Origin: Candidatus Avigastranaerophilus sp.
GTDB taxonomy: Bacteria; Muiribacteriota; Ozemobacteria; Ozemobacterales; Ozemobacteraceae
Assembly (NCBI GenBank): GCA_045599645.1
Contig: JAZRWI010000089.1
Span: forward strand, 33,657 to 97,656
Direction: 5' to 3'
Length of the DNA: 64,000 nt
In this document: one piece after another, positions 1 through 64,000 of the stretch
How the letters are laid out: each line of letters opens with the position of its first letter
Numbering within the stretch: the first letter of the stretch is position 1
Position numbers and translations under genes: made by a program
The notes under the pieces: model-generated
Told to the model about the DNA's origin: nothing
The model's input: only the letters and a program-made list of their open reading frames with translations
The model's database searches: none

Positions 1-2507
1 GTAACATTAACAGCACCTTTTCCTAGCGTTGCGGCAACATCTGTTGCGAATGAAGTAGCTTGATATGCTGTGTCTGAAATAGCTCTAACGACTGCACTAT
101 TGTCGTAAGCTTTACTTGAGATTTTTCCAGCTATTTCCATATAGGCGACACCCATCTTACAGGTGTCTTTTGCCATGCCTGCAATTACGCCTGTAGTGAA
201 GCCCTCGTCATCGGAAAATACTTTATCAATGCTCTTTCTTGTGTCAGAGTAGAATTTATCTGTACCAACATAGTCATAGAATTCATCACCGAATTTTTTC
301 GGGTCGTTTACTGCTTCTATAGCTATTGATGCTCCATCTGCGAAATTTTTAATATTTTCGCCGTAAACTCCATCCTGTATTCTTTGTACAACTTCATCTG
401 TGTTGCCTGTGAACACTGTTGAAGCACTATCTATTGCCAGATTAGCTGCATTTTTGATATTACCCGTAGGTGAACATATTCCGCTGGCAGTTGTGCCACC
501 GAAGCAGAACTGATTTGCAGCGTCAAGGCCTACTAGGGCTAAATTATTTTCTGTTATTGCCCCCATAAAGTTATTTGTTATCATGGATTTGGCCATTGCA
601 TAAGGAATGTTATCACCGGCTTTTGTGTTTGCATAGGCATCTCCTGCTATACCAAGCCAGCCTAAGGTGCTTCCGGCGAATTTTCCGACCTTACCTACAC
701 CAGATATGACTTTACCTGCTATTTTATCTTTTGTGGCAACTTTGATTGTGTCCATATAATCATTGGCCATATTGTTCCACAATTTGTCTTGAAAAGGTTT
801 TATATAATTTTTGTAGCGTTCGTCTCCGAGAGTTATTAGATTTCCTGCTAAGCCGGCATCGTCACCGCTGCCCCATTCCAGGATTTTGTCTGTGATTTCC
901 TGAGGGCGTTCAAGAACAGCGTCTATGAATCTGCCATAAGTTCTATAAAAATCTTCAAATTCTTTTTCGATATTTTTGCCGGCAGCTTTTTTTATTTCCT
1001 CCCCTTCAATCATTGTTTTCAATTTACTACGAGGACTATTGTCAAATAAAAAAGAATTTATTTTTTCGTAGCTGTTTCCTGTTGTTTTTCCTTCTTCCTC
1101 GTCTTCTTCTTTTTTCTTTTTAGGAAGGCTGGCAGTATTGCCAGACGCAGTTTCTCCTGTTGTTCCTGTTGGAAGAGAACTTGCACCTGCTCCTGTTCCA
1201 GCGCTAGCGGTTCCTGCACCGGCAGCACCTGATGCGGTACCTGCTCCTGTGGCAGCACCAGCGGCACTAGCACCCGCAGCGGCAGCACCAGCGGCGGCGG
1301 CTCCTGCTGCAGCACTGGCGGCCCCGGCAGCTCCGGCAGCTGCTCCTGCGGCTCCACCGAAGCTTGAACCGCAAATGTTTTCCATTGGCGGTCTGGAACC
1401 GTATTTCATCATATTGTTAACTGTTTTTAATTGTGATGCACTTTGTTTTGTAGCTTTAAGGCTTTCGCGAAGGGCGTTCAGTTCTTCTTCCTTTTGTACT
1501 TTTTCCTGAGGTGTCTTAGCGTTTCTTACACTTGCTTCAGCTTGTTTTATCTGTGCTTCAAGCCTTGGTATTTCTTTTTCTATATCCCTGAGAGCTTTGT
1601 TCATTTGTGACTGGTAATCGCAATTTGCGATTGGAATGATGCATAGAATAAATAATGCCAATGCTGTAGCAGCTGGAACCATTGGTGTTTTGAACAGTGA
1701 TACTATATATGCTATGGCTCCGATACCGGCTACTATGTAACCGATGTCATAGAAAATTTCTGCCTGTTTGGAGATAAACCAGCAGGAAGCAAAAGCTATG
1801 AGTGAGCCCCATGAAATGCCTAATAGCAACATTCTTGCTGCCTTTGGGTTTACAGGTCTGTTTTTGGCAAAAGAATTCAAACCGGCTAGCAATATGCTTT
1901 TGGGGTCTGCCTGTATTTTCATGCAAAGGAAAAACAGGACTAAGCCTATTATGCTGTTGTATTTATCAAGATTTACGGTCATGAAATTGAACAATACAAA
2001 TGCAATACCGATGCCGGTAACAAAGGAACAGATATTCGATAGCTTTCTACCTTCGAAATCTGGTTTTAATTGAAAAACAAGCTTTTTATCAGTGGTTCCC
2101 ATGAGAATGGAAATAATCAGGCCACCGATGATTGATTTACCCAGTACACCGCCAAGTATAGAGGTTAAATTCCCGTATATACCAGCTTTTGCATAGGTAA
2201 AGAAGCAGAACAGGTTCAGCAGGAAGGGTATGCCTTTTCGACTGTAGTCTTCAACCAGAAGATTGGTAAAAAACCAGCCTAGAGCAAGGACTACGACGGT
2301 GATTATGACTTTCTTAACGAATAAAGCCTTGAGGCCTTTGAATAGATTCTTTAAGATCAGCAGAATTATATCAATGGGACCCATGCCGTCGAAGGGGTTT
2401 CCTGGTATGGCAGAGCCTTTTCCGAAAAGAACAAATTTAAGCTTTTGCATGAAGCCTGCTGGCTGGGTTTGAAGCTGATTCTGATTTGTATTATTCTGGT
2501 TTTCCAT
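1..2507 (-). CDS. Hypothetical large membrane protein, C-terminally truncated by the window edge (>835 aa): N-terminal multi-pass TM region, coiled coil, Ala/Gly-rich low-complexity linker, then a globular region
   Basis: Not in the supplied ORF track because it runs off the window. I checked the minus-strand frame codon by codon from ATG 2507-2505 down to about 1380 and read on to position 3 without meeting a stop. A GGAGA-type RBS lies 4-9 nt upstream. The start is 18 nt after the stop of the upstream gene 2526..3776. Track ORFs 1058..1357(-), 1138..1509(+), 1768..2073(+) and 2263..2472(+) are alternative-frame shadows of it. Confidence 0.75.
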   Translation of the reverse strand, partial: MENQNNTNQNQLQTQPAGFMQKLKFVLFGKGSAIPGNPFDGMGPIDIILLILKNLFKGLKALFVKKVIITVVVLALGWFFTNLLVEDYSRKGIPFLLNLFCFFTYAKAGIYGNLTSILGGVLGKSIIGGLIISILMGTTDKKLVFQLKPDFEGRKLSNICSFVTGIGIAFVLFNFMTVNLDKYNSIIGLVLFFLCMKIQADPKSILLAGLNSFAKNRPVNPKAARMLLLGISWGSLIAFASCWFISKQAEIFYDIGYIVAGIGAIAYIVSLFKTPMVPAATALALFILCIIPIANCDYQSQMNKALRDIEKEIPRLEAQIKQAEASVRNAKTPQEKVQKEEELNALRESLKATKQSASQLKTVNNMMKYGSRPPMENICGSSFGGAAGAAAGAAGAASAAAGAAAAGAAAAGASAAGAATGAGTASGAAGAGTASAGTGAGASSLPTGTTGETASGNTASLPKKKKEEDEEEGKTTGNSYEKINSFLFDNSPRSKLKTMIEGEEIKKAAGKNIEKEFEDFYRTYGRFIDAVLERPQEITDKILEWGSGDDAGLAGNLITLGDERYKNYIKPFQDKLWNNMANDYMDTIKVATKDKIAGKVISGVGKVGKFAGSTLGWLGIAGDAYANTKAGDNIPYAMAKSMITNNFMGAITENNLALVGLDAANQFCFGGTTASGICSPTGNIKNAANLAIDSASTVFTGNTDEVVQRIQDGVYGENIKNFADGASIAIEAVNDPKKFGDEFYDYVGTDKFYSDTRKSIDKVFSDDEGFTTGVIAGMAKDTCKMGVAYMEIAGKISSKAYDNSAVVRAISDTAYQATSFATDVAATLGKGAVNV

Positions 2508-2525
2508 TTACTTCTCTCCCTTCTG

Positions 2526-3776
2526 TCAGCGTTCCGGAAATTTTTTGCCACAATTGGTGCAGAACAGGCCTTGCATAACGACCTTACTTCCGCAGAAGGG
2601 GCAGAATTTGAAAACAAATCCAGGCTGCGGAGCCACAACTGGCTGATGTGCCGTAACTGGCTCTGGCTGCTGGGTGACAACTGGTTGAGTGACAACGGCA
2701 GGCTGTGCCGGTGCTGCAATGGGTTGAACTACTGATTCAGGCTGCGGTGCTGCAACTGGTTGAACAATAGGCTTCGGTTGAGGTGCTGCAACAGGCTGCG
2801 GTGCAATAGTAGGTTTGGCTTCTGCAACAGGCTGTGATGCAACAGGCTTGTCTTCCTGGGCAGTCTGTGGAACAATGGCTATAGGCACTGTTTCCCAGAA
2901 GCTAAGGTCAATATTATCTACAGTTGAGAATTGTGCAGAACCATCTGCCTCTGTGATTTCAAACAATTTGTCTGTTGTTATGAAATATTTTCTGTAATTG
3001 CCAGTGCCAAGGTCTTTATAACTGATTCTTACATTGCCACCGTCTGGAACCATGTATTTTCTTGTGCTTTCGCCGGGAAGATAGGTATCTTGTATTTCTG
3101 TGGCGGTCAGGAATCCTTTGCTTACAAGACCAGAAACAGCTTTTTGATATCGATTGTCGTCTTCGTATATATTCAGAATGGCGTTATCTGTAAAAAGGTC
3201 TGCGGCAAGAAGCTCTGTTAGAAAATCTTTCTTGAAGGCCTTCAGATTCACCATTGATTCTTCTTTTGTAAGAGGTCTGCCAGCCGTCTTAAAGGCTTTG
3301 CCGATTACAAAAAGACTTATATTGAGAAGAGAAAGTTCGTCATTGGTAAGAGAAAAGGAAACCTTTTCGCTACTGGCCGGGTGCCAGTTTCCAAAGGTAG
3401 AACTGATGACAAATGGCTTGATTATTTCAGGGAGAACAGGTGATGTGAGACTGACCAGTTTTTGCTTGTAATCAATGACTATATATATCCAGAAGCCTTT
3501 ATAATAATTATATATGCAGGGACCGTTTTCGCTGGCTGAAGCGTTATCAAGTAAAATAGTCTTTTCTGGTTCACAGATAACCTTTGCTATTTTTTCGGCT
3601 TTAACAGTGAGTTTACCGTTTTTGTAAAAGCCCAGCGATTCTGTTTTTGATAAATCGTTTTGAAGGTTTTCTCCTTCATACTGCATATAACCAGCGGAAA
3701 GTTCGCTTGGTTGCAGCCCAGAGGCTTTTAAGAAAGCGGCATAATAATCAAATGTAAAAAGGTGTTGAATAATCAC
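2526..3776 (-). CDS. Hypothetical protein with P/Q/V/A-rich repeat linker and C-terminal zinc-ribbon
   Basis: 416-aa ORF with a GTG start at 3776 and an AGGAGAA RBS about 7 nt upstream. The C-terminus carries CPFC-x13-CTNC (zinc ribbon), preceded by about 75 aa of PQPVAAPQP-type repeats. I recognise no motif in the N-terminal 300 aa. It appears to form an operon with 1..2507. Confidence 0.8.
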   Translation of the reverse strand: MIIQHLFTFDYYAAFLKASGLQPSELSAGYMQYEGENLQNDLSKTESLGFYKNGKLTVKAEKIAKVICEPEKTILLDNASASENGPCIYNYYKGFWIYIVIDYKQKLVSLTSPVLPEIIKPFVISSTFGNWHPASSEKVSFSLTNDELSLLNISLFVIGKAFKTAGRPLTKEESMVNLKAFKKDFLTELLAADLFTDNAILNIYEDDNRYQKAVSGLVSKGFLTATEIQDTYLPGESTRKYMVPDGGNVRISYKDLGTGNYRKYFITTDKLFEITEADGSAQFSTVDNIDLSFWETVPIAIVPQTAQEDKPVASQPVAEAKPTIAPQPVAAPQPKPIVQPVAAPQPESVVQPIAAPAQPAVVTQPVVTQQPEPVTAHQPVVAPQPGFVFKFCPFCGSKVVMQGLFCTNCGKKFPER

Positions 3777-3885
3777 AACTGGTTCTCCTATAAAATCACT
3801 CAGAAATTAATATAGCATATTGTTGGAAATTGGACAATAAAAGGGCGCTGCGCTAGGAGGGCGGCCTTTGGCCTAGGAGGGCGTA

Positions 3886-3930
3886 CCGCGGGAGCAGGTT
3901 GCGTAGTCTGTGGGTTCAGCATTGCCAGCC
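3886..3930. repeat. 45-bp direct repeat, copy A (partner at 11074..11118)
   Basis: CCGCGGGAGCAGGTTGCGTAGTCTGTGGGTTCAGCATTGCCAGCC matches 11074..11118 at 43/45 positions in the same orientation. Read on the minus strand it encodes ..NAEPTDYATCSRG.., a remnant of the C-terminus of the 11049..11489 protein. Confidence 0.9.
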
Positions 3931-4077
3931 ATTGTTTAATCTAAAGTTATTGTTTCTGATTTTTCAGATAATATTGAATTAATAAAGGTTGATTAAATAG
4001 AAGCTTCTGCATTAGTTTTTTCTGTTATTTTTTATTGATTGTGTTATTATAAATAAAAAAAACGGTAGAAAATCAAT

Positions 4078-5370
4078 ATGGAAGAAAAAACCTTAAATAG
4101 CGAAAATAGAATCCTTCAGGCTATGGAAGGTAAGCTTTATGTTTTCCCTGAATCTAGAAACTATTTAATTATTATTTCAGTGGTAATAGTTGTTTTTGCA
4201 TTATGTGTCTGGGGGGTAAAAGGAAAAGTTAATGAGTATGTAAAAGGTGTCGGCATTATTACAACAATGACAAACTATACGCCTGTAACAAGCTTTTGCG
4301 ATGGGCTGATTGAATATCTTGATGTAAATGAAGGCGATGAAGTTATATGTGGACAAACTATTGGAAAAGTTTTTTCTATTGATGTCTATATTGAAGTGAT
4401 GAATATAAGAAAAGAGTTAGATATACATAATAAAAGACTTAAATTTTATCAGACCTCTCTTGAAAATATAAAAATTCGGAAAAAAGAAGTTTCTGATGCT
4501 AGCGTACGATATATTAAGGAAAATCTGGCTCGAATTAATAACCAGATAAAATGGTTCAGTGCTTATATAGAAAAATTGGAAACTGTTTCAAAGCGTGGGG
4601 CTGTTCCCTCTAATCTTGTTGCTGATACAAAATTTAAATTTGATTCAATCTTAGAAAATAAAGCTTTGCAGGAATTTGCTTTGATTGAGAATAAGCTGAA
4701 ATTAGAAGAACAATTGGCGAATTTGGATTTTGAATTAGACAAATATCAGGTGGAATTAGAAGAAATAAAAATAAAAGCCGAGGAAGCTTATTCTAAGTAT
4801 GTTAGATCAGGATATATTTTTGCCAGGGATACTGGTAAGGTTGCAGAAATTACAGCACCAAAAGGCGATCAGGTAAAAAATGGTGATACAGTATTATATT
4901 TGATAACTGAAAAAAATGATGATGCGCTGGTAGAAGTAACAGCTTATTTTCCCTTTAAGGATGTAAGAAAAATAGAAAAAGGTATGAAGGTCAGAGTTAT
5001 TCCTTCATATATAAAATTTGAACACGACGGTGCCATTTTGGGAACAGTTGTCTCTATAGATAGAGATGTTGTATCTGACAAAAAATTACAGCGATTGTAT
5101 AAAAGTGAAACTTTGTCACAGCAATTATTTTCACAAAACGATAATTTACCAGTAAGAGTAACTATTTTTCTTGAACAGAACAGTAAGTCTCCTAGCGGTT
5201 TTAATTGGACAACAGGGATTGGACCAGAAATTAAAATAAAGGATAATACATTATTTTCTGCACTGGTTACTGTTAATCAGGTTGCTCCATTTGAGCTTTT
5301 GTTCGGTAAAATTCAAAAATCTGTATTTGGTAAAAATGAGCAAATGACTTTGGAGAAAATTAATGAATAG
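4078..5370 (+). CDS. HlyD-family membrane-fusion / secretion adaptor protein
   Basis: 430 aa. It has an N-terminal TM anchor (LIIISVVIVVFALCVWGV). Lipoyl-like hairpin motifs (GLIEYLDVNEGDEVICGQTIGKV and GKVAEITAPKGDQVKNGDTVL) flank a long coiled coil. It overlaps the next ORF by 8 nt. Confidence 0.85.
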   Translation: MEEKTLNSENRILQAMEGKLYVFPESRNYLIIISVVIVVFALCVWGVKGKVNEYVKGVGIITTMTNYTPVTSFCDGLIEYLDVNEGDEVICGQTIGKVFSIDVYIEVMNIRKELDIHNKRLKFYQTSLENIKIRKKEVSDASVRYIKENLARINNQIKWFSAYIEKLETVSKRGAVPSNLVADTKFKFDSILENKALQEFALIENKLKLEEQLANLDFELDKYQVELEEIKIKAEEAYSKYVRSGYIFARDTGKVAEITAPKGDQVKNGDTVLYLITEKNDDALVEVTAYFPFKDVRKIEKGMKVRVIPSYIKFEHDGAILGTVVSIDRDVVSDKKLQRLYKSETLSQQLFSQNDNLPVRVTIFLEQNSKSPSGFNWTTGIGPEIKIKDNTLFSALVTVNQVAPFELLFGKIQKSVFGKNEQMTLEKINE

Positions 5371-6583
5371 GTCTTTGGTTTCATTTATTTGTATTCTTCT
5401 ATTAGGAGTTTTTATTTATTTTTGCGGAAATGATGTTTGCGACATTGTTACAAAAAATATTTATTTGATAAGAGATGTAGTTGATAACGGTTTGGTGGAT
5501 AAGAAGCACAGAATAGAAGCTGTTAAGAATAATGAAGTTATTAAATTGGCTTTATTTGGAGATTTAAGTAAATTTAAGAATTATGGGATAGATATTAAGA
5601 AAGCTTATGAATTTGTTGCAGAGGAAATAAATGCTTCCAGGATATTAAATAAGAAATTGCAGATAGTTTCTTTTGATAAAGAAGGCGATGTTTATAGATA
5701 TCAGGAAGTGGCAAAATTGATTGCTGAAGATCCAACTGTTTTTGGTGTAATTGGACCTTTTGAGACTAAGTATTTAATCGGTTTTTCTGAGATTTTTGCT
5801 AGTGCCGGGTTGTTCGAAATTATTCCAATATCAATTCGTGATAGATTTTTTGAAAATAAACCGAAGTCTTTATTTATAACTTCTTCTTCATGTGATTCGG
5901 TTGCTGATGCGTGGATTGAATTCTTCTCTAAGAATGGTTTTAATAATGCTTTTTTGTTGGATTTATTTGAACACCATAATGGCAGATGTGGCGTCAGTAA
6001 AAAAATATTAGAAAAAATGTTTAAATCAAACTTAAACTTTGCTTATAGATATGAAATAGATAAGATTGATGTAGAATGGTTAAGAGAAGATTTGAAAGAG
6101 TCAAAGAGCTATTTTGAATCAAATAATATTTTTATTGTATCAAATAAGCATTTTGATCAAACTTATTCTTTTGAACTGTTAGATATGGTCTTAGATGTAT
6201 TTAATGATGGTAACGTCTTTTATGATGATTTAATTTCATTAGATGAGATTAAGGATATAAAGTTTAATCATGACCGGTTCTTTGCTTCCTGTTTTTATGA
6301 AGATACTGAAGTTTTCAGGGTATTGATAAATAAACTAAGTAAACAGCCATGGTATAAAAATGATTTTATTACTCTTCGCATTTATGAAGATTTATGGCTT
6401 CTAGCAGATGCCATTCAGAAATCAGGAAGTTATGAATGCGATAAAATCTCTGAATATATGCTTAATAATACTTTAAATACTCCATTAGGTAATTTTTCTT
6501 TTTCAAAAGATGGCTATGTTGATAAGTATCCTGCTTGTATTATGAGTATTTCTGATGTTGAAAAGATATGGAGCAATAAATAG
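5363..6583 (+). CDS. Membrane-anchored type-1 periplasmic-binding-protein-like protein (LivK/ANF-receptor fold)
   Basis: 406 aa with an N-terminal hydrophobic signal/anchor. The pattern IKLALFGDLS.. / EEINASRILNKKLQIVSFDKEGD / VFGVIGPFETKY is typical of PBP1 branched-chain-type binding proteins. It is translationally coupled inside the exporter operon. Confidence 0.65.
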   Translation: MNRSLVSFICILLLGVFIYFCGNDVCDIVTKNIYLIRDVVDNGLVDKKHRIEAVKNNEVIKLALFGDLSKFKNYGIDIKKAYEFVAEEINASRILNKKLQIVSFDKEGDVYRYQEVAKLIAEDPTVFGVIGPFETKYLIGFSEIFASAGLFEIIPISIRDRFFENKPKSLFITSSSCDSVADAWIEFFSKNGFNNAFLLDLFEHHNGRCGVSKKILEKMFKSNLNFAYRYEIDKIDVEWLREDLKESKSYFESNNIFIVSNKHFDQTYSFELLDMVLDVFNDGNVFYDDLISLDEIKDIKFNHDRFFASCFYEDTEVFRVLINKLSKQPWYKNDFITLRIYEDLWLLADAIQKSGSYECDKISEYMLNNTLNTPLGNFSFSKDGYVDKYPACIMSISDVEKIWSNK

Positions 6584-6600
6584 GAAGGGCATTTATATTT

Positions 6601-8778
6601 ATGAGACTTTTTAATAGATATTGTAAATGTCCGATAAGGTTTCAGCGCGGTAAAAACGAAAGCGCTTTAGTTGCCCTGCAGATGATTCTGGCTTACTATA
6701 AAGCTTTCGTTCCCATAGAAACATTGAGAGATAATTGTTGTGTTGAAAGAGATGGAATAAATGATGAAGGCCTTATAAAGGTTGGTAGTTTTTATGGTTT
6801 AAACGGTAATGCTTACTTAAATATAAGTTCTGATGATTTATTAAATTACCCGATTCCGTCTGTAATTAAGTTTAATAATGGTGATTATGTGACCTTTACG
6901 GGAATGAAAGGCAATAAATATTGTTTTAACCATCCTGAAAAAGGCGAGTTGTCCTATGGGAAGAGAGAGTTTGAAGAAAATTTTTCAGGAAACCTTTATA
7001 CTTTCACGCAGAATAAAAATTTTAAAACCTTTGGTCATGACAGATCGGTCGCAAATGCTATTTTTCACTTCTCAATGCAGGATTCTGGCGGATTAGTAAT
7101 TTTATTTTTAATTTGTTTGTTATTAGTTCCTCCAACTGTTATAACACCGAATTTAAATAAAATATTTATAGATAATATTTTAAATGATGAAAAGGTATAT
7201 TGGGGTATTCCAATGATATCTATTGTCGTTGTTCTGTTTTTTTTAACTTTGATATTATCTTTCTTTCATAATATTGAACTGACAAAAATGAATCTAAGGT
7301 TGTCTTCGAAAAGTTCTATTGCATATATAATGAAGATGTTTCAGGTTCCTGGCGTTTTTTTTGCTTCCAGGTCTCTGGGGGATTTATCTGAAAGACTTTC
7401 TGAAAATAATCAGGTTGCAAAATTTATTACAGATACTCTTGTTCCTAGATTTATAGAAATAGTAATAATGTTTATTTTTGCTGGTTTGCTATTCTATTTT
7501 GATTCTTTTCTTGCAGCAATTACAGTCCTTGCTGTTGTAGCCAATATTAGTTTGTCGATTGTATATGGTTACACATCAAAATATCTTGCTATAGGTGACC
7601 GGGCGTTCAAAACCTCCGCATCGTCTTCTACAATTGTTGGTATTTCCATGATAGAGTCGATGAAATCAACTTCAACCTGTGCCGATTTTGTAAGGCTATT
7701 TATAAGCAATATTAACGAAATTACAATGGCAAAGGATAAATATACGATTATTTCTTCTTACTATACTTGTATTAGAAGGGCAATTGTATTTTTTACCAAG
7801 AATTGTATTACTCTGTTTGCTGTGCTGAAATTACTTAATGGTGATATTTCCGGTGGTGTGTTCATTGTATTTCAGGTTTTACTAAATGGTATTTTCCAAC
7901 CCGTAGAGGGGATTAACATCCTGATAATAAATATAGCACAGGCAGGAAACTCTATTGGCCGAATTGAAGAAATTTTAGATTATGAAGTTCCTGCGCAAAA
8001 AGAGAATCCTGTTTGTCTAAACGAGCGATTAACCGGAAAAATTGAATTTAAGAATATAACCTTTGGTTATAATAAACTTCAGGAGCCTTTAATAAAGAAC
8101 TTTAATTTAACAATTAATCCGGGCGAAAGAATAGCTATTATTGGTTCGTCTGGTTCTGGCAAGTCAACGATTATTAAACTTCTATCCGGAATATTGAAGC
8201 CATGGTCTGGCGAGGTATGCTTTGATGACCGGTCTATAACAGATTATTCAAATGAATATTTAAGGTATTCATTTGCTTCTGTTGATCAGGATATAGTTTT
8301 ATTTGAAAAAGGCACAGTCAAGGATAATATTGCCTTATATGATTCCGCATTGTCTTTGGAAGAAATTGAAAAAGCTGCAAAAGACGCAGTTATTCACAAA
8401 GTTATTGTCAGCCGGCCGGGTGGATATCTGTCGGAAATGGGCTGTAATGATGGTGGATTTAGCGGTGGTGAAAAGCAGAGACTGGAAATTGCAAGAGCCT
8501 TAGCGGTAAATCCTTCTGTTTTATTGCTTGATGAGGCTACAAGTGCCTTAGATACTTTAACAGAAGCTGAAGTAGATAATAATATAAGAAAAAGGGGAAT
8601 TACAACGGTAATTGTTGCTCACAGACTATCTACAATCAGAGACGCTGATAAAATTATTGTTTTGCATAAAGGAGAAATTAAAGAGGTTGGTAAGCACGAA
8701 GAATTATTGGCATTAAGGGGAATCTATTATTCTTTAGTAAGCTCAGGCAAGGAAGGCGGCGAAGAAAGCTATGATTGA
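6601..8778 (+). CDS. ABC exporter (TMD+NBD) with N-terminal C39-like domain that looks catalytically degenerate
   Basis: 725 aa. The NBD carries Walker A GSSGSGKST, signature FSGGEKQR and Walker B LLLDEAT. A six-TM exporter core precedes it. In the N-terminal 130 aa (C39 fold), the positions I align to the Cys/His/Asp triad read NES-A, DYVTF and NHP. Confidence 0.85.
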   Translation: MRLFNRYCKCPIRFQRGKNESALVALQMILAYYKAFVPIETLRDNCCVERDGINDEGLIKVGSFYGLNGNAYLNISSDDLLNYPIPSVIKFNNGDYVTFTGMKGNKYCFNHPEKGELSYGKREFEENFSGNLYTFTQNKNFKTFGHDRSVANAIFHFSMQDSGGLVILFLICLLLVPPTVITPNLNKIFIDNILNDEKVYWGIPMISIVVVLFFLTLILSFFHNIELTKMNLRLSSKSSIAYIMKMFQVPGVFFASRSLGDLSERLSENNQVAKFITDTLVPRFIEIVIMFIFAGLLFYFDSFLAAITVLAVVANISLSIVYGYTSKYLAIGDRAFKTSASSSTIVGISMIESMKSTSTCADFVRLFISNINEITMAKDKYTIISSYYTCIRRAIVFFTKNCITLFAVLKLLNGDISGGVFIVFQVLLNGIFQPVEGINILIINIAQAGNSIGRIEEILDYEVPAQKENPVCLNERLTGKIEFKNITFGYNKLQEPLIKNFNLTINPGERIAIIGSSGSGKSTIIKLLSGILKPWSGEVCFDDRSITDYSNEYLRYSFASVDQDIVLFEKGTVKDNIALYDSALSLEEIEKAAKDAVIHKVIVSRPGGYLSEMGCNDGGFSGGEKQRLEIARALAVNPSVLLLDEATSALDTLTEAEVDNNIRKRGITTVIVAHRLSTIRDADKIIVLHKGEIKEVGKHEELLALRGIYYSLVSSGKEGGEESYD

Positions 8779-10999
8779 TAATAAAGATAAGGTTCTTAGC
8801 CAGATGAGCGAAATCCTTGAAAAGCATAAAGAATCTGAGAACAAGAGAATAAAATCTATTGAAAATTCTTTTGATAAAATTTTTGGCAATTCAGAAAAAC
8901 GTGATTTTGTTCCTTTGCCTAATAACCCTTTGCAGGCAGTAGTTTCTTATGTGGCTAAGTGCTATGGTTTACCTGATTTTAAACTTATCGATGATTCGGA
9001 TAAGTGCATAGCAGATTGTGACAGTAAAATTCAACGTATTATCGAAATTCTGAAAATTTCATGCGGCCGCTCTGGAATATTGGCTTGTTCAGTCTCTCTT
9101 GCAGATGATTGGTATAGCAGTAGTTTTGATCCGTTGATTGTGATAGGAAAAGATGATTCTTCTGTTTTTGCAGTAGTAAATCAAGGTGACAAGAGTATTG
9201 CCATTAATGGAGCAACAGGTGATAGAATTATTGTAGACAAGGAAACATACAAAAATTTCTATAGCTTTGCCTGGTATTTTGCTCGTTCATTACCTAATAA
9301 ATCTTTGACAATCTGGGAATTTCTGAGGTTTGTTTTTTATCCTCAAAGGCATACTATTATTAAATTTTTGGTAGTGTCTTTCCTGGTAAATACATTTTTG
9401 AGTTTTATTACACCATTAATAAATTATATTGTTTTTAGTGAAATAATACCAAATTCTAATAAAAGCTTAATTTTGTATTTGATAATAGCTACTGTGATTT
9501 TTTCTTTGGCGCAAAGCTGGCTGACTTATGTGCAATATGTTATTTTCGGTGTTCTTGCGCATTGGGGCGAAAAAGAAGTAGCTATTTCCATTTGGGACAG
9601 ATTAACCAGATTGCCTGTTTCTTTTTTTAAGAATATTTCTGCTGGTGATTTAGCCAGTAAATTTTCGGCTATTGGTAATATGTTTTTGGCTGTTCAAAGG
9701 GTTGTAATACACATAGGTGGACTGTTTCTGTTTCTGGGAGCTGCTTATTTTGCACCGATACCTTCTTTATGGGCTCTGTTTCTTGTGACCATAGTTGCAA
9801 TCATTCAATTTTATTCTTATAAATATTCTAAAAAATATATGTCCATTGAAACTGCTATTGGCAATAGAACTCAAGGCGTGTTCGTACAGTTTTTGAAGGG
9901 AATTACAAAATTACGGATTGCTGGTGCAGAAGCTGCTGTTACAGACATTTGGTTAAATGGATTTACAGAACAGAAATTAGTATATAAAAAATCATCTATG
10001 ATTAGTAAAATACCATTGGTTCTTCAGAATACATTGCCACAGATAATGTTTGTTGTTATTTCTTCTGCTATATTAATGCAGTTATATAGCTCGAATAAAT
10101 TGCCAATATCTGATTTTGCTGCGTTTATCTCTGCAATAACTATTTTTTCAAATAGCACTATAAGGATAGGACTTGGTTTAATGGCTTGTTTTTCTGATTA
10201 TGCTTCAATAAGTCAATTCCTTCCAATATTAGAGGCTGTGCCCGAAAAATATGATTACTCTTCAACTGTAACGCAGAATCCGGAAGGAAAGATTGAGGTT
10301 AATCATCTTAAATTCTCTTATGACAATAATAGAGAAGTTCTTAGTGACGTTTCGTTTTGTGCAAATCCAGGGGAACTGATAGCTATAACCGGCTCTTCTG
10401 GTTCTGGAAAATCAACCTTATTCAGGCTTATGCTAGGGTTAGAAACTCCAACAAGTGGTTCAATCCTATATGATGATGTTGATATGCTTCATTTAAACCT
10501 TGAATATTTTCGTAGTAAAATAGGGGTTGTGTTGCAGAATGCTGCTCTAATGCCAGATACAATACTAAGAAACATCATTGGTTATTCTTTGGATTTGTCT
10601 GAAGAAGATGCCTGGAAGGTGGCAGAACAGACAGGCTGTGATGAGGATATCCGAAGTTTTCCAAAACAGATGTATACTAAGATAACTACTGGAAGCGTAA
10701 TTTCTGGAGGGCAGAGGCAGAGAATTGCCTTAGCCAGGGCATTGGTTAAAAAACCAAAGATTATTTTCCTTGATGAGGCTACAAGTGCTTTGGATAATAA
10801 GACTCAGGCTATTGTTACAGAATCTCTCAGGCAGTCTGGAGCTACCAGAATCGTAATCGCTCATAGATTGAGCACTATTATTGATGCTGATAAAATCTTT
10901 TATTTAGACAAAGGAAAAATAGTTGAACAAGGCACTTATAAGGAATTGATGAACCTGAACGGGCACTTTGCTGCTATGGCACGTCGTCAGATTGCTTAA
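8771..10999 (+). CDS. Second ABC exporter (TMD+NBD) with about 190-aa N-terminal accessory domain
   Basis: 742 aa. The NBD carries GSSGSGKST, ISGGQRQR and IFLDEAT. The N-terminal extension (LQAVVSYVAKCYGLP ... FDPLIVIGKDDSSVFAVV ... IIVDKETYKNFY) resembles a second non-catalytic C39-like fold. It overlaps the upstream ABC gene by 8 nt. Confidence 0.85.
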   Translation: MIDNKDKVLSQMSEILEKHKESENKRIKSIENSFDKIFGNSEKRDFVPLPNNPLQAVVSYVAKCYGLPDFKLIDDSDKCIADCDSKIQRIIEILKISCGRSGILACSVSLADDWYSSSFDPLIVIGKDDSSVFAVVNQGDKSIAINGATGDRIIVDKETYKNFYSFAWYFARSLPNKSLTIWEFLRFVFYPQRHTIIKFLVVSFLVNTFLSFITPLINYIVFSEIIPNSNKSLILYLIIATVIFSLAQSWLTYVQYVIFGVLAHWGEKEVAISIWDRLTRLPVSFFKNISAGDLASKFSAIGNMFLAVQRVVIHIGGLFLFLGAAYFAPIPSLWALFLVTIVAIIQFYSYKYSKKYMSIETAIGNRTQGVFVQFLKGITKLRIAGAEAAVTDIWLNGFTEQKLVYKKSSMISKIPLVLQNTLPQIMFVVISSAILMQLYSSNKLPISDFAAFISAITIFSNSTIRIGLGLMACFSDYASISQFLPILEAVPEKYDYSSTVTQNPEGKIEVNHLKFSYDNNREVLSDVSFCANPGELIAITGSSGSGKSTLFRLMLGLETPTSGSILYDDVDMLHLNLEYFRSKIGVVLQNAALMPDTILRNIIGYSLDLSEEDAWKVAEQTGCDEDIRSFPKQMYTKITTGSVISGGQRQRIALARALVKKPKIIFLDEATSALDNKTQAIVTESLRQSGATRIVIAHRLSTIIDADKIFYLDKGKIVEQGTYKELMNLNGHFAAMARRQIA

Positions 11000-11048
11000 A
11001 CATTTTTTGTAACCATTGAATGATTTACTGATTTCTTTTCAAACAGTC

Positions 11049-11489
11049 TCATTTGCTCTTCACTTGCCATTTCCCGCGGGACCAGGTTGCGTAGTCTGTG
11101 GGTTCAGCATTGCCAACCCTGTGCTGAATGATGCCGCGGCCAATGATATAGGTTCCGCAGGTGCAGACCTTGGTGCCCTTGCCTGCAACATACGGAAGGG
11201 CATCCTTGGCGTCTTTTAATTCGTTTATTGGTTTATGACCGCATTTACATGCTGGCAGCGGCTCCTGGCCGATGAAAAGCTGTCTTTCAAGCCAGGCAAT
11301 ACCATGAACTACGAACAGCAAAAGAGCAGGTCCGATTAAAATACCGGCATAGCCCCAGTATTCCCCGTATCTGGAAAAAAACACATCACCGAAATAGCCT
11401 GCGATTATAAGCAGGGCCAGGGCAACAGTTTCCATTTTAAGGCCACCCTTTTTGTTGTTTGTAATTCTTGGTTTCATTGGTTTATACAT
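11049..11489 (-). CDS. Small membrane protein with C-terminal Cys cluster (hypothetical)
   Basis: 146-aa ORF. The more likely start is ATG 11435, preceded by an AAGGGTGG RBS. It has two TM helices and then a CKC...CTC cluster. Its 3' end contains copy B of the 45-bp repeat. The overlapping track ORF 11016..11219(+) is a shadow. Confidence 0.55.
   Translation of the reverse strand: MYKPMKPRITNNKKGGLKMETVALALLIIAGYFGDVFFSRYGEYWGYAGILIGPALLLFVVHGIAWLERQLFIGQEPLPACKCGHKPINELKDAKDALPYVAGKGTKVCTCGTYIIGRGIIQHRVGNAEPTDYATWSRGKWQVKSK
11074..11118. repeat. 45-bp direct repeat, copy B (partner at 3886..3930)
   Basis: Matches copy A at 43/45 positions. It lies inside the 3' coding end of 11049..11489(-). 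Confidence 0.9.
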
Positions 11490-11490
11490 A

Positions 11491-11952
11491 CTTGGTATCG
11501 AAGTGTAGCTAGTAAAGCTTTAAGCTCCAAGCTTTAAGCTTTAAGCTCCAAGCTTTAAGCTCCAAGCTATAAGCTATAAGCTTTAAGCTCCAAGCTATAA
11601 GCTATAAGCTATAAGCTCCAAGCTATAAGCTATAAGCTTTAAGCTATAAGCTCCAAGCTATAAGCTATAAGCTATAAGCTCCAAGCTATAAGCTATAAGC
11701 TTTAAGCTCCAAGCTCCAAGCTATAAGCTATAAGCTTTAAGCTCCAAGCTATAAGCTATAAGCTCCAAGCTATAAGCTATAAGCTTTAAGCTATAAGCTC
11801 CAAGCTTCAAGCTTTAGGCTTCCGGCTTCCAGCGGCCTGCTTTCTCGGCCAAGAGCTAAGAGCCAGCAGCCAAAAGCTTATTGCAACAAACCTTATACCC
11901 ACCTGGTATCGAAGCACTGTCCTGCTTCAAGCTTATAGCTTCCAGCTTCCTA
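11491..11952. repeat. Composite element: conserved 30-bp left end, about 45 tandem heptamers (AAGCTNN), about 100-bp core, short second array
   Basis: 11491-11520 is identical to 18126-18155. The array at 11514-11838 uses the units AAGCTTT, AAGCTCC and AAGCTAT. The core at 11832-11930 (..GGCCTGCTTTCTCGGCCAAGAGCTAAGAGCC..AAACCTTATACCCACCTGGTATCGAAGCACTGTCCTGCTTC) is homologous to the cores at 18306-18409 and 18614-18708. Confidence 0.95.
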
Positions 11953-12384
11953 CTACTTCAGGCTGTCAAGGTGTTGCTTGATTGCGTCGCGCATTGGTTT
12001 GAAGAATGCTGTAGTATCAAGCTTGGGTTCGATTCTTTTCCAGACAGAGTTAATCGGGTAAACAACACTGCCGGTTACTTCGTCTACGAGAGCAGGTTCA
12101 CTGCCGAACTGATCTTCAATGATCTGCCAGCCAAAGCCGAATTCAGCTTTGAGAAGCTCACCGAAGAGGCTGCCAAAGCAGTTGGCCATTTCCTCATTGC
12201 CAGCCTTAGTAGCAGATTTATCTTCTGCCCAGGCCTTGAAAACCTTATCAAGATTTTCAAAATTAACAGGACCTTTTACCATGCCGGAATAGGAAGCGTA
12301 AATTTCGCGGCCCTTAGTGGTATTGGCTGCTATTTTTGTAAGTTCCTTCGGGCTTAAACCCAAAATTCTTGGTGTCATATTCAT
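11953..12384 (-). CDS. Hypothetical cytoplasmic protein (possibly DUF3806-like)
   Basis: 143-aa ORF with balanced composition. The opposite-strand ORF 11881..12357(+) has an unnatural Cys/Phe-rich composition and is taken as a shadow. The family assignment is from memory only. Confidence 0.6.
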   Translation of the reverse strand: MNMTPRILGLSPKELTKIAANTTKGREIYASYSGMVKGPVNFENLDKVFKAWAEDKSATKAGNEEMANCFGSLFGELLKAEFGFGWQIIEDQFGSEPALVDEVTGSVVYPINSVWKRIEPKLDTTAFFKPMRDAIKQHLDSLK

Positions 12385-12484
12385 ATCATTTCTCTTTTTA
12401 TCTTTAAAAATTTTGTTTTACGTGTTAAAACTACTAAGTATTTAAATTATCACACAATTTTCGTCAATAGAAAAGGAATCAAAA

Positions 12485-13693
12485 ATGGCAAATTCTAAAG
12501 TTATTTTAATCGTTAACTGCGGTAGCTCTTCTCTTAAGTATGCTCTTATCAGAATGCCAGAACGTGAACAGCTCGGCAAGGGTCTTGTAGAAAGAATCGG
12601 CCTTGAAATGGGTCATCTTGAACAGAAGGCTAATGGTAAGGTTTATGAAGTTAATCAGAAGATTGAAACCCACAAGGTTGCAATGGAACTGGTTATGAAG
12701 GCTATTACCGATTCAGAAAAGGGTATCATCAAGGATACTAAGGAAATCGCAGCTATCGGTCATCGCGTTCTCCATGGCGGTAAGTATTACTATGATTCAA
12801 TCATTGTTAATGCTGATGTTAAGAAAGCTATTAAGGACTGCTTCGAACTCGGTCCATTACACAACCCGGCTAACCTCATGGGTATCGAAGCTTGTGAAGC
12901 TGCAATGCCAGGCGTTCCAAATGTTGCCGTTTTTGATACTGCTTTTGGTATGTCAATGCCGGAAAAAGCTTACCTCTATGCTATTCCTCACGAATATTAC
13001 GAAAAATATTCTATCCGCCGCTACGGTTTCCACGGAACCAGCCACAAGTTTGTTTCCAACGAAGCTATCAAGTTTGCTAACCTTGATCCCAAGAATGCAA
13101 AGGTTATCGTTTGCCACCTCGGCAACGGCGCCAGCGTTTCTGCTTCAATCGGTGGTAAGTGCGTAGATACTTCTATGGGTCTCACTCCTCTCGAAGGCCT
13201 TATCATGGGCACCAGAAGCGGTGACGTAGACCCGGCAGTTCTTCAGTTCATCATGAACAAGGAACACCTTACTGCTGACCAGATGCTCAACATCCTCAAC
13301 AAGAAGTCTGGCGTTCTCGGTATGAGCGGTGGAGTTTCCAGCGACTTCCGTGATGTCGGTAAGGCTAAGGCTGAAGGCAACCATCTTGCTGAAGTAGCTC
13401 TTGATGCTTTCATTTACAGAGTTGTTAAGTATGTTGGTGCTTACACAGCAGCAATGAACGGCGTTGACGCAATCTGCTTCTGCGCTGGCGTTGGTGAAAA
13501 TGACAAGGCTGCTAGAAAGCAGATTTGTGAACACCTGAGCTATCTGGGTGTTAAGATTGATGATAATGCAAATGATATCCGCGGTGAAAGAAGAGTTATC
13601 TCTGCTGCAGATTCTAAGGTTAAGGTTATCCTTCTTCCAACAAACGAAGAACTTCAGATTGCTATCGATACCTTCGAACTTACTGGTAAGTAA
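12485..13693 (+). CDS. ackA: Acetate kinase
   Basis: 402 aa with hallmark motifs ILIVNCGSSSLKY, GHRVLHGG, YGFHGTSH and LPTNEEL. An AAAGGAA RBS precedes the start. A strong terminator follows. Confidence 0.97.
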   Translation: MANSKVILIVNCGSSSLKYALIRMPEREQLGKGLVERIGLEMGHLEQKANGKVYEVNQKIETHKVAMELVMKAITDSEKGIIKDTKEIAAIGHRVLHGGKYYYDSIIVNADVKKAIKDCFELGPLHNPANLMGIEACEAAMPGVPNVAVFDTAFGMSMPEKAYLYAIPHEYYEKYSIRRYGFHGTSHKFVSNEAIKFANLDPKNAKVIVCHLGNGASVSASIGGKCVDTSMGLTPLEGLIMGTRSGDVDPAVLQFIMNKEHLTADQMLNILNKKSGVLGMSGGVSSDFRDVGKAKAEGNHLAEVALDAFIYRVVKYVGAYTAAMNGVDAICFCAGVGENDKAARKQICEHLSYLGVKIDDNANDIRGERRVISAADSKVKVILLPTNEELQIAIDTFELTGK

Positions 13694-13719
13694 TAACGTC
13701 TGATTCGCTTTTGGTAAAA

Positions 13720-13752
13720 GAAACCACGCGATTATCGCGTGGTTTCTTTTTT
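13720..13752 (+). terminator. Rho-independent terminator of ackA
   Basis: GAAACCACGCGA-tta-TCGCGTGGTTTC forms a perfect 12-bp stem and is followed by TTTTTT. Confidence 0.9.
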
Positions 13753-13818
13753 ATGATTTAGCAAGATATTGCAGAAATTATATATTAAAGTTATACTTTA
13801 ATAAGGTAAGGAGGGCAT

Positions 13819-14064
13819 ATGTCAGCAACGTTAAAAGGTTATTTTGATGGAAACAAAATAGTATTTGATGACAATATAACGCTTAATGCTGGGCAAAAAG
13901 TTCTTGTTACTATACTTGATCAGATTGATTTGAATCAAAAAGCGATCAGAAAAGAAAAAATACATAATGCTTTGCTTAGATTATCTGGGGCTTTGTCTGG
14001 TATAAATATCACTGAAGAAGAAATCCGTGACGAACGTTTGAAAAAGTATGAAACTACTGATTGA
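13819..14064 (+). CDS. Antitoxin of a PIN-type toxin-antitoxin pair (DUF104/VapB-like)
   Basis: 81 aa. The N-terminal pattern (KGYFDGNKIVFDDNITLNAGQKVLVTIL) is typical of small PIN-associated antitoxins. It overlaps the PIN gene by 17 nt. Confidence 0.7.
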   Translation: MSATLKGYFDGNKIVFDDNITLNAGQKVLVTILDQIDLNQKAIRKEKIHNALLRLSGALSGINITEEEIRDERLKKYETTD

Positions 14065-14470
14065 TACAAATGTAATTTTAGATGTTTTGTTACATCGGGA
14101 AGTCTTTTTTGATAATTCTTTCAGTGTTATGCAGTTAATAGAAAAAGATGATTTTGAAGGTTATATTTCGGCCTCATCCATTACAGATATTTTTTATATA
14201 GTAAATAAGAAATTAAAAGATAAAGAGTTGGTTATTAGCTTATTAAAAGATATTTTAACGATTGTTGAAATTCAAGGAGTTAACAGGCAAGAGATTTTTT
14301 CTGCATTAGCTCTTGGGTGGGATGATTTTGAAGATGCTGTTCAATATTCTACAGCTGTTTTTGCTGACATGGATTGTATTATAACAAGAAATAAAAGTGA
14401 TTTTTCAATGTCAAAAATACCAGTTTATACTCCTAAAGAAGCATTAGAAGAATTTTCTAATCAATTATAG
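14048..14470 (+). CDS. PIN-domain ribonuclease toxin (VapC-like)
   Basis: 140 aa with the acidic PIN signature residues in context: LLIDTNV, DFEDAVQ and IITRNKSDF. Confidence 0.85.
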   Translation: MKLLIDTNVILDVLLHREVFFDNSFSVMQLIEKDDFEGYISASSITDIFYIVNKKLKDKELVISLLKDILTIVEIQGVNRQEIFSALALGWDDFEDAVQYSTAVFADMDCIITRNKSDFSMSKIPVYTPKEALEEFSNQL

Positions 14471-14515
14471 ATTAGTTTTTGAAGTGAAAATAAGTAAAAC
14501 GAAAGATAATAAAAT

Positions 14516-15133
14516 ATGACTACTAACCAGACTATTGATTTTTATGATAATAATGCGGCTGATTTTTGTGAAAAGCATGATTCTGTGAGCTTGGATCTGT
14601 TTCATAAAGCGGTCAGGGAAAATATACCGGCAGGTTCTAGGATTATTGAGATTGGCTGTGGTTCTGGTCGTGATGCTGCACGCTCTCTGGCTGATGGCTA
14701 TGATATTATTGCCATGGACGGCTCAAAGGGATTGCTGGCAGAAATTCCTCGTTTTCATCCTGAATTAAAGGACAGGCTGCTTTTCGGTATTCTTCCGTGT
14801 AGATTTGATTACCCTGATGGGTATTTTGACGGCTTTTATTCTGTAGCCTGCCTTATGCATTTATATGAAAAGGATTTGCCCGAAACCCTGAAGGAACTGA
14901 ACAGAATAGTCAAAAAGGGTGGCAAAGGCCTTGCATCTATTCCCACAACACGTAATGATGTAAAGGATGACGGAATTGATGAAAAAGGCCGCGTAATGAA
15001 CGTTATGGCCTTAGAAAAATGGGAAAGCTATTTCAAGGCAGCCGGCTTTGCTGTTTCCCGTGGCGATGAAGAACCCGATAAGCTCGGTCGTCCCGGTATT
15101 TTCTGGTTAACCTTTATCCTGACCAAGCTTTGA
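14516..15133 (+). CDS. Class I SAM-dependent methyltransferase
   Basis: 205 aa. It carries the motif I sequence IIEIGCGSGRDA and a downstream acidic loop (IIAMDGS). Confidence 0.85.
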   Translation: MTTNQTIDFYDNNAADFCEKHDSVSLDLFHKAVRENIPAGSRIIEIGCGSGRDAARSLADGYDIIAMDGSKGLLAEIPRFHPELKDRLLFGILPCRFDYPDGYFDGFYSVACLMHLYEKDLPETLKELNRIVKKGGKGLASIPTTRNDVKDDGIDEKGRVMNVMALEKWESYFKAAGFAVSRGDEEPDKLGRPGIFWLTFILTKL

Positions 15134-15137
15134 TAAG

Positions 15138-16439
15138 TTAGAGGTCTATAGATTGTTCGTCTAGCAGGAACTGTTCCAGACCAAGGTATAGAATGCCTTT
15201 TTCGTCTCGCCATGGCTTTATATAGTCACGAACAACAACTATTTTATTGAAAGAATCAGGTATTCGCTCTAAGGAAGCTATTTCTTGCTTCCTTTTGTCC
15301 GGGTCTGCTATTGATAAAGCAGATTGAATATAATAACGCTTCAGACCACGGTTAACTACAAAATCAACCTCTAATTGTTTCCTTATTTTTTTGTTATCAT
15401 CGGTTTTCAGGTTTTGTTCAACTACACCAACATCTATGTCAAATCCTCTTCTGAGCAAATCGCAGTATAGAATGTTTTCCATAATATGGGTCTCTTCCTG
15501 CTGCCTGAAGCCAAGACGTGCATTTCTTAATCCTACATCAGTAAAATAGTATTTTAGTGGCGTTTTTAAGTATTTTTTGCCTTTTACGTCGAAACGTTCT
15601 GTTTTATTTATTAAAAAGGCATCAACAAAGTAGCCTAAATATTTTTCTATAGTGGCTGAACTGATTTTGATCTGTTTTTCGCTGGCAAAAGTATTTGAAA
15701 GCTTTGTTGGATTGGTAAGAGAGCCTGTTGATGAGGCTACTATATTTATCAAATCTTCTATGATAGATTTTTCGTTTTGTATTTTGTTTCGTTCCAGAAT
15801 GTCTTTAAAATAAGTTCTTGCAAACAAGTCTCGTAGATATTTGCTTTTTTCTTCATGGGTTTCTAGCGAAAGTACAAAAGGCATGCCACCATATGTGTAA
15901 AAATCTTGCCAGATTATTCTTGGGTCACCGTTTTGGGTTTCAAAAAATTCAGCATAGGACAGCGGATGCACACGAATTTCATCTCCTCTGTCTCTAAACT
16001 GGGTCAGAATATCTGAAGATAGCATCTTTGAATTACTACCAGTGATATATATGTCAGCATTTTTTATTTTCATAAGGCCAAGAATTACATCAACAAAAGT
16101 GATTTTATTTTCTTTGCTGTCTATGTATGGATTCTGGATAGTTGAAACGAATTGTATTTCGTCAATAATGATGTAATAGTGTCTGTTACTGTCTACTATT
16201 CTTTCTCTTATATATTTATCGAGTTTAATTGGATTTCTGTATTCTATATTCGATAATTCTTCTAACGAGATTTTTATTATTTCATTGTCTGATATGCCAA
16301 TAGATTTTAAATATTTTGTGTATAACTCAAACAGCAAATAAGATTTTCCACAGCGTCTTATACCGGAAATGATTTTTACTCTTCCGTTGTCTTTTTTCTT
16401 TATTAAGGCTTGTATATACTGGTTCCTGTTGATTTTCAT
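15138..16439 (-). CDS. AAA-type ATPase of the DUF4143 (COG1373) family
   Basis: 433 aa with P-loop GIRRCGKSYLL and Walker B YYIIIDEIQ. The C-terminal region is typical of DUF4143 proteins. Confidence 0.85.
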   Translation of the reverse strand: MKINRNQYIQALIKKKDNGRVKIISGIRRCGKSYLLFELYTKYLKSIGISDNEIIKISLEELSNIEYRNPIKLDKYIRERIVDSNRHYYIIIDEIQFVSTIQNPYIDSKENKITFVDVILGLMKIKNADIYITGSNSKMLSSDILTQFRDRGDEIRVHPLSYAEFFETQNGDPRIIWQDFYTYGGMPFVLSLETHEEKSKYLRDLFARTYFKDILERNKIQNEKSIIEDLINIVASSTGSLTNPTKLSNTFASEKQIKISSATIEKYLGYFVDAFLINKTERFDVKGKKYLKTPLKYYFTDVGLRNARLGFRQQEETHIMENILYCDLLRRGFDIDVGVVEQNLKTDDNKKIRKQLEVDFVVNRGLKRYYIQSALSIADPDKRKQEIASLERIPDSFNKIVVVRDYIKPWRDEKGILYLGLEQFLLDEQSIDL

Positions 16440-16450
16440 AATTTTGCCCG

Positions 16451-16558
16451 AAAAATTATTGCGGATTCCGCATTTTTTTTACGAGTAAATTATATCAGTG
16501 TTATTCGTAAAAATCAAACTACTCAAAAAATTATTGCGGATTCCGCATTTTTTTTACG
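16451..16558. repeat. Two copies of a 33-bp palindrome-containing direct repeat
   Basis: AAAAATTATTGCGGATTCCGCATTTTTTTTACG occurs at 16451-16483 and again at 16525-16558. Each copy contains the inverted repeat GCGGA-T-TCCGC flanked by A and T runs. The pair lies between two co-directional minus-strand genes. Confidence 0.85.
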
Positions 16559-16572
16559 GGTTGGTCTTGGGT

Positions 16573-17547
16573 TTATTTTCGAGAAAAAACAACGGCTTGT
16601 TTTATAGAGGCTAAAATAATACTGACTACTCTTGGCTGTAAATAAATATCGGGAAGTTTGGACTTACTATATTGATATTTTGTTGAGTTGGTAAGTTTTG
16701 TGAGTAAATCAGTAAAGTAGCGTTCCCAACTGAAATAGTTATTACTATTAATGTAATCAGACGGATTCATGAGTATATTATCCAGGTCTTTATCTTCAAA
16801 AAGTTTCGAAGCTAAGATTAACCATTCAAAAGACTCTGGTAAATATAATTTAATGTTTTTATTTCCAATAAGTTTAACAATACGATCTATTTCAGAACCA
16901 AATGCTGCACCATCAGCAATAATCAGGGTGCCTTTATCATTCTGACTATCAAGCAAATGGAATATGTTTGCTTTACCCTTAGCAGATTCACAGTCTATTG
17001 CATTTTGTTGGCAAACAGCAGAAAAAAAATCATTTCCGGAATTTGAATCTTCAGTTATTATTTTTTCTGGGATTATAGGAACAGACAAAAATCTTTCATT
17101 GGAATAAATCTTATAAAATTCGTGATAGGTCTGGTTTAAATAATTATATTTTCCAGAATTTTTAATGCCGTATATTTCATTAACACTGTATGGCAACGAA
17201 TGTAAGCTTTCTCTGGTTACAATAACATAGTAATTGTCTGTATTTTTTATACAATTAGCAAAATCGTGGGAAGAAACAAAATAATTACCTTCATCAATAA
17301 ACACAATGCTATCAGAGATTAAGCCCAGTTGTTTCTGCCAGTTATTACCATTTATTACTGCACAGGTTTTGTCACATATTAATTCGATACCACTTTCTAT
17401 ACCGTTTTCAGAGTATTCGCGAATCATATCAACTAAAGAGGTTTTGCCTGTTGCACTGTTGCCCTGAATTATTGTAATGTTTCGCCTTAGTTCAAAATCA
17501 TAGCGTAAGCGTTTACTACGAATCGATATTTTATGAATGCCTTTCAT
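16573..17547 (-). CDS. Compact P-loop NTPase with C-terminal TOPRIM/DUF4435-like region (OLD/PARIS-like, tentative)
   Basis: 324 aa. Walker A is QGNSATGKTS and Walker B is IVFIDEG only about 45 aa later. The C-terminal half has acidic motifs (IITEDSNSGND and LIIADGAAFGSEID) reminiscent of TOPRIM. The fold assignment is inference. Confidence 0.6.
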   Translation of the reverse strand: MKGIHKISIRSKRLRYDFELRRNITIIQGNSATGKTSLVDMIREYSENGIESGIELICDKTCAVINGNNWQKQLGLISDSIVFIDEGNYFVSSHDFANCIKNTDNYYVIVTRESLHSLPYSVNEIYGIKNSGKYNYLNQTYHEFYKIYSNERFLSVPIIPEKIITEDSNSGNDFFSAVCQQNAIDCESAKGKANIFHLLDSQNDKGTLIIADGAAFGSEIDRIVKLIGNKNIKLYLPESFEWLILASKLFEDKDLDNILMNPSDYINSNNYFSWERYFTDLLTKLTNSTKYQYSKSKLPDIYLQPRVVSIILASIKQAVVFSRK

Positions 17548-17555
17548 AAAATCAC

Positions 17556-18032
17556 CTATACGTATCTGCCAGCTATTGGAATTAATTCTTCCATGCTTGT
17601 AACAATCTGATTTGTATTAAGTAATTTAACCTTGAATTTTTCAGGACCAAAATCCATCAGGTGGCGTAGGTTTATTACAATATCTTTTTCTTTGGCTATC
17701 TTTAATAGCCATTTGGCACAGTTATCGCCACAGGTTGAAGCATTAAATACTTTGTCCGGTTCGTTAAAAATAAGAATCAAAGTTTTAACACCACCAGACA
17801 ACGCCAAGGGCGAAATCTTGCCTAATACTGGACTATCGATAACAGCGTTCCCTAACACAGTAGATTTATCAACATCAAGTATCATTTTTTTGGCAAAATC
17901 GTTTGTTATCCAAGAATCTTCATAAGTATTCTTGAAATATACAGACGTATTAAAAACAGCCTCAGGCATATCGCCATAAAAGATGCTTAACATCAAATTA
18001 CCGCCTTTTTCAGATATCAATAGTATAGCCAT
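17556..18032 (-). CDS. DUF4869-like small protein
   Basis: 158-aa ORF. The probable true start is ATG 17993 (MLSIFYGDMPEA..) with an AAGG RBS. It contains LSGGVKTLILIFNEPD, which resembles an ABC signature. It ends 8 nt before the downstream ATPase gene. Confidence 0.7.
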   Translation of the reverse strand: MAILLISEKGGNLMLSIFYGDMPEAVFNTSVYFKNTYEDSWITNDFAKKMILDVDKSTVLGNAVIDSPVLGKISPLALSGGVKTLILIFNEPDKVFNASTCGDNCAKWLLKIAKEKDIVINLRHLMDFGPEKFKVKLLNTNQIVTSMEELIPIAGRYV

Positions 18033-18125
18033 TTATACAATAATTATCAACAGCGAAATGAAGGCATATAGTTTCGTTTTTAACAAAAGCACCATAAAAA
18101 CAGTTTTATGAATTTATCTTACTTG

Positions 18126-18846
18126 CTTGGTATCGAAGTGTAGCTAGTAAAGCTTTAAGCTTTAAGCTATAGGCTCCAAGCCCCAAGCCCCAAGCCCCAA
18201 GCCCCAAGCCCCAAGCTATAAGCTATAGGCCCCAAGCCCCAAGCTATAAGCTATAGGCCCCAAGCCCCAAGCTATAAGCTATAGGCTCCAAGCTTCTAGC
18301 TTCAGGCTTCCGACGGCCTGCTTTCTCGGCCAAGAGCTAAAAGCTAAGAGCCAAAAGCCTATTGAACCAAACCTTATACCCGCTTGGTATCGAAGCACTG
18401 TCCTGCTTCTAGCTTCAAGCTTCAAGCTTTAAGCTATAGGCTCCAAGCTCCAAGCCCCAAGCTCCAAGCTCCAAGCTCCAAGCCCCAAGCCCCAAGCTAT
18501 AAGCTATAGGCCCCAAGCTCCAAGCCCCAAGCTATAAGCTATAGGCTCCAAGCCCCAAGCCCCAAGCTATAAGCTATAAGCTATAGGCTCCAAGCTTCTA
18601 GCTTCTAGCTTCAGGCTTCCGACGGCCTGCTTTCTCGGCCAAGAGCTAAAAGCCAAAAGCCTATTGAACCAAACCTTATACCCGCTTGGTATCGAAGCAC
18701 TGTCCTGCTTCTAGCTTCAAGCTTCAAGCTTTAAGCTATAGGCTCCAAGCCCCAAGCCCCAAGCCCCAAGCTCCAAGCTCCAAGCTCCAAGCTATAGGCT
18801 CCAAGCTTCTAGCTTCTAGCTTCTAGCTTCTAGCTTCAAGCTTATC
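18126..18846. repeat. Composite element: three heptamer arrays separated by two copies of an about 100-bp core
   Basis: The left end at 18126-18155 equals 11491-11520. The arrays lie at about 18149-18310, 18406-18612 and 18705-18846 and use the units CTTTAAG, CTATAAG, CTATAGG, CTCCAAG, CCCCAAG, CTTCTAG and CTTCAAG. The cores lie at 18306-18409 and 18614-18708 and differ by a 7-nt indel. Confidence 0.95.
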
Positions 18847-18987
18847 TTCGATAGGCTCGGATGCGAACCTGTTTTTTAGGGTTAATTATTTGTACTATTA
18901 TGCCGATGATTAGACCGATGTACTCTGAAAAGTCGAAAACTGTGCTTTCTAACCAAAGCAAATTGAGTTGCCAGGCAGCATGGCGCA

Positions 18988-21900
18988 ATGATTGAGCTAA
19001 TACTGATGGATATTTGCAGGCACAAAATGCAGAAAGACAAAAAATATAGAATTAGAGCGGACATTAAGAAAAGAGCAATGGCTCTGGCTGTTGCTTTGTC
19101 TGTTTTTCTCCAATCCACAACTGTTTCTTTTGCTGCAGCTCCGACTTTTGGTGCCGGTTCAGGCACCAATAGCACTGCAGCGGGTGTTAACAATACTGCT
19201 GACGGTGCAAATAGCACTGCTGTAGGTTTGGGTAACACGGCAAATGGTTCGCATAATGTTGCTGTTGGCTCAACTAATAATGCCGATGGAACCTATACCG
19301 CTGCACTAGGAACTTATAACAATATTAATGGCTATGAAAGTAACGCAATCGGTGACGACAATAATGTTACTGGTTCCCATACAAATGCAATAGGTTCCCG
19401 AAACACCACTGATGCTAATAATAGCAATGCTATAGGGTCATACAATAAAGCAATGGCTGAAAATAGCAGTGCTTTTGGTTACAAGAATACCGCTAATGGT
19501 GAAAACAGTGTGGCTTTCGGTTTTGCTAATCTGGCTGAGATTGGTAGTTCTACGGCAATAGGTGTCTCAAATACTGCTAATGGCGATGAAAGTAGTGCAC
19601 TAGGTTTTTCCAATATTGCTACGGGTAGTTTAAGTTCTGCTATTGGTGCTGAAAATATTGCTGACGGTAATTACAGTAGCGCCTTTGGTGGTCATAACAA
19701 AGCTAATGGTATTCTAAGTAACGCCTTCGGTTATTTTAACGAAGTAAATGGCTATACTAATGTTGCTATGGGTTCCAACAATACTGCTTCAGGTTCCTAT
19801 GCCAGTGCCATGGGAACATTTAATAAAATCTATTATGGTCATGAAAGCAATGCAATAGGTGATGATAATACTGCCAGTGGTACTCGTACTAATGCTATCG
19901 GTAGTTATAACCAAACTTATGCCAATTATAGTAATGCAATAGGTACTCAGAACAACACAAATGGAGAATATGCCAGTGCCTTTGGTGCAGAAAATACTGC
20001 TGGTGGAGAATACAGCAGTGCTTTGGGTTACCACAATACTGCATCGGGCTATTTTAGTTCTGCTGTGGGTAGCGAAAACAAAGCCTATGCCGATTATGGC
20101 TCAGCAATAGGTGTTTATAATTATGTAAACCAAGAATCTGCTAGTGCTTTGGGTTACAAAAATACTTCTTCAGGTCTTGAAAGCAGTGCTATGGGTGCAG
20201 AAAATACTGCTTCAGGAGAAACTAGCAGTGCCATTGGGAATAAGAATAGTGCTGAGGGTGTGAATGCAAGTTCTGTTGGTGTAGAAAATACTGCTGCTGC
20301 TTTCAGTAGTGCTGTTGGTTATTTTAACAAGGCTGTAGGTGGAAATAGCTTTGCTTTCGGTGGTTATAACGAAGCCAATGGAAATTTTAGCAGTGCTTTT
20401 GGTATTGGCAATGATGCTTTTGGCCGCGATAGCACTGCCATGGGCAGTGAGAATGCTGCAACAGGTAATAAGAGTTTGGCTATTGGGTATGCCAACAATA
20501 GAGAGTTTATCCCTATACTTTCCATCTTATCGCCTGTTGATGCCATTGATACAGGTGAAAATAGCACCGCAGTAGGCTATGTTAACGTTGCTATCGGCAC
20601 AAATAGCAGTGCTTTGGGTTATATGAATAGAACCGAAGGTGAAAATAGCACCGCAGTAGGCTATAAGAATTCCTCAGCCGGTCTAAGAAGTAGTTCTATT
20701 GGTTATAATAACGTTGCTAGTGGCACAAACAGTACCGCGGTCGGTTATTCCAACAATGCACATGATTCTATGAGTGCTGCAATGGGTACGGGCAACGAAG
20801 CGATAGGCGAATTTACCAGTGCCATTGGATCTAGCAATTACGTTAAAGGCTATGAAAGTAATGCTATTGGTGATGACAATAATGCTTTGGGTATGAATTC
20901 GAATGCTGTCGGTAGTCATAACGAAGTTTATGACAATAATAGTAATGCAATAGGTACTGGGAACTATATCGAAGGTGAAAACAGCAGTGCTTTTGGTACT
21001 GAAAACGAAGTAATCCTCTCTAATAGCAGTGCTTTCGGTTTGAGTAACAGTGTTTCAGGGGAAAAGAGCAATGCATTGGGTTATAAAAATGAGGTTCTTA
21101 CTAATGATAGCAATGCTATAGGTAGCTTAAATAAATCTAAAGGCGGCCTTAGTAGTGCTATTGGTTATTCTAATGAAGCTTCTGGCTATATGGGCACCGC
21201 TGTCGGTTATGGTAACTCAGCTTTTGCTAATGGAAGCAGCGCTTTGGGTAATGCAAACCAGGCAAACAGCTATGAAAGCAGTGCCATTGGCGCTAAAAAT
21301 ATAGCAAAAGGACCTCAAAGCAGCGCCTTTGGTGCTTCAAATACTGCATTACTCTCCTACAGCACAGCTTTGGGTTATAATAATATTGCTAATGCCGAAT
21401 ACAGTAATGCTTTTGGTAACGTAAATAGAGCTAATAGTGATTATAGCAGCGCGGTAGGTGTTGGCAATATAGCTAATGGGTATTTCAGCAGTGCCTTTGG
21501 GGCCAACAATATTGCAGAAGGGGACTACAGCAATATTTTTGGGATTGATAATGAAGCTTGGGCAGAAAATAGCACCGCAGTAGGCTATGTTAATGTTACT
21601 AGCGGTGCAAATAGCAGTGCTTTTGGTGCAGAGAATGCCGCAGGTGGTGATTACAGCACTGCAGTTGGTTATAAAAATGAGGTTACGAATAAGCACAGTA
21701 TTGCTTTGGGTAGCTTGAATAGTGTTGCAGCTATGCAAAGTAGTGCTATCGGTTATAAAAACGTTGTTTCGGCTTATGAAGGTACTGCTGTTGGTAATTA
21801 TAATGAAGCAAGGGACGTTTCAGCTGGTGCTTTTGGTTATTCTAACAAGGCTATAGGTGAAGAAAGCTATGCTTTCGGTGGTTATAACGAAGCTCATGGA

Positions 21901-24900
21901 GGTCTTAGCAGTGCTTTTGGCTATACAAATATAGTTAAAGGAGAATCCGGCAGTGCTTTTGGCTATACCAATACAGCTAATGGTGACTATAGCAGTGCTT
22001 TTGGTTTTTCTAATACTGCTGAAGGAGAATCCGGCAGTGCTTTTGGTAATTCTAATATAGCTAATGCCCTTGAAAGCAGTGCCTTCGGTTTTAACAATGT
22101 TTCTGAAGGAGAATCCGGCAGTGCTTTTGGTAATTCAAATAACGCTTCGGCATTGGGCAGCAGTGCGTTGGGTAATGCAAATAAGGCTTCTGGTGAGAAT
22201 AGCAGCGCAGTAGGTACAAACAACGTTTCTATGGGAGTGGAAAGTACTGCTATAGGTAATTTTAACGAATCTAAGGCGGAAAGCTCCAGTGCCGTTGGTT
22301 ATGGCAATATTGCTACTGGTTTGAGCACTGTGGCTGTTGGTGCTTACAACGAAGCTATCGGGACTGACAGCATTGCTCTTGGTAAAGACAATATCAGCTA
22401 TTTGGAAAATAGTGTCGCTATTGGTTTGTCAAATCAAGCATTTGAGGAAGATTCCAGTGCCGTTGGTGGCTATAATAATGCTTTGGGCGATATCAGTAAC
22501 GCCTTTGGTAATACTAATAATGCCTTAGGCGATTTCAGCCAGGCTTTCGGTGGGTGGAACATAGCTTCAGGCAGCAGCAGCACTGCTTTTGGTATGAGTA
22601 ACTATTCTGGTGGCGATTACAGCGTGGCTATGGGCTTCGGCAACAACTCAGCTTACGATGAAGACGATTTTGTTGGTGGCGTTATAGCTACCTATGCTTC
22701 AGGTCATTTAAGCACCGCAGTAGGTATTAACAACGTAGCAACTGGAGCTCGAAGCATAGCTGTTGGTTTCCAGAACTTCTCAGATGCTGAATCAAGCAGT
22801 GCAGTCGGTTATAAAAATACCGTAGCAGGCGATGCTAGTAATGGTTTCGGCAGTTTGAATGAAGTTAGCGGCGACTACAGTAGCGCTGTTGGTTATCAGA
22901 ATGCTCTTAATGGCGCAAACAGCAATGCTTTCGGTCTTACAAATGATTTGACAGGTGAATATAGCAACGCTTTTGGTGCAAACAATACAGTTAATAACGA
23001 CTACGCTACTGCTATTGGTACATGGAATGACGCTTCAGGTGAATATAGCAGCGCTGTTGGGTATTCTAATACTGTATCAGATTCTTATAACAGCGCTTTT
23101 GGCTCTAACAATATAGTTTCAGAAAACTATTCCAGCGCTTTTGGTTATCAAAATACTATTTCTGGCGGTTCTAGCAACGCTTTGGGTTATAAAAATACAG
23201 TAAGTGGTATTTATAGCAATGCCGTAGGTGCTTATGATTATGTTGGCGGGAATTATAGCACAGCTATTGGTTATGGCAACAATAGCGAGCTTAATTCATA
23301 CTGTTTCCCTACTTCTCTTATTGATTCTGGTGACTATAGCAGTGCAATAGGCTTTAATAATATTTCATCCGGTGAATACAGCAGTGCTTTTGGTAGTGAA
23401 AACAAAGCTACAGATGGTCAAGCCAGTGCTTTTGGGCATGCCAATGAAGCTACTGGTTATGAATCCAGTGCTTTTGGCGCTTATAATGAGGCTCCAGCCG
23501 ATTTCGGAAATGCGTATGGTTATTCAAATATAGCTTCGGGTGAAGACAGTAATGCTTTTGGTGATTGTAACGAGGCTTCTGGCGATTTTAGCAGTGCTTT
23601 TGGTTATGATAATAAAGCTATTGAAGAAGGCAGTAATGCTTTCGGTTATGGGAACCAGGCTAATGGAGCTTATAGCATTGCTCTGGGTGCAGAAAACCAA
23701 GCAAATGCCGATTACAGCGTAGCCATAGGTTATCAGGCGGTTTCAACAGAAGAAAATACCGTTTCCTTTGGTCATAGCATAGGTGACGCTAAGCCTTATG
23801 GAACCTACAGCGATGAACTTAACAGCAGGCTTGTTCATGTTGCTTCAGGCACAGCGAATACCGATGCGGTAAACTACGGTCAGGTAAAGAGCGGCTTTGC
23901 TTCAGCTACCTATAATGCTTCAACAAAGAAACTGACTCTTAAATCAATTGACGGCACAAGCAGTGAACTGATAATTTCCAATGACGGTGGAGATCTTGAT
24001 CTTTCACTTATTAAAAACAGCCTTGGTCTTCTTGATGATAAGCCAAACACCATTAACAGCAGCGGATCTATTGCAATCGGTTCCGAAAATACTTCCGGGG
24101 TTGCCGGTAAGCGTTCAATAGCTATAGGTATTGCCAACTCTTCAACAGGCAGCTATTCTGTTGCTCTTGGTTCCCAAAATGATGTCAGCGGTTTGAATGG
24201 CACTGTAGTGGGACACGAAAACACTTCTAATGGCGCATACAGCAATGCTTTTGGCTACAACAATACTGCATCAGGCAATGAAAGCAATTCCATAGGCTCC
24301 AATAATCTTGCTTCAGGAAACCAGAGCAGCGCTTTTGGTTATGAAAATGTTGCTGTTGCCACTTTAAGCAATGCCTTTGGTTATGACAACTATGTAACAG
24401 GCGAAAGCAGCAGCGCTTTTGGCGTCAGCAATACCGCAACAGGCACAAACAGCAGCGCTTTTGGCTACAATAGCCATGCTGACGGGTATAGAAGCTCTGC
24501 TTTGGGGTATAACAACCTTGCTGGTTCAGCAAACACTATAGCTATTGGTAGTTCCAATATTGCCTTTTCAGAAAGCAGCATTGCCATTGGTGTATCAAAT
24601 ATTGCTTCCGGCGCTTCCAGCATAGCTATTGGCGCCGATAATAAATCTAATGGCGAATCCAGTGTGGCTTTTGGTAGTGGTAATATTACTAATGCAATCT
24701 ACAGCGTGGCTTTTGGTGGCTGGAATGTAGCCTCTGGCACATTAAGTTCTGTCTTTGGCGTTGACAACATTACAGAAGGCCAGCATAGTGTAGCCCTTGG
24801 TGTTGGTAATAATGCCAAAGATTACAATTTTGACGATCCGTCTGCTGGTATTGTAACTACCTATTCGTCTGGTGAAAGAAGTACCGCTGTTGGGGTTAAC

Positions 24901-27900
24901 AACGTAGCTACCGGCACAAGAAGCACTGCTGTCGGTTACCAGAACTTCTCTGATGGCGATTCAAGCACTGCTTTCGGTTACCAGAACTATGCACTGGGTA
25001 AAAACAGTAGCGCGTCTGGTAATGGTAATATTGCTTCTGGAAGCTACAGTAATGCCTTTGGTTCTAAAAGCAAGACCTCCGGTAGTTATAGCAGTGCCTT
25101 TGGTTATTCTAATGCCGCAACAGGCACAAATGCCAATGCTTTTGGTAGCAATAACAATGTATCAGGAAATCAGAGCAGCGCTTTTGGTGTCTTTAATGCT
25201 GTTACTGCTGGTTCAAGCGGTGCCTTTGGTTTTGATAACAGGGCTTATAGCGACAGAAGTAATGCTTTCGGTTATCAGAATACCGCTTCTGGTTCTCAAA
25301 GCAGCGCTATGGGCTTTAAGAACATAGCTGTTGGTGATAACAGCAGTGTCTTTGGTTTTGAAAACTATGCTACAGGTCCGAACAGCCTGGCTTTCGGTTA
25401 TCAGAACCTTACTGATGCTGAAAAGACTTCTGCTTTCGGTTTCCAGAATAGTGCCCTTGGTTCCGGCAGTGTGGCCTTTGGTCATGCAAATAAATCTATT
25501 GGTGAAGACAGTAATGCTGTCGGGTCTGACAATATTGCAACAGGCACTAAGTCTAGTGCTTTTGGTTATTCTAACAAATCAGAAGGTAATGACAGCTCAG
25601 CCATAGGCTACGACAACTATGCAAAAGCTGAACATAGCAGTGCTTTTGGTAGCGATAACGTTGCAACTGGCACTAAGTCAAATGCATTTGGTTATAGTAA
25701 CTATGCTGATGGTGACTATAGCGCTGCTTTTGGTACCGGCAACTATGCCATAGGTAGTAAAACTACTGCTATTGGTCATTCCAACATCACTCTCAGTGAC
25801 TACAGCACTGCTGTTGGTTATAAAAATACTGCTAATGGCACAGACTCAGTTGCAGTTGGCTATAAAAATACTACTAATGGCACAGATTCAGTTGCTGTTG
25901 GTTACCAGAATACTGCTTCTGAAAGATATGATTCTGCAGTTGGTTATAAGAATACAAGCAGCGGTGCTTACAGCTCTACATTTGGTAATGCAAATACAGC
26001 CTCTGCCAGAGGCAGTAATGCAATAGGCTATCGTAATATCGCTGAAGGTCAATACAGTAGCGCATTCGGTGCAGAAAGCCATGCCATAGCCAATGGTAGT
26101 CTTGCTCTTGGTTATCAGTCTGTTGCGAAGGATGTTAATACTGTTTCCTTCGGTCATGCAGCCGATGATCTTGATGTTGACGGCACAGCCTATGGCACTG
26201 ATAAATACAGCAAGCTTGTTTATGTTGCTTCAGGTTCTGCAAATACCGATGCTGTAAACTACGGCCAGATAAAGAGCGACTTTGCATCAGCAACCTATAA
26301 TGCAGCAAATAATAAGCTCGTTCTGAAATCTGTAGACGGCACTACCAGTGAACTGACCATAACAAGTGATGCTGTAGATAATGATTTGTCTTTAATCAAA
26401 AATTCCCTCGGCCTGCTTGATGCTTACCCGAATACCATTAACAGCAGCGGCTCTATAGCTATCGGTTCTAGAAATGTTTCCGGAACATCAGCAGATACTG
26501 CAATCGCTATTGGTATTGGTAATAAGGCTAATGCTGATAAAGCTATCGCTCTTGGTTATGAAAACGAAGTCAGTGGTTCCTCTGGTACTTCATACGGACA
26601 CAACAATGTTGTTAGCGGCAATAATGGTCTAGCCGTTGGTGATAAGAATCAGGCTAAGAGTGACTATAGTAGTGCTGTTGGTTATGAAAACATAGCTTCA
26701 GGTGCAAACTCCACCGCTTTGGGCAGAACCAGCAAGGCTCTTAGTCAATATGCTACAGCTGTCGGTTATAACAATACCGCCTCTGGTAATAGCAGTAATG
26801 CTGTTGGCAAAGGGAATTCGGCTTCGGCTGACAATTCTAATGCTTTTGGTAACAGTAATACTTCTTCTGGCAACAACAGTAGTTCATTTGGTAATGACAA
26901 CTCAGCCTTAGGTTGGGATAGTATCGCTATGGGTAATAAGAACCAGGCTAGAAGTGATTATAGCGTCGCTATTGGTTATGAAAACATAGCTTCAGGTGCA
27001 AGCTCCACCGCTTTGGGCAGAAGCAGCAAGGCTCTTAATCAATCTGCTACAGCTGTCGGTTACAATAACACTGCTTCTGGCAATAGCAGCGCAGCTGTTG
27101 GTTTTGGCAATCAGGCTCTTGGTTCAAACAGCGGAGCCTTTGGTAGAGGCAATACCGCTTCAGGTTCTTTGGCTAACGCTTTTGGTTACAATAACTTAGC
27201 TTCTGGCTCAGATACTACTGCTTTTGGTAATGGTAATCAGGCTACTGGTGGTGCCAGCAACGCTTTTGGTTATCATAACACCGCTTCTGGCAATAGCAGC
27301 ACAGCAATGGGTTCTGGTAACACTGCTTCAGGCAGTGTCAGCACTGCTGTTGGTTATGGTAATATAGCTTCTAATAGCTATAGCAGTGCCTTCGGTTATC
27401 AAAACAAGGCCTACGGCCAGGGAAGCAGTGCTCTTGGTTATGGCAACCAGGCTCTAGGTACGGATGGTGCCGCTGTTGGTTTTAATAATATAGCTTCTGG
27501 AAGTAATAGTAGTGCTTTTGGCGTTAGCAATATTGCTTCCGGTTCTGGAAATGCTGCTTTCGGTAACAACAACAAAGCTTTGGGCGGTGGCAGTGATGCT
27601 TTGGGCTTGGGCAACACTGCTTCAGGTAACAACAGTAGTGCAATAGGCACTGGTAATACAGCTGCCGGCACATATAGTGTTGCCATGGGCTATAGTAATA
27701 CTGTAACAGGTCAGGGCAGCAGTGCTGTTGGTTGGACAAATACTGTATCCGGTCAGGATAGCAATGCCTTCGGTTTCAGGAATGAAGCTCTGGGCGTAAA
27801 CAGCAATGCTTATGGTAAGATGAATAAGGCTCTTGGTTCAACAAGCAGTGCATATGGTTATGAAAATACTGCAACAGGTTCAAACGGTAGCGCTTTTGGT

Positions 27901-30900
27901 TTTTCAAATGACGCTTTCGGAGCTGGCAGTAATGCTTTCGGTTATGACAATACTGCAACAGGTTCTAATAGCAGTGCCTTTGGTTACCAGAACTTCTCTG
28001 ATGGTAATTACAGCACTGCCCTTGGCTATAAAAACAAGGCTTTAAGTCAGTCCACTACAGCTGTTGGTTATGGCAATAATGTTACAGGCAATGAAGGCAG
28101 TGCTTTTGGCTATAGCAATACAATTGAAAGTGCTGGTGCCACAGCTGTGGGGCATGTTAACTCTGCCCTTGGAATGGGTTCTAGTGCTATCGGTAGTGGT
28201 AATACCGCTAATACTGCTGGTACCACTGCTGTTGGTCAGAACAATAGTGCTTCTGGTAGTAGTGCAAATGCCATTGGTAATGCCAATACTACTTCAGGCA
28301 CTCGCAGCAATGCTTTTGGTAGTGGCAACCTTGCCTCTGGTGAAGGCAGCAACGCTTTCGGTATTGATAATAAGGTCACTGGCTCTTATGGCAGTGCTTT
28401 TGGTTATAGTAATAAATCCAATTCAAATAGCAGCGCCATCGGTTATTTTAACGAAGCAAACGGTATCTCTGCCAATGCCTTTGGTTACCAGAACAAGTCT
28501 GGTGGATGGTATAGCAGCGCTTTCGGTTTTGCCAACATTGCTTCAGGTGAGAACAGTGTTTCCTTTGGTTATAAGAATGATTCTTATGGCAATAACAGTG
28601 TGGCTATGGGTTACACTAACTCATCTCTAGCTGCTGATACTGTTGCTGTCGGTTTCTTCAATGAAGCATCAGTAGCCAGCAGCACGGCAATGGGTCTCAG
28701 CAACACCGTAGCTGCTGCCAGCGGCACAGCTGTTGGTATTGGTAATAGAGTAACAGGCGATAATGGCAGCGCATTTGGTCTGAACAACACTTTATCTGGC
28801 AAGGATGGTAGTGTTTTCGGTAAAAACAATACAGCCACAGGCGATTCTGCAACTGTTATCGGTAGTAACAATACCGGAAACGGCAATAATGGAACCGCTG
28901 TTGGGTATGGCAATCTCTCTGATAATATATATGCTAGTGCCATTGGTTCTTGTAATATTGCAGATGGCGAAGAAACCAGCGCTTATGGTTTCAGTAACCA
29001 GGCTAGTGGTGATGGCAGCAATGCTTTCGGTTCCTATAATAGTACAAATGGTTATTATGCCAGTGCCTTTGGTGATTCGAACGTTTCCAGTGGCGAAGAA
29101 AGCAATGCTTTTGGTTCTTACAATAAAGCAAATGTAGATTATAGCAATGCTTTCGGTTATAGAAACATTGCCAGTGGTGTATATAGCAGTGCAATTGGTA
29201 GCCAAAACCAGGCAAAAGGTGATTATAGTCTTGCTCTTGGCTATCAGGCAGTAGCTAATAACGAAAATGAAGTTTCCTTCGGCCATAGTGCAACAGATCT
29301 TGATGTTAGCGGCACAGCCTATGGAAGTGCTAAATATAGCCAACTTACTTATGTTGCTTCGGGTGCAGCAGATACAGACGCTGTAAACTACGGCCAGATA
29401 AAGGGCGCTTATGCTTCAGCAACCTATAATGCTTCAAGCAAAAAACTGGTTCTTACGTCTGTTGATGGCACAACTAACGAACTGATAATTTCTAATGAAA
29501 GTGCTGATCTTGACCTTGATTTGATAAAGAACAGCCTCGGCCTGCTCTCTACTAATCCGAATACCATCAACAGCAGTGGTTCTATTGCTATCGGTTCATT
29601 GAATCATTCCGGTACTTCTCCAGATAAGCTTGGAATAGCTATCGGGGTTAGCAACAGTGCAACTGGCAGCGGTTCTGTGGCTCTTGGTTTCTCAAATTCC
29701 AATAATGGATATTATGCCGTAACATTAGGCAACAATAACGAAGTAACTTACTCTTATGATAGTGCTGTCGGCTATCAGAATAAGGCTTCCAATGCTTATT
29801 CAAGTGCTTTTGGTTATAACAACACGGCAAATGGTATTTATAGCAGTGCCTTTGGTGGTAGCAATACCGCTTCTGGTTATCAGAGCAGCGCTTTTGGTAG
29901 CAGCAATAAAGCTACTGGCCATTACACCAGTGCTATTGGTTATAGGAATACCGCTTCAGGTCCGAATAGTAGTGCTTTCGGTTTTGACAACACTGCTCAT
30001 GCTACTTACAGTGTTGCAATTGGTTATACTAATAACGCATGGGATAACGAAAGCAGCGCTTTTGGTTATAAAAACAATGCTTATCAACAGGGCGACAATG
30101 CTTTCGGTCATAACAATATCGCATCTGGCTCATACAGCAGCGCTTTCGGTTCTGATAACGTTGCAACAGGCTCTCATAGCAGTGCTTTTGGTTTTGGCAA
30201 CGTAACCAATGGCAGTCAGAGTTTGGTTGCAGGTTATTCAAATAAAGTCTATGGCGCTAATTCTTCTGCTATTGGTAAGTCTAATACTGTTATGAAGGAT
30301 AATTCAGTTGCTTTGGGTTCTGATAACAATGTTTACGGCAATCTAAGCAGTGCCATAGGCTATAAAAATACTGCTTATGAAATGTGCAGCAATGCTGTTG
30401 GTCAGCTTAATACTGCATCTGGCACCCATGCAAATGCTTTCGGTTCTGATAACGTCGCAACAGGCTCATATAGTAGCGCCTATGGTTATTATAACTATTC
30501 TGACGGCTCAGACAGCAGTGCTTTTGGTTATAACAACTATTCATTGGGCAATAACAGCACAGCTGTTGGTTATAAAAACCAGACCTCAGCTCTTGAATCT
30601 ACTGCTGTTGGCTCGTTAAATAAGGCTAAAGGCTCCTACAGCACTGCAATAGGTGCTCAAAACCAGGCAAATGGAAATTACAGCACAGCTATAGGCTATC
30701 AGGCTGTTGCAAATGATGACAATACTGTTTCCTTCGGTCATGCAGCTACAGATCTTGATGTTAACGGCACAGCCTATGGAACAGCCAAGTATAGCAAGCT
30801 TACTTATGTTGCTTCAGGCACAGCAGACACTGATGCTGTAAACTTCGGCCAGATAAGAGTTGCTAGAGACGGTAAGTATGTTGTAGCAACAGAAACCTTA

Positions 30901-33375
30901 AGCAATAATGTTCTTTCTCTTGATAATGCTATTAATGGAATGAGCACTTACGTAACAGCTACCGGTCTTAATGCTGACAGCAAAAAGATTGTTAACGTTG
31001 CTGACGGCACAGATGAAAATGACGCTGTAAATGTTAAGCAGATAAGTCTTACCAGCAATGGCATACATGTAGCAAAGGGCAACACCTTGAGTGAAAATAT
31101 ACTTTCTCTTGATTCTGCTATTGGTGATATGAGCAGCTTCGGTACTAACAATATTGCAAAGAGCACTAATGTTGCAGCCAATTTGAAGAGCCTTGATACT
31201 GCCATCGGTGATATGAGCGGCTTCAGCACCAGCAATTATTTTGCAAAGAGCTCTAACGTGGCTGATAACCTTAAGAGTCTTGATACTGCAATCGGTGACA
31301 TGAGCGGCTTCAGCACCAGTAACTATTTTGCAAAGAGCAATACCAGCGTAGCAACCAACCTGAAGAACCTTGATACTGCTATTGGCGAACATGCAGCCAG
31401 CAGTACCATTCATATTACTTCCGCTGAAAGAGATACCTGGAATGCTAAACAGGATGCTCTCGATGCTAGTCAGACCAGAGCAATTAATTCTGGTATTACT
31501 GCAGACCTGGTAGCTAAATACAATACTTATGTTACTGATTCCGGTCTCAACGCCAATAATAAGAAGATTACAAACCTTGCTTCCGGAACATCTGATACAG
31601 ACGCAGTAAGCTTTGGTCAGATAAGACTTACCAGAGATGGCAAATATATTGTAGCAACAGATACCTTGAGCAATAACCTTCTTGCTCTTGATACTACCAT
31701 TGGCAGTATGAGCGGTTTTATTACAGATAAAGGTATTGATGCAGGTAACAAGAAGATTATAAATGTTGCTTCTGCAACAATAGATTCTGATGCTGTCAAC
31801 TTTGGTCAGATAAGACTTACCAGAGACGGTAAGTATGTTGTAGCAACAGATACATTAAGCAACAATATTCTTTCTCTTGATAAGACTCTTGATAACATGA
31901 GCGCTTATGTAACTACTTCCGGCCTCAATGCCAATAATAAAAAGATCACTAAGGTGGCTGCCGGTTCAGAAGACACAGATGCTGCCAACTATGGCCAGAT
32001 AAAGAATGCTTATGTTGGCGCAACCTACGACGCTGATACCAACAAGCTTACTTTGACAAAGGTAAACGGTGAAAAGAGCGAAGTTCAGATAACCTCTTCC
32101 AAGGAGCTTGAAAAGAAGGTTAACAAGAACCAGCAGGACATCAAGAAGAATGCTGATGCTATAAAGGCAAATTCTGAGAATATTGGTAAGAACGCCAGCA
32201 ATATTGCTAAGAATACAACCAACATCAATAACAATGCTGTTGATATCACTAAGATAAAATCAGATTTAGGTATGGTTTCAACCAAGGAAAATAAATCTGA
32301 CGGTAATGGCTGTATTACTATTGGTTCCGGCAATATTGCCAACGGCTTTGGTGACATTACCATGGCTATTGGTAGCGGCAACAAGGTTTATGGAACTAAT
32401 TCCATAGCTATAGGCTACGGCCACGAAGTAACCGGTAATAATTCAGGTGCTTTCGGTGACCCGACCTACATTAAGGCAGACAATGCCTATGCTATTGGTA
32501 ACAACAATAATATCAGCGGTAATGGCAGCTTTATTGTTGGTAACAACAGCAATGTAAGCGGTTCAGACAGTTTTGTTGTTGGCACAAAGAGCAAGGTAAC
32601 CAAAGAAAACAGCTTTGTTGTTGGCAGTAATAGCACTGTAAGCGGTAAGAACTCAATTGCCATAGGCAGCAATGCTGTTGTTGAACACAATAACGCTGTA
32701 GCTCTTGGTGAAGGCTCAAAGACCTATGCAGATAACAGTGTTTCTGTTGGCACCAAGGAAAAGCAGCGTGTTATCCAGAATGTTGCATCAGGCACTATGG
32801 ATACAGATGCAGTAAACTACGGCCAGTTGAAGGATTACGTTGCTAATAACAGTGCCGGTGCAGCTGAAATGAACCAGATTAATAAGAACTTTAACAGACT
32901 TGATAACAAGATTAACAGCGTCGGTGCCGGCGCAGCAGCTCTTGCCAGTCTCAGACCTATTGACAGTGACAAGGATGTTAAGTGGAGTGGCGGTATCGGC
33001 TATGGTAACCTTCATGGCAAGTCCGCAGCCGCTATTGGCGTATTCTACAGACCGTCACCTGATGTTGTCTACAGTGTTGGCGCTAACGCCGGCGGTGAAG
33101 ACAACATGGTTAATGCTTCTATCAACTTCGCTTTCGGTCATGTTGACAGAAACAAGGATGGAAAGATTATAAAGGCAAGTTCTGGTGACAACAAGAGAAT
33201 TAATGCCCTTGCTGAAGAAAACGAAGAGCTCAGGGCAATGCTGGCTGACCAGAACGTTAAGCTCTGTGTTCAGGACGCAAAGCTTAATGCTCAGACCAAT
33301 AAGATTAACAATCAGGATGTCAGAATCAGACAGCTTGAACGTATGATCAAAAAAATGTCAGAAAAAGGAAAATAA
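18988..33375 (+). CDS. Giant trimeric autotransporter adhesin (type Vc; YadA/Hep_Hag-type head repeats)
   Basis: 4795-aa ORF. The likely start is ATG 19027 (MQKDKKYRIR..AMALAVALSVFLQSTTVSFA signal peptide). Head repeats of the form S-x-A-x-G-x-x-N-x-A-x-G fall into four blocks. Each block ends with a neck junction NTVSFGH..SKL(V/T)YVASG..TDAVNYGQIK, at about nt 23750, 26130, 29265 and 30715. A coiled-coil stalk follows, then a YadA-type anchor (AGAAALASLRPID..NASINFAFG, nt 32905-33141), then a 77-aa tail. Confidence 0.93.
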   Translation: MIELILMDICRHKMQKDKKYRIRADIKKRAMALAVALSVFLQSTTVSFAAAPTFGAGSGTNSTAAGVNNTADGANSTAVGLGNTANGSHNVAVGSTNNADGTYTAALGTYNNINGYESNAIGDDNNVTGSHTNAIGSRNTTDANNSNAIGSYNKAMAENSSAFGYKNTANGENSVAFGFANLAEIGSSTAIGVSNTANGDESSALGFSNIATGSLSSAIGAENIADGNYSSAFGGHNKANGILSNAFGYFNEVNGYTNVAMGSNNTASGSYASAMGTFNKIYYGHESNAIGDDNTASGTRTNAIGSYNQTYANYSNAIGTQNNTNGEYASAFGAENTAGGEYSSALGYHNTASGYFSSAVGSENKAYADYGSAIGVYNYVNQESASALGYKNTSSGLESSAMGAENTASGETSSAIGNKNSAEGVNASSVGVENTAAAFSSAVGYFNKAVGGNSFAFGGYNEANGNFSSAFGIGNDAFGRDSTAMGSENAATGNKSLAIGYANNREFIPILSILSPVDAIDTGENSTAVGYVNVAIGTNSSALGYMNRTEGENSTAVGYKNSSAGLRSSSIGYNNVASGTNSTAVGYSNNAHDSMSAAMGTGNEAIGEFTSAIGSSNYVKGYESNAIGDDNNALGMNSNAVGSHNEVYDNNSNAIGTGNYIEGENSSAFGTENEVILSNSSAFGLSNSVSGEKSNALGYKNEVLTNDSNAIGSLNKSKGGLSSAIGYSNEASGYMGTAVGYGNSAFANGSSALGNANQANSYESSAIGAKNIAKGPQSSAFGASNTALLSYSTALGYNNIANAEYSNAFGNVNRANSDYSSAVGVGNIANGYFSSAFGANNIAEGDYSNIFGIDNEAWAENSTAVGYVNVTSGANSSAFGAENAAGGDYSTAVGYKNEVTNKHSIALGSLNSVAAMQSSAIGYKNVVSAYEGTAVGNYNEARDVSAGAFGYSNKAIGEESYAFGGYNEAHGGLSSAFGYTNIVKGESGSAFGYTNTANGDYSSAFGFSNTAEGESGSAFGNSNIANALESSAFGFNNVSEGESGSAFGNSNNASALGSSALGNANKASGENSSAVGTNNVSMGVESTAIGNFNESKAESSSAVGYGNIATGLSTVAVGAYNEAIGTDSIALGKDNISYLENSVAIGLSNQAFEEDSSAVGGYNNALGDISNAFGNTNNALGDFSQAFGGWNIASGSSSTAFGMSNYSGGDYSVAMGFGNNSAYDEDDFVGGVIATYASGHLSTAVGINNVATGARSIAVGFQNFSDAESSSAVGYKNTVAGDASNGFGSLNEVSGDYSSAVGYQNALNGANSNAFGLTNDLTGEYSNAFGANNTVNNDYATAIGTWNDASGEYSSAVGYSNTVSDSYNSAFGSNNIVSENYSSAFGYQNTISGGSSNALGYKNTVSGIYSNAVGAYDYVGGNYSTAIGYGNNSELNSYCFPTSLIDSGDYSSAIGFNNISSGEYSSAFGSENKATDGQASAFGHANEATGYESSAFGAYNEAPADFGNAYGYSNIASGEDSNAFGDCNEASGDFSSAFGYDNKAIEEGSNAFGYGNQANGAYSIALGAENQANADYSVAIGYQAVSTEENTVSFGHSIGDAKPYGTYSDELNSRLVHVASGTANTDAVNYGQVKSGFASATYNASTKKLTLKSIDGTSSELIISNDGGDLDLSLIKNSLGLLDDKPNTINSSGSIAIGSENTSGVAGKRSIAIGIANSSTGSYSVALGSQNDVSGLNGTVVGHENTSNGAYSNAFGYNNTASGNESNSIGSNNLASGNQSSAFGYENVAVATLSNAFGYDNYVTGESSSAFGVSNTATGTNSSAFGYNSHADGYRSSALGYNNLAGSANTIAIGSSNIAFSESSIAIGVSNIASGASSIAIGADNKSNGESSVAFGSGNITNAIYSVAFGGWNVASGTLSSVFGVDNITEGQHSVALGVGNNAKDYNFDDPSAGIVTTYSSGERSTAVGVNNVATGTRSTAVGYQNFSDGDSSTAFGYQNYALGKNSSASGNGNIASGSYSNAFGSKSKTSGSYSSAFGYSNAATGTNANAFGSNNNVSGNQSSAFGVFNAVTAGSSGAFGFDNRAYSDRSNAFGYQNTASGSQSSAMGFKNIAVGDNSSVFGFENYATGPNSLAFGYQNLTDAEKTSAFGFQNSALGSGSVAFGHANKSIGEDSNAVGSDNIATGTKSSAFGYSNKSEGNDSSAIGYDNYAKAEHSSAFGSDNVATGTKSNAFGYSNYADGDYSAAFGTGNYAIGSKTTAIGHSNITLSDYSTAVGYKNTANGTDSVAVGYKNTTNGTDSVAVGYQNTASERYDSAVGYKNTSSGAYSSTFGNANTASARGSNAIGYRNIAEGQYSSAFGAESHAIANGSLALGYQSVAKDVNTVSFGHAADDLDVDGTAYGTDKYSKLVYVASGSANTDAVNYGQIKSDFASATYNAANNKLVLKSVDGTTSELTITSDAVDNDLSLIKNSLGLLDAYPNTINSSGSIAIGSRNVSGTSADTAIAIGIGNKANADKAIALGYENEVSGSSGTSYGHNNVVSGNNGLAVGDKNQAKSDYSSAVGYENIASGANSTALGRTSKALSQYATAVGYNNTASGNSSNAVGKGNSASADNSNAFGNSNTSSGNNSSSFGNDNSALGWDSIAMGNKNQARSDYSVAIGYENIASGASSTALGRSSKALNQSATAVGYNNTASGNSSAAVGFGNQALGSNSGAFGRGNTASGSLANAFGYNNLASGSDTTAFGNGNQATGGASNAFGYHNTASGNSSTAMGSGNTASGSVSTAVGYGNIASNSYSSAFGYQNKAYGQGSSALGYGNQALGTDGAAVGFNNIASGSNSSAFGVSNIASGSGNAAFGNNNKALGGGSDALGLGNTASGNNSSAIGTGNTAAGTYSVAMGYSNTVTGQGSSAVGWTNTVSGQDSNAFGFRNEALGVNSNAYGKMNKALGSTSSAYGYENTATGSNGSAFGFSNDAFGAGSNAFGYDNTATGSNSSAFGYQNFSDGNYSTALGYKNKALSQSTTAVGYGNNVTGNEGSAFGYSNTIESAGATAVGHVNSALGMGSSAIGSGNTANTAGTTAVGQNNSASGSSANAIGNANTTSGTRSNAFGSGNLASGEGSNAFGIDNKVTGSYGSAFGYSNKSNSNSSAIGYFNEANGISANAFGYQNKSGGWYSSAFGFANIASGENSVSFGYKNDSYGNNSVAMGYTNSSLAADTVAVGFFNEASVASSTAMGLSNTVAAASGTAVGIGNRVTGDNGSAFGLNNTLSGKDGSVFGKNNTATGDSATVIGSNNTGNGNNGTAVGYGNLSDNIYASAIGSCNIADGEETSAYGFSNQASGDGSNAFGSYNSTNGYYASAFGDSNVSSGEESNAFGSYNKANVDYSNAFGYRNIASGVYSSAIGSQNQAKGDYSLALGYQAVANNENEVSFGHSATDLDVSGTAYGSAKYSQLTYVASGAADTDAVNYGQIKGAYASATYNASSKKLVLTSVDGTTNELIISNESADLDLDLIKNSLGLLSTNPNTINSSGSIAIGSLNHSGTSPDKLGIAIGVSNSATGSGSVALGFSNSNNGYYAVTLGNNNEVTYSYDSAVGYQNKASNAYSSAFGYNNTANGIYSSAFGGSNTASGYQSSAFGSSNKATGHYTSAIGYRNTASGPNSSAFGFDNTAHATYSVAIGYTNNAWDNESSAFGYKNNAYQQGDNAFGHNNIASGSYSSAFGSDNVATGSHSSAFGFGNVTNGSQSLVAGYSNKVYGANSSAIGKSNTVMKDNSVALGSDNNVYGNLSSAIGYKNTAYEMCSNAVGQLNTASGTHANAFGSDNVATGSYSSAYGYYNYSDGSDSSAFGYNNYSLGNNSTAVGYKNQTSALESTAVGSLNKAKGSYSTAIGAQNQANGNYSTAIGYQAVANDDNTVSFGHAATDLDVNGTAYGTAKYSKLTYVASGTADTDAVNFGQIRVARDGKYVVATETLSNNVLSLDNAINGMSTYVTATGLNADSKKIVNVADGTDENDAVNVKQISLTSNGIHVAKGNTLSENILSLDSAIGDMSSFGTNNIAKSTNVAANLKSLDTAIGDMSGFSTSNYFAKSSNVADNLKSLDTAIGDMSGFSTSNYFAKSNTSVATNLKNLDTAIGEHAASSTIHITSAERDTWNAKQDALDASQTRAINSGITADLVAKYNTYVTDSGLNANNKKITNLASGTSDTDAVSFGQIRLTRDGKYIVATDTLSNNLLALDTTIGSMSGFITDKGIDAGNKKIINVASATIDSDAVNFGQIRLTRDGKYVVATDTLSNNILSLDKTLDNMSAYVTTSGLNANNKKITKVAAGSEDTDAANYGQIKNAYVGATYDADTNKLTLTKVNGEKSEVQITSSKELEKKVNKNQQDIKKNADAIKANSENIGKNASNIAKNTTNINNNAVDITKIKSDLGMVSTKENKSDGNGCITIGSGNIANGFGDITMAIGSGNKVYGTNSIAIGYGHEVTGNNSGAFGDPTYIKADNAYAIGNNNNISGNGSFIVGNNSNVSGSDSFVVGTKSKVTKENSFVVGSNSTVSGKNSIAIGSNAVVEHNNAVALGEGSKTYADNSVSVGTKEKQRVIQNVASGTMDTDAVNYGQLKDYVANNSAGAAEMNQINKNFNRLDNKINSVGAGAAALASLRPIDSDKDVKWSGGIGYGNLHGKSAAAIGVFYRPSPDVVYSVGANAGGEDNMVNASINFAFGHVDRNKDGKIIKASSGDNKRINALAEENEELRAMLADQNVKLCVQDAKLNAQTNKINNQDVRIRQLERMIKKMSEKGK

Positions 33376-33512
33376 AACTTAGGTATTAAAACTTAGGTAT
33401 TAGGTATTAGGTATTAGGTATTAGGTATTAGGGATTAGGGATTAGGGATTAGGGATTAGGGATTAGGGATTAGGTATTAGGTATTAGGGGTTAGGAGGCC
33501 CCAACCCCTAAT
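33376..33512. repeat. Heptamer array TTAGGTA/TTAGGGA plus 10-bp-stem hairpin between the two adhesin genes
   Basis: It starts directly after the stop at 33373-33375. The order is 2 x AAACTTAGGTATT, then (TTAGGTA)n, then six TTAGGGA units (GGG runs at 33431-33468), then TTAGGTA. The hairpin ATTAGGGGTT..AACCCCTAAT lies at 33483-33512. Confidence 0.95.
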
Positions 33513-33575
33513 ACTTGACCCCGCTGCCTGAGAATCGGGCAGCATATATAGTATCTGTATACAAGGAAGTAGCAG

Positions 33576-36500
33576 ATGTTGTGCAAAAGAAAAAGAGAAT
33601 TTAATCAAAAATTCTGCTTTAAAAGGGATTTGAAGAGCAGAATAGTAGCTATTACTGTTGCGTTGTCTGTTTTTTTACAGACGACAACAGTTTCCTTTGC
33701 TGCTGCTCCGACAATAAACAATGGCTCTGGCATTGACAGCACCGAGGCTGGTGTTGATAATATTGCTTTTGGCGATTACAGCAGCTCCTTTGGCTATATG
33801 AATGTTGCAACAGGCTCGAACAGCAGCGCTTTTGGTTATAAGAATTTTTCTGATGGCAGTGGCAGCGTGGCTTTGGGCTTTTCTAATCTTGCTGCAGGTT
33901 ATTCAGCAATAGCAGTTGGTAGTGGTAATGTCGTTGAAGGCTATAACGGAACTGCTTTTGGCTTTGGGAATAAATCACTAGATGTATATAGCAATGCAGT
34001 TGGAGCTAGCAATATTGCTAAGGGCGAAGAAGCCAGCGCCTTTGGTTTTACTAACCAGGCAAATGGTGGTGGCAGCAATGCTTTTGGTTCTAACAATATT
34101 GCAAATGGTGATTATTCCAATGTTTTTGGGGATTCTAATACCGCTGATGGCAAAGAAAGCAATGCTATTGGTTATAATAACAATGCAACAGGCAATAATA
34201 GTATTGCTATAGGAAGTGGGAATACAACTAGTCTTGATTCTAGTATCGCGGTTGGGGTTTCTAATGCTGCAAGTGCTAACTATGCCAGTGCTTTTGGTTT
34301 TTCTAACTATGCAAAAGCCAGTGGTAGCAATGCTTTTGGGAAAGGCAATATTGCCTCTGGCACTTTTAGCAATGCTTTTGGTGTTGAAAACAAGGCCATA
34401 GGCAATAATAGCAGTGCGTTTGGCTCTAACAATGAAGCAGTTGGTGAAAAAAGCCTGGCTGTAGGTTACGAAAACCATTCGAATGGTTTATATAATTCTG
34501 CTTTGGGATACCAGAACTATTCTAATGGAGATAACAGCTTAGTTGCCGGTTATGGTAACAAGGCTAATGGTAAAAACAGTTATGTTATTGGTTTTCAAAA
34601 CATTGCTGATGGTGAAACAGATATTGCATTAGGTAGCTTTAATGAAGTTTATGCCACAGACACTTATGTTTTCGGTAGTTATAATTATGTTGAAGAAGGA
34701 AACAATAATGTTGCTCTTGGTGAATATAATGACATTTTATATGGCGAAAACAACACTCTGGTAGGCCATTACAATAGCGCTGCTGATGGTGATGATAATG
34801 TTGCTGTAGGTAGCAATAATAGAACAAAAGGTAATAATAATATTGCAATAGGCAATATGAACAATGCTGTAGATAACAGTATTGCAATAGGCTATCAGAA
34901 TAACTACAAGGGCTACAATAGCTCTACTCATAGACATGAATTCTATACACCTGGTGCAAACAGCACTTCGGTCGGTTATAAGAATGTCGCAACAGGCACC
35001 AACAGCAACGCTTTCGGTTATGCTAATATTTCAACAGGCGATAACAGCAGTGCCTTTGGTAATCAAAATACTGCATCTGGATCATACAGCAGCACCTTTG
35101 GTTATAATAACGCTGCTGATGGAACTTTCAGTTCTGCAATAGGGGTTGGTAATATTGCTCTTGGCACAGAAGCCTTTGCTTTCGGTAGTGGTAATGATGC
35201 CATCGGTTATATGAGCACTGCCATGGGTCATCATAACGAAGTTCCGGCCAGTTACGGCATTGCCATCGGTTACATGAATAAATCCCGTGATGAATATGGT
35301 GTTGCCATCGGTGTTTATAATGAGGCTAACGGAAACATCAGCAATGCTATTGGTGGCTACAACAGAGCCTATGGTGAACTAAGCAGTGCTTTTGGTAGAG
35401 ACAACGTTGCTTCTGCTGCAAACGCCAACGCCTTTGGGCGAAACAATAATGCAATGGGTGAAAACAGTAGCGCCTTTGGTTATAACAATACTGCTACAGA
35501 TTCCAACAGCAGTGCCTTCGGGTATAACAATACTGCCAATGGCATTAATTCCAGCGCCTTAGGTTCTTCCAATACTGTAAATGGTCAGGAAAGCACTGTT
35601 ATTGGTTATTGGTCAAAAGTTACTGGTAATGCATCCACCGTTGTTGGACGTGCTAGTAATGTAACAGGCAATAATAGCAATGCTTTTGGTTACTACAACG
35701 TTGTTACTGCTTCTTTATCAAGTGCTATAGGCAGTAGCAATGTGGCTAAGGGATATATCAGTAATGCTGTCGGCTGGAGCAACAACGCTAACGAAGAAGG
35801 CGGTCAGGCCTTTGGTGGTTATAATACAGCAGATGGTAACCGCAGCAGCGCCTTTGGTTATTGGAATATTGCTACAGGTAGTCAAAGCAATGCTTTTGGT
35901 TATTATAACAAGGTTAATAATAACAATAGTAATGCTTTTGGGAATGGCAATAACATCTATAGTAGCAGCAGCAATGCTTTCGGTAGAGCTAATACTGCTT
36001 CTGGCAGCTATTCCAATGCTTTTGGTTCCGAAAATAAAACTTATGGTAGCAATAGCAATGCTGTTGGTCATTCAAACGAATCAATAGGCTCTAAGAGCAG
36101 TGCTTTTGGTTACGATAATACAGCTACCGGCAGTAACAGTAGCGCTTTCGGGTATGCGAATAAAGCTGAGGGCTCGAACAGCAATGCTTTTGGTAATCAG
36201 AATACGGCTGGCGGTATTTATAGTGTTGCTGTTGGTTACAATAACTCAGCCATGAATGAAAAAAGCATCGCTTTTGGGTATGGCAGCATCGCATCTGCTG
36301 CTTACACTACGGCCATCGGTTATCAGAATAAGGCCATGGATTTCGGAAGTGTTGCCATTGGTTCTGGCAATGAATCATACAATAATCATACTATAACCAT
36401 GGGTAAAAATAATATTGCTACAGGCGGTGTTGCTGTTGGTAGCGATAATAAGATAATCGGGGCGATTGCTTTTGGTTCAGGCAATACAGCTACGGGCACA

Positions 36501-39500
36501 TCAGGAAGTGCGATTGGTTATAATAATATTGCTATAGGTGAAAGAGGCACCGCTGTTGGTTATGTGAATAAAGCAACGGCTGGTTGGACCACTGCTGTTG
36601 GTTATCAGAATGAAGCTAATGGTTTTACAAGCAGTGCCTTTGGTTATAAGAGTATAGCCAATGGCGACTATAGCAGTGCTATAGGTAAGGAAAATCAGGC
36701 TCTTGGCAATAGCAGCAGTGCTTTTGGCAATAGCAACACTGCTTCTGGTTCCTTCAGTAATGCTTTTGGCTATAATAATATAGCCTCTGCTTCTGATACT
36801 AACGCTTTTGGTGAAGGTAACAAGGCTTTAGGCAGTTATAGCAGTGCTTTTGGTAGAAGCAATACTTCATCTGGTAGTAGCAGTACTGCTTTTGGGGTTG
36901 ATAATAAGGCTTCAGCCGCAAATAGTCATTCTTATGGCGGTTCAAACCAGGCCTTAGGCGAAAATAGTAATGCCTTCGGTTTTACAAACCAGGCAACAGG
37001 CCTGAACAGCAGTGCTTTCGGCAAGGAAAACAAAGCCATAGATAACAACACAAGTGCTTTTGGTCTTTGCAGTGTTGCTTCAGGTACTGGTAGTAACGCT
37101 TTTGGTTTTTATGATGTTGCTTCAGGCAGCGATAGTAATGCCTTTGGTAAAAGTAATAATGCTTTGGGTAACAGCAGCAATGCCTTCGGTGGTGGTAATA
37201 CTGCTTCAGGTGGAAACAGCAGTTCATTCGGTGTTGGTAATACTTCTTCAGGTTCTGACAGTAGTGCTTTTGGTTTCAGAAATCAGGCAACAGCTCTTAA
37301 CAGCAGTGCTTTTGGTAAGGAAAATAAAGCTATTGGTTTGTATACCAGTGCTTTTGGTTATAGCAACACTGCTTCTGGAACCTTTGGCAATGCCTTTGGC
37401 TATGGAAATATTGCTTCAGGCTCAGACAGCAACGCCTTTGGTAAAGAAAACAAGGCTTTGGCAGAAAACAGCAGTGCCTTTGGTAAAGGCAATACTGCAT
37501 CTGGTGGAAGCAGCAATGCTGTCGGTAGTGGAAATCAGGCATTAGAAGGCAACAGCAATGCTTATGGCACAAATAACAAGGCCAAAATAGAATATAGTAG
37601 TGCCTTTGGTTGCAGCAATACTGCAGATGGCAAATTTGGTAATGCTTTTGGTTATCTCAACTCTGCTTCAGGTTTTGACAGTAATGCTTTTGGTAAAGAA
37701 AACAGAGCTCTTTCAACAAACAGCAGCGCCTACGGTAAAGGCAATGTTGCTTCCGGAACAAGCAGTAATGCCTTTGGTCTGACTAATGTTGCTTCTGGTG
37801 ATAACAGCAATGCAGTTGGTGGAAGCAATTATGCCTTATACGGTGGCGGCAATGCTTTTGGCTCTGGCAACTATGCTTCATCTACAAACGCTAATGCTTT
37901 CGGCCGCGATAACAAAGTTTATTCCCCATATACTGATGCTTTTGGCTCTGGCAATGTGGCATCAGGAAGCTTTGCCAATGCTTATGGTTATAACAACATT
38001 GCTTCTGGCGTAGACAGCAACGCCTTTGGTAAAGACAATAAAGCTCTTGAATCAAACAGCAGTGCATATGGTAGAAGCAATACTGCTGAAGGTATTTATA
38101 GCAATGCTTTTGGTTATGGCAATACAGCATCAGGCAGTAGTAGCAGTGCTGTCGGTCGTGAAAATTATGTGGTAGGGACAGAAAGCAGTGCTTTTGGTAG
38201 TGGTAATAAAGCTTACAATAGTTTCAGCAGTGCTTTTGGTCAGAACAATTTGGCTACAGGTAGTTACACCAGTGCTTTTGGTTGTCAGAATGTTGCTTCT
38301 GGCGCGAAAGCAGTAGCCATGGGTATCAAGAATGTTTCTGACGGTGAAAATAACGTATCTGTCGGTAATAATAACAAAGCCAATAATTATAATTCTAATG
38401 CTTTAGGTATCGATAACACATCTTCAGGCAATAAGAGCAATGCTGTTGGTGTTGCTAATATCTCTACAAGAAGTGAAAGCAGTGCTTTCGGTAACAACAA
38501 TAAGGCTTATGCTGATTACAGCAGCGCCTTTGGTCATAATAATACTGCTTCAGCTACTTATAGCAGCGCCTTTGGTCATGACAATACTGCTTCTGGATCA
38601 AACAGCAGTGCTTTTGGTTACAGCAATATGGCTGCTAGTAACAACAGCAGTGCCTTTGGTGGTAAAAATCAGGCAACAGGTCTCAATAGCAGTGCTTTTG
38701 GTTTAAACAATATTGCTTCCGAAAACTATAGCAGTAGCTTTGGTCAGGGAAATTCTGCTTTGGCTGGTAGCAGCAGTGCTTTTGGCCGTGGTAATATTGC
38801 CTCAGGTTTTGATAGTAGTGCTTTTGGTAGAGAAAACAAGACAATGGGTAGCGATAGTTCTGCCTTTGGTAGAAGTAATACTGCTTCTGGCTCTAAAAGT
38901 GTTGCATTTGGTTACGGCAATACCGCTTCGGGTGCTTCCAGTATAGCTATTGGTAGCGGCAATGTGGCTAATGACAGCGATGGCAGCGCTTTTGGTTATA
39001 ATAATATTTCAACAGGTAACAACAGCAGTGCCTTTGGTTATAGCAATAATGTTTCAGGCATACAAAGTAGCGCTTTTGGTGCTTCCAATAAGGTAACCGG
39101 CGGTTTAAGCAATGCCTTTGGTTATGGCAATATTGCTTCAGATACATATACTAGCGCATATGGTTATATGAATGCAGTAGAAGGTAATAACAGCAGCGCC
39201 TTTGGTTATCGCAATACAGCTTCAAAAGCTACTGCTATCGGTATTTCCAATATCTCACAGGGTGGCAGTGCTGCTTTGGGTAGTAATAACATAGCCACAG
39301 GCTCCAGTAGTATTGCCGTTGGTTTGAACAACAAATCACTGGCTCAGAATACAAGCACCTTTGGCTCTGACAATATTGTTACCGGGAACATTGGTAATGC
39401 TATTGGTAGTAGCAACAAGGTATCCGGTTCAAGCGGCAATTCTTTTGGTAGTAGTAATGAAGTTACCAGCTCCTGGAGCAATGCCTTTGGTAGTAAGAAC

Positions 39501-42500
39501 AAATCTACTGGCGGCTACAGCAACGCTTTTGGTCATAATAATATTGCTTCAGGTCTTTATAGCAGCGTATTTGGTAATGAAAGCCAGTCTATTGCTAATG
39601 GTAGTCTTGCTCTTGGTTATCAGGCTGTTGCAAAGGATGCTAATACTGTTTCCTTTGGTCATGCTGCAGAAGATTTGAATGTCAGTGGCACAGCCTATGG
39701 CACAGATAAGTATAGCAAGCTTGTTTATGTTGCTTCAGGTTCTGTAAATACAGACGCTGTAAACTACGGCCAGATAAAGAGCAGCTTTGCTTCAGCAACC
39801 TATAATGCTGCTGACAACAAGCTTGTTTTGAAGGCTGTAGATGGCACTACCAGTGAGCTCACTATAACAAGTGAAGCTGTAGGCGATGACTTGACTTTGA
39901 TCAAGAATTCCCTCGGCCTGCTTACTGCTAATCCAAACACCATCAACAGCAGCGGTTCAATCGCTATCGGTTCAAAGAACATTTCAGGTACTACAGACAA
40001 TCTTTCAATTGCAATGGGTTTCCAGAATACATCTAATGGCTCTGCTAGCATGGCAATAGGTTCTAATAACTCTGCTATAGCTATGAACTCTTCTGCTGTC
40101 GGCTCATTGAATAAGGCTAATAATCCTTACAGCGCTGCTATGGGTTATAACAATACAGCCGAAGGCACTTATGCTAATGCATTTGGTGTTAACAATACTG
40201 CGAAAGGCCTCAATACTTCGGTTTATGGCTATAATAATACTGTTGAAGGCAGCTTCAGTATGGCTTTTGGTCTGGATAATACTGTTGAAAATACAAATAA
40301 TACGGCATTTGGTTTAAGCAATACCTCTAATGGCAATTATAGTAATGCTTTCGGTTACAACAATGAATCAACAGCCAAGCATTCTAATGCTATTGGTGCT
40401 TACAATGTAGCATCTGCTGAATACAGCCTTGCTTACGGTTATCATAACCTTGCATACAATAAAAGCTCAAGCGCATTTGGTAATGGAAATACTGCAAGGG
40501 GAGATTCTTCCGTTGCTTTCGGTCTTGGCAATAGTACCTTTGCTGTAAATGCCAGTGCCTTGGGTGCAGGCAACAATGCCTATGGACTTATGTCCAGTGC
40601 TATTGGTGTTGTAAACGAAGCCAGCGGAGATTACTCCAATGCTTATGGTGTCAGTAACTATGCTTTGGCAGAAGGCGCCAGCGCATTCGGTTATGTAAAT
40701 GCTGCCTATGGTTTATTTAGTAATGCAATAGGTGCTGAAAACCAGGCATTCGGCAATTTCAGCACAGCCATAGGTTATCAGGCTGTTGCATATGATGATA
40801 ACACAATTTCCTTCGGCCACAGTAAAGGCGATTTGGATCTTGAAGGTAATCCTTATAGCACTGATAGATACAGCAAGCTTGTTTATGTAGCTTCAGGTTC
40901 TGCAAATACCGATGCTGTAAACTACGGCCAGATAAAAGTTGCCAGAGACGGTAAGTATGTTGTAGCAACAGAAACCTTAAGCAATAACATTCTTTCTATT
41001 GATAATGCCATTAATGGAATGAGTACTTACGTAACAGCTTCTGGTCTTAATGCTGCCAGCCAAAAGATTGTTAATGTTGCTGACGGTGTAGATGCCAATG
41101 ATGCTGTAAATGTTAAGCAGATAAGTCTTACCAGTGACGGTATTCATGTAGCAAAAGCCAGTTCTTTGAGCAGTAATATGCTTTCTCTAGATTCTGCTAT
41201 TGGCGATATGAGCAGTTTCAGCACCAGCAACTATTTTGCTAAGAGCTCAAATGTTGCAGACAATATTAAGAGTCTTGATACTGCGATTGGTGATATGAGC
41301 GGCTTCAGCACCAGCAACTATTTTGCCAAGAGTAATACCAGTGTTGCAACCAACCTGAAGAATCTTGATACAGCTATTGGTGAACATACTGCTAGTAGCG
41401 CCGTTCATATAACTTCTGCTGAAAGAGACGCCTGGAATGCTAAGCAGACTGCTCTGAATGCTGACCAGACATTGGCAGTCAATTCCGGTATTACTGCTGA
41501 CATGGTAACAAGGTATAACTCTTATATTACCGCTTCAGGCTTCAATGCAAACAGCAATAAGATCATAAATGTTTCTGCCGGCACATCAGATACGGATGCA
41601 GTTAACTACAGCCAGATAAAGAATGCTTATGTTGGCGTCGCTTACGCTTCAGCAACAAATAAGCTTACTCTGACCAAGGTTAATGGCGAAACAAGTGAAA
41701 TTGAAATTTCCAGTGGAAGCGATGAAGACCTTGCAAGAAAGGTTGAACAGAATAAGCAGGATATCAGCAATAACACTGCAGCTATCAATACCAATACGGA
41801 TAACATCAATAAAAACAAGACCAGTATTGCCAAGAATTCTGATGATATCAAGGCTAATGCTGATAATATCAACAAAAATAAGACCAGTATTGCCAAGAAT
41901 TCTGATGACATCAAGGCCAATGCAGATAACATCAACAAGAACAAAACCAGTATTGCCAAGAATTCTGATGATATCAAGGCCAATGCAGATAACATCAACA
42001 AGAACAAGACTAGTATTGCCAAGAATACTGAAGCTATAAACGCTAATGCCGCAAATATCAGCAAGAACACAACCAATATCAACGCAAATGCTGTTGATAT
42101 TACTAAGATAAAATCAGATCTCGGTATGGTCTCAACCAAGCCGCAGAATCAATCTGATGGTAATGGGTGCATCACTATTGGTTCCGGCAACATTGCCAGT
42201 GGTTCCGGCGCTGTTACCATGGCTATTGGTAGTGACAACAAGGTTTCTGGAGCTAATTCCATAGCTATTGGCTACGGCCACATAATAAACGGCAGCAATT
42301 CTGGCGCCTTTGGTGACCCGACAGACATTGAAGCTGATAATGCCTATGCTATCGGTAACAGCAATAATATCAGCGGTAATGGCAGCTTTATTATTGGTAA
42401 TAACAGCAATATCAGCGGCGCAGGTAGTTTTGTCATGGGCACAAATAGTAAGGTAACTAATGATAGCAGCTTTGTTGTTGGAAGCAATAGCACTGTAAGC

Positions 42501-43298
42501 GGCAAGAACTCAATTGCCATGGGCAGCAATGCCGTTGTTGAACACAATAATGCTGTAGCTCTTGGTGAAGGCTCAAAGACCTATGCAGATAACAGTGTTT
42601 CTGTTGGCACCAAGGAAAAGCAGCGTGTTATCCAGAATGTTGCATCAGGCACTATGGATACAGATGCTGTAAACTACGGCCAGATGAGGGATTATGTTGC
42701 TAATAACAGTACTGGTGCTGCGGATATGAACCAGATTAACAAGAACTTTAACAGACTTGATAACAAGATTAACAGCGTCGGTGCTGGTGCAGCAGCTCTT
42801 GCCAGTCTCAGACCTATTGACAGTGACAAGGATGTTAAGTGGAGCGGCGGTATTGGCTATGGTAATCTCCATGGCAAGTCTGCTGCAGCTGTTGGCGTAT
42901 TCTACAGACCGTCACCTGATGTTGTCTACAGTATTGGCGCCAACGCCGGCGGAGAAGATAACATGGTTAATGCCTCTATCAACTTCGCCTTCGGCCATGT
43001 AGACAGAAAGAAAAATAATCAGACTCAGACTGTTTATAACATCGTTACCCAGAGCAACGAAGAAAATGAAGAAAGGTTTGATTACCTTACAAATGAAAAT
43101 GCGGAATTAAAGGCAAAGGTATCAGAACAGGATTTGAGAATAAAACGTCTGGAACGCCTTATTATAAAGATGTCTGAAAACCAGAAAAATGATGATGATG
43201 ACGACGAAGAAGCCAGACCGTCTGAACGCATACCGCAGAAGCCGTCATGGCCAGCTATAAAATGCTCAGATGGTAAGGCTATGGTGCCGAATATTTAA
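33576..43298 (+). CDS. Second giant trimeric autotransporter adhesin
   Basis: 3240 aa with an AAGGAAG RBS and the signal peptide ..IVAITVALSVFLQTTTVSFA. It has the same head-repeat architecture, with neck junctions at about nt 39640 and 40800. A stalk contains 63-bp tandem repeats. The YadA-type anchor lies at nt 42762-42998 and is followed by a 99-aa tail. Confidence 0.93.
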   Translation: MLCKRKREFNQKFCFKRDLKSRIVAITVALSVFLQTTTVSFAAAPTINNGSGIDSTEAGVDNIAFGDYSSSFGYMNVATGSNSSAFGYKNFSDGSGSVALGFSNLAAGYSAIAVGSGNVVEGYNGTAFGFGNKSLDVYSNAVGASNIAKGEEASAFGFTNQANGGGSNAFGSNNIANGDYSNVFGDSNTADGKESNAIGYNNNATGNNSIAIGSGNTTSLDSSIAVGVSNAASANYASAFGFSNYAKASGSNAFGKGNIASGTFSNAFGVENKAIGNNSSAFGSNNEAVGEKSLAVGYENHSNGLYNSALGYQNYSNGDNSLVAGYGNKANGKNSYVIGFQNIADGETDIALGSFNEVYATDTYVFGSYNYVEEGNNNVALGEYNDILYGENNTLVGHYNSAADGDDNVAVGSNNRTKGNNNIAIGNMNNAVDNSIAIGYQNNYKGYNSSTHRHEFYTPGANSTSVGYKNVATGTNSNAFGYANISTGDNSSAFGNQNTASGSYSSTFGYNNAADGTFSSAIGVGNIALGTEAFAFGSGNDAIGYMSTAMGHHNEVPASYGIAIGYMNKSRDEYGVAIGVYNEANGNISNAIGGYNRAYGELSSAFGRDNVASAANANAFGRNNNAMGENSSAFGYNNTATDSNSSAFGYNNTANGINSSALGSSNTVNGQESTVIGYWSKVTGNASTVVGRASNVTGNNSNAFGYYNVVTASLSSAIGSSNVAKGYISNAVGWSNNANEEGGQAFGGYNTADGNRSSAFGYWNIATGSQSNAFGYYNKVNNNNSNAFGNGNNIYSSSSNAFGRANTASGSYSNAFGSENKTYGSNSNAVGHSNESIGSKSSAFGYDNTATGSNSSAFGYANKAEGSNSNAFGNQNTAGGIYSVAVGYNNSAMNEKSIAFGYGSIASAAYTTAIGYQNKAMDFGSVAIGSGNESYNNHTITMGKNNIATGGVAVGSDNKIIGAIAFGSGNTATGTSGSAIGYNNIAIGERGTAVGYVNKATAGWTTAVGYQNEANGFTSSAFGYKSIANGDYSSAIGKENQALGNSSSAFGNSNTASGSFSNAFGYNNIASASDTNAFGEGNKALGSYSSAFGRSNTSSGSSSTAFGVDNKASAANSHSYGGSNQALGENSNAFGFTNQATGLNSSAFGKENKAIDNNTSAFGLCSVASGTGSNAFGFYDVASGSDSNAFGKSNNALGNSSNAFGGGNTASGGNSSSFGVGNTSSGSDSSAFGFRNQATALNSSAFGKENKAIGLYTSAFGYSNTASGTFGNAFGYGNIASGSDSNAFGKENKALAENSSAFGKGNTASGGSSNAVGSGNQALEGNSNAYGTNNKAKIEYSSAFGCSNTADGKFGNAFGYLNSASGFDSNAFGKENRALSTNSSAYGKGNVASGTSSNAFGLTNVASGDNSNAVGGSNYALYGGGNAFGSGNYASSTNANAFGRDNKVYSPYTDAFGSGNVASGSFANAYGYNNIASGVDSNAFGKDNKALESNSSAYGRSNTAEGIYSNAFGYGNTASGSSSSAVGRENYVVGTESSAFGSGNKAYNSFSSAFGQNNLATGSYTSAFGCQNVASGAKAVAMGIKNVSDGENNVSVGNNNKANNYNSNALGIDNTSSGNKSNAVGVANISTRSESSAFGNNNKAYADYSSAFGHNNTASATYSSAFGHDNTASGSNSSAFGYSNMAASNNSSAFGGKNQATGLNSSAFGLNNIASENYSSSFGQGNSALAGSSSAFGRGNIASGFDSSAFGRENKTMGSDSSAFGRSNTASGSKSVAFGYGNTASGASSIAIGSGNVANDSDGSAFGYNNISTGNNSSAFGYSNNVSGIQSSAFGASNKVTGGLSNAFGYGNIASDTYTSAYGYMNAVEGNNSSAFGYRNTASKATAIGISNISQGGSAALGSNNIATGSSSIAVGLNNKSLAQNTSTFGSDNIVTGNIGNAIGSSNKVSGSSGNSFGSSNEVTSSWSNAFGSKNKSTGGYSNAFGHNNIASGLYSSVFGNESQSIANGSLALGYQAVAKDANTVSFGHAAEDLNVSGTAYGTDKYSKLVYVASGSVNTDAVNYGQIKSSFASATYNAADNKLVLKAVDGTTSELTITSEAVGDDLTLIKNSLGLLTANPNTINSSGSIAIGSKNISGTTDNLSIAMGFQNTSNGSASMAIGSNNSAIAMNSSAVGSLNKANNPYSAAMGYNNTAEGTYANAFGVNNTAKGLNTSVYGYNNTVEGSFSMAFGLDNTVENTNNTAFGLSNTSNGNYSNAFGYNNESTAKHSNAIGAYNVASAEYSLAYGYHNLAYNKSSSAFGNGNTARGDSSVAFGLGNSTFAVNASALGAGNNAYGLMSSAIGVVNEASGDYSNAYGVSNYALAEGASAFGYVNAAYGLFSNAIGAENQAFGNFSTAIGYQAVAYDDNTISFGHSKGDLDLEGNPYSTDRYSKLVYVASGSANTDAVNYGQIKVARDGKYVVATETLSNNILSIDNAINGMSTYVTASGLNAASQKIVNVADGVDANDAVNVKQISLTSDGIHVAKASSLSSNMLSLDSAIGDMSSFSTSNYFAKSSNVADNIKSLDTAIGDMSGFSTSNYFAKSNTSVATNLKNLDTAIGEHTASSAVHITSAERDAWNAKQTALNADQTLAVNSGITADMVTRYNSYITASGFNANSNKIINVSAGTSDTDAVNYSQIKNAYVGVAYASATNKLTLTKVNGETSEIEISSGSDEDLARKVEQNKQDISNNTAAINTNTDNINKNKTSIAKNSDDIKANADNINKNKTSIAKNSDDIKANADNINKNKTSIAKNSDDIKANADNINKNKTSIAKNTEAINANAANISKNTTNINANAVDITKIKSDLGMVSTKPQNQSDGNGCITIGSGNIASGSGAVTMAIGSDNKVSGANSIAIGYGHIINGSNSGAFGDPTDIEADNAYAIGNSNNISGNGSFIIGNNSNISGAGSFVMGTNSKVTNDSSFVVGSNSTVSGKNSIAMGSNAVVEHNNAVALGEGSKTYADNSVSVGTKEKQRVIQNVASGTMDTDAVNYGQMRDYVANNSTGAADMNQINKNFNRLDNKINSVGAGAAALASLRPIDSDKDVKWSGGIGYGNLHGKSAAAVGVFYRPSPDVVYSIGANAGGEDNMVNASINFAFGHVDRKKNNQTQTVYNIVTQSNEENEERFDYLTNENAELKAKVSEQDLRIKRLERLIIKMSENQKNDDDDDEEARPSERIPQKPSWPAIKCSDGKAMVPNI
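41799..42030 (+). repeat. In-frame 63-bp tandem repeat (about 3.5 copies) in the stalk of adhesin 2
   Basis: Copies start at 41799, 41862, 41925 and 41988. Each encodes DNINKNKTSIAKNSDDIKANA. Confidence 0.9.
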
Positions 43299-43348
43299 TT
43301 CATAATTCATAATTCATAATTCATAATTCATAATGCATAATGCATAAT
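43296..43348. repeat. Heptamer array TAATTCA/TAATGCA beginning at the stop codon of adhesin 2
   Basis: (TAATTCA)x5 followed by (TAATGCA)x2, starting with the TAA stop at 43296-43298. Confidence 0.9.
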
Positions 43349-43376
43349 TGATTGTTGATTGATTGGGTTTGGTGTT

Positions 43377-43585
43377 GCTTCGACCAAGTTTGTGCCAATG
43401 CCTGGATTGAGAATTGAAAATTGAGAATTGAGAATTTTTTGTTTTTTTGCTGCTTCGACCAAGTTTGTGCCAATGCCTGGATTGAGAATTGAAAATTGAG
43501 AATTGAGAATTTTTTGTTTTTCTGCTGCTTCGACCAAGTTTGTGCCAATGCCTGGATTGGGTATTGAGAATTGAGAATTTTTGGG
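43377..43585. repeat. 75-bp tandem repeat x3, each containing nested GAGAATT heptamers
   Basis: GCTTCGACCAAGTTTGTGCCAATGCCTGGATTGAGAATTGAAAATTGAGAATTGAGAATTTTTTG.. starts at 43377, 43452 and 43527. Track ORFs 43321..43686(-) and 43328..43624(-) are repeat artefacts. Confidence 0.9.
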
Positions 43586-43664
43586 TTTAGTGCTGTTGAC
43601 GCGCCCTGCGAGGCCTTCCTCCAATTGGGGGAAGGTGGCACAGCGAAGCTGTGACGGATGAGGG

Positions 43665-44455
43665 CTATAGAATCACCCCTATACATCCACTGCTATAAAA
43701 TAGGTCTTAGGTCTTAGGTCTTAGGTCTTAGGTCTTAGGTCTTAGGTCTTAGGTCTTAGGTCTTAGGTCTTAGGTTTTAGGGTTCTGGCTTTTCTCGGCG
43801 GTAAGCTGGTGGTCGATAGCTGATGGCTGCTCTTTCTCGGCCAACAGCCAAAACCTAACAGCGTATAAAATCATCCTTATACATCCACTGCTATAGAATA
43901 TATCTGGCTTTCTAGCTTCTAGCTTCTGGCTTTCTGGCTTCTAGCTTCTAGCTTCTAGCTTCTGGCTTTCTGGCTTCTAGCTTCTAGCTTCTAGCTTCTA
44001 GCTTCTAGCTTCTGGCTTTCTAGCTTCTAGCTTCTAGCTTCTAGCTTCTGGCTTTCTAGCTTCTAGCTTCTAGCTTCTAGCTTCTAGCTTCTGGCTTTCT
44101 AGCTTCTAGCTTCTAGCTTCTGGCTTTCTGTCTTCTAGCTTCTAGCTTCTAGCTTCTAGCTTCTAGCTTCTAGCTTCTGGCTTTCTGTCTTCTGGCTTTC
44201 TGTCTTCTGGCTTTCTGTCTTCTGGCTTTCTGACTTCTAGCTTCTGGCTTTCTAGCTTCTGGCTTTCTGGCTTCTGGCTTCTGGCTTCTGGCTTTCTGGC
44301 TTTCTGGCTTCTAGCTTCTAGCTTCTGGCTTTCTGGCTTCTAGCTTCTAGCTTCTAGCTTCTGGCTTTCTAGCTTCTGGCTTTCTAGCTTCTAGCTTCTA
44401 GCTTCTAGCTTCTAGCTTCTAGCTTCTGGCTTTCTGACTTCTAGCTTTCGACTCG
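43665..44455. repeat. Composite element of a second family: 39-bp motif, (GGTCTTA)n array, about 120-bp core, 39-bp motif, about 545-bp array of AGCTTCT/GGCTTTCT units
   Basis: The motif CTATAGAATCACCCCTATACATCCACTGCTATAAAATAG at 43665-43703 recurs at 43863-43901. The GGTCTTA array lies at 43702-43785. The core at 43786-43904 contains CTTTCTCGGCCAACAGCCAAAACC and CCTTATAC, as in the 18-kb cores. The long array at 43905-44448 ends at the -35 box of the glycosyltransferase gene. Confidence 0.95.
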
Positions 44456-44474
44456 CGGCTTGCTGTGCTATAAT
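44447..44474 (+). promoter_or_regulatory. Putative sigma70-type promoter with extended -10, positioned for a leaderless transcript
   Basis: TTCGAC (44447-44452), a 16-nt spacer, then TGcTATAAT (44466-44474). ATG 44481 lies 7 nt after the -10 element. Confidence 0.4.
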
Positions 44475-46949
44475 CTAGGTATGTTAATAGCTAATTTATC
44501 TAGTTCAGTATTGCCTTCACAGAAGGCTAACAGTGTTCAGGTCATGCGTATGAGTGACGCCTTTACCAGATTGGGTCACTCTGTTATTCTTTTTGGCAGA
44601 ATGCCTGATAATGCTGCTGAAAGACTGAATAATACTGCCATAAGAAAATATTACGGCACAAAGGCTGATTTTGATATAAGGCTTGTGCATTGCAGGTTGA
44701 AGGCCAGGTTTTGGTCTGGCTTGGAATACGGTTTTAAAACTTTTTTGTCAGTTTTAAAATTACAAAATATGTCGTTTAAAAAATTACAAACTTCTCGAAA
44801 TTCTTTTTGGGGGCAGCAAGGTGTGTCATTTAAAAAATTACAATCTCCCCAAGGTTTTTTCTGGGTTTGTCGAAATATGTCATTTAAAAAATTACAGTTA
44901 TTTCGAGGTTTATTTGATTTGTTTTATGGGCGCAATCTGTATGCTCTGATGTTTTGTAATTTTTTTAATAAACCAATAATTTATGAAAGTCATGCTTCGC
45001 CATCATGTGGTCGCAAAAAACTTGAAGAATACTTGTTTAACCAGTCGAATTTTGCCGGCCTGGTGGTAATAAACGAAGCTTTGCATGACTACTATAAAGA
45101 AAACTTTAAGATATTCAGAGATTGCCCTGAAAAGCTAATGGTCTGCCCTGATGGCGGTGAAGAAGCTATTGCCAGAGTAGTTGGAGTGGCTAAAAATCCG
45201 GGTAACCACCCTACTGCTGGCTATGCTGGAAGTCTGTATCCTGGTAAAGGCATAGAAATGATTGCAAAGCTGGCTGAAGCAAGACCTGGTGTAAATTTCG
45301 TTGTTGCGGGTGGCACTGCTGAGCAGGTTGGTCTGATGAAACAAAAATGGCCTTTTATAGACTTACAGTTTAAGGGATTTGTAAAACCATCGGAGCTGGC
45401 TAGCTTTTACAATGAATGTGATATTCTGCTGGCGCCCTATCAGCAACAGGTTTACTCAGATGATAATGAAAAGCGTGATTTGTCTAAGTGGATGTCTCCG
45501 TTAAAGATCTTTGAATACATGGGAACCGGGAAGGCGATGATTGTCTCGGATTTGCCGTGCTTCAATGGTATTTTGCGCGATGAGTCAAATGCTTTGCTTG
45601 TTCGCTGTGATGATACTGCCAAATGGCTTGAAGCTATTGATAAACTTATTGCAAACAAAGACTTGTGCAAAAGTCTGAGTAATAAGGCCTATGCTGATTT
45701 ACAAAGCCAATATACCTGGAAGGCCAGGGCTGAAAGAATTATTGCAGGTTTGTATGCTAAGCACATTGAGACCTCAATAGCTTCTTTGCAAAGTGGCAAA
45801 CCAGTAATTTTGCATATCGTGGGTGACCTCAATGTTGGCGGAGCCGAAAGAACGATGCTTAACCTGCTGCCTTTGCTTAATAAAGGCGATTATGAGCATC
45901 GCATACTGACTTTGTTTGAAGAGGGCGCTCTGGCTGATGATTTCAGAAAAGCTGGTATAAACGTAGAAACATTAGGCTTCTCAAAAAGATTTACAGCCTT
46001 TTTGAACCCTTCTAACCTGATAAGGCTGATAAATACAATTAAAGCCCGAAAGCCGCGGCTTATCCAGACCTGGATGTATCATTCCAATAATCTTGTAAAT
46101 GCCTTGCATTGCTTCTTCAAAGAAATACCTGTTGTGAATAATATCCGTCACAATGACCCGAACGCGGGAACGCTTAAAACCTATGCTTCTGCCGTTGCGG
46201 GAGCGATGCCTGCTTGGATGGCGCCAAAAGCTGTTGTGTGCTGCTCTGAGGTGGCAAAAAAGAATCATATTGCCATTGGTTACCCGAAGGATAAGATGGC
46301 TGTGATTCCTAATGGCTTCGTTGTGAAAGGCTTATCAAAGGAAGAAGCCAGGAAAAGCTGTGTGGAAGCTCTGGCTGTGCCGGCTGAAAACAAGCTTGTG
46401 ATTGTTGCTGGCAGATATTGCAGCGAAAAGGATTTTCCGAATTTTGCGGCTGCAGCGTGTTTGATTTTGAAGAATCGTTCCGATGTAACCTTTTTGTTGT
46501 GCGGCAAAGGTTTGGAAGAATCTAATGCTGAGCTTGTTAAGCTACTTGAAAATAACAATGCAAAAGATAATTGCATGCTGCTGGGCCACAGAAACAATAT
46601 AGAAACATTTATGGCGGCCGCTGATTTGCTTGTTTCTGCTTCTGCTTCAGAGGCTTTTCCGAATGTTATTGCTGAGGCAATGTCGGTAGGCACTCCATGT
46701 GTCGGGACTGATGTTGGGGAAACCAGGGCGATAATTGGTGCTGCTGGTCTGGTTGTTCCAGCCAAGAATCCGCAAGCGCTTGCTGACGCTGTTTTGTCTA
46801 TGCTTTCAAATGCTGAAGCATACAATGATTTTGCTTCTAGAACAAAAGCTCATATTGCTGTCAATTACTCGCTGGAAGCCACAGCTAAGCGATATTCTGA
46901 ATTATGGCAACGGATAACAGGATTTATGCGGATAGAGCAGGGCAAATAA
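44460..46949 (+). CDS. Fused double GT4-family glycosyltransferase
   Basis: 829-aa ORF. The likely start is ATG 44481 (MLIANLSS..KANSVQVMRMSDAFTRLGHSV). There are two GT-B/GT4 modules (about aa 8-430 and 445-829), the second with ILHIVGDLNVGGAERT and an E..FPNVIAEAMSVGTPCV motif. The last 13 codons lie inside a repeat element. Confidence 0.85.
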   Translation: MLCYNLGMLIANLSSSVLPSQKANSVQVMRMSDAFTRLGHSVILFGRMPDNAAERLNNTAIRKYYGTKADFDIRLVHCRLKARFWSGLEYGFKTFLSVLKLQNMSFKKLQTSRNSFWGQQGVSFKKLQSPQGFFWVCRNMSFKKLQLFRGLFDLFYGRNLYALMFCNFFNKPIIYESHASPSCGRKKLEEYLFNQSNFAGLVVINEALHDYYKENFKIFRDCPEKLMVCPDGGEEAIARVVGVAKNPGNHPTAGYAGSLYPGKGIEMIAKLAEARPGVNFVVAGGTAEQVGLMKQKWPFIDLQFKGFVKPSELASFYNECDILLAPYQQQVYSDDNEKRDLSKWMSPLKIFEYMGTGKAMIVSDLPCFNGILRDESNALLVRCDDTAKWLEAIDKLIANKDLCKSLSNKAYADLQSQYTWKARAERIIAGLYAKHIETSIASLQSGKPVILHIVGDLNVGGAERTMLNLLPLLNKGDYEHRILTLFEEGALADDFRKAGINVETLGFSKRFTAFLNPSNLIRLINTIKARKPRLIQTWMYHSNNLVNALHCFFKEIPVVNNIRHNDPNAGTLKTYASAVAGAMPAWMAPKAVVCCSEVAKKNHIAIGYPKDKMAVIPNGFVVKGLSKEEARKSCVEALAVPAENKLVIVAGRYCSEKDFPNFAAAACLILKNRSDVTFLLCGKGLEESNAELVKLLENNNAKDNCMLLGHRNNIETFMAAADLLVSASASEAFPNVIAEAMSVGTPCVGTDVGETRAIIGAAGLVVPAKNPQALADAVLSMLSNAEAYNDFASRTKAHIAVNYSLEATAKRYSELWQRITGFMRIEQGK
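44748..44900 (+). repeat. In-frame 54-bp tandem repeat (about 3 copies) inside the first GT4 module
   Basis: Copies start at 44769, 44823 and 44877 ((A/G)TGTC(G/A)TTTAAAAAATTACA(A/G)). A partial copy lies at 44748. The encoded peptide is (M/V)SFKKLQ + 11 aa. Confidence 0.9.
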
Positions 46950-47330
46950 CCGATTTTTTAGCCTCGGTTTAAGTAGGTGTGTGGTTTGCCAGCGTAGGTT
47001 TTTGCTTGGCGAAAGTAAGCAGGAAAACCTCCCTTGGTCCCTCCTTGGGAAGGAGGGTTAGAAGTGAAATAGCCGATGAGCAGGGCAAATAACCGATTTT
47101 TTAGCCTCGGTTTAAGTAGGTGTGTGGTTTGCCAGCGTAGTTTTTTTGCTTGGCGAAAGTTAGCAGGAAAACCTCCCTTGGTCCCTCCTTGGGAAGGAGG
47201 GTTAGAAGAGAAATAGCCGATGAGCAGGGCAAATAACCGATTTTTTAGCCTCGGTTTAAGTAAGTGTGTGGTTTGCCAGCGTAGGTTTTTGCTTGGCGAA
47301 AGTAAGCAGGAAAACCTCCCTTGGTCCCTC
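46935..47330. repeat. 143/144-bp tandem repeat x3 (third copy truncated), each with a GC-rich palindrome
   Basis: Units start at 46935, 47078 and 47222 (GAGCAGGGCAAATAACCGATTTTTTAGCCTCGG..). Each contains CCCTCCTT-GGG-AAGGAGGG. The first unit supplies the last codons and the stop of the glycosyltransferase gene. Track ORFs 46958..47365(-) and 47220..47429(+) are artefacts. Confidence 0.92.
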
Positions 47331-47629
47331 TGGGAGAGGCTGTCTGAAAACTCGATTTTATGCATTCAAAACAAATTCCTTCTAAAATCAAAACCCTCCC
47401 TACCCTCCCTTAAAAAGGGAGGTTTTTAGGAATCTACTGTATATCGGGATTTTTACAAATTTCTAGTTTTGGGACAGCCTCTGGGAAGGAGGGTTAGAAG
47501 CACAGATTTTAATCTGCAGACCTTTGCATAGCTGAGAATAGCTTAGAGTAAGACAGAAACAATCTAATACCGAGGCCCAAAAATCGGCCTGCTTGTCTTG
47601 ATATCTGCCTTTATCCTGTTATCCGTTGC

Positions 47630-49021
47630 TTACTTTTTCTTCTTGCGGAGGCGGACGCGGATGGCCTGGGAGGCGGCGTTGTCATCGAGGCCGGTGATAG
47701 TCTTGGTTTCGTAGAGAACATCAAGGCCTACAGCAAGGTTAGCCATGGTTTCTTCTGTTAATGCTGAGAATGGGAAGAAAACATCGTTTCCGTCAGCACC
47801 CTTTATGAGGCCAAGTTTCTTCTTTTCGTCGAACTTGGTTATTTTGCCAGGCATAACTTCTGCTTCTGTTGGAGTGCCAATTTTTTCCACATCTACAGCA
47901 ACAGGACTCATTTTGTCTTTTACAATGCCGAATCTGACTGCATCGCCTTTTTTGAGGTCTGCTTCCTTTTCATTTTTGATGGCAGTGTAATGCAGAAGAA
48001 CTTCCGGATATTGTTCGCAGGTAACAACACCTAGACCGGATTCCTTGTTATACCATTTTACAGTGCCTTCAGCGTAAGCGTCCGGACTTGGGTCATAGGT
48101 CATTTCTTCAACTGTCTGGCCAATTTCCTTGCGGACAGCTTCTATCTGGGTAATAAGCTGTCTTACTTCAGGCTGGTTCGGGTCGATCTTCAAGCTGTCG
48201 TGGAAGGTCTGGACAGCCATGCCGAGAAGGCGTTTCTTGAAATAAACGAGGCCTAATTCCATGAGAGATGGAGCGTTGCCTGGTTTAATGCGCAGAGCTT
48301 CGATAAGATGGCTTTCTGCTTCGCCCAGCATATCCATTTCGGACATGATTCCACCGGCTTCTCTGTGGAAGGCTGCATTGTATGGATATCTCTTGAGAAG
48401 CTGCTGATATGTATCGAGAGCTTCTTCGAAGAATTTCATGTGACGGTATATGTCACCGAGCTGTTCCATAGCTTCAGCGTTCTTGGGGTCAACCTTAAGT
48501 AGTTCCTTGAATTCTTCGGCAGCTTTTGTGTAGTTTTCTTCAGCGTTTTCTTCTTCATGTAGAAGTCCGTATATGTCGCCAAGATAACGATGGAAGAAGC
48601 CTTGACGCTGGCCTGTTTCCAAACCCTGCTTGTAATATCTGAGGGATGCTTTCAGGTCACCTTTTAGTCTGCAGACAAGACCCATGGTTTCATAGTAGTC
48701 CGGTTCACCGGGGTTCTGGTTCATGCACCAGTTCAGCTTTTCTTCTGCGCCTTCGAGATCACGGTTTTCCAAATCATAAACCGCTTCCTGATACTGTTCG
48801 TTGACCAGTTCAAGAAATTCGCCTAATTCCATGTCATAGGTTTCTCTTTGGTCTTCGTCTGATAAAATGTCTAAAACCTGTTTAAGCTGTTTTAGTTTGG
48901 GGATGTTTGCCAGTGGTGAATCCGAAGAGAATAATTCGTTGTATTTCTTTCTGTAGGCAGCAGAGACTTCGTCAAAGGTTGCGAAGTTGGGAACGCCCAT
49001 AAGCTGATAGTAGTTTAGCAT
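47630..49021 (-). CDS. J-like domain / TPR repeat / tandem cold-shock-domain fusion protein
   Basis: 463 aa. The N-terminal J-domain-like helices (NYYQLMGV..FDEVSAAYRKKY) have no HPD tripeptide. TPR repeats fill the centre. Two CSD-like modules sit at the C-terminus (GTVKWYNKESGLGVV and GKITKFDEKKKLGLI). Confidence 0.85.
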   Translation of the reverse strand: MLNYYQLMGVPNFATFDEVSAAYRKKYNELFSSDSPLANIPKLKQLKQVLDILSDEDQRETYDMELGEFLELVNEQYQEAVYDLENRDLEGAEEKLNWCMNQNPGEPDYYETMGLVCRLKGDLKASLRYYKQGLETGQRQGFFHRYLGDIYGLLHEEENAEENYTKAAEEFKELLKVDPKNAEAMEQLGDIYRHMKFFEEALDTYQQLLKRYPYNAAFHREAGGIMSEMDMLGEAESHLIEALRIKPGNAPSLMELGLVYFKKRLLGMAVQTFHDSLKIDPNQPEVRQLITQIEAVRKEIGQTVEEMTYDPSPDAYAEGTVKWYNKESGLGVVTCEQYPEVLLHYTAIKNEKEADLKKGDAVRFGIVKDKMSPVAVDVEKIGTPTEAEVMPGKITKFDEKKKLGLIKGADGNDVFFPFSALTEETMANLAVGLDVLYETKTITGLDDNAASQAIRVRLRKKKK

Positions 49022-49158
49022 GAGTTATAAATTGTCCTGCGAAAAGTTTTGTAAAGGTATTATAACATTTTGCACTGTATTGTACAATTTTTAAATTTAG
49101 GGTATGATGTTACGGTGTTTCTACTGTTTTTTTATGACTTTCTATAGCGGAGCTATCT

Positions 49159-50382
49159 GTGAATAAACTTAGATTAACTACTGTATTATTGCTGTTAGTG
49201 CTTGTGGCATCAGGTGTTTATGCCCAGCATAATAAATATTACTTCTATCATTTTGGTGGTCGTGCTGTGCTTTCACGCACGCAAGGCTCTACATGGCTTG
49301 CTCTTCAGCCTGGTCAGCCAATGGAATTGCATCCTGGCGACATAATAAATGTCGAAGGCGATGGCCGTGGTGAAATCAATTTCCCTGATGGCACCTCTGT
49401 AAGAATGAAAAATAATGCTATGGTCACACTGGACCGCTACGGCATCAACCTGAGGATGGGCTATGTCTGGCTTAATGTCAGACGCAGCGCTGATATGTTC
49501 AAGGTTATCACTCCGAAGGGCTCCTGCAGCGTATTGGGAACTTCCTTTGATGTTGATGTTGATAAGTATGGGAAAGCGCGTGTAAGAGTTTTTCAGGGTA
49601 TCGTTGCTGTGAGAGCCTCTGATGATAAGCGTAATAAGCAGCTTGTTCTTCAGGCAGGCATGCATACCTTGCTTGGCGATTCAACTAAGGTTGCTGATAA
49701 GCCTGATAAGTTCCAGCATCAGAGCATAGAAGCAGCTTTACACAGTGAATGGGAACAGAAGAATGTTTATACAGGCATTACCCAGATGAGACCCGGCAAC
49801 ACCTCTGCTGCAGAAGAATACGCTGCTAAGCACAACGAAGACGCTAATATTCCCTCTGCTCCTGTTGTTACTTCTGATGGTTTCCTTCCGTTAATCCGCA
49901 AGGATGACAAGATTGAAATGGAATTCAAGCCTATTGAAAAGATTCTTGAAAATGAACCGGGCACTGAAAGCGAAGAAGGAAAAATCAAGATAATGGCGCG
50001 TCAGCGCTCTGAATTTGCAGAAATGCTCAGACAGCAGCAACTGGAACGTGACTCTGTAATAGGTTTCAGTATTCCTGAAAAGAAGGACATGATGAAGGAT
50101 GGTCATGCTCTTTCCTTTGGCGAATCAAGCAGAACCTCTGAAAATATTACTGATTACGCTTCTTTGGAACGTGAATATTCTTTGTTGAGAAACAGATTGC
50201 TCAGGGTTCAGAGCCAGATCAGGCAAAAAGAAATGGAAATCGGGGCACTTTGTTCCAAGAATGACCCTTCAACAGGTAATAAACTTAAGATTAGAAATGC
50301 ACAGAACAGTCTGATGGAACTGCGTTCTGAAAGCCGCATTGTAACTGCTAAGCTTCGTGAGTTACAACACAAAAAGAAGTGA
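49159..50382 (+). CDS. Secreted FecR-domain protein with C-terminal coiled coil
   Basis: 407 aa with a GTG start, a GGAG RBS and a signal peptide. The FecR-like beta-sandwich pattern is present (GDIINVEGDGRGEINFPDGTSVRMKNNAMV .. FKVITPKGSCSVLGTSFDV .. VRVFQGIVAV). Confidence 0.8.
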   Translation: MNKLRLTTVLLLLVLVASGVYAQHNKYYFYHFGGRAVLSRTQGSTWLALQPGQPMELHPGDIINVEGDGRGEINFPDGTSVRMKNNAMVTLDRYGINLRMGYVWLNVRRSADMFKVITPKGSCSVLGTSFDVDVDKYGKARVRVFQGIVAVRASDDKRNKQLVLQAGMHTLLGDSTKVADKPDKFQHQSIEAALHSEWEQKNVYTGITQMRPGNTSAAEEYAAKHNEDANIPSAPVVTSDGFLPLIRKDDKIEMEFKPIEKILENEPGTESEEGKIKIMARQRSEFAEMLRQQQLERDSVIGFSIPEKKDMMKDGHALSFGESSRTSENITDYASLEREYSLLRNRLLRVQSQIRQKEMEIGALCSKNDPSTGNKLKIRNAQNSLMELRSESRIVTAKLRELQHKKK

Positions 50383-50408
50383 TAATGCAACTTTTTTACT
50401 AAAAACCG

Positions 50409-50437
50409 TTGACAAGTTTTGATTCTATCGTTATGAT
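50409..50437 (+). promoter_or_regulatory. Putative sigma70 promoter of the HU gene
   Basis: TTGACA (50409-50414), a 17-nt spacer, then TATGAT (50432-50437), 47 nt upstream of the start codon. Confidence 0.55.
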
Positions 50438-50484
50438 TCAAATTGTTGAGTCCTATAAATTACTTCAAAAGGGAGAAATCTTAA

Positions 50485-50769
50485 GTGAAAAAGATCGAAT
50501 TGGTTCGCGAAATCGCTAAAACTGCTGAAATGACTCAGGCTCAGGCTGCTAAGGCTCTTGATGCAACTCTTGCTATTATTAAGGCTGCTCTTAAGAACAA
50601 AGATGACGTTCGCCTTGTTGGCTTTGGTTCTTTCAAGGTTAACACCAGAAAAGCTCGCACTGGCATCAACCCACAGACCAAAAAGTCTATCAAGATTCCT
50701 GCTTGCAATGTAGCTAAGTTCGTTCCAGGCAAAGAACTTCGCGAAATGGTAAATTCTAAGAAGAAATAA
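50485..50769 (+). CDS. hup: HU-family DNA-binding protein
   Basis: 94 aa with a GTG start after a GGGAGA RBS. The family pattern is present: ..GFGSFKVNTRKARTGINPQTKKSIKIPA..VAKFVPGKELRE. Confidence 0.93.
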   Translation: MKKIELVREIAKTAEMTQAQAAKALDATLAIIKAALKNKDDVRLVGFGSFKVNTRKARTGINPQTKKSIKIPACNVAKFVPGKELREMVNSKKK

Positions 50770-50782
50770 TCTTTGAATAAAA

Positions 50783-50818
50783 AAGGTCGCTTCAAAATCT
50801 TTGGAGCGGCCTTTTTTA
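50783..50818 (+). terminator. Rho-independent terminator after hup
   Basis: GGTCGCTTCAAA-atc-TTTGGAGCGGCC forms a stem with two non-Watson-Crick positions (a G-U wobble and an A-C mismatch) and is followed by TTTTTT. Confidence 0.7.
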
Positions 50819-50873
50819 TTTGCTTAAAATATTGCTTGTAAAGTACCTCTATTTTGGTTAAACTTTTAGCATT

Positions 50874-52544
50874 ATGAGTATACCAAAGAAACGCTTAGGC
50901 GATATCCTAATAGATTGCAATCTTATTACTGAAGATCAGCTGAAGGAAGCTTTGACCTTTCAGAAGGAGAACGGGCTGAAGCTCGGTGAAGCTCTTTCCC
51001 AGATGGGTCTTGTTACAGAAGACGATATTATTTGGGCCTTAGGTAACCAGTTGAATATTTCATTTATTCATCTCAGCCCCGATATCGTAAATCCTGAAGT
51101 TACAAAGCTTATAGCATCTGATTTTGCTCGCGATTACAGACTTATGCCTCTCTATAAAGCAGGCAACGAAATCAGTGTCTGTATGGTTGACCCACTTGAT
51201 TCAAGACCAATAGAATATCTTGAAGGCAAATTCGGCGCTATAGTTTCAATTTCTATTTGTACTGCTTTTGACTTTGAGCAGACCTTTAATGCTGTTTACG
51301 GCCCATTAGATGTAAATAATGCCAGTGGTGTTGACACAACATCACCTTCAGAAGCCGAAACAAAACAGATGGAACAGGGCATTCCACGTGGTATGGAAGG
51401 CTCTGAAAAGATTATTAACTATATTCTCGGCCAGGCTATCATCAACAACGTTGACCGCATCCATTTCGAACCTTCTGATAAGGGTGTTTTGATACGTTTC
51501 AGATCCAACAATGTTTTGAACCGCAAGATTGAAATACCTGTTAAGGTTCATCATGATGTCATAACCAGACTTAAGAAGCTTTCCCAGCTTTCTGACAGTG
51601 ATATGGAACGTGAAGGCGGCGTAATTGTAGGCCACTTCAAGGTTAATGTTTCTGACAGACAGATTAATATTCAGTCTATTTTCTACCCGACAGTAAACGG
51701 GGAAATGGTTATCCTGCACCTGAGCGACCTTGCTTCTTTGGTAGAACAGATTGCACGCACTGGTAAGGAAGCAATCGGCCGTATTCTCAATGCCGTTCAG
51801 ACTACTCATGGTATACTCTATGTCAGCGGTCCTAGAGAATCCGGTAGAACAACTACTCAATACTGTATTATCAGCAGCTATGATTCAGAAAAGCATAAGC
51901 TGGTTACTATTGAAGATCCGGTTATTTCTACTCTTCCGAATATTACTCAGCTTCAGGTTGGTTCTGGCGATATAAAGACAGCATTAGAAGGCTTGAAATT
52001 GTCTTTGATGCTTGATGCCGATGTTGTCTACGTTGATAAGACAGACAGCAAGGAATTGCTTGAGGAAATGTGCTATGCCGCTCTTGGTGGCAAGACTGTT
52101 CTTACCGGCCTTTTGGCTTATGATGCTGCCAGCAGTATTATAAAGCTTTTGGATACCGGTGTAGACCCTGTTCTTATCGTATCCTCACTTTGCGGCTTCG
52201 TAAATCAGCGTCTGATTCGTATGTTGTGTCCAAATTGTAAGCAGGAAGCAGAAGTTCCTGAAGAATTAAAGGAATATATCGAATTAGACGAAGATAAAAA
52301 CAAGAAGATTTATAAAGCCTGTGGCTGTGATGTTTGTAAACAGACTGGTTACGTAGGTAAAATGCTTGTTACAGAATTCATCCCGTCTACATCAAGATTG
52401 AGACAGATGATTATGAATAAGCAGTCATACCTCGACTTCTCTAACTTTGCTCGTAAGCAGGGTATCAAGAGTATTGAAAAAGAAGCTCTCGACCTTGTTT
52501 TGAAGGGAATTACTTCCGCAGACGAATTTATGAGGCTTTTCTAA
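50874..52544 (+). CDS. GspE/PilB-family protein with N-terminal MshEN-type domain and degenerate ATPase motifs
   Basis: 556 aa. The N-terminus has tandem RLGDILIDCNLITEDQLKEALTFQ and KLGEALSQMGLVTEDDIIWALGNQ motifs. The Asp box VTIEDPV and the tetra-Cys cluster (CPNC..CDVC) are retained. Walker A reads GPRESGRTT, the Walker B region reads LDADVVYVDKTDS, and the His box reads GKTVLTGLLAYD. Confidence 0.85.
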   Translation: MSIPKKRLGDILIDCNLITEDQLKEALTFQKENGLKLGEALSQMGLVTEDDIIWALGNQLNISFIHLSPDIVNPEVTKLIASDFARDYRLMPLYKAGNEISVCMVDPLDSRPIEYLEGKFGAIVSISICTAFDFEQTFNAVYGPLDVNNASGVDTTSPSEAETKQMEQGIPRGMEGSEKIINYILGQAIINNVDRIHFEPSDKGVLIRFRSNNVLNRKIEIPVKVHHDVITRLKKLSQLSDSDMEREGGVIVGHFKVNVSDRQINIQSIFYPTVNGEMVILHLSDLASLVEQIARTGKEAIGRILNAVQTTHGILYVSGPRESGRTTTQYCIISSYDSEKHKLVTIEDPVISTLPNITQLQVGSGDIKTALEGLKLSLMLDADVVYVDKTDSKELLEEMCYAALGGKTVLTGLLAYDAASSIIKLLDTGVDPVLIVSSLCGFVNQRLIRMLCPNCKQEAEVPEELKEYIELDEDKNKKIYKACGCDVCKQTGYVGKMLVTEFIPSTSRLRQMIMNKQSYLDFSNFARKQGIKSIEKEALDLVLKGITSADEFMRLF

Positions 52545-52547
52545 TTT

Positions 52548-53975
52548 ATGGGTGATAATTTTTTCGGAAAATTATTTGGCGGAGATGACAAAAATAAACC
52601 AGCAGGCACTGGGAACGCCCCAAGGCCGACTCCTCCTGCTACAATGCCTCCGAGACCGATAAATCCAGCTATTGCTAATTATCAGCCTCCTAAGCCTCCG
52701 ACACCATCGGCTCCACCACCTCCACGTCCGATGGGAGGTGCTCCGGCGCCTCGTCCAATGCCGCAACGTCCTGCACCACCTCGTCCACCATTGAATACTG
52801 ATGTAATGGGTGGTATGGGAGGAATGGGCGGCGATGCTTTTGCTTCACCTCCATTGCCACCAAAGCCTGCAGAACCTATCAGCAGCGGTAAATCTGACAT
52901 TCAGGAAGGCGAACTCACTATTGACGATCTTCTGAAGATGATTGTTGATAAGGCCGGGTCAGACCTTCATCTTACAGTTGGTTCACCGCCTATGCTGAGA
53001 CTTCAGGGTAAGCTTTGGCCAACTGATTTGCCAGAACTGACTCCGAAGGAAATCCGCCGTCTTGTTTACAATTTCTTGTCAAACGACCAGCGCGAAAAGC
53101 TCGAAAAAGACCTGGAACTGGATATTTCCTACGAATTAAAGGGAGTGGCCCGTTACCGCTGTAACGTCTTTTTTACAAGACTGGGTATGGGAGCTGTATT
53201 CCGTGTTATTCCAACACGTATCAAGACTCTTGCAGAATTGAGACTGCCACCTGTTCTTGGTGATCTGGCCCGCCGCACAAAGGGTTTGATTCTTGTTACC
53301 GGACCTACTGGTTCAGGTAAGTCAACAACTCTTGCAGCAATGGTTGACCAGGTTAACAGTGAACGACAGGACCACATTCTCACTATTGAAGACCCAATAG
53401 AATTTGTTCACAAGCATAAGCAATGCATTGTAAACCAGCGTGAAATCGGTCCTAATACCAAATCCTTCGCCAATGCGCTGCGCTCAGCACTCCGTGAAGA
53501 CCCTGACATTATTCTGGTCGGCGAAATGCGTGACTATGAAACTATTTCTCTCGCAGTAACTGCAGCAGAAACAGGTCACTTGGTATTTGCAACCTTGCAT
53601 ACTCCATCAGCTGCACAGTCTGTTGACCGTATTGTCGACGTTTTCCCTGCACACCAGCAGGATCAGATTAGAACTCAGTTGGCAGACGCGTTACAGGGAA
53701 TTATTGCCCAGCAGCTTATTCCTACTATTGATGGCCAGCGCCGTGAATGTGCTCTCGAAATCATGATTAACACTCCGGCTGTTGCAAACCTTATTCGCGA
53801 TAACAAGACATTCCAGTTGCCGTCTATCATGCAGACCAGCAAACAATCTGGTATGCAGACCATGGACCAGTCACTGATGGACCTTGTAAAATCACGAAAG
53901 ATAAGCCCTCAGGAAGCCTATCGAAGAGCCTTTGACAAGAAAGCCTTCGAACAATACAAACCTAGAGACTACTAA
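52548..53975 (+). CDS. pilT: PilT-type retraction ATPase with about 125-aa proline-rich N-terminal extension
   Basis: 475 aa. The catalytic motifs are intact: GPTGSGKSTT, ILTIEDPIEF, DPDIILVGEMRD and GHLVFATLHT. The PilT-specific AIRNLIRE-like motif reads AVANLIRD. The start is 4 nt after the upstream stop. Confidence 0.9.
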   Translation: MGDNFFGKLFGGDDKNKPAGTGNAPRPTPPATMPPRPINPAIANYQPPKPPTPSAPPPPRPMGGAPAPRPMPQRPAPPRPPLNTDVMGGMGGMGGDAFASPPLPPKPAEPISSGKSDIQEGELTIDDLLKMIVDKAGSDLHLTVGSPPMLRLQGKLWPTDLPELTPKEIRRLVYNFLSNDQREKLEKDLELDISYELKGVARYRCNVFFTRLGMGAVFRVIPTRIKTLAELRLPPVLGDLARRTKGLILVTGPTGSGKSTTLAAMVDQVNSERQDHILTIEDPIEFVHKHKQCIVNQREIGPNTKSFANALRSALREDPDIILVGEMRDYETISLAVTAAETGHLVFATLHTPSAAQSVDRIVDVFPAHQQDQIRTQLADALQGIIAQQLIPTIDGQRRECALEIMINTPAVANLIRDNKTFQLPSIMQTSKQSGMQTMDQSLMDLVKSRKISPQEAYRRAFDKKAFEQYKPRDY

Positions 53976-53978
53976 CAC

Positions 53979-54010
53979 GAAAGCCCGTTTTAAACGGGCT
54001 TTCTTAATTA
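53979..54010 (+). terminator. Rho-independent terminator after pilT
   Basis: GAAAGCCCGTTT / AAACGGGCTTTC forms a stem followed by a T-rich tail. Confidence 0.75.
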
Positions 54011-54031
54011 TTACTGAAAGAAAAACTGTTT

Positions 54032-54574
54032 ATGTTATTGGAATTTGATGATTTATTACTTTACACTTTAAATGCTGAGGAGTTGTCTCTCTGGATAAAT
54101 GATTTACCTGAATTGGAAAAGAAGCTTAACGGTCAATACTGTGCAGAACCAATGGAAGGTATATTCAGAGAGGTTGTTCAGTCGCAGCTTATTCTTGCTA
54201 TGGCTGATACTGCAGAAAACTGGCTGTGGTATACATTCTGGTTTTTAATAAGAAAGTCAGATCGTAAAATAATCGGTTCTCTTGTTTTTAAGGGAAAACC
54301 AGGTGATAATGCTGGTGATGTTGAGATTGGCTATGGTTTAGGCAAGGAATTCGAACATAAAGGATATATGACAAAGGCTGTAAATGCTTTATGCGATTGG
54401 GCAAAGAAACAGTCAGGTGTAAAGAGAATTATAGCTGAAACAGATCTTGATGGCCTGCCTTCCCAGCGATTGCTGCAAAGATGCGGTTTTTCACTATTTA
54501 AAAAGGATACTGCTTCAACCTGGTGGGAATTAATACCTGATAAAAATATGTTCCACATTACAATTACGCCATAG
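54032..54574 (+). CDS. GNAT-family N-acetyltransferase
   Basis: 180 aa with the acetyl-CoA-binding core pattern (VEIGYGLGKEFEHKGYMTKAVNALCDWA .. QRLLQRCGF). Confidence 0.85.
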   Translation: MLLEFDDLLLYTLNAEELSLWINDLPELEKKLNGQYCAEPMEGIFREVVQSQLILAMADTAENWLWYTFWFLIRKSDRKIIGSLVFKGKPGDNAGDVEIGYGLGKEFEHKGYMTKAVNALCDWAKKQSGVKRIIAETDLDGLPSQRLLQRCGFSLFKKDTASTWWELIPDKNMFHITITP

Positions 54575-54738
54575 CAATTGATTATAACAAAGAAAATATT
54601 TATGGAAAAGGTAATGGTATTTTTATACATTGCCAAGGTTATAAACCATATACTTGGGGTTGTGTCGCAATTCCAGAAGAAGATATGCTGGCTTTAATAA
54701 AAGAAGTGGATAAAGATACAAAGGTTTGCATTTTTTAA
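54544..54738 (+). pseudogene. Start-less C-terminal remnant of a YkuD-type L,D-transpeptidase
   Basis: A 64-codon open frame with no start codon reads ..YNYAIAIDYNKENIYGKGNGIFIHCQGYKPYTWGCVAIPEEDMLALIKEV..CIF*. It contains the H-x(n)-GC catalytic signature of YkuD domains. It overlaps the 3' end of the GNAT gene. Confidence 0.5.
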
Positions 54739-54845
54739 TTTATAACGCGCTATGCATATTAAACCATCAATTAAATAGATGGGTATTGAATAGTTTATTC
54801 TAGTGAGTATATAATTTGTAATATATTAAGCAGGAGAAATAGAAA

Positions 54846-55142
54846 ATGGAAATAGTAAAAACTCAGGATGGAAGTACTCTTAAGGTTGCTATATCAGGCA
54901 GACTTGGGGTAAATACTGTTGGAGAATTAGAAGAAGCATTGAATTCATCTCTTGATGGAATTACCGAACTGGATTTGGACTTAGCAGGCCTTGAATTTTT
55001 GTCTTCTGCTGGTCTTCGCCTTATTCTTTCAACTCAGAAGAGAATGAACAAGCAGGGTTGCATGAAGGTATTTAACGTAAACGATACTGTTATGGAAATA
55101 TTTAGCATGACAGGTTTTACTGATATTCTGACAATTAAGTAA
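54846..55142 (+). CDS. STAS-domain anti-sigma-factor antagonist (SpoIIAA/RsbV-like)
   Basis: 98 aa with the conserved phosphorylatable-serine context DLAGLEFLSSAGLRLIL. Confidence 0.88.
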   Translation: MEIVKTQDGSTLKVAISGRLGVNTVGELEEALNSSLDGITELDLDLAGLEFLSSAGLRLILSTQKRMNKQGCMKVFNVNDTVMEIFSMTGFTDILTIK

Positions 55143-55154
55143 TAGCTGTTTTAT

Positions 55155-57182
55155 ATGTCAATTGGTTTAACCAAGCGTAAAACAATATCTGTTATTGTTT
55201 ACTTATTGTTGTCTGCTCTGACTGTTGTTTTGACAATTGGATACATGGCCTTTTCTGCTTTTGAACGTCAGGAAGCGGAGTGGTTGGATTTAGTTGAGGA
55301 AGCAGACTTAAGATATATACGAGAAGTGGTTGGCAAAGGCCAATGGCATATTAAAGATGGCTTTTTATATGTAAATGAGACTTGTCTTGGCGATGGTACC
55401 AAAGAAAAGTCAAATTTGGACATATTCAGCGATTATGCAGAAAAAACAGGAGCCAATTGTTTTATCTATAAACGCTGTTCAGATAGCATAGAGGGCTGGA
55501 TTGACGACCCTGAAGTTTTAAGTGGTAAATATTATGCCGGACATTATCTTTGTGTCTGTGATTCCAGAAAAAATGCCAAGAATAGTTATGTTGGCTGGCC
55601 AATAAGCAAGCGTATTGCAGATGCTATAGAAAAAGACGGAATTTTTAACAAAACCGAATATTATAAATCTGAAGAAGGAATAGTTCGTCTGAGTTTCAGA
55701 GTAGTTGGCGTAAAAGATTCTGACAATGCTGATTATGTAGCATTGATAGCTGTTGGGCGTAACTTGGATGATAGTGAAACTTTCATAGAAAAAACAAGTC
55801 TGCATGTGGCTTTAATTGCTATTGCCCTGATAATTATACTTGGCTTAGGGCTTTGCAGAATGTTTTCTACTCAGATCAAGGATATTGACAAACTTATTGT
55901 TTATCTTTCCTCTGTTGGAACTGAACGATTTAATAATAAACCTATTGTTTTGTCCAATGGGCTAATGTCTGAAATTGCCAATGCTGTGAATGGAATGGTA
56001 TCGGCGTTGCAAGAGAAGGACAGACTTCAGAAAGAACTTAAGATTGCGGCTGGAATCCAGAAAAGTATGCTTCCAAAGGACTTTAAGATTTTTGAAAAAT
56101 ATAAGGAATTTTCGCTTTATGCCGACATGGTTCCTGCAAAAGAAGTCGGTGGTGACTTTTATGACGTTTTCCTTGCTGATGAAAATCATCTTGCAATGGT
56201 GATTGCAGACGTTTCTGGAAAAGGTGTGCCGGCAGCGATGTTTATGGCTGTTACCAGAACTCTTATCAGGAATTCGATGATAGTCGGCAGTGCAGTGGAT
56301 AAGACTTTTACAAAAGTCAATGCTTTCCTTTGCAATGACAATAAGGAAGAAATGTTTGTCACAGCCTGGCTAGGAATACTGAATCTTGAAACAGGAAATC
56401 TTGTTTATGTTAATGCTGGTCATAACCCACCTTTGATTTGCAGTAACGGAAAATTTGAATATATGAAAATGAAGCCTGGTTTTGTTTTGGCTGCAATGGA
56501 TAATTATCAATACAAACAATATGAATTACAGTTTGAACCAGGTGACAAAATAGTATTGTATACCGACGGCGTAACCGAGGCTACAGATATCAACGGCAGT
56601 CTTTATGGAAATAAACGATTTGTAGATTTGCTTAATGAAAACAAAAATAAATCTCCGAAAGAACTTATTGACGAGATTTATACCGATGTAAATGAGTATC
56701 AGAAAAATGTGGAACAGGCTGACGATATTACTGTTCTTGCCGTTGAGTTTAATAAAAAAATGAATTTGTTCGCTTATGAAAAAGATTTTGACTCCGACCG
56801 TAAACAGTTGGATGAAGCAGTTGCTTTTGTAGAAACATATCTTGAAGAATTAGAATGTCCTATGAAGTTTATAATGCAAGTATCTACCGCGGTTGAAGAA
56901 ATTTTCCTGAATATTGTTGATTATGCATATAAAATTAATAAAGGGAAAGTCACTATTGCTGTTGGTCGCGATGAAGTAGATAATTCTCTGATTCTTCGTT
57001 TTACTGATACAAGCTACGCCTTTAATCCGTTAGAATTAAAGAATCCTGATATAAATCTTTCTGCAGAGGAACGAAGCGAAGGCGGTCTAGGAATATTCAT
57101 GGTGAAAAACATTATGGATAGTGTTGATTATAGACGCTCTGATGAAAAAAATATCCTTACGATGAAAAAAAAGATTGCATAA
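55155..57182 (+). CDS. Membrane sensor / PP2C (SpoIIE-type) phosphatase / RsbW-like HATPase kinase fusion
   Basis: 675 aa. Two TM helices bracket an extracytoplasmic domain of about 190 aa. The PP2C motifs are GGDFYDV and DVSGKGVPAAMFM ..YTDGVTEA..DDITVL. The C-terminal region is GHKL-type (..EGGLGIFMVKNIMD..). Confidence 0.85.
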   Translation: MSIGLTKRKTISVIVYLLLSALTVVLTIGYMAFSAFERQEAEWLDLVEEADLRYIREVVGKGQWHIKDGFLYVNETCLGDGTKEKSNLDIFSDYAEKTGANCFIYKRCSDSIEGWIDDPEVLSGKYYAGHYLCVCDSRKNAKNSYVGWPISKRIADAIEKDGIFNKTEYYKSEEGIVRLSFRVVGVKDSDNADYVALIAVGRNLDDSETFIEKTSLHVALIAIALIIILGLGLCRMFSTQIKDIDKLIVYLSSVGTERFNNKPIVLSNGLMSEIANAVNGMVSALQEKDRLQKELKIAAGIQKSMLPKDFKIFEKYKEFSLYADMVPAKEVGGDFYDVFLADENHLAMVIADVSGKGVPAAMFMAVTRTLIRNSMIVGSAVDKTFTKVNAFLCNDNKEEMFVTAWLGILNLETGNLVYVNAGHNPPLICSNGKFEYMKMKPGFVLAAMDNYQYKQYELQFEPGDKIVLYTDGVTEATDINGSLYGNKRFVDLLNENKNKSPKELIDEIYTDVNEYQKNVEQADDITVLAVEFNKKMNLFAYEKDFDSDRKQLDEAVAFVETYLEELECPMKFIMQVSTAVEEIFLNIVDYAYKINKGKVTIAVGRDEVDNSLILRFTDTSYAFNPLELKNPDINLSAEERSEGGLGIFMVKNIMDSVDYRRSDEKNILTMKKKIA

Positions 57183-57205
57183 ACAGTCTGTGTTAATGCA
57201 ATCTT
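57171..57205. terminator. Hairpin between convergent genes (possible terminator for the minus-strand gene)
   Basis: AAGATTGCAT-15 nt-ATGCAATCTT. On the minus strand the hairpin is followed by a T8 run. The left arm overlaps the last codons of 55155..57182. Confidence 0.45.
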
Positions 57206-57230
57206 CTGATTCAATGATGACGCTGGGCAA

Positions 57231-58739
57231 TTATTTCGTTTTATCTTCGACCATAGCTTGAATGATAGAATCCATTATCTTTTCTTCCCAAATGTAATTG
57301 CTACTGAATATGCCGGAAGAACGCGGGTCGTTGTCTTCCTCCACTGCCTCGCCATTAACTGTAAATACAAATCCATCCTGAGGTTTAGCAACAAACCTGT
57401 ATGCTCCTGATAATAGGCCATAACATTCTCCGGTATGACCAACCAAATCAACCTGGTATTTTTCACATGCCTTGGCTTTTGTATTTCCATCAATCAACAT
57501 TGTTCCCAAGCCGTATTTCAGCAAAGTGTCACCATAGGTTTTGCCGTTTTGCAGATTTGCATCATAGGTCCACTGGGCTTTACACATTTCTTCGACTGAA
57601 TCTGGCTGGAGTACTTGATATTCATTAAATTTGCCGTTATTTCCAAGCATCATCAGCATATTGCCGATTTCTGGCAAGCTTATTCTCAAACCGCCCTGTG
57701 GTCCAAAACATGATGGGTTTTTCCCAATTTGATATTTATCAAAAGAGTAAACCGTTGAATATTTGCCGGGAAAATCATAAAGAATTGCAAAAAAATTTTT
57801 TGACTCAACAGCATCTTTGTAAGATGGTTTTACCGAAAAATCATCACACTTCGCAAACCAGGAACCATGTTCATTCCAAACATCAAAGTCGTCTGATTTT
57901 TGATATATTGTTGCCAGATTATTGAATTCTGTGTCTTCCATATTCACTGGAATATAGTCTGCTTTGGTATTTAACTGACTTAAAATATGCTTCTTCTGAT
58001 AAATGTCAAAACGTTCTCCGGTTACTCTTTCGATAATGGCTCCCAGGAGTATATAATTCAAGTTAGAGTAACAAAAATAGATTCCAGGTTCTTCTGCTTT
58101 GCTGGCAAAATGGGCACCGTTTTCCCAAAATTTTCCCTTTGGATTAAAACATTCTTTAAGGCTCAAATATGGCGGAGTACTGTAACACTTGCCATCACGT
58201 ATAGAAGAAGTATGGGCTAAAAGCATACGCACAGTTATTGCAACATCTGGAAAATTTGGATTCCGCAGCGAATAACCGAGATATTCGCTAGCATCCGTAT
58301 CAAGCTTAAGTTTCCCTTCTTCTACCAATTGCATAATTGTAATAGCAGTAAATTGTTTGGAAATAGAAGCTATTCTAAATCGCGTATCACGAGTTATCGG
58401 ACGGTCATTGGCCGGATTTTTTTCATCAATATATGCACGGCCTGCAAAGTGGCTATACACTTCTTTCCCGTTTTTATAGACGATTACACCAATTCCTGGA
58501 ACCTTATAATACTCGTTTGTATTGACCATATCATCAAGCTCTTTTGTAAGCTTTTCTGCTGCTGCTGTTGAAAGTTTTGAAGAAGTCTCTGCTGGTTTTA
58601 CAGTATCAGTTTGGCCATACAAAACTGTGCTTGTTAAAAATATTGCTGCTCCGCATAACGAAATAATATTTTTACCGAATAGAATTCTTGGCATTTGTGA
58701 CAACTCCATATTTATCGAATTTATTAAATTATAATACAA
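57231..58739 (-). CDS. Serine hydrolase of the beta-lactamase / PBP (class C-like) family, secreted
   Basis: 502-aa ORF. The probable start is ATG 58694 (MPRILFGKNIISLCGAAIFL.. signal peptide). The S-x-x-K motif is ASISKQF and a YSN motif lies downstream. Confidence 0.85.
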   Translation of the reverse strand: MYYNLINSINMELSQMPRILFGKNIISLCGAAIFLTSTVLYGQTDTVKPAETSSKLSTAAAEKLTKELDDMVNTNEYYKVPGIGVIVYKNGKEVYSHFAGRAYIDEKNPANDRPITRDTRFRIASISKQFTAITIMQLVEEGKLKLDTDASEYLGYSLRNPNFPDVAITVRMLLAHTSSIRDGKCYSTPPYLSLKECFNPKGKFWENGAHFASKAEEPGIYFCYSNLNYILLGAIIERVTGERFDIYQKKHILSQLNTKADYIPVNMEDTEFNNLATIYQKSDDFDVWNEHGSWFAKCDDFSVKPSYKDAVESKNFFAILYDFPGKYSTVYSFDKYQIGKNPSCFGPQGGLRISLPEIGNMLMMLGNNGKFNEYQVLQPDSVEEMCKAQWTYDANLQNGKTYGDTLLKYGLGTMLIDGNTKAKACEKYQVDLVGHTGECYGLLSGAYRFVAKPQDGFVFTVNGEAVEEDNDPRSSGIFSSNYIWEEKIMDSIIQAMVEDKTK

Positions 58740-58824
58740 ATTTCTTTTTACTTAAATTAATAAATTCTGATTTCGGACTATATTCTATATCGCCGAGGGT
58801 CGCCGAGAGCCTACAACATTTTAA

Positions 58825-58853
58825 TTGACTTTGCTTCAGTCACTCACTAGAAT
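58825..58853 (+). promoter_or_regulatory. Putative sigma70 promoter of the SLH-porin gene
   Basis: TTGACT (58825-58830), a 17-nt spacer, then TAGAAT (58848-58853). A GGAG RBS at 58877-58880 and ATG 58890 follow. Confidence 0.55.
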
Positions 58854-58920
58854 AACGCAATTAAATTTTAATATACGGAGTCTGATTTTATGAAAAAATC
58901 CGTTTTTATGCACGCACTAG

Positions 58921-58940
58921 GTGTGTGTGTGTGTGTGTGT
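58921..58940 (+). repeat. (GT)10 dinucleotide tract inside the signal-peptide coding region
   Basis: GTGTGTGTGTGTGTGTGTGT read directly from the sequence. ATG 58890 reads MKKSVFMHALGVCVCVCQ* through the tract. The long ORF continues in the +1 frame. Confidence 0.98.
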
Positions 58941-60513
58941 CAATAGCGCATTAGCGGCACCTTTTTCTGACGTTTCAGCTAATCACTGGGCCTATGATGC
59001 CATAGAAAACCTGGCTTCCAAAGGGTTGCTTCAGGGATTTAATGACAATACCTTCAAGGGGAACAAAACAGCTACCCGCTATGAACTGGCAGTTCTTACT
59101 GCCAAGATGCTTGGCAACGCTGAAGCTGGCGGAGCCTCTGTAAGCAGATCTGACCTTCAGACCCTGGAAAAGCTTACCGTGGAATTTGCAGACGAACTGG
59201 CTTCTCTGGGTGTTAAAGTCACTTCAATCGAAAGTGACATGGCTGCGGTAAAAGAAGATGTTGCCACCCTTAAGGCTGACGTTGCATCAATAAAGGAATG
59301 CAAAAGCCTTTCAAAGGTAAGAATCAGCGGTGATATGCTTGTTGCACATTACAGCGACAAGATGAAAAATCATTCACTGAATAACCATACTGCTCGCACA
59401 CATTTCAGACTGCAGATGGATGCAGACATTGATGAAAACATCTCTGCACGTGCCCGCTTTAAGCTTATCAACGACACAGCCTGGGATGGAAAAAATAAAA
59501 ATACATCTAATGTCGAAATAGCATACCTGAAGATAAAAAATGCTTTCAACTCAGGTGGCGAACTTAAGCTTGGCCGTGATTTCCATACCCATGGTCACGG
59601 TTTTGTAGTTCATGACTACATGGATGCCATCAGCTATTCAAAGAAGTGCGGCAATATAGATTTAACCTTCAACTGCTTCTTTGACCGCAAGAATGACGAA
59701 AATGGCAATGATTACCACAATTTCTGGAACATCAATGCAGACACAGAATACAAAGGTCATAAGCTTTATGCCGGTGTTTATTACAATACTAAAAAATATG
59801 CCGGTGTAGAAGACAGCAAGAAGGAAACCAGAGTGGAATTCGGTTCTTCCGGTAAACTCACTGATAATAAGAAGCTGACCTATGACCTGGCAGGTGTTTA
59901 CAGCGATACCCAGAACACAGGTGCTCTCCTGGATGAAGCCACCAATTATCATAAGCACGAAAGAGGCTGGTTAGCTCACGGAGCAATCAGCTATGATTCT
60001 CTTAAGCAGTTCAATGCAAAGCTTGCCTATACTTTTGTTGATGACGGTTCTAATGCCAATCTCAGCAATGTTAGCAGAAACGACCTTCTCAGAAGATTCG
60101 ATGAACCGGAAACTATTTTTGAAGACCTTGCCTGGTATAATCTCTGTTCTAACAATAAAATGAACTACAAGAACCTTTCCGATATAAAGGTTCAGATTGG
60201 TTATACTCTTAAGAATGCAGACAAACATAGCTTCAGACTTGCATACGATAAGGTTCAGTCCAAGCAGGATGATATTGCTTTTATTTCCAGCGTGAATAGT
60301 CGTATTGCACCGCCTGACTCAATGTGGCATAAGGTTGACTTTGATATGCTGACTTTTGAATATATGTATAAGCTCTCTGAAAATGCCCGTTTGAGAGTTG
60401 TCTATGCAGCCACCAGAGATGACAGTGTTGTAAAACAGGCAACAGCAGCCAGCCCTGCTGTTGAAGCCGATGATCAGCACACTCTTTTCTTTGAAATATA
60501 TAACAGATTCTGA
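58921..60513 (+). CDS. OmpM-like outer-membrane protein (SLH domain, coiled coil, beta-barrel porin), frame-disrupted relative to its natural ATG at 58890
   Basis: The 530-aa track ORF begins inside the GT tract. The SLH motif is FSDVSANHWAYDAIENLASKGLLQGFNDNTFKGNKTATRYELA. A coiled coil follows. The C-terminal 380 aa has alternating-hydrophobic beta-strands and ends in ..FFEIYNRF. The promoter, RBS, ATG and signal peptide lie upstream in another frame. Confidence 0.8.
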   Translation: MCVCVCVNSALAAPFSDVSANHWAYDAIENLASKGLLQGFNDNTFKGNKTATRYELAVLTAKMLGNAEAGGASVSRSDLQTLEKLTVEFADELASLGVKVTSIESDMAAVKEDVATLKADVASIKECKSLSKVRISGDMLVAHYSDKMKNHSLNNHTARTHFRLQMDADIDENISARARFKLINDTAWDGKNKNTSNVEIAYLKIKNAFNSGGELKLGRDFHTHGHGFVVHDYMDAISYSKKCGNIDLTFNCFFDRKNDENGNDYHNFWNINADTEYKGHKLYAGVYYNTKKYAGVEDSKKETRVEFGSSGKLTDNKKLTYDLAGVYSDTQNTGALLDEATNYHKHERGWLAHGAISYDSLKQFNAKLAYTFVDDGSNANLSNVSRNDLLRRFDEPETIFEDLAWYNLCSNNKMNYKNLSDIKVQIGYTLKNADKHSFRLAYDKVQSKQDDIAFISSVNSRIAPPDSMWHKVDFDMLTFEYMYKLSENARLRVVYAATRDDSVVKQATAASPAVEADDQHTLFFEIYNRF

Positions 60514-60529
60514 TTTCTGGAGTTAAATC

Positions 60530-62104
60530 ATGAAAAAATACATTTTATCAATATTAGTCCTCGTGACCGTGATACTGGCAGCAGTTGGCTGCAGCTCACA
60601 CAGCGGTTTCGGCGGCAATCCTTCCAGCGTAGGTCCTGTCCCGGACCCGACACCTACATCAATTCCCGTTCCAACTCAAGTGAGTGCTGCATATGACCAT
60701 AATCAGAAAATGCTTGAAGCCAGTTGGTCGTGGAATTGGGACGGTGGAACATATCAGAATGTTTCTTATACTGTAATAATAAGGGATTCAAATGATCAGG
60801 AATTTGGAAAAATAGAAAATATATCTGATTGTTTCTGTGATAGTTCAAATACTGATTTGACATTTCCAGCGGGCGACTATAATCTTAATGTAATCGCCGT
60901 CGTAGACGGTCAGAAATCTGAAGAATCAGAAACTGCTGATTTTAATGTTGGTCTTGCTCCAGCAGAACCCATAATTGATAATACGTCTGTTGATGTTTTA
61001 ACGAAACATCGGCCGACTATAACCTGGAAGCCAGGGAACGAGGCTCCGGGAGTAACTTATCATATAAGCTTAAAAGACAATTCAGGGAATATCGTTGATA
61101 GTTGCTCAACTGAAACTCTTGTCTGGAATTCATCAAAATCTATTGATGGCGCACATGAATTCGATATATATGCAGAAAATATTTATGGGAAATCAACTAC
61201 TGCCGTCTATAAATTTACAGTTAAGTTCTGGGAAGGTGATGGAACTCAGTCTAAGCCATATATTATAGCTGACGCTGAACATCTGGACAATGTCAGAGAT
61301 TATCTTAATACTGAAAATGTATATTTTAAGCAAACTAACGACATTGATTTAACTGAATATATTGCCAGTAATTATCCTGACGGCGGTTGGATGCCTATAG
61401 GGGATTATTCAAATACATTTAAAGGGTATTATGATGGTGGCAATAAAAAAATCTCTGGCTTTACTATAAATAGAACTAGCACTGATGATGTTGGTTTATT
61501 TGGTCGTTGCCAAGGCACTTTGAGCAATATAATAATGTATAAACCAATGGTTGAAGGGAGTATTAACGTAGGTGCTTTATCTGGTTCTGCTTTTAATGGT
61601 GAATTTAATCAATGTTGTGTAATCGATGGTTCAGTAAAAGGTGTATCAGAGTGTGGTTTACTTGTTGGAGTCTGTATGGCACACTTCAATGAATGCTTTA
61701 CAAGTGGCGGTAGTATTATAGCTTTAAAAACTGCTGGCGGTTTAATAGGGTTTACAAATAATTCAGATAATGAAATTACAAATTGTTATTCCAGTGGCGT
61801 TACTATTAGTTGTGACGAACGTTCTGCAGGTCTTTGCGGGGAATCATATCGGGCAGATTCTAAGATAACTAATTCGTATTCGGCAAATACCGTAAATTGT
61901 AGTGGTAGTAAAGGGGCTTTTGTTTATGATTCTTCCTCCTTTATTAATATTAGTGATTGCTTTACTACAGAAGAAGGCAATTTGAAAAGCGGTTGCATAA
62001 AAGCCTCTAAATATAGTGAAACAGGTTATTCCTGGGATAGCGATATTTGGGATTTGAGCAAGGATCTGCCAACCCTCAGATGGTATGACAATCTAGGCTA
62101 CTAA
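60530..62104 (+). CDS. Lipoprotein with Ig/Fn3-like repeats and C-terminal GLUG-motif repeats
   Basis: 524 aa with the lipobox LAAVGC. Two repeats of about 90 aa follow. The C-terminus has repeated hydrophobic-Gly motifs (VGLFGRC, VGALSGS, CGLLVGV, AGGLIGF, SAGLCGE) typical of GLUG domains. The gene starts 17 nt after the porin gene. Confidence 0.75.
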   Translation: MKKYILSILVLVTVILAAVGCSSHSGFGGNPSSVGPVPDPTPTSIPVPTQVSAAYDHNQKMLEASWSWNWDGGTYQNVSYTVIIRDSNDQEFGKIENISDCFCDSSNTDLTFPAGDYNLNVIAVVDGQKSEESETADFNVGLAPAEPIIDNTSVDVLTKHRPTITWKPGNEAPGVTYHISLKDNSGNIVDSCSTETLVWNSSKSIDGAHEFDIYAENIYGKSTTAVYKFTVKFWEGDGTQSKPYIIADAEHLDNVRDYLNTENVYFKQTNDIDLTEYIASNYPDGGWMPIGDYSNTFKGYYDGGNKKISGFTINRTSTDDVGLFGRCQGTLSNIIMYKPMVEGSINVGALSGSAFNGEFNQCCVIDGSVKGVSECGLLVGVCMAHFNECFTSGGSIIALKTAGGLIGFTNNSDNEITNCYSSGVTISCDERSAGLCGESYRADSKITNSYSANTVNCSGSKGAFVYDSSSFINISDCFTTEEGNLKSGCIKASKYSETGYSWDSDIWDLSKDLPTLRWYDNLGY

Positions 62105-62134
62105 TCTACTCTCCAGCCTTTAAAAGCGAACTTC

Positions 62135-62172
62135 AAAACTCCGCAGAGCTTTTCCATTTGCGGAGTTTTTTT
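62135..62172 (+). terminator. Rho-independent terminator after the lipoprotein gene
   Basis: AAAACTCCGCA-13 nt-TGCGGAGTTTT followed by a T run. Confidence 0.8.
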
Positions 62173-62174
62173 CT

Positions 62175-62289
62175 AGCAAATTGCCGAATGATTTTCAGCC
62201 AAATTGCTGAATGATTTTTAGCCAAATTGCCGAATGATTTTCAGCCAAAACGCCGAAAAATATTTGACCAAAACGATGAATGATTCTTA
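62175..62289. repeat. Five tandem copies of an about 23-bp unit
   Basis: AGC(C)AAATTGCCGAATGATTTTC occurs three times nearly perfectly, followed by two degenerate copies. The array lies between convergent genes. Confidence 0.85.
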
Positions 62290-62309
62290 ACACAAAGTTA
62301 AATATATTA

Positions 62310-62630
62310 TTAAATAATTTCTAATTGCTGCTTTAACAGTAACAGATCCTTCTTTGATGTTTGCCAGATTATTCTATAATCTGTTCTCATATATTCGTGA
62401 ACAATAATATTTCTCATAGCAATTATTGTTGCCCACGGAATTTGCGGATACTTATCCTTAAAATCCTTTGTTATTCTAGCTGAAGCCTCACCAATAATCA
62501 TAAAGTGATATGAAACCATTTCTTGTTTTTCTATAGAATTTATAAAAGCTTCATAGCTGCAGTCTGTAATTTCTATTATTCTTGCTATTGATTTTAAAAT
62601 ATCTTCTATTCTTGTTTTATTATCTATCAT
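62310..62630 (-). CDS. hepT: HepT-family (DUF86/HEPN) toxin
   Basis: 106 aa with the R-x4-H-x-Y motif (RNIIVHEY). It overlaps the upstream MNT gene by 4 nt. Confidence 0.88.
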   Translation of the reverse strand: MIDNKTRIEDILKSIARIIEITDCSYEAFINSIEKQEMVSYHFMIIGEASARITKDFKDKYPQIPWATIIAMRNIIVHEYMRTDYRIIWQTSKKDLLLLKQQLEII

Positions 62631-63034
62631 AATAAAATCATGTCTTTCTTTACTGATTGATCAAAATACTCGTTTTTTAAAGCAGCATAAGAAATTACAT
62701 CCACATTGCAAGAAAACAGGTTTGATAAATCAATAATCATATTAGCCTGATCAAAAAGTGAAGCATTTTCATTAAAACAAGCCAGGAAATCTATGTCACT
62801 ATTTGGTTTTTCCTCTTTCCGTGCGCAAGAGCCAAATACATAAACCTTATCAGCGTTGTATTTGTTAGCTATCTGATAAATATTTGCTTTTTTATTTAAT
62901 ATTTCATCTAACTTACACATATTTGTAACCTTGCCAATACATTGTATTGAAGGACATTTTAAATTATTTTCACTTTCTAATATCATTATACCCATTTTAT
63001 TCAAATAGAGCAATAATACTACTTTACTAATCAA
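62627..63034 (-). CDS. mntA: MNT-family nucleotidyltransferase antitoxin
   Basis: The motif G-S-x-x-R .. D-x-D is present (VFGSCARKEEKPNSDIDF). The probable true start is ATG 62920 (98 aa, AAGG RBS). The longer track ORF adds an implausible hydrophobic extension. Confidence 0.85.
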   Translation of the reverse strand: MISKVVLLLYLNKMGIMILESENNLKCPSIQCIGKVTNMCKLDEILNKKANIYQIANKYNADKVYVFGSCARKEEKPNSDIDFLACFNENASLFDQANMIIDLSNLFSCNVDVISYAALKNEYFDQSVKKDMILL

Positions 63035-63458
63035 AGAAAGCTGAAAGCTGCGGGTATCGGGTTAAAATATGGTCTTTGGTGAATATTTCGAAGCCGTCGT
63101 GTCAGAAGCGGGGAACGGTGATAGCAGTAATTTGTATTGCCTGCTTCCAAAATCCTCATTCATTATGAAAATTTATTGGATCTATCCTACATCGCTTCCC
63201 AGTCAGCATTGAGATTATATCATTTTTCAGACAATCAATATTCATGCCAATATCATCTCTAAGCACCTCAAAGATATCTGTTCCTGTCCAATAGTTTCCG
63301 TATTCATGACTTAGTTACTAGCGAACAGCCTTTTCCGGTCCGTGGTTTTTTTTATTCTCTTACCTCTTATACTATTCTACTCGAAAAACTTTTCAATTCC
63401 AATTTTTTTTCGAGTAGAACCTTATGCCCCTTATGCCTGCATAGTTTTCCTGACCTTT

Positions 63459-64000
63459 TTAATTGTTGATAAGATAGATAAAACTACGATTATTGCCCTG
63501 TCGTTTTATTATTTTTTTCTTAAGCAGACTCTTTAATATGAGAATTGTTGTTGTCTGAGATTTACAAATGGCTTTCTGAATTGCAATTCGAGAGGCCTTA
63601 GAGTTGGATTTTAAATAATTAACAACTTTCTTTTCTGTATCAGATAGATTGTGATTTTGAAAATCGGAATTGGAAATATCAGAGAACTCTTTTTCTCTAT
63701 GAAAATTTTTATTTGGCAAAGTAATTTTAAAAGAGTTAGGTCCGATTTCTATTTTGGGCTTTATTGAAAAATCGTTGTATGCATTCATTATTTTTGAAAT
63801 TCCTACTCCATAAGATTCTACTAGTTTCAGCCTGTAAAAAATATTTGCCAGATTTGAATTTCTTGAAGAAGACACACCAATCATAATGTCTTCAAAAGAC
63901 ATGCCGGATAAAAGGCCACCTATATTCAATATTTCCAGTCTGTCATCAAACAAGCTAATCAATATAGGACTATTATACGAGTAATCTCTATGTACAATGG
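63459..64000 (-). CDS. C-terminal part of a Schlafen/AlbA_2-type ATP-binding putative transcriptional regulator (COG2865-like), N-terminus outside the window
   Basis: The track ORF starts at TTG 63962, but the frame stays open upstream to the window edge (..IVHRDYSYNSPILISLFDDRLEILNIGGL..). This matches the HRDYS..I..F.DR.EI.N.GGL motif of the family. A C-terminal winged-helix-like region follows. Confidence 0.75.
   Translation of the reverse strand, partial: IVHRDYSYNSPILISLFDDRLEILNIGGLLSGMSFEDIMIGVSSSRNSNLANIFYRLKLVESYGVGISKIMNAYNDFSIKPKIEIGPNSFKITLPNKNFHREKEFSDISNSDFQNHNLSDTEKKVVNYLKSNSKASRIAIQKAICKSQTTTILILKSLLKKKIIKRQGNNRSFIYLINN

Follow-up and report, generated by a model that had tools for sequence, protein, structure and literature searches.

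A 45-bp direct repeat around a foreign exporter operon, a probable scar of recombinase-free acquisition

In the window (the whole 64,000-nucleotide stretch of DNA analysed here), which is part of a Riflebacteria genome of the rumen type, two 45-bp direct repeats, copies A and B, bracket an AT-rich exporter operon. The repeat is probably a recombination scar left when this foreign operon was acquired without a dedicated recombinase, a reading to which I assign a probability of roughly 0.6. The acquisition mechanism would then be of an ordinary kind, and no dedicated mobile element would have used the repeat as its attachment site. Comparison with related genomes revealed the history of the site. 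The ancestral order was a gene for a small membrane protein of 146 aa, a short GC-rich intergenic region and a gene for a 416-aa protein. The inserted segment carries the four genes of an NHLP-type exporter operon, together with a scrap of an earlier neighbour, here called gene X. Copy A and its left flank are the original gene end, which was moved 7.2 kb away and later shortened by about 55 bp, while the functional 146-aa gene now ends in copy B followed by a tail and a spacer that travel with the cassette. The features are listed in Table 1.

Table 1. Coordinates of the features at the occupied site, with the basis of each assignment.
Feature	Position	Strand	Basis
416-aa gene, conserved right-hand neighbour of the 146-aa gene at empty sites	2526..3776	-	ORF
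Native intergenic/promoter region of the 416-aa gene, with GC-rich CCCTCCTAG units; chromosomal side of the left junction	3777..3885	-	90.7% identity to L002
Copy A, start-less displaced remnant of 146-aa gene codons 125-139	3886..3930	-	repeat search; alignment with L002/L003/L006
Gene X pseudogene fragment, about aa 200-241, with in-frame stops	3931..4017	+	nucleotide identity to L016; tblastn
AT-rich upstream region of the operon	4018..4077	+	presence in the L011, L013 and L016 sequences, and in L012, L014 and L015 by BLAST extent
HlyD-type membrane fusion protein, NHLP bacteriocin export system	4078..5370	+	TIGR03794, HlyD_3
Peripla_BP_6-like gene, 406 aa, branched-chain amino-acid/urea binding-protein fold	5363..6583	+	PF13458, 33.4 bits
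ABC1, ABC exporter with N-terminal C39-like domain	6601..8778	+	TIGR03796; Peptidase_C39, ABC_membrane, ABC_tran
ABC2, partner ABC exporter without peptidase domain	8771..10999	+	TIGR03797
Spacer, 49 bp, from ABC2 stop to 146-aa gene stop	11000..11048	.	comparison with L011, L013 and empty sites
146-aa small membrane-protein gene, intact	11049..11489	-	ORF; 19 homologues
Copy B inside the 146-aa gene, codons 125-139	11074..11118	-	match to copy A

The positions and the shared orientation that the initial annotation had given for the repeats proved exact, as did the 43 identical residues out of 45. The two mismatches are G at 3894 against C at 11082 and G at 3928 against A at 11116, and the longest exact common stretch is 33 bp. 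The identity ends sharply on both sides, the flanking residues being unlike (3885/11073 and 3931/11119). With up to three mismatches allowed, the 45-mer occurs only as copies A and B in the 64 kb, and 100 dinucleotide shuffles gave no match. Thus, the repeat pair is real and none is expected by chance. Within the 146-aa gene, copy B covers codons 125-139 (VGNAEPTDYATWSRG). Seven further codons (KWQVKSK) and the stop codon come after it at 11049-11073, a tail that encodes a conserved GKW motif. Copy B therefore lies in the 3′ part of the gene, as had been claimed, but is not its very end. Copy A reads ..AGNAEPTDYATCSRGTPS* and has no start codon. Its reading frame has C in place of W136, which is invariant, like W141, across 19 homologues of the 146-aa protein. 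These observations agree with its description as a start-less remnant of the same coding sequence. On the copy A side, the last seven codons and about 30 bp of the intergenic region are deleted, with 'TA' in their place.

Empty sites were found in seven independent assemblies of relatives (L001 and L002-L007), in which the 146-aa gene is directly followed by the 416-aa gene without the cassette and the 45-bp segment is present once. The 146-aa protein is 94% identical to that of L001 and 75% identical to those of L002-L007. Homologues of the 416-aa protein, which has no match in Pfam or NCBIfam, are encoded directly downstream of the 146-aa gene in these relatives and upstream of the cassette in L011. 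The intergenic region at 3777-3885, which carries a sigma-70-like site on the minus strand at 3837-3809, shares 90.7% identity over 105 nt with the empty-site intergenic region of L002 (2181-2288). When aligned with L002, L003 and L006, copy A together with 3885-3777 runs colinearly with their gene end and intergenic region, save that about 55 bp, comprising the gene tail and the first GC-rich unit, are missing. Thus, copy A is the displaced original gene end. The view that the cassette is an insertion and that part of its target was duplicated is borne out by these sites.

The opposite history is very improbable. Here, the cassette would be ancestral at this site and would have been lost by the relatives with empty sites, and the repeat would be incidental or due to an error of assembly. 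In principle, copies A and B could recombine and thereby remove the cassette, but the result would be a gene end reading ..ATCSRGTPS* without the invariant W136 and W141, and no relative ends in this way. Moreover, the empty sites have a complete gene and a full intergenic region, of which the flank of copy A is a shortened version, and the composition of the cassette is foreign. As for an artefact, a chimeric join at a repeat leaves one copy and not two, the exact match is short, and the arrangement is independently present in L011/L012.

The impression that the interval is more AT-rich than its flanks was borne out. Its GC content is 32.6%, compared with 41.0% in the remainder of the window, where the minimum among 458 other 7.1-kb stretches is 36.9%. 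Its tetranucleotide distance is 0.348 against 0.228 +/- 0.027 (maximum 0.301), and GC3 is 0.22-0.27 in the four cassette genes and 0.37-0.50 in the neighbouring genes. In every host context the cassette has a GC content of about 32-33%, while the flanks range from 37 to 50%. The interval had been described as the operon and its promoter region only. The operon and an AT-rich upstream region are indeed there, but the interval also contains the 87-bp pseudogene fragment, the 49-bp spacer and the 25-bp gene tail.

The operon resembles the NHLP/N11P bacteriocin export cassette, which is defined by TIGR03794, TIGR03796 and TIGR03797 (Haft et al. 2010, PMC2887384). Both have an HlyD adaptor, a peptidase-bearing ABC exporter and a peptidase-free ABC exporter in one operon. 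The HlyD gene product scores 196.9 bits against TIGR03794, above the cut-off of 156.2. In contrast to the NHLP/N11P proteins, both ABC proteins score under the curated cut-offs of their best families (ABC1, 637 bits against 853 for TIGR03796; ABC2, 570 bits against 709 for TIGR03797). In an alignment to LahT150 (6mpz), Ser21 and Asp95 of ABC1 stand in the Cys and His columns that are catalytic in C39 peptidases; the same Ser and Asp occur in L011 and L013. The Peripla_BP_6-like gene between the HlyD gene and ABC1 is an unusual extra member of the operon, and its 406-aa product has only three other 90% clusters in a database of 5.8 billion proteins, all from the same cassette. A crude double-glycine leader regex, run on all six frames of the window, gave no candidate for a precursor of the NHLP (TIGR03793) or Nif11 type (TIGR03798). 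The substrate of the cassette is probably a double-glycine-type peptide or small protein, which the HlyD adaptor and the two ABC half-transporters would carry across both membranes. The degenerate C39-like domain would dock this substrate instead of cleaving it.

Does the cassette have the ends of a mobile element? The left end bears the gene X fragment, which has 80% nucleotide identity to L016 (341-417); a tblastn search with gene X aa 200-241 matched the window at 3919-4032 (E 7e-6). Gene X encodes a conserved hypothetical protein of 302 aa with 63 homologues, several of them named Riflebacteria or Rifleibacterium. Gene X is an unrelated core gene of Riflebacteria, and its 87-bp scrap entered with the cassette from a location adjacent to gene X. 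The homology of the cassette to L011, L012, L013-15 and L016 begins at window positions 4001-4017. In L016, the cassette directly follows an intact gene X. L026 and L027 have no cassette; they differ from L016 at 12 of about 620 aligned bases across gene X and part from it just past the stop codon. L013 carries another gene X fragment, the last 60 bp or so of the gene. The fragments in the window and L011 are unequal in extent to that in L013; the left end of the cassette is ragged, without a defined element terminus. On the right, homology with L013 stops at 10999. The 49-bp spacer beyond it is common to the window and L011 only and is absent at the empty sites and in the other cassette contexts. 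On the gene side, the repeat does not directly adjoin the insert: the 25-bp tail and the spacer separate copy B from the ABC2 stop codon.

As the initial annotation had noted, no integrase or transposase is present; no integrase, transposase or recombinase domain was found in the cassette or its neighbours within the 64 kb. The best inverted match between the cassette ends scored below the shuffle mean, so no terminal inverted repeats were recognised, and no tRNA lies at the insertion. A transposon with a target-site duplication is not supported: no transposase lies in the cassette or beside it, inverted termini are lacking, and at the right end the duplicated segment does not adjoin the insert. 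An att-flanked integrative element is likewise not supported, as neither termini nor an att core are kept in the independent copies (L013-15 and L016).

A form of this idea is that the repeats are attL and attR of an integrase-less, site-specific element (CIME- or MGI-like, mobilisable in cis or in trans) whose target is the 3′ end of the 146-aa gene and whose recombinase is encoded elsewhere in the genome. This is quite unlikely. The repeats have an att-like length, enclose a cassette of foreign composition in the 3′ part of a gene and have a single counterpart at the empty sites. The insertion has left the 146-aa gene intact, just as happens with elements that bring their own copy of the target's 3′ end, and the cassette occupies the same site in two lineages whose 416-aa genes diverge by about 18%. 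However, no repeats flank the cassette copies at two other loci (L013-15; L016), which are 88-90% identical, and inside gene X the left boundaries of these copies are unlike. Copy A is missing in L011, the left end is a pseudogene scrap, and the neighbourhood lacks an integrase. The 45-mer has no match in viral contigs, nor the binding-protein gene in plasmid or phage records. The suggested att-like, site-specific insertion is thus not upheld, and the evidence favours an illegitimate event, the other possibility raised at the outset, or a homology-driven one.

L011 is the only other occupied site found at the 146-aa gene. It has the same insertion as the window, but an unrelated 165-bp sequence takes the place of copy A; the duplication is thus documented in one lineage only. 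Common to the two loci are the deletion inside the gene X fragment and the spacer, and their tails are similar, the window tail being nearer to the L011 allele (19/22) than to the empty-site allele of L001 (14/22). L001 and L011 are identical at 74 of 74 positions immediately upstream of the 45-bp segment, but differ at 6 of 45 positions inside it and at 8 of 22 in the tail. Thus, the boundary of the block linked to the cassette coincides with the boundary of the duplication. The cassette identities are star-like (window and L011, 89.4%; L011 and L013, 90.5%), and such distances alone do not prove a single origin of the two insertions.

It is rather unlikely that the window and L011 lineages inherited one ancient illegitimate insertion from their common ancestor, with a target duplication of at least 70 bp (the 45-bp segment and the tail). 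In that case, the window lineage would later have lost part of the A side, while in L011 other sequence would have overwritten it, and the similarity of copies A and B would be due to gene conversion or chance. The shared site, right junction, spacer and gene X deletion speak for this history, and a microhomology of at most 3-5 bp, which is ambiguous, may exist where the gene X fragment meets copy A. However, copies A and B differ at only 2 of 45 positions, while copy B and L011 differ at 7 of 45; a neutral remnant of that age is expected to be at least as diverged (Poisson P of two or fewer differences with a mean of 7, about 0.03). Staggered target duplications of at least 70 bp are also unusual.

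The preferred reading, a scar of recombinase-free acquisition, accounts for a partial target duplication on the flanks of the insert, of which one copy follows the empty-site sequence colinearly, and for an insert that holds chromosomal DNA of a donor locus (gene X, which has its own empty site) and lacks conserved ends. The incoming DNA may have been a fragment from a related strain in which the cassette already lay beside the donor's own 146-aa gene. This fragment would have circularised and entered by a single (Campbell-type) crossover through 45-70 bp of the 146-aa gene, by which exactly the homologous patch is duplicated. In an equivalent one-step variant, homology-facilitated illegitimate recombination would have placed the illegitimate joint upstream of the anchor end. 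Copy A matches copy B best (43/45); L001 and L002 come next (40/45 each) and L011 last (36/45), an order that fits a recent crossover between near-identical sequences. Besides the record of the duplication in one lineage only and the star-like distances, two points count against the preferred reading. The displaced copy lacks the last 25 bp of the gene and about 30 bp of the intergenic region, so a second event, the 55-bp deletion, must be assumed. A length of 45-70 bp is near the lower limit for a RecA-dependent crossover.

The cassette follows gene X at one locus, the 146-aa gene at another and a LysM/C39_2 gene at a third. It may be speculated, though this is unlikely, that the operon shifts time and again between unrelated loci in rumen Riflebacteria as a recombinase-free 'hitch-hiking' cassette. 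It would form a circle with a scrap of its present neighbour gene and enter further genomes by a single crossover in that scrap, and captured gene ends would then be portable, evolving substitutes for att sites. In another form of this reading, a trans-acting recombinase would recognise these gene 3′ ends.

Several known systems resemble the present case in part. In CIMEs and mobilisable genomic islands, too, direct repeats in the 3′ part of a gene enclose integrase-free accessory DNA, but here the repeat is missing from all other cassette copies and the ends are not conserved. Nor is a cognate element or integrase known. In Neisseria, minimal mobile elements are alternative cassettes between conserved genes, exchanged by transformation and homologous recombination, normally without duplication. 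The present cassette, too, is polymorphic in presence between two conserved genes in co-occurring strains and has mosaic flanks and no mobility genes, but it has left a scar and also occurs at unrelated loci. In an E. coli lacZ system, circularised molecules whose homologous end has been degraded in part enter the locus by a single crossover, and duplications of 109-950 bp of the homologous locus flanked the insert in 56 of 60 clones (PMC3240628). There, as here, part of the homologous locus is directly duplicated around the insert without a dedicated recombinase, and the homology surviving on the incoming molecule sets the duplicated length. The duplication here is shorter (45 bp, or up to 70 bp before the A-side deletion), and the event is a natural one, reconstructed by comparison, whose displaced copy was further trimmed. 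Homology-facilitated illegitimate recombination is known from Acinetobacter, S. pneumoniae and P. stutzeri and has been proposed for the T6SS effector-immunity arrays of V. cholerae (PMC5361080). Classical events of this kind combine insertion with deletion and give no duplication, and the joint microhomology here, of 3-5 bp at most, is ambiguous. However, the likeness extends to foreign DNA beside a conserved anchor gene, displaced 3′ gene pieces downstream, ragged joints with little or no homology and fragments of former neighbours dragged along.

In the window, two 45-bp direct repeats (copies A and B) had been noted on either side of a four-gene exporter cassette, and their positions, orientation and identity (43/45) were all borne out. 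Copies A and B are the only occurrences in the 64-kb window with up to 3 mismatches, and identity is lost sharply at either end of the 45-bp segment. A chance origin of the repeat was ruled out by 100 dinucleotide-preserving shuffles, which gave 0 matches to the 45-mer. Copy B had been taken for the 3′ coding end of the gene for a small membrane protein of 146 aa. It does lie inside the 3′ part of that ORF, as codons 125-139 (VGNAEPTDYATWSRG), but seven codons (KWQVKSK) and the stop codon remain beyond it. Copy A was described as a start-less remnant, and it indeed has no start codon; in the frame of the 146-aa gene it reads ..AGNAEPTDYATCSRGTPS*. The features of the locus and of its surroundings are collected in the table.

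Coordinates of the repeats, the cassette and other features of the window
Feature	Position	Strand	Remarks
416-aa gene	2526-3776	-	next to the 146-aa gene at empty sites
Copy A	3886-3930		differs from copy B at 3894 and 3928
Gene X piece	3931-4017		decayed, with in-frame stops; 80% nucleotide identity to L016 341-417; tblastn E 7e-6
Four tightly packed genes	4078-10999	+	between copies A and B
HlyD-type adaptor (cassette gene 1)		+	TIGR03794 (NHLP bacteriocin system secretion protein), 196.9 bits (cut-off 156.2)
406-aa Peripla_BP_6-like gene	5363-6583	+	amino-acid/urea binding-protein fold; inside the NHLP-type exporter operon
ABC1	6601-8778	+	N-terminal Peptidase_C39; best match TIGR03796, 637 bits, below the cut-off of 853
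ABC2 (cassette gene 4)	to 10999	+	without peptidase domain; best match TIGR03797, 570 bits, below the cut-off of 709
Spacer	11000-11048		49 bp after ABC2
Tail of the 146-aa gene	11049-11073	-	seven codons and stop beyond copy B
Copy B	11074-11118		differs from copy A at 11082 and 11116
146-aa gene	11049-11489	-
7-bp arrays and ~120-bp repeat units	11515-11799
Second low-GC patch	13819-18032
PIN-domain toxin	14048-14470		follows an 81-aa ORF
7-bp arrays and ~120-bp repeat units	18157-18843
Giant ORF	18988-33375		4795 aa
Giant ORF	33576-43298		3240 aa

Does the locus exist without the cassette? The 146-aa protein has 19 homologues in a large protein database, with W136 and W141 invariant. Two groups of relatives were examined for context, L001 (94% identity to the protein of the window) and L002-L007 (75%, six assemblies), and in all of them the homologue of the 416-aa gene comes right after the 146-aa gene, without a cassette, as expected of empty sites. 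In the alignment, copy A and its left flank (3885 down to 3777) are colinear with the gene end, the short GC-rich intergenic region and the promoter of the 416-aa gene in L002, L003 and L006. There is one departure: about 55 bp, comprising the last seven codons, the stop codon and the first GC-rich unit, are gone from the window, with 'TA' in their place. What is left of the intergenic DNA shares 90.7% identity with that of L002. This colinearity shows that copy A is the original 3′ part of the gene on its native downstream DNA, which was displaced by the insertion and trimmed later. The empty sites and the colinear copy A support the claims of an insertion and of a target duplication. Surveys of genomes (3 loci) and metagenomes (9 loci) with the 146-aa protein as the query gave only more distant relatives, which have other downstream neighbours and no cassette, and add little. 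The DNA downstream of the 146-aa gene varies clade-wide; in L030, whose protein is 81% identical, a tRNA-Leu-like sequence recognised by eye (1830-1878) lies in the place of the 416-aa gene.

The cassette was also found in other contigs. L011 and L012 have the gene order of the window (the homologue of the 416-aa gene, the cassette and the 3′ end of the 146-aa gene) and are colinear with window 4001-11192 at 89% identity, with no flanking direct repeats at the cassette. In L011, the place of copy A and most of the adjacent gene fragment is taken by a unique, unrelated 165-bp sequence (953-1118), which is bounded by an inverted repeat of ~13-15 bp (cgcagaggctgtct / agacagcctccgcag) and folds at ~-50 kcal/mol. 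The scar may have been wiped out here by the insertion of this sequence as a small MITE-like element. L013-L015 carry the cassette at another locus, with a LysM + Peptidase_C39_2 gene on one side and a gene for a Crp-like regulator on the other; it is 88% identical to window 4011-10999 and again has no flanking repeats. In L016, the cassette lies directly 3′ of an intact ORF, gene X. The product of gene X is a conserved hypothetical protein of 302 aa; it has 63 homologues, and the annotation of several names Candidatus Riflebacteria or Rifleibacterium. The gene X of L026 and L027 differs from that of L016 by 12 mismatches in ~620 aligned bases, and these contigs part from L016 just past the gene X stop codon, with a PAP2 gene where L016 has the cassette. 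This is a second empty/occupied polymorphism.

It was revealed that a decayed piece of gene X follows copy A in the window. The interval between the copies had been described as an operon with its promoter region only; the four tightly packed genes are there, but the gene X piece is also inside. L013 keeps another piece of gene X, its last ~60 bp. Thus, the cassette carries variable scraps of a former chromosomal neighbour, and it has ragged ends with no defined termini. When the spacer and the right flank of the L013 cassette were compared with all retrieved loci, no common origin, for instance in the PAP2 flank of gene X, emerged.

The initial annotation also called the repeats att-like and noted that no integrase or transposase is present. 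None was found in the cassette or among its neighbours (PIN toxin, methyltransferase, AAA_14/DUF4143, DUF4869, DUF3806 and acetate kinase genes). A tRNA, tmRNA or Rfam element at the cassette junctions was ruled out, with no tRNA gene in the 64-kb window and no Rfam match in its first 20 kb. Terminal inverted repeats of the cassette did not exceed shuffled controls. A phage or plasmid origin was rejected: neither plasmid and phage records (tblastn) nor viral contigs gave a hit for the binding-protein gene, and the viral contigs contain nothing that matches the repeat in its 33-bp exact core. The recombinase search was confined to the 64 kb, and the repeats might be the att sites of a site-specific element served in trans by a recombinase encoded elsewhere in the genome. 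This is unlikely, and the site-specific reading is not supported: the cassettes at other loci have neither the repeat nor conserved termini, and copy A is missing from L011, the one further occupied copy of this locus. Moreover, on the gene side the duplicated segment and the insert are not directly joined, and one boundary is formed by a pseudogene scrap.

How did the duplication arise? The window and L011 have in common an internal deletion in the gene X fragment (L016 418 to ~624 absent) and the 49-bp spacer after ABC2, and the tail of the window (KWQVK..) matches L011 at 19/22 bases and the empty allele of L001 at 14/22. Thus, the tail, the spacer, the cassette and the gene X fragment are one linked block. 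The empty L001 and the occupied L011 are identical at 74/74 positions directly upstream of the 45-bp segment, and differ at 6/45 positions in the segment and at 8/22 in the tail. Since their divergence starts at the 45-bp segment, the edges of the linked block and of the window duplication coincide within ~10 bp. The best match to copy A is copy B (43/45), followed by L001 and L002 (40/45 each) and L011 (36/45).

These data agree with entry by recombination through a homologous patch. The incoming molecule would have carried the cassette and a 45-70 bp piece of the 146-aa gene of a relative, and this piece may have mediated its recombination with the resident gene. If the fragment was circularised and entered by a single crossover, exactly that patch would be duplicated; the body of the resident gene would then be followed by the tail and spacer of the donor, and the resident end would lie on the far side of the insert. 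The later 55-bp deletion in the non-functional copy would be a neutral second step. A viable variant is that the common ancestor of the window and L011 gained the cassette in one illegitimate step, in which at least 70 bp of the target were duplicated. This variant is disfavoured, as only 2/45 positions distinguish copies A and B, as against 7/45 between copy B and L011 in the same segment (Poisson probability ~0.03). Single-crossover products made up the majority in an E. coli system built for the detection of homology-facilitated illegitimate recombination; in 56 of 60 clones, the insert was surrounded by duplicated stretches of the homologous locus, 109-950 bp long (PMC3240628). Homology-facilitated illegitimate recombination was likewise put forward for module insertions leaving displaced gene ends at Vibrio T6SS and Rhs loci (PMC5361080). 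The repeat is a well-documented and mechanistically ordinary scar of horizontal acquisition via homologous or illegitimate recombination, and it warns that direct repeats around an AT-rich block are not always att sites.

The loci come largely from one ENA assembly series (ERZ272471xx-2xx), Logan rumen/gut-type runs and MAGs labelled RUG334 and Candidatus Riflebacteria Reindeer_2_mag_167. Comparison of the window 11193-11540 region with L001 gave 226/234 identities over the upstream DNA and the 5′ half of the 146-aa gene, and ~82-88% over its 3′ half. Within the 416-aa gene, identities between the window, L011 and the empty group are all roughly alike (81-84%), and L001 groups with L002-L007. 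The flanks are strongly mosaic, and co-resident strains evidently recombine often, a setting in which cassette exchange without a recombinase is expected. The locus is a clean natural case of accessory operons that spread, with no mobile-element machinery, between strains living together in an uncultured phylum, and public assemblies contain every piece: empty sites, occupied sites with and without the scar, and copies at other loci with neighbour-gene scraps.

Long 7-bp tandem arrays (AAGCTAT, AAGCTCC and GCTTCAA variants) with ~120-bp repeat units occur twice in the window, and similar arrays lie on either side of the 146-aa gene in L001 (1-50 and 482-780). One array of the window, upstream of the 146-aa gene, is exactly where L002, L003 and L005 have a DUF4097 gene. 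The arrays look like a repeat family that is expanding or mobile and confined to the lineage. Two giant ORFs rich in YadA_head and YadA_stalk repeats look like trimeric-autotransporter-type adhesins of a Riflebacteria-like genome. The second low-GC patch, probably another accessory or defence-type islet, contains the 81-aa ORF and PIN-domain toxin, as well as an AAA_14/DUF4143 ATPase, a 324-aa ORF of unknown function and DUF4869 (GC3 0.26-0.33 for the last three). L028 has a homologous AAA_14/DUF4143 gene downstream of gene X.

The AT-richness of the interval between the copies, first judged by eye, was confirmed: its GC content is 32.6% as against 41.0% elsewhere in the window, and the lowest value among 458 other 7.1-kb stretches is 36.9%. 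Its tetranucleotide distance to the rest of the window is 0.348 (other stretches, 0.228 +/- 0.027), and GC3 is 0.22-0.27 in the cassette genes and 0.37-0.50 in the adjacent genes. Among 5.8 billion proteins, the binding-protein-like gene has just three more 90% clusters, each of them in the same cassette; a 406-aa ORF in L008 is alike in length but unrelated. The cassette is a rare NHLP-type exporter variant. HlyD, ABC1 and ABC2 would together span the envelope as a type I-like exporter, with a double-glycine-leader peptide or a small protein as the substrate. No precursor gene was recognised in the window with a crude regular expression for such leaders, which is a weak test. In RTX exporters, C39-like domains dock the substrate rather than cleave it. 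ABC1, like its L011 and L013 copies, has Ser21 and Asp95 at the columns taken to be those of the catalytic Cys and His of C39 peptidases. Docking is therefore likelier than cleavage, and the C39-like domain of ABC1, which aligns well with the LahT150 double-glycine protease domain (6mpz), probably docks its substrate without cleaving it. A separate LysM + Peptidase_C39_2 gene lies directly upstream of the L013 cassette.

The exporter is of mild interest for its added periplasmic-binding-protein-like gene, its C39 domain without either catalytic residue and its known occurrence in only a handful of metagenomic contigs. NHLP/Nif11-type peptide precursors were tied to a three-gene transport cluster by Haft et al. 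(PMC2887384). The same three transport genes are found in the cassette of the window, whereas the binding-protein-like gene is its own addition.

What the first reader, a model, noticed from the sequence alone, without database searches (positions are those of the whole stretch)
4078..10999. T1SS/PCAT-like exporter with two ABC subunits, both with non-catalytic C39-like N-domains, and no visible substrate or outer-membrane factor
**What resembles a known system**
- The gene set (HlyD adaptor, ABC with a C39-type N-domain, second ABC with a different N-domain) resembles the three-gene NHLM/Nif11-type bacteriocin export systems as I recall them (TIGR03794/03796/03797).

**What does not fit**
- The residues I align to the C39 catalytic Cys/His/Asp read Ser/Asp/His-like (NESA, DYVTF, NHP). 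The domain is probably a non-cleaving C39-like domain, as in HlyB-type transporters.
- I find no small double-glycine precursor ORF, no RTX-like substrate and no TolC-like gene in or beside the cassette.

The cargo is therefore unknown, and a heterodimeric double-CLD exporter would be unusual.
Basis: partly seen in the sequence, partly recalled or inferred. Interest (0 to 1): 0.65.

Follow-up and report, generated by a model that had tools for sequence, protein, structure and literature searches.

The report
Peptide exporter with dead peptidase domain
This is an intact, movable four-gene operon for a bacteriocin-type (NHLP/Nif11-type) ABC export machine that has lost its leader-cutting active site, always travels with a membrane-tethered amino-acid-binding-type protein, and has no cargo gene nearby, so it is an undescribed variant of a known exporter with unknown cargo.

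Summary
They are HlyD adaptor (4078-5370), a LivJ-type periplasmic-binding-protein (PBP)-like tethered protein (5363-6583, missed in this finding), ABC1 (6601-8778) and ABC2 (8771-10999).

- **Family.** Best models are TIGR03794/03796/03797. Only HlyD passes its cutoff.
- **ABC1 active site.** The C39 triad reads Ser21/Asp95/His111 instead of Cys/His/Asp. All 12 close homologues keep this. It sits in a clade (support 0.97) whose other members read QSKD, QSRD and QGRD.
- **ABC2 N-domain.** Its model (pLDDT 89) matches only HlyB, LahT and PCAT1 C39/C39-like domains. The fold is shared by the 21 aligned ABC2 proteins.
- **Selection.** All four genes are under purifying selection (dN/dS 0.10-0.30).
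- **Mobility.** The 7-kb block sits in at least two genomic contexts and is absent from a relative.
- **PBP partner.** All five peptidase-dead lineages carry it and none shows a precursor. About 6% of intact-peptidase loci carry it.
- **Positive control.** Loci with an intact peptidase show GG-leader or Nif11-type precursors.

Most likely this is a non-cleaving exporter of unlinked cargo. It is a new variant of a known kind.

The parts
4007..4077 (+). Conserved upstream leader of the cassette (start of the block shared with other contigs); presumed promoter and RBS region
   Evidence: The blastn block window 4007-10999 = L001 7408-14399 (88%) starts here; flanks are unrelated. No convincing sigma-70 consensus was found.
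4078..5370 (+). HlyD-type membrane fusion protein, 430 aa, with an N-terminal TM helix
   Evidence: TIGR03794 at 196.9 bits, above the 156.2 cutoff; Pfam HlyD_3. dN/dS 0.14-0.17.
5363..6583 (+). Type I (LivJ/LivK-like) periplasmic-binding-protein-like protein, 406 aa, with an N-terminal hydrophobic anchor or lipoprotein-like signal; overlaps hlyD by 8 nt
   Evidence: Pfam Peripla_BP_6 at 33.4 bits (cutoff 31.7). Profile A5 against PDB: 4mlc E=1.9e-43, also LivJ/LivK. Foldseek top hits are LivJ-type PBPs, but the model is low-confidence. dN/dS 0.26-0.30. Partner PBPs are present in all 5 peptidase-dead lineages.
6601..8778 (+). ABC1 half-transporter, 725 aa: C39-like domain + type IV exporter TMD + canonical NBD
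   Evidence: Best model TIGR03796, 637 bits, below the 853 cutoff; Pfam C39, ABC_membrane and ABC_tran. Walker A/B, Q-loop, signature and H-loop are intact. dN/dS 0.10.
6601..7035 (+). Degenerate C39 (C39-like) domain of ABC1. Gln15 at 6643-6645; Ser21 (AGC) at 6661-6663 replaces Cys; Asp95 (GAT) at 6883-6885 replaces His; His111 (CAT) at 6931-6933 replaces Asp
   Evidence: Alignments to canonical relatives; codons; conserved in 12 of 12 cluster members; dN/dS 0.10-0.13.
8771..10999 (+). ABC2 half-transporter, 742 aa: C39-like-fold N-domain + TMD + canonical NBD; overlaps ABC1 by 8 nt
   Evidence: Best model TIGR03797, 570 bits, below the 709 cutoff. NBD motifs intact. dN/dS 0.11-0.13.
8903..9334 (+). 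ABC2 N-terminal domain (residues 45-188) with a C39-like fold and no triad (Ala56/Ser131/Asn146 at the equivalent positions)
   Evidence: AF2 model pLDDT 88.9, pTM 0.81. The 16 best Foldseek PDB hits are all HlyB C39-like, LahT150 or PCAT1 peptidase domains, TMq 0.50-0.59. hhalign A3 vs A4 gives the same register but is weak (E 0.0018, probability 15%).
3886..3930 (.). Left copy of the 45-nt direct repeat flanking the cassette
   Evidence: 96% identical to 11074-11118. Absent at the same site in the syntenic contig L007, so it is not a constant feature of the insertion.
11074..11118 (.). Right copy of the 45-nt direct repeat, inside the 3' end of the 146-aa gene 11049-11489 (-)
   Evidence: conserved in L007 and L008.

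Best explanation
The locus is a complete, selected and horizontally movable operon. It encodes a four-component envelope export machine derived from the NHLP/Nif11-type bacteriocin exporters (TIGR03794/03796/03797).

Proposed workings:
- ABC1 and ABC2 form a heterodimeric type IV ABC exporter with two consensus ATP sites.
- HlyD spans the periplasm.
- A membrane-tethered LivJ-like PBP acts on the periplasmic face.
- The only peptidase domain of the system (in ABC1) has lost its Cys and His. Both half-transporters therefore carry non-catalytic C39-like domains.
- These domains are retained as cargo-docking or gating modules, as in HlyB, and not as a leader peptidase.
- The machine therefore most likely moves a cargo that it does not cleave and that is encoded elsewhere.

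Shown: the gene set, domain folds, loss of the triad, purifying selection, mobility, constant PBP partnership, and absence of linked precursors.

Inferred: heterodimer formation, direction of transport, non-cleavage, the role of the PBP, and supply of an outer-membrane channel in trans.
For: Gene set and operon:
- The operon is tightly coupled.

Active-site loss:
- The triad reads S21/D95/H111, while relatives at 31-35% identity read C/H/D.
- The substitutions are fixed in 12 of 12 members of the 90% cluster.
- In a search of 1.84 billion representative proteins, 125 of 151 matched C39 domains read QCHD.
- The window protein sits in a clade (support 0.97) with P0169 QSKD, P0200 QSRD and P0182 QGRD. 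That clade lies inside a 15-tip group with 10 non-canonical members, 8 of them independent once the three window-cluster sequences count as one.
- The variable residue at the His position argues against catalysis.

Domains and selection:
- The ABC2 N-domain has a C39-like fold.
- dN/dS is 0.10-0.13 for both N-domains, the same as for the transporter cores.

Context:
- The same 7-kb block occurs with unrelated flanks.
- It is absent from relative L095.
- All five peptidase-dead lineages (window, L093, L098, L099, L101) carry HlyD (TIGR03794 above cutoff; for the window, for the other four), ABC1, ABC2 and Peripla_BP_6. None has an adjacent OEP gene.
- GG-leader and Nif11 scans find precursors beside canonical loci (L100, L009, L014, L023, L125, L177, L109). 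They find none in the window or in any peptidase-dead locus.
- Short contigs from a metatranscriptome lie on all four genes (weak).
Against: - No cargo has been identified, so non-cleaving export is an inference.
- Ser, Asp and His are all present in the pocket, and a Ser-based activity is not formally excluded.
- The whole genome could not be searched for unlinked NHLP/Nif11 peptides or for TolC.
- The ABC1 and ABC2 scores are below the NCBIfam equivalog cutoffs.
- In L098 the cassette sits in an operon with an NRPS-like A-T-TE enzyme and a B12 radical-SAM enzyme. The cargo need not be the same, or even a ribosomal peptide, across the clade.
- No exporter is known to me to use a type I PBP, so its role is open.
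Confidence: 0.6

Rival explanations
1. Immunity or resistance module instead of a producer's exporter. The pump would expel mature (leaderless) Nif11-type or similar bacteriocins made by neighbours from the envelope, as LanFEG does. The tethered PBP-like protein would capture them outside the membrane, as LanI-type lipoproteins do. A peptidase would then be unnecessary.
For: - No precursor is linked in any of the five peptidase-dead lineages, while canonical PBP-bearing loci carry several Nif11-type precursors.
- The cassette is accessory and found in different contexts in gut/rumen-type metagenomes.
- The PBPs are membrane-tethered and evolve fast: 15-28% identity between lineages, and the highest dN/dS of the four genes.
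Against: - The cytoplasmic C39-like domains stay under strong constraint. That is easier to explain if cargo is recruited from the cytoplasm.
- The analogy to LanFEG/LanI rests on my own knowledge and there is no sequence relation.
- In L098 the cassette is co-operonic with biosynthetic enzymes.
Confidence: 0.15
2. Ordinary bacteriocin/RiPP exporter whose peptidase still works with Ser21 as nucleophile (with His111/Asp95). It would cleave GG-leader precursors encoded elsewhere in the genome.
For: - Ser, His and Asp are all present, Gln15 (oxyanion hole) is kept, and the domain is constrained.
- NHLP/Nif11 precursors are often unlinked from their transporters (PMC2887384).
- A secreted LysM-C39 peptidase with an intact triad lies next to the cassette in L001 and L006.
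Against: - His and Asp have swapped positions, which puts His away from the nucleophile in the papain-like fold (inference from PCAT1, LahT and ComA structures).
- Sister lineages have Lys, Arg or Gln at the His position and Gly at the Cys position (P0182). No catalytic base is conserved across the clade.
- No precursor was found in 64 kb or in any related locus.
- The LysM-C39 gene lies outside the shared block and has no homologue in the window.
Confidence: 0.12
3. HlyB-like type 1 secretion of a large unfolded protein with a C-terminal signal (RTX-type or adhesin-type), using a TolC encoded elsewhere.
For: - Non-catalytic C39-like domains are the hallmark of RTX-type T1SS ABC proteins (PMC8277102).
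- HlyB is the top structural match of the ABC2 N-domain.
- Giant surface proteins lie in the window and next to L093.
Against: - The giant YadA-like proteins have Sec signal peptides and autotransporter anchors. The GLUG/Big_5 proteins have lipoprotein signals.
- No RTX repeats were found.
- TIGR01846 scores 325 against a cutoff of 726.
- The system is phylogenetically inside the NHLM family, with GG-leader-using sisters.
Confidence: 0.08
4. PBP-dependent importer built on an exporter fold. This would resemble the heterodimeric type IV importers YbtPQ and IrtAB, but with the LivJ-like protein delivering a ligand.
For: - A type I PBP normally serves importers or sensors.
- It is translationally coupled inside the operon and is constant in the clade.
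Against: - A TIGR03794 HlyD adaptor is present in every lineage. Canonical PBP-bearing relatives sit beside Nif11 precursors and OEP genes. Both point to export.
- No PBP-dependent type IV importer is known to me.
Confidence: 0.04
5. Decaying remnant of a bacteriocin locus that lost its precursor and its active site and is on the way to being lost.
For: - The active site is lost and no cargo gene is present.
- GC content (0.31) is lower than in the flanks.
Against: - All four ORFs are intact in every full-length copy recovered, over more than 10% nucleotide divergence, with dN/dS 0.10-0.30.
- The same architecture persists in lineages with 33-45% ABC1 identity.
Confidence: 0.01

Closest known systems
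NHLP/Nif11-type bacteriocin export system (TIGR03794 HlyD, TIGR03796 ABC-peptidase, TIGR03797 ABC; Haft et al. 2010, PMC2887384)
   Same: - Same three core genes in one operon, and each is the best NCBIfam match.
- HlyD passes its cutoff.
- Phylogenetically nested among canonical members that sit next to GG-leader or Nif11 precursors.
   Different: - ABC1 lacks the catalytic Cys and His.
- ABC1 and ABC2 score below their equivalog cutoffs.
- A fourth gene (a LivJ-like PBP) is integral to the operon.
- No precursor is linked.
HlyB-type T1SS ABC transporters with a C39-like domain (E. coli HlyB/HlyD/TolC; PDB 7sgr, 3zua; PMC8277102)
   Same: - A non-catalytic C39-like N-domain on a type IV ABC exporter working with a HlyD adaptor.
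- The outer-membrane factor is not encoded in the operon.
- Best structural match of the ABC2 N-domain.
   Different: - HlyB is a homodimer and keeps His and Asp, with Cys replaced by Tyr.
- It has an adjacent RTX substrate with a C-terminal signal.
- Here there are two different half-transporters, Ser/Asp/His in place of the triad, a PBP partner, and no RTX protein.
- TIGR01846 is far below its cutoff.
PCATs: PCAT1, LahT, ComA (peptidase-containing ABC transporters; PDB 4ry2, 6v9z, 6mpz)
   Same: Same domain order (C39 - TMD - NBD). Pfam C39 hit in ABC1. Both N-domains share the fold.
   Different: PCATs are homodimers with an active Cys-His-Asp triad that cleaves after Gly-Gly. They work without a PBP.
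PBP-bearing canonical NHLM loci found here (L002-L005, L109, L111, L125, L177)
   Same: HlyD + ABC1 + ABC2 + Peripla_BP_6 gene set.
   Different: - Their ABC1 has an intact QCHD site.
- Nif11-type precursors lie beside L125, L177 and L109 (weak hit), a marginal hit beside L111, and none was detected in L002.
- RiPP enzymes and OEP genes lie beside L002-L005.
- Gene order differs: the PBP gene comes first or last.
LivJ/LivK (HAAT family) type I substrate-binding proteins
   Same: The fold and family of the fourth gene product.
   Different: - No LivHMGF-type importer genes are present.
- The protein is tethered by an N-terminal hydrophobic segment and embedded in an export operon.
- NCBIfam LivJ scores 31 bits against a cutoff of 477.

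Membership tests
NHLP/Nif11 bacteriocin export system (TIGR03794/03796/03797) | HlyD-type adaptor matching TIGR03794 above its cutoff | tested here: met
   196.9 bits against a cutoff of 156.2. The adaptors of the four sister lineages also pass.
NHLP/Nif11 bacteriocin export system (TIGR03794/03796/03797) | ABC-peptidase subunit matching the TIGR03796 equivalog above its cutoff | tested here: not met
   It is the best model, but scores 637.4 bits against a cutoff of 853.3.
NHLP/Nif11 bacteriocin export system (TIGR03794/03796/03797) | Second ABC subunit matching the TIGR03797 equivalog above its cutoff | tested here: not met
   It is the best model, but scores 570.3 bits against a cutoff of 709.4.
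NHLP/Nif11 bacteriocin export system (TIGR03794/03796/03797) | Active C39 leader peptidase (Gln, Cys, His, Asp) in ABC1 | tested here: not met
   The site reads Gln15/Ser21/Asp95/His111. 125 of 151 matched C39 domains among the top homologues read QCHD.
NHLP/Nif11 bacteriocin export system (TIGR03794/03796/03797) | NHLP (TIGR03793) or Nif11-type (TIGR03798) precursors in the genome | tested here: inconclusive
   None in the 64-kb window or in related loci, using a regex and a leader HMM that did find precursors at canonical loci. The rest of the genome could not be searched.
HlyB-type (C39-like domain) type 1 secretion system | Non-catalytic C39-like N-domain on the ABC protein | tested here: met
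   ABC1: triad lost. ABC2: C39-like fold with HlyB as top hit.
HlyB-type (C39-like domain) type 1 secretion system | Match to TIGR01846 (type_I_sec_HlyB) above its cutoff, and a single homodimeric ABC gene | tested here: not met
   324.9 and 261.3 bits against a cutoff of 725.6. There are two distinct ABC genes.
HlyB-type (C39-like domain) type 1 secretion system | Linked RTX-type or other substrate with a C-terminal signal | tested here: not met
   No RTX protein in the window. The giant proteins carry Sec or lipoprotein signals.
HlyB-type (C39-like domain) type 1 secretion system | TolC-like outer-membrane factor available | not testable with these tools
   No OEP gene in the window or beside any peptidase-dead locus.
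PCAT (peptidase-containing ABC transporter) | C39 domain - TMD - NBD architecture | tested here: met
   Pfam PF03412, PF00664 and PF00005 in ABC1.
PCAT (peptidase-containing ABC transporter) | Catalytic cysteine that cleaves after Gly-Gly | tested here: not met
   Ser21 (codon AGC) stands at the Cys position. Activity was not assayed.
Type I periplasmic binding protein (LivJ/HAAT, Pfam Peripla_BP_6) | Match to PF13458 above the gathering score, and homology to solved LivJ-type proteins | tested here: met
   33.4 bits against a cutoff of 31.7. Profile A5 against PDB: 4mlc E=1.9e-43, also LivJ and LivK.
Type I periplasmic binding protein (LivJ/HAAT, Pfam Peripla_BP_6) | Works with a LivHMGF-type ABC importer | tested here: not met
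   No importer permease genes in the cassette or its copies.

The most novel reading that the evidence does not exclude
The peptidase-dead, PBP-bearing cassettes are a distinct four-component machine in which a tethered LivJ-like binding protein is a working subunit of a type IV ABC exporter. It would either receive the cargo in the periplasm or gate export on an external ligand. The two C39-like domains would have been re-used to recruit leaderless or non-ribosomal cargo. This would be the first binding-protein-dependent ABC exporter, and a route by which bacteriocin exporters are converted to other uses such as immunity or small-molecule export.
Probability: 0.2. Interest if true: 0.8.

Novelty: new variant of a known kind. 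Interest (0 to 1): 0.55.

Why it matters
NHLP/Nif11-type exporters are used as markers for RiPP and bacteriocin clusters, and are assumed to cut the leader as they export.

This work shows a recurrent, selected subgroup with three properties:
- the cutter is dead;
- no precursor is linked;
- a binding protein of the amino-acid-importer type is always present.

Genome-mining pipelines would mis-call such cassettes as orphan bacteriocin exporters.

The work also shows by fold that the "peptidase-less" second ABC subunit aligned here from 21 loci carries a relic C39-like domain. Canonical systems would therefore have one live and one dead domain, which is relevant to how heterodimeric PCAT-like transporters recruit cargo.

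If the binding protein proves to be a functional subunit, it would change the accepted rule that substrate-binding proteins belong to importers.

Tried and rejected
- **Giant YadA-like ORFs as T1SS cargo (18988-33375, 33576-43298).** Rejected. They have Sec signal peptides, YadA head and stalk repeats, and a tail after the anchor.
- **84-aa ORF upstream of the L093 cassette as precursor.** Rejected. It is a fragment of a GLUG-repeat protein.
- **LysM-C39 secreted peptidase (L001/L006) as a trans-acting leader peptidase of the system.** Not supported. It lies outside the shared block and has no homologue in the window.
- **45-nt direct repeats as att sites of the cassette.** Weakened. The left copy is missing in the syntenic contig L007, and there is no integrase.
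- **PBP as a general feature of the family.** Rejected. Only about 6% of canonical loci have it.
- **Promoter and terminator scan.** Uninformative, with fewer hits than in shuffles.
- **AF2 model of the PBP.** Low confidence (pLDDT 58), so the fold assignment rests on profile matches.
- **First, stricter GG-leader regex.** It missed the positive controls and was replaced.
- **The genome search and the fetch from genomes.** Both were closed, so no genome-wide search for NHLP/Nif11 peptides, TolC or taxonomy was possible.
- **Literature search.** No paper was found that describes a PBP in NHLM-type exporters or a peptidase-dead TIGR03796 clade. The held library is incomplete.

Full report
**What is there**

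Four ORFs on the + strand fill 4078-10999:

| Gene | Coordinates | Length |
|---|---|---|
| HlyD | 4078-5370 | 430 aa |
| PBP-like | 5363-6583 | 406 aa |
| ABC1 | 6601-8778 | 725 aa |
| ABC2 | 8771-10999 | 742 aa |

Successive genes overlap by 8 nt, are 17 nt apart, and overlap by 8 nt, so this is one tightly coupled operon. GC content is about 0.31, against 0.40-0.45 in the flanks.

- Gene 1 matches TIGR03794 (NHLP-system HlyD) at 196.9 bits, above the 156.2 cutoff.
- Gene 3 matches TIGR03796 best, at 637 bits, below the 853 cutoff. It has Pfam Peptidase_C39 (E=3e-18), ABC_membrane and ABC_tran.
- Gene 4 matches TIGR03797 best, at 570 bits, below the 709 cutoff.

It matches Pfam Peripla_BP_6 at 33.4 bits (cutoff 31.7). 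A profile of it and its relatives hits solved LivJ/LivK-type binding proteins (4mlc E=1.9e-43; LivJ, LivK). The AlphaFold model of this protein was poor (pLDDT 58). Its Foldseek hits are therefore only supportive.

Both ABC proteins keep canonical Walker A, Q-loop, signature, Walker B-Glu and H-loop motifs.

**The peptidase site of ABC1**

ABC1 was aligned with relatives at 31-35% identity that read Q...ECGAA...NHFVV...NDP. ABC1 reads Q15...NES21A...GD95YVTF...NH111P.
- The Cys position is Ser (AGC).
- The His position is Asp (GAT).
- The Asp position is His (CAT).
- Each codon is one base away from the canonical one.
- All 12 members of the 90%-identity cluster keep these residues.

I ran an exhaustive HMMER search of 1.84 billion representative proteins. 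Among the 151 C39 domains matched in the top 150 homologues plus seeds, 125 read QCHD.

On a tree of these proteins:
- The window cluster groups (support 0.97) with P0169 (44% identity, QSKD), P0200 (QSRD) and P0182 (QGRD).
- That clade sits inside a 15-tip group with 10 non-canonical members (8 independent once the three window-cluster sequences count as one), next to canonical sisters.

The nucleophile was therefore lost long ago in this lineage. The former His position then drifted (K, R, D). That is what a non-catalytic domain would show, and not a re-invented serine protease.

The domain is still constrained. dN/dS is 0.10-0.13, the same as for the transporter core.

**The N-domain of ABC2**

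Pfam sees nothing in ABC2 before the membrane domain.
- I aligned residues 45-188 with 20 homologous ABC2 N-domains from other loci, 19 of them at 16-27% identity (A3).
- The AlphaFold model is confident (pLDDT 88.9, pTM 0.81).
- Its 16 best PDB matches are all C39 or C39-like domains: HlyB (7sgr, 8dck), LahT150 (6mpz) and PCAT1. TMq is 0.50-0.59 and probability about 1.
- A profile-profile comparison with the ABC1 C39 domains gives the same register but is weak (E=0.0018, probability 15%). It places Ala56, Ser131 and Asn146 at the triad positions.

However, the relic domain in ABC2 is shared by all 21 aligned TIGR03797-type proteins. Only the loss in ABC1 is special here.

**Mobility and selection**

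- The block 4007-10999 is 88-89% identical to blocks in contigs L001 and L006. Both flanks there are unrelated. The similarity ends at the ABC2 stop in L001 and about 40 nt after it in L006.
- L007 and L008 share the window's flanks.
- A relative with an acetate kinase in the same 90%-identity cluster (L095) has the neighbouring genes but lacks the cassette.
- All four genes are intact in every full-length copy, with dN/dS 0.10-0.30.
- The 45-nt direct repeat at 3886-3930 and 11074-11118 is real. Its left copy is absent in the syntenic L007, so I do not treat it as an att site.
- Short contigs from one metatranscriptome lie on all four genes at 99-100% identity. This is weak evidence of expression, since DNA carry-over is possible.

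**Cargo and outer-membrane factor**

I annotated most larger ORFs of the window and listed every intergenic small ORF.
- There is no OEP/TolC gene and no RTX protein.
- The two giant YadA-type proteins have Sec signal peptides and autotransporter features.
- A loose GG-leader regex, and an HMM built from three Nif11-type leaders, found clear precursors next to canonical relatives. Examples are L100 "...LTDKELKGIVGG|", L009, L014 (two), L023 (three), L125 (about six, "...ELSDEDLENVAGG|"), L177 (two) and L109.
- The same scans found nothing in the window or in L001, L006, L007, L093, L098, L099 or L101.

The absence of a linked substrate is thus confirmed with a positive control.

**The PBP partner**

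Contexts could be fetched for five independent peptidase-dead lineages: the window cluster, L093/L094 (QSKD), L098 (QSRD), L099 (QGRD) and L101 (QSKD).
- All five encode HlyD (TIGR03794 above cutoff; for the window, for the other four), ABC1, ABC2 and a Peripla_BP_6 protein with an N-terminal hydrophobic anchor.
- None has an adjacent OEP gene.
- Among canonical QCHD loci, 5 of 29 in the first batch had such a PBP. These 5 are one lineage (L002-L005) plus one weak hit (L052).
- In the metagenome batch, 7 of 76 had one. That is about five lineages.

Roughly 6% of canonical lineages therefore carry the PBP, against 5 of 5 peptidase-dead lineages.

Some of the canonical PBP-bearing loci sit beside Nif11-type precursors or RiPP enzymes. 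Precursors lie beside L125, L177 and L109 (L111 marginal); LanM-like, YcaO/TfuA and OEP genes lie beside L002. The PBP is thus an accessory of some true bacteriocin exporters that became fixed in the peptidase-dead clade.

The PBPs are very divergent (15-28% identity). No NCBIfam model covers them.

In L098 the cassette is the end of an operon that begins with an NRPS-like A-T-TE enzyme and a B12 radical-SAM enzyme.

**Interpretation**

The best-supported reading is as follows.
- This is an NHLM-derived, heterodimeric, HlyD-coupled ABC exporter.
- Its two C39-like domains recruit or gate cargo without cutting it, as the HlyB C39-like domain does (PMC8277102).
- The cargo is unlinked.
- A tethered PBP works on the periplasmic side.

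The anatomy, the loss of the site, the selection, the mobility and the PBP association are shown. Heterodimer formation, direction of transport, non-cleavage and the role of the PBP are inferred.

The rivals are listed with their tests. They are:
- an immunity pump with a capturing lipoprotein;
- a still-active Ser-type peptidase with unlinked precursors;
- RTX-like secretion;
- a PBP-dependent importer on an exporter fold.

A decaying remnant is excluded by the selection data.

**Comparison and novelty**

The system works like, and descends from, the NHLP/Nif11 export system (PMC2887384). It fails three of that system's defining tests: two equivalog cutoffs and the catalytic triad. It also has a fourth subunit.

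It resembles HlyB-type T1SS only in having C39-like domains.

I found no description of a peptidase-dead TIGR03796 clade, or of a PBP subunit in these exporters, in the held literature. Earlier notes of this scan on the same stretch raise the PBP and the repeats. They also suggest a rumen or gut Riflebacterium as host, which I could not check.

I rate it a new variant of a known kind, of moderate interest. Its value lies in the testable link between loss of the peptidase and the binding-protein partner.

Noticed in passing
window 3886-3930 and 11074-11118: A 45-nt direct repeat (96% identical) brackets the cassette. The right copy lies in the 3' end of the 146-aa gene 11049-11489 (-). The left copy is missing at the same place in the syntenic contig L007.
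   Followed up: partly
window 11491-11830; also about 18126-18846 and about 43300-43600: Long arrays of AAGCTNN heptamers (variants TT, CC, AT) lie in intergenic DNA. Related repeat pieces occur in contigs L001 and L007, so this is a dispersed repeat family of the lineage.
   Followed up: partly
window 18988-33375 and 33576-43298: Two giant (4795 and 3240 aa) YadA-head/stalk proteins with Sec-type signal peptides. A coiled-coil tail follows the presumed anchor. There is no Pfam YadA_anchor hit at E<=0.001.
   Followed up: partly
L001 6363-7343 and L006 6363-7343: A secreted LysM + Peptidase_C39_2 protein with an intact Gln/Cys/His/Asp site lies 120 nt upstream of the cassette in one of its two genomic contexts. 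It is outside the shared block and has no homologue in the window.
   Followed up: partly
L098 170-11956: In a GC-rich relative (ABC1 reads QSRD) the HlyD-ABC1-ABC2-PBP genes follow an NRPS-like A-T-TE enzyme and a B12-binding radical-SAM enzyme, with gaps of 30 nt or less. This looks like one operon and hints at a non-ribosomal or heavily modified cargo.
   Followed up: partly
L125 15435-20484; L177 7710-8587: Canonical (QCHD) PBP-bearing NHLM loci carry families of Nif11-type precursors with '...ELSDEDLENVAGG|' leaders and hydrophobic cores: about six in L125 and two in L177.
   Followed up: partly
proteins P0170-P0179 and others: Many of the best ABC1 homologues are 1300-1800 aa fusions of ABC1 and ABC2 in one chain. 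This supports the idea that the two half-transporters work as a heterodimer.
   Followed up: no
L095 (relative) versus window 11049-50400: A related contig has the same backbone: the 146-aa gene, DUF3806, acetate kinase, methyltransferase, glycosyltransferase, FecR, and the DnaJ/TPR/CSD protein. It lacks the exporter cassette, the PIN toxin-antitoxin pair, the AAA_14 gene, the DUF4869 two-gene module and both giant adhesins. The window region is therefore a patchwork of insertions.
   Followed up: partly
window 2526-3776 (-) and 3-2507 (-): Two large genes upstream have no Pfam match. One is a 416-aa protein with a Pro/Gln-rich repeat region and a C-terminal zinc ribbon. The other is a multi-TM protein of more than 835 aa. 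Both are present in L007 and absent from L001 and L006.
   Followed up: no
window 3500-12000, run X2: A public metatranscriptome holds short contigs at 99-100% identity on all four cassette genes. Depth on the heptamer-repeat region 11452-11735 is much higher.
   Followed up: partly

What the first reader, a model, noticed from the sequence alone, without database searches (positions are those of the whole stretch)
16573..18032. DUF4869-like protein + compact P-loop/TOPRIM-like protein: candidate two-gene defence module with a possible split ABC-type active site
**The two genes**
- They are 8 nt apart on the minus strand.
- The 324-aa protein has Walker A (GNSATGKTS) and Walker B (IVFIDEG) only about 45 aa apart. 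There is no signature motif between them.
- Its C-terminal half has acidic motifs (ITEDSNSGND and IIADGAAFGSEID) reminiscent of the TOPRIM/DUF4435 nuclease modules of OLD, Gabija GajA and PARIS AriB.
- The small upstream protein carries LSGGVKTLILIFNEPD. This looks like an ABC signature motif (LSGG) followed by a degenerate Walker-B-like strand.

**Hypothesis**
- In ABC dimers the signature motif completes the ATP site in trans. The small protein may supply that element to the ATPase.

**Context**
- The neighbours are a PIN toxin-antitoxin pair, a methyltransferase and a DUF4143 ATPase, with repeat elements next door. This fits a defence or accessory islet.
Basis: partly seen in the sequence, partly recalled or inferred. 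Interest (0 to 1): 0.7.

Follow-up and report, generated by a model that had tools for sequence, protein, structure and literature searches.

The report
Split ABC ATPase–nuclease defence candidate
This is a self-contained, mobile two-gene operon, very common in gut and rumen anaerobes and never characterised, that pairs an ATPase fused to a probable nuclease with a small "dead" ATPase-like partner that has kept only the parts that complete another subunit's ATP site; it is most likely an undescribed anti-phage or toxin-like conflict system.

Summary
**Observation: confirmed.** Two minus-strand genes 8 nt apart form an operon with its own promoter and terminator.
- Gene 1 is a full-length DUF4869 protein (Pfam E 1e-62). 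Its true start is M14, giving 145 aa rather than 158.
- Gene 2 (324 aa) has a reduced ABC/SMC-type head: Walker A, Walker B, an invariant Arg at the H-loop position, and no signature motif. It is fused to a Rossmann-like domain with invariant acidic residues.

**The pair is an obligate unit.**
- DUF4869 lies directly upstream in 76 of 80 species-level genomes, with no conserved third gene.
- The two proteins co-evolve (r = 0.88).
- A 1.8-kb unit is 99% identical in three unrelated contexts.

**The split-site idea gains indirect support.**
- The DUF4869 model matches almost only ABC/SMC heads, though each match is weak.
- All 108 DUF4869 sequences keep xSGG and none has a Walker A.
- 205 of 209 partner ATPases have a Walker A and only 4 have a chance signature-like string.

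**The TOPRIM claim is not confirmed.** Pfam, PADLOC, PDB profile searches and hhalign found nothing for the C-terminal domain. It has one Asp where TOPRIM has DxD.

**Context and novelty.** Neighbours often include restriction-modification, BREX, Wadjet and PARIS-like genes and integrases. No paper mentions DUF4869, and NCBI mislabels the ATPase "translation initiation factor 2". I rate it a new variant of the ABC-ATPase-plus-nuclease defence theme. Function and complex formation remain inferred.

The parts
18022..18050 (-). Sigma-70-like promoter of the operon (-35 TTGATA, 17-nt spacer, -10 TATACT)
   Evidence: 10 of 12 matches, the best in the region. An equivalent TTGCTA-N17-TATACT lies at the same place in the 99%-identical mobile unit of L098, L099 and L100. 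It overlaps the ATG at 18032, which argues for M14 as the true start.
17556..17993 (-). DUF4869 gene (145 aa from M14; the mechanical ORF extends to 18032). Predicted catalytically dead ABC-like head that keeps the signature (LSGG) and a D-loop-like segment.
   Evidence: Pfam PF16163, E 1e-62. Homologues are 145 aa. AlphaFold model: pLDDT 92.6, pTM 0.87. Foldseek top 50 against the PDB: 47 ABC/SMC/PtuA/MukB heads. A ribosome-binding site AGGCGG lies 8 nt before M14.
17790..17801 (-). Codons for LSGG (residues 65-68 of the 145-aa protein), an ABC-signature-like motif at the N-terminus of helix 67-77
   Evidence: S66, G67 and G68 are invariant in 75 diverse partners. xSGG is present in 108 of 108 sequences.
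17548..17555 (-). 8-nt intergenic spacer. The ribosome-binding site AGGTGA (17552-17557) overlaps the DUF4869 stop codon, so translational coupling is likely.
   Evidence: Sequence. In 80 genomes the gap ranges from a 4-nt overlap to 15 nt.
17128..17547 (-). N-terminal domain of the 324-aa protein (about residues 1-140): reduced ABC/SMC-type ATPase head. It has Walker A GNSATGKT (17437-17463), Walker B IVFIDE (17290-17307) and invariant R112 at the H-loop position. It has no signature motif and no inserted helical or dimerisation domain.
   Evidence: Sub-threshold AAA_23, AAA_29, ABC_tran and SMC_N hits in 16-71 of 94 members. LmuB, PtuA and AriA N-terminal hits. hhalign against P2 Old gives P = 9e-4 and aligns IVFIDE with LIFIDEPE and VIVTRE with VIISTHS. 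Foldseek finds the MutS2/MutS ATPase domain (probability up to 0.99), Rad50 and GajA.
16576..17085 (-). C-terminal domain (about residues 155-324): four-strand Rossmann-like fold plus a helical bundle. Invariant or near-invariant E166, D167, D212, E238, E241, E275 and K295. Predicted metal-dependent nuclease or phosphoesterase effector (TOPRIM-like or CheY-like fold).
   Evidence: Model secondary structure: E162-165, H170-181, E185-188, H193-200, E207-210, H217-227, E232-235, H240-246. Conservation. No hit in Pfam, PADLOC or PDB sequence profiles.
16535..16547 (.). GC hairpin TGCGGATTCCGCA flanked by A and T runs: bidirectional terminator-like element 26 nt after the ATPase stop codon
   Evidence: One of two exact copies in the window.

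Best explanation
The locus is a self-contained, horizontally mobile two-gene conflict module, most likely anti-phage or anti-plasmid defence that works by abortive infection or in a toxin-like way. It belongs to the broad 'ABC-ATPase sensor plus nuclease effector' class, which includes OLD, Gabija, PARIS, Septu and Rlo/AbiL.

**Shown**
- The two genes form one operon with its own promoter, a coupled ribosome-binding site and a terminator.
- They are co-inherited and co-evolving in hundreds of species.
- There is no third partner.

**Inferred**
- The 324-aa protein is a minimal ABC-type ATPase head. It carries only the cis-acting ATP-site elements: Walker A, Walker B and an Arg at the H-loop position. 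It is fused to a Mg2+-binding Rossmann-like domain that acts as the nuclease effector.
- DUF4869 is a degenerate ABC-type head. It has lost Walker A and the Walker B acids (N84-A85), but it keeps invariant the elements that act in trans in ABC dimers: LSGG at a helix N-terminus and the following D-loop-like STCGDNC segment.
- The two proteins form a pseudo-symmetric head-to-head heterodimer with one competent composite ATP site (ATPase cis elements plus the DUF4869 signature) and one entirely dead site.
- ATP binding or hydrolysis at that single site gates the effector domain in response to an invader cue.
For: **Operon anatomy**
-.

**Obligate pairing**
- DUF4869 lies immediately upstream, from a 4-nt overlap to a 15-nt gap, in 76 of 80 species-level genomes. 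Two of the four exceptions sit at contig edges.
- The same arrangement holds in all metagenomic contexts examined.
- No recurrent third gene among 721 neighbours.
- Mirror-tree correlation r = 0.88 over 75 unique pairs.

**Mobility**
- A 1797-bp unit is 99.2% identical in three unrelated contexts.
- It occurs in Lachnospiraceae, Oscillospiraceae, Treponema, Parabacteroides, Coriobacteriaceae, Victivallales and Negativicutes.
- Some genomes carry several copies.

**ABC nature of the ATPase head**
-.

**ABC-like fold of DUF4869**
- 47 of the top 50 PDB fold matches are SMC, ABC-transporter, PtuA or MukB heads. The best are SMC3 at E 0.0097 and T. maritima SMC at TM 0.45.
- The order and spacing of LSGG, strand, helix and strand-plus-His fit the ABC pattern. 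The Walker-B position to H-loop position spacing is 26 residues in both proteins.

**Complementary motif loss**
- 205 of 209 ATPases have Walker A, and 194 of 209 have hhhhDE. Only 4 of 209 have a chance signature-like string.
- 0 of 108 DUF4869 sequences have Walker A or GK[ST], while 108 of 108 have xSGG.
- The signature and D-loop act in trans in ABC ATPases (PMC7049728).

**Defence context**
- Window: the PDC-S01 candidate and a PIN pair.
- The 94%-identical homologue sits beside a type I restriction-modification system with embedded YoeB/RelB.
- Among 283 immediate neighbours in 80 genomes: PglZ x2, JetD, Cas3, AbiLi/AriA x2, SoFic x3, type I S and M subunits x4 each, PDC and HEC candidates, integrases and excisionase-type HTH proteins.
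- RloA/RloB, PtuA-like plus HNH, and AAA_21 plus DUF4276-like pairs lie nearby.
Against: **Complex and ABC homology**
- No prediction or measurement of a complex was possible.
- Every Foldseek E-value for DUF4869 is weak (0.0097 or higher; TM 0.45 or lower).
- No sequence-profile method links DUF4869 to ABC proteins or to its partner's head.
- OLD-family ATPases hydrolyse ATP with a degenerate or absent signature, so the ATPase may not need a donor.

**Effector domain**
- The C-terminal domain has no detectable homology to any nuclease family.
- Its nearest solved folds are CheY-like or PTS-IIA-like, so nuclease chemistry is a guess.

**Defence role**
- Many neighbours are housekeeping genes: glycoside hydrolases, AraC regulators and transporters.
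- Defence enrichment was not tested against a proper background.
- The module is rare on phages (5 of 50,697 records and 5 of 2.9 M viral contigs) and on plasmids (3 records).
- No phenotype exists.
Confidence: 0.45

Rival explanations
1. Toxin-antitoxin-like addiction module. The 324-aa ATPase-effector is a toxin. DUF4869 is its proteinaceous antitoxin or inhibitor, capping the ATPase head as a decoy ABC partner and keeping it off rather than completing an active site. The module persists through addiction or abortive infection.
For: - The small gene comes first and the larger second, with translational coupling.
- Some genomes carry multiple copies, and degraded extra DUF4869 copies occur (L011, L031, L109).
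- The bare 1.8-kb unit is highly mobile.
- It lies next to other toxin-antitoxin genes: PIN, YoeB/RelB and Fic.
- DUF4869 is more conserved than its partner (median identity 64% against 54%).
Against: - An inhibitor has no obvious need to keep an invariant LSGG and D-loop-like segment while losing exactly the cis-acting motifs.
- A 145-aa folded ABC-like domain is atypical for type II antitoxins, and it has no DNA-binding domain.
- This reading overlaps with the main explanation, since abortive-infection defence is often built like a toxin-antitoxin pair.
Confidence: 0.25
2. The LSGG resemblance is coincidental. DUF4869 is an unrelated small alpha/beta adaptor or sensor that binds the ATPase elsewhere, or binds a phage cue. 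The ATPase works as a homodimer with a degenerate signature, like OLD.
For: - No sequence-profile link between DUF4869 and any ABC protein.
- Fold matches are individually non-significant.
- OLD ATPases function with degenerate signatures.
Against: - The fold-match list is almost purely ABC/SMC heads.
- Motif order, spacing and helix-capping position match the ABC pattern.
- Conservation is absolute in just the trans-acting segments.
Confidence: 0.2
3. The module is not a conflict system. It is a housekeeping or mobile-element maintenance function (DNA repair or recombination, or segregation) carried by integrative elements of gut anaerobes.
For: - The ATPase head resembles MutS, Rad50 and SMC heads.
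- Some copies lie in ICE-like contexts with ArdC, a primase and an integrase.
- Many neighbours are metabolic genes.
Against: - Distribution across phyla is patchy and the contexts are hypervariable.
- No conserved association with replication, conjugation or repair genes.
- It is frequently adjacent to restriction-modification, BREX, Wadjet and PARIS-like genes.
Confidence: 0.1

Closest known systems
OLD-family nucleases (P2 Old and T. scotoductus OLD, Class 1; Gabija GajA, Class 2)
   Same: - N-terminal ABC-type ATPase followed by a C-terminal Rossmann-like acidic domain in one polypeptide.
- The signature motif in the ATPase itself is degenerate or absent (PMC7049728).
- hhalign against P2 Old aligns Walker B and the H-loop strand (P = 9e-4).
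- The best viral fold match is an OLD-type 'ATP-dependent endonuclease'.
- GajA and Retron-Eco8 appear among the weak PDB matches.
- Found in defence islands.
   Different: - Half the size: 324 aa against about 530-680.
- No dimerisation or helical insertion between Walker A and B; only about 45 residues separate them.
- Arg instead of His or Asn at the H-loop position.
- No Pfam or PADLOC OLD or TOPRIM hit.
- A single Asp where OLD has DxD.
- An obligatory second protein (DUF4869) that OLD enzymes lack.
PARIS (AriA ABC ATPase + AriB DUF4435/TOPRIM) and related two-gene modules (RloA/RloB, AbiLi/AbiLii, AAA_21+DUF4276)
   Same: - Two-gene operon pairing an ABC ATPase with a nuclease.
- Mobile, and located in defence islands. 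Such modules even lie next to this one.
- The N-terminus gives weak AriA, PtuA and LmuB hits.
   Different: - Here the split is different. The effector domain is fused to the ATPase, and the separate small protein is a second, dead ABC-like head rather than the nuclease.
- hhalign of the C-terminal domain against an RloB alignment finds nothing.
- DUF4435 is hit by only 1 of 54 members, at E 0.029.
Asymmetric ABC heterodimers with one degenerate ATP site (TAP1/TAP2, CFTR, BmrCD, EcfA/EcfA')
   Same: The proposed principle is the same: one consensus site is built from the cis motifs of one subunit and the signature of the other, while the reciprocal site is degenerate. BmrCD and EcfA-A' appear among the DUF4869 fold matches.
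   Different: - In known cases both subunits keep a nucleotide-binding P-loop. Here the degeneracy would be total: no Walker A at all in DUF4869 and no signature at all in the ATPase.
- Both heads are strongly miniaturised (145 aa and about 140 aa).
- The resemblance rests on established knowledge plus motif analysis, not on a structure of this pair.
Septu PtuA / Lamassu LmuB SMC-like ATPases
   Same: PtuA structures are among the DUF4869 fold matches. PtuA and LmuB HMMs hit the ATPase N-terminus in 57-77 of 94 members.
   Different: Only the first 40-140 residues match, and no coiled-coil or insertion is present. The partner nucleases (HNH, Cap4 and others) are unrelated.

Membership tests
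DUF4869 (Pfam PF16163) | Full-length match to the family HMM above the gathering score | tested here: met
   210 bits against a cutoff of 28.9, covering profile positions 1-128 of 128. All 120 listed homologues carry PF16163.
ABC-type ATPase superfamily (324-aa N-terminal domain) | Walker A and Walker B with a catalytic Glu | tested here: met
   GxSATGKT and hhhhDE. S31, G34, K35 and E86 are invariant in 94 members. 205 of 209 and 194 of 209 sequences carry the two motifs.
ABC-type ATPase superfamily (324-aa N-terminal domain) | ABC signature motif (LSGGQ) preceding Walker B | tested here: not met
   No LSGG-like string; the region reads NGNNWQKQL. Only 4 of 209 family members have any [LFYIV]SxG-type string. 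OLD-family ABC ATPases also lack it.
ABC-type ATPase superfamily (324-aa N-terminal domain) | H-loop histidine after the strand following the D-loop | tested here: not met
   Invariant R112 occupies the position aligned to the His of P2 Old STHS.
ABC-type ATPase superfamily (324-aa N-terminal domain) | Significant profile or fold match to ABC/SMC heads | tested here: inconclusive
   Pfam AAA_23, AAA_29, ABC_tran and SMC_N hits are all below the gathering score. Foldseek finds MutS2 at E 5e-3 with probability 0.99. hhalign against P2 Old gives P = 9e-4 but probability 23%.
ABC-type ATPase fold (DUF4869) | Fold similarity to ABC nucleotide-binding domains, with the signature motif at a helix N-terminus before the Walker-B strand | tested here: inconclusive
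   47 of the top 50 PDB matches are ABC, SMC, PtuA or MukB heads, but E is 0.0097 or higher and TM 0.45 or lower. The secondary-structure order fits. There is no sequence-profile support.
OLD-family nuclease | ABC ATPase domain with an inserted dimerisation domain between the N- and C-terminal halves of the head | tested here: not met
   Only about 45 residues (one beta-hairpin and a short helix) lie between Walker A and B. The definition comes from PMC10568477.
OLD-family nuclease | C-terminal Toprim domain with metal-binding Glu and DxD (P2 Old E398, D453, D455) recognisable by family models | tested here: not met
   No Pfam or PADLOC hit in 54 C-terminal domains. hhalign of the C-terminal domain against P2 Old gives E 0.15. 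The motif is ADGAAFG, with a single Asp. Residue list from PMC7049728.
TOPRIM fold (generic) | Four-strand Rossmann-like fold with a conserved acidic residue after beta1 and acidic residues after beta3 | tested here: inconclusive
   Strand ends carry E166/D167, D212 and E238/E241 in the model. The nearest solved folds for this part look CheY-like or PTS-IIA-like.
PARIS (AriA/AriB) | AriA-type ABC ATPase plus a separate DUF4435 Toprim protein | tested here: not met
   AriA HMMs hit only the first 50 or so residues (E 6e-3). The partner is DUF4869, not DUF4435. PADLOC gives no hit for DUF4869.
Anti-phage defence system (operational) | Enrichment next to known defence genes | tested here: inconclusive
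   Known defence genes lie within two genes on either side in a sizeable minority of 80 genomes, in the window and at the closest homologue. No background control or defence score was computed.
Anti-phage defence system (operational) | Protection phenotype on phage or plasmid challenge | not testable with these tools
   Requires experiment.

The most novel reading that the evidence does not exclude
A previously unrecognised and very widespread immune module of gut and rumen anaerobes may build its single ATP site from two different miniaturised ABC heads. One head has kept only the cis-acting motifs and is fused to a new Mg-dependent effector fold. The other has kept only the trans-acting motifs (signature and D-loop). 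This would be an extreme, obligate 'split-site' ABC heterodimer with no described counterpart, acting as the switch of a new defence system.
Probability: 0.3. Interest if true: 0.75.

Novelty: new variant of a known kind. Interest (0 to 1): 0.6.

Why it matters
**Abundance without characterisation**
- The pair is extremely abundant. More than 7,000 clusters at 90% identity were scored for each protein.
- The ATPase family has 2,481 clusters at 50% identity.
- At least 551 species-level genomes across six or more phyla of gut and rumen bacteria carry it.
- It is nonetheless absent from PADLOC v2 and from the searchable literature, and it is mis-annotated in RefSeq as "translation initiation factor 2".

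**If it is a defence system**
- It would add a common immune module for Lachnospiraceae, Oscillospiraceae and Treponema, groups whose phage defences are poorly charted.

**If the complementary-motif heterodimer is real**
- It would be the cleanest natural example of dividing cis and trans ABC catalytic elements between two polypeptides.
- It would give a function to DUF4869.
- It would define a new effector domain.
- The system is compact (1.4 kb) and easy to test.

Tried and rejected
1. **Fusion proteins.** P0003 (446 aa) looked like a DUF4869-ATPase fusion. It is an internal duplication artefact. None of the top 150 family representatives has an N-terminal extension. P0312 and P0317 are C-terminal chimeras.
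2. **PDB sequence searches.** Single sequences and profiles of both proteins and of the C-terminal domain gave only noise: gluconate kinase, beta-2-microglobulin, a designed P-loop protein, eIF5B and a receiver domain at E 0.013.
3. **Family scans of the isolated C-terminal domain.** Pfam and PADLOC scans of 54 diverse members gave nothing consistent: one DUF4435 hit at E 0.029, two DprA and two SIR2 hits.
4. **hhalign of the C-terminal domain.** Tested against P2 Old, a Treponema RloB, a 29-sequence RloB alignment and a DUF4276-like neighbour. No similarity was found. The by-eye resemblance of PESFEWLIL to RloB PCFEAWFLLH is therefore unsupported.
5. **hhalign of DUF4869.** Tested against three ABC ATPases and against its partner's N-domain. 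Nothing was found.
6. **A shared four-cysteine metal site.** I considered a site formed by DUF4869 C88/C92 and ATPase C58/C62. I rejected it because the ATPase cysteines are present in only 41 of 94 diverse members, and 5 of 74 pairs lack C58 while DUF4869 keeps both cysteines.
7. **A conserved third gene or ncRNA.** None was found.
8. **A phage-borne origin like P2 old.** The module is rare on phage and viral contigs.
9. **The Krishnan et al. 2020 ABC-ATPase classification paper.** It is not held in the library, so it could not be checked.
Full report
**1. What is in the sequence**

The window carries two minus-strand ORFs, 17556..18032 (158 aa) and 16573..17547 (324 aa), separated by 8 nt.
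- The stop codon of the first gene overlaps an AGGTGA ribosome-binding site for the second.
- A sigma-70-like promoter (TTGATA, 17-nt spacer, TATACT; 18050-18022) lies just upstream. It overlaps the ATG at 18032.
- Homologues are 145 aa and an AGGCGG site lies 8 nt before M14. The real start of the small gene is therefore M14 at 17993.
- A GC hairpin with flanking A and T runs (16535-16547) follows the ATPase gene.
- The unit is thus promoter, DUF4869, ATPase, terminator.

**2. Identity of the two proteins**

The small protein is a full-length DUF4869 (PF16163, E 1e-62).

The large one has no family above threshold.
- Only its first 40-140 residues give sub-threshold hits, to SMC/RecF/ABC-type N-termini (AAA_23, AAA_29) and to PADLOC LmuB, GajA, AriA and PtuA.
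- This pattern is reproduced in 57-77 of 94 diverse family members.
- NCBIfam and PHROGs give nothing.
- RefSeq calls the family "translation initiation factor 2". This is evidently an artefact of the GxxATGKT P-loop; compare the weak eIF5B hit.

**3. Conservation**

Across 94 representatives down to 34% identity:
- The invariant residues are R22, S31, G34, K35 (Walker A), E86 (Walker B), R112, D167, E238, E241 and E275.
- E166, D212-G-A-A-x-G, P237, S239, F240, W274, Y293 and K295 are at least 90% conserved.

In 75 DUF4869 partners, the following are invariant or nearly so:
- S66, G67, G68 and K70, within LSGGVKTL.
- F83, N84, (A85, S86), C88, G89, (N91) and C92.
- N108, L109 and (H111).

**4. 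Structure predictions**

Both proteins model well: 324 aa at pLDDT 85 and pTM 0.83; DUF4869 at pLDDT 92.6 and pTM 0.87.

The ATPase N-domain has the ABC-head order.
- It runs: beta-hairpin, strand, P-loop, helix, hairpin, short helix, Walker-B strand, helix, strand (ending T-R112-E), hairpin.
- It has no helical subdomain or insertion.
- Foldseek finds MutS2/MutS ATPase domains (E 5e-3, probability up to 0.99), Rad50, GajA and Retron-Eco8 in the PDB.
- In BFVD it finds an OLD-type "ATP-dependent endonuclease" as the best match (E 3.7e-5), followed by ABC and MutS7/8 proteins.
- hhalign against P2 Old (P = 9e-4, probability 23%) aligns IVFIDE with LIFIDEPE and YYVIVTRE with YQVIISTHS. That places R112 at the H-loop histidine position.

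For DUF4869, 47 of the 50 best PDB matches are ABC-type heads: SMC3, T. maritima SMC, CydDC, PtuA, MukB, EcfA and many transporters. The other three are Csn2.
- Each match is weak on its own (E 0.0097 or higher, TM 0.45 or lower).
- LSGG caps helix 67-77. It is followed by a short strand (F83-N84), a helix (90-102) and a strand ending R110-H111. This is the ABC order: signature, Walker B, D-loop, H-loop.
- The distance from the Walker-B acidic position to the H-loop position is 26 residues in both proteins.

**5. Complementary degeneration**

- Of 209 ATPases, 205 have G....GK[ST] and 194 have hhhhDE. Only 4 have any signature-like string.
- Of 108 DUF4869 proteins, none has a Walker A or even GK[ST]. 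Two have a chance hhhD[DE], and all 108 have xSGG.
- In ABC ATPases, Walker A, Walker B, the Q-loop and the H-loop act in cis, while the signature and D-loop act in trans (PMC7049728).
- The ATPase has therefore kept the cis set. DUF4869 has kept, invariantly, the trans set while losing the cis set.
- Caveats:
  - OLD-family ATPases work with degenerate or absent signatures.
  - No sequence-profile method links DUF4869 to ABC proteins or to its partner.
  - I could not run a complex prediction.

**6. The C-terminal domain**

The model shows four beta-alpha units. E166/D167 follow beta1, G191-K192 follow beta2, D212 follows beta3 and E238/E241 follow beta4. A helical bundle carrying SWER and YxK comes next.
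- This is compatible with a TOPRIM-type or receiver-type Mg2+ site, and a metal-dependent nuclease is the natural guess. None of my tests confirms TOPRIM.
- There is no Pfam or PADLOC hit in 54 isolated domains and no PDB profile hit.
- hhalign against P2 Old, RloB (single sequence and 29-sequence alignment) and a DUF4276-like neighbour is negative.
- The DxD motif is a single Asp.
- The PDB fold matches that appear to cover only this part are Spo0F, PTS-IIA and similar flavodoxin-like folds.
- I therefore treat it as a new family with a TOPRIM-like or CheY-like acidic Rossmann-type fold and unproven chemistry.

**7. Distribution and genomic behaviour**

- More than 7,000 clusters at 90% identity were scored for each protein.
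- The ATPase family has 2,481 clusters at 50% identity, all about 320-330 aa and none fused to DUF4869.
They include Lachnospiraceae, Oscillospiraceae, Faecalibacterium, Treponema, Parabacteroides, Coriobacteriaceae, Victivallales and Mitsuokella.
- In the 80 loci fetched, DUF4869 lies immediately upstream in 76. Two loci are at contig edges. One Mitsuokella locus has a 438-aa ORF inserted between the genes, and another has the reverse order.
- No third gene recurs among 721 neighbours.
- Pairwise identities of the two proteins correlate at r = 0.88.
- A 1797-bp unit (promoter, both genes and 277 bp downstream) is 99.2% identical in three unrelated contexts in Negativicutes metagenomes.
- Some loci and genomes carry two pairs or extra DUF4869 copies.
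- The module is rare on phages (5 records; 5 of 2.9 M viral contigs) and on plasmids (3).

**8. Context**

- In the window, the downstream neighbour is the PADLOC candidate PDC-S01 (AAA_14+DUF4143, E 4e-105). It is followed by a SAM methyltransferase and a PIN_3 pair.
- The 94%-identical homologue sits beside a type I restriction-modification system with embedded YoeB/RelB.
- Among 283 genes within two positions on either side in 80 genomes:
  - Defence and mobility genes: PglZ x2, JetD, Cas3, AbiLi/AriA x2, SoFic x3, MADS genes, PDC and HEC candidates, type I S and M subunits (4 each), three integrases and four excisionase-type HTH proteins.
  - Two-gene ATPase modules nearby: RloA/RloB, PtuA-like plus HNH, and a recurrent AAA_21 plus DUF4276-like pair.
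  - Housekeeping genes: many sugar-utilisation and transport genes.
- This fits a variable defence or accessory-islet cargo gene, but I did not compute a controlled enrichment.

**9. Interpretation**

Best explanation (confidence about 0.45 for the whole chain): a mobile two-protein conflict module of the ABC-ATPase-plus-nuclease class. DUF4869 would be a dead ABC head that supplies the signature and D-loop in trans to the single ATP site of a minimal ATPase-effector fusion.

Confidence by step:
| Step | Confidence |
|---|---|
| Obligate operon | about 0.97 |
| ABC-type ATPase head | about 0.9 |
| DUF4869 is ABC-derived | about 0.7 |
| Composite site | about 0.5 |
| Effector is a nuclease | about 0.5 |
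| Effector is true TOPRIM | about 0.3 |
| Conflict or defence role | about 0.65 |

Rivals:
- A toxin-antitoxin arrangement with DUF4869 as a decoy inhibitor.
- A coincidental LSGG.
- A non-conflict role in mobile-element maintenance.

**10. Novelty**

- No paper in the searchable library mentions DUF4869 or PF16163, and PADLOC v2 has no model for either protein.
- The theme of an ABC ATPase with a metal-dependent effector in defence islands is well known (OLD, Gabija, PARIS, Septu, Rlo/AbiL).
- The architecture here is not: a miniaturised head without an insertion, a fused new effector fold, and a separate dead ABC-like partner.
- I class it as a new variant of a known kind, with interest 0.6.

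Noticed in passing
window 18157-18843: Three blocks of heptanucleotide tandem repeats (units CCAAGCC, AGCTCCA and GCTTCAA; 14-31 copies each) are separated by conserved spacers of about 100 nt. They fill the gap between the DUF4869 promoter and the start of the giant adhesin gene at 18988. This could be a phase-variation or promoter-spacing element. The weak Rfam 'MIR7125' hits here are repeat artefacts.
   Followed up: partly
window 18988-33375 (+): A single 4795-aa ORF is made of YadA/Hia-like 'SAxG-xxNxAxG' repeats with repeated neck or stalk modules and a C-terminal anchor-like region. It looks like a giant trimeric-autotransporter-type adhesin typical of diderm Firmicutes. The closest homologues of the module also sit in Negativicutes contexts with LpxC/LpxD, Omp85 and flagellin genes.
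   Followed up: no
window 16451-16486 and 16526-16561: Two copies of a 36-nt element contain the hairpin TGCGGATTCCGCA; these are the only two in the window. One acts as a terminator after the ATPase gene. The other lies between a good sigma-70-like promoter (16517-16489) and the start of the PDC-S01 gene at 16439, so it sits in that gene's 5' leader.
   Followed up: partly
window 15138-16439 (-): The AAA_14+DUF4143 ATPase matches the PADLOC candidate defence family PDC-S01 at E 4e-105 over its full length. It is an independent candidate defence gene directly downstream of the module.
   Followed up: no
RefSeq WP_300656923.1, MCI8790607.1, RHR15810.1 (P0119, P0486): Public annotation names the 324-aa family 'translation initiation factor 2'. 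This is a propagated mis-annotation with no support from any profile.
   Followed up: yes
L098, L099, L100: 9917-11713: A 1797-bp unit (promoter, both genes, 277 bp downstream) is 99.2% identical in three unrelated genomic contexts. In L098 a 38-bp sequence from the unit's right end also occurs upstream (9596-9633). This hints at a short repeat involved in its movement.
   Followed up: partly
L031 (Blautia sp.), L011, L109, L084, L089: Structural variants of the locus occur. There are two complete pairs plus DUF4869 pseudogene fragments in L031. L011 and L109 carry a second DUF4869 copy. In L084 a 438-aa ORF is inserted between the two genes. In L089 (Mitsuokella) the order is reversed, with the ATPase first.
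   Followed up: partly
L031:6764-8849, L048 (two copies), L060: A recurrent two-gene module lies next to the DUF4869 pair in several genomes. It consists of a 473-aa AAA_21/AAA_15 ABC ATPase and a 237-aa protein with a weak DUF4276 hit and motifs VEGPSDE and VDMDGAF. It matches PADLOC AbiLi/AriA-type hits. L046 carries a PtuA-like ATPase plus an HNH protein, and L076 carries RloA/RloB.
   Followed up: partly
P0312, P0317 (509 and 489 aa): Two cluster representatives share the first 200-225 residues of the ATPase and then continue into unrelated sequence. They are gene disruptions or assembly chimeras rather than new domain architectures.
   Followed up: no
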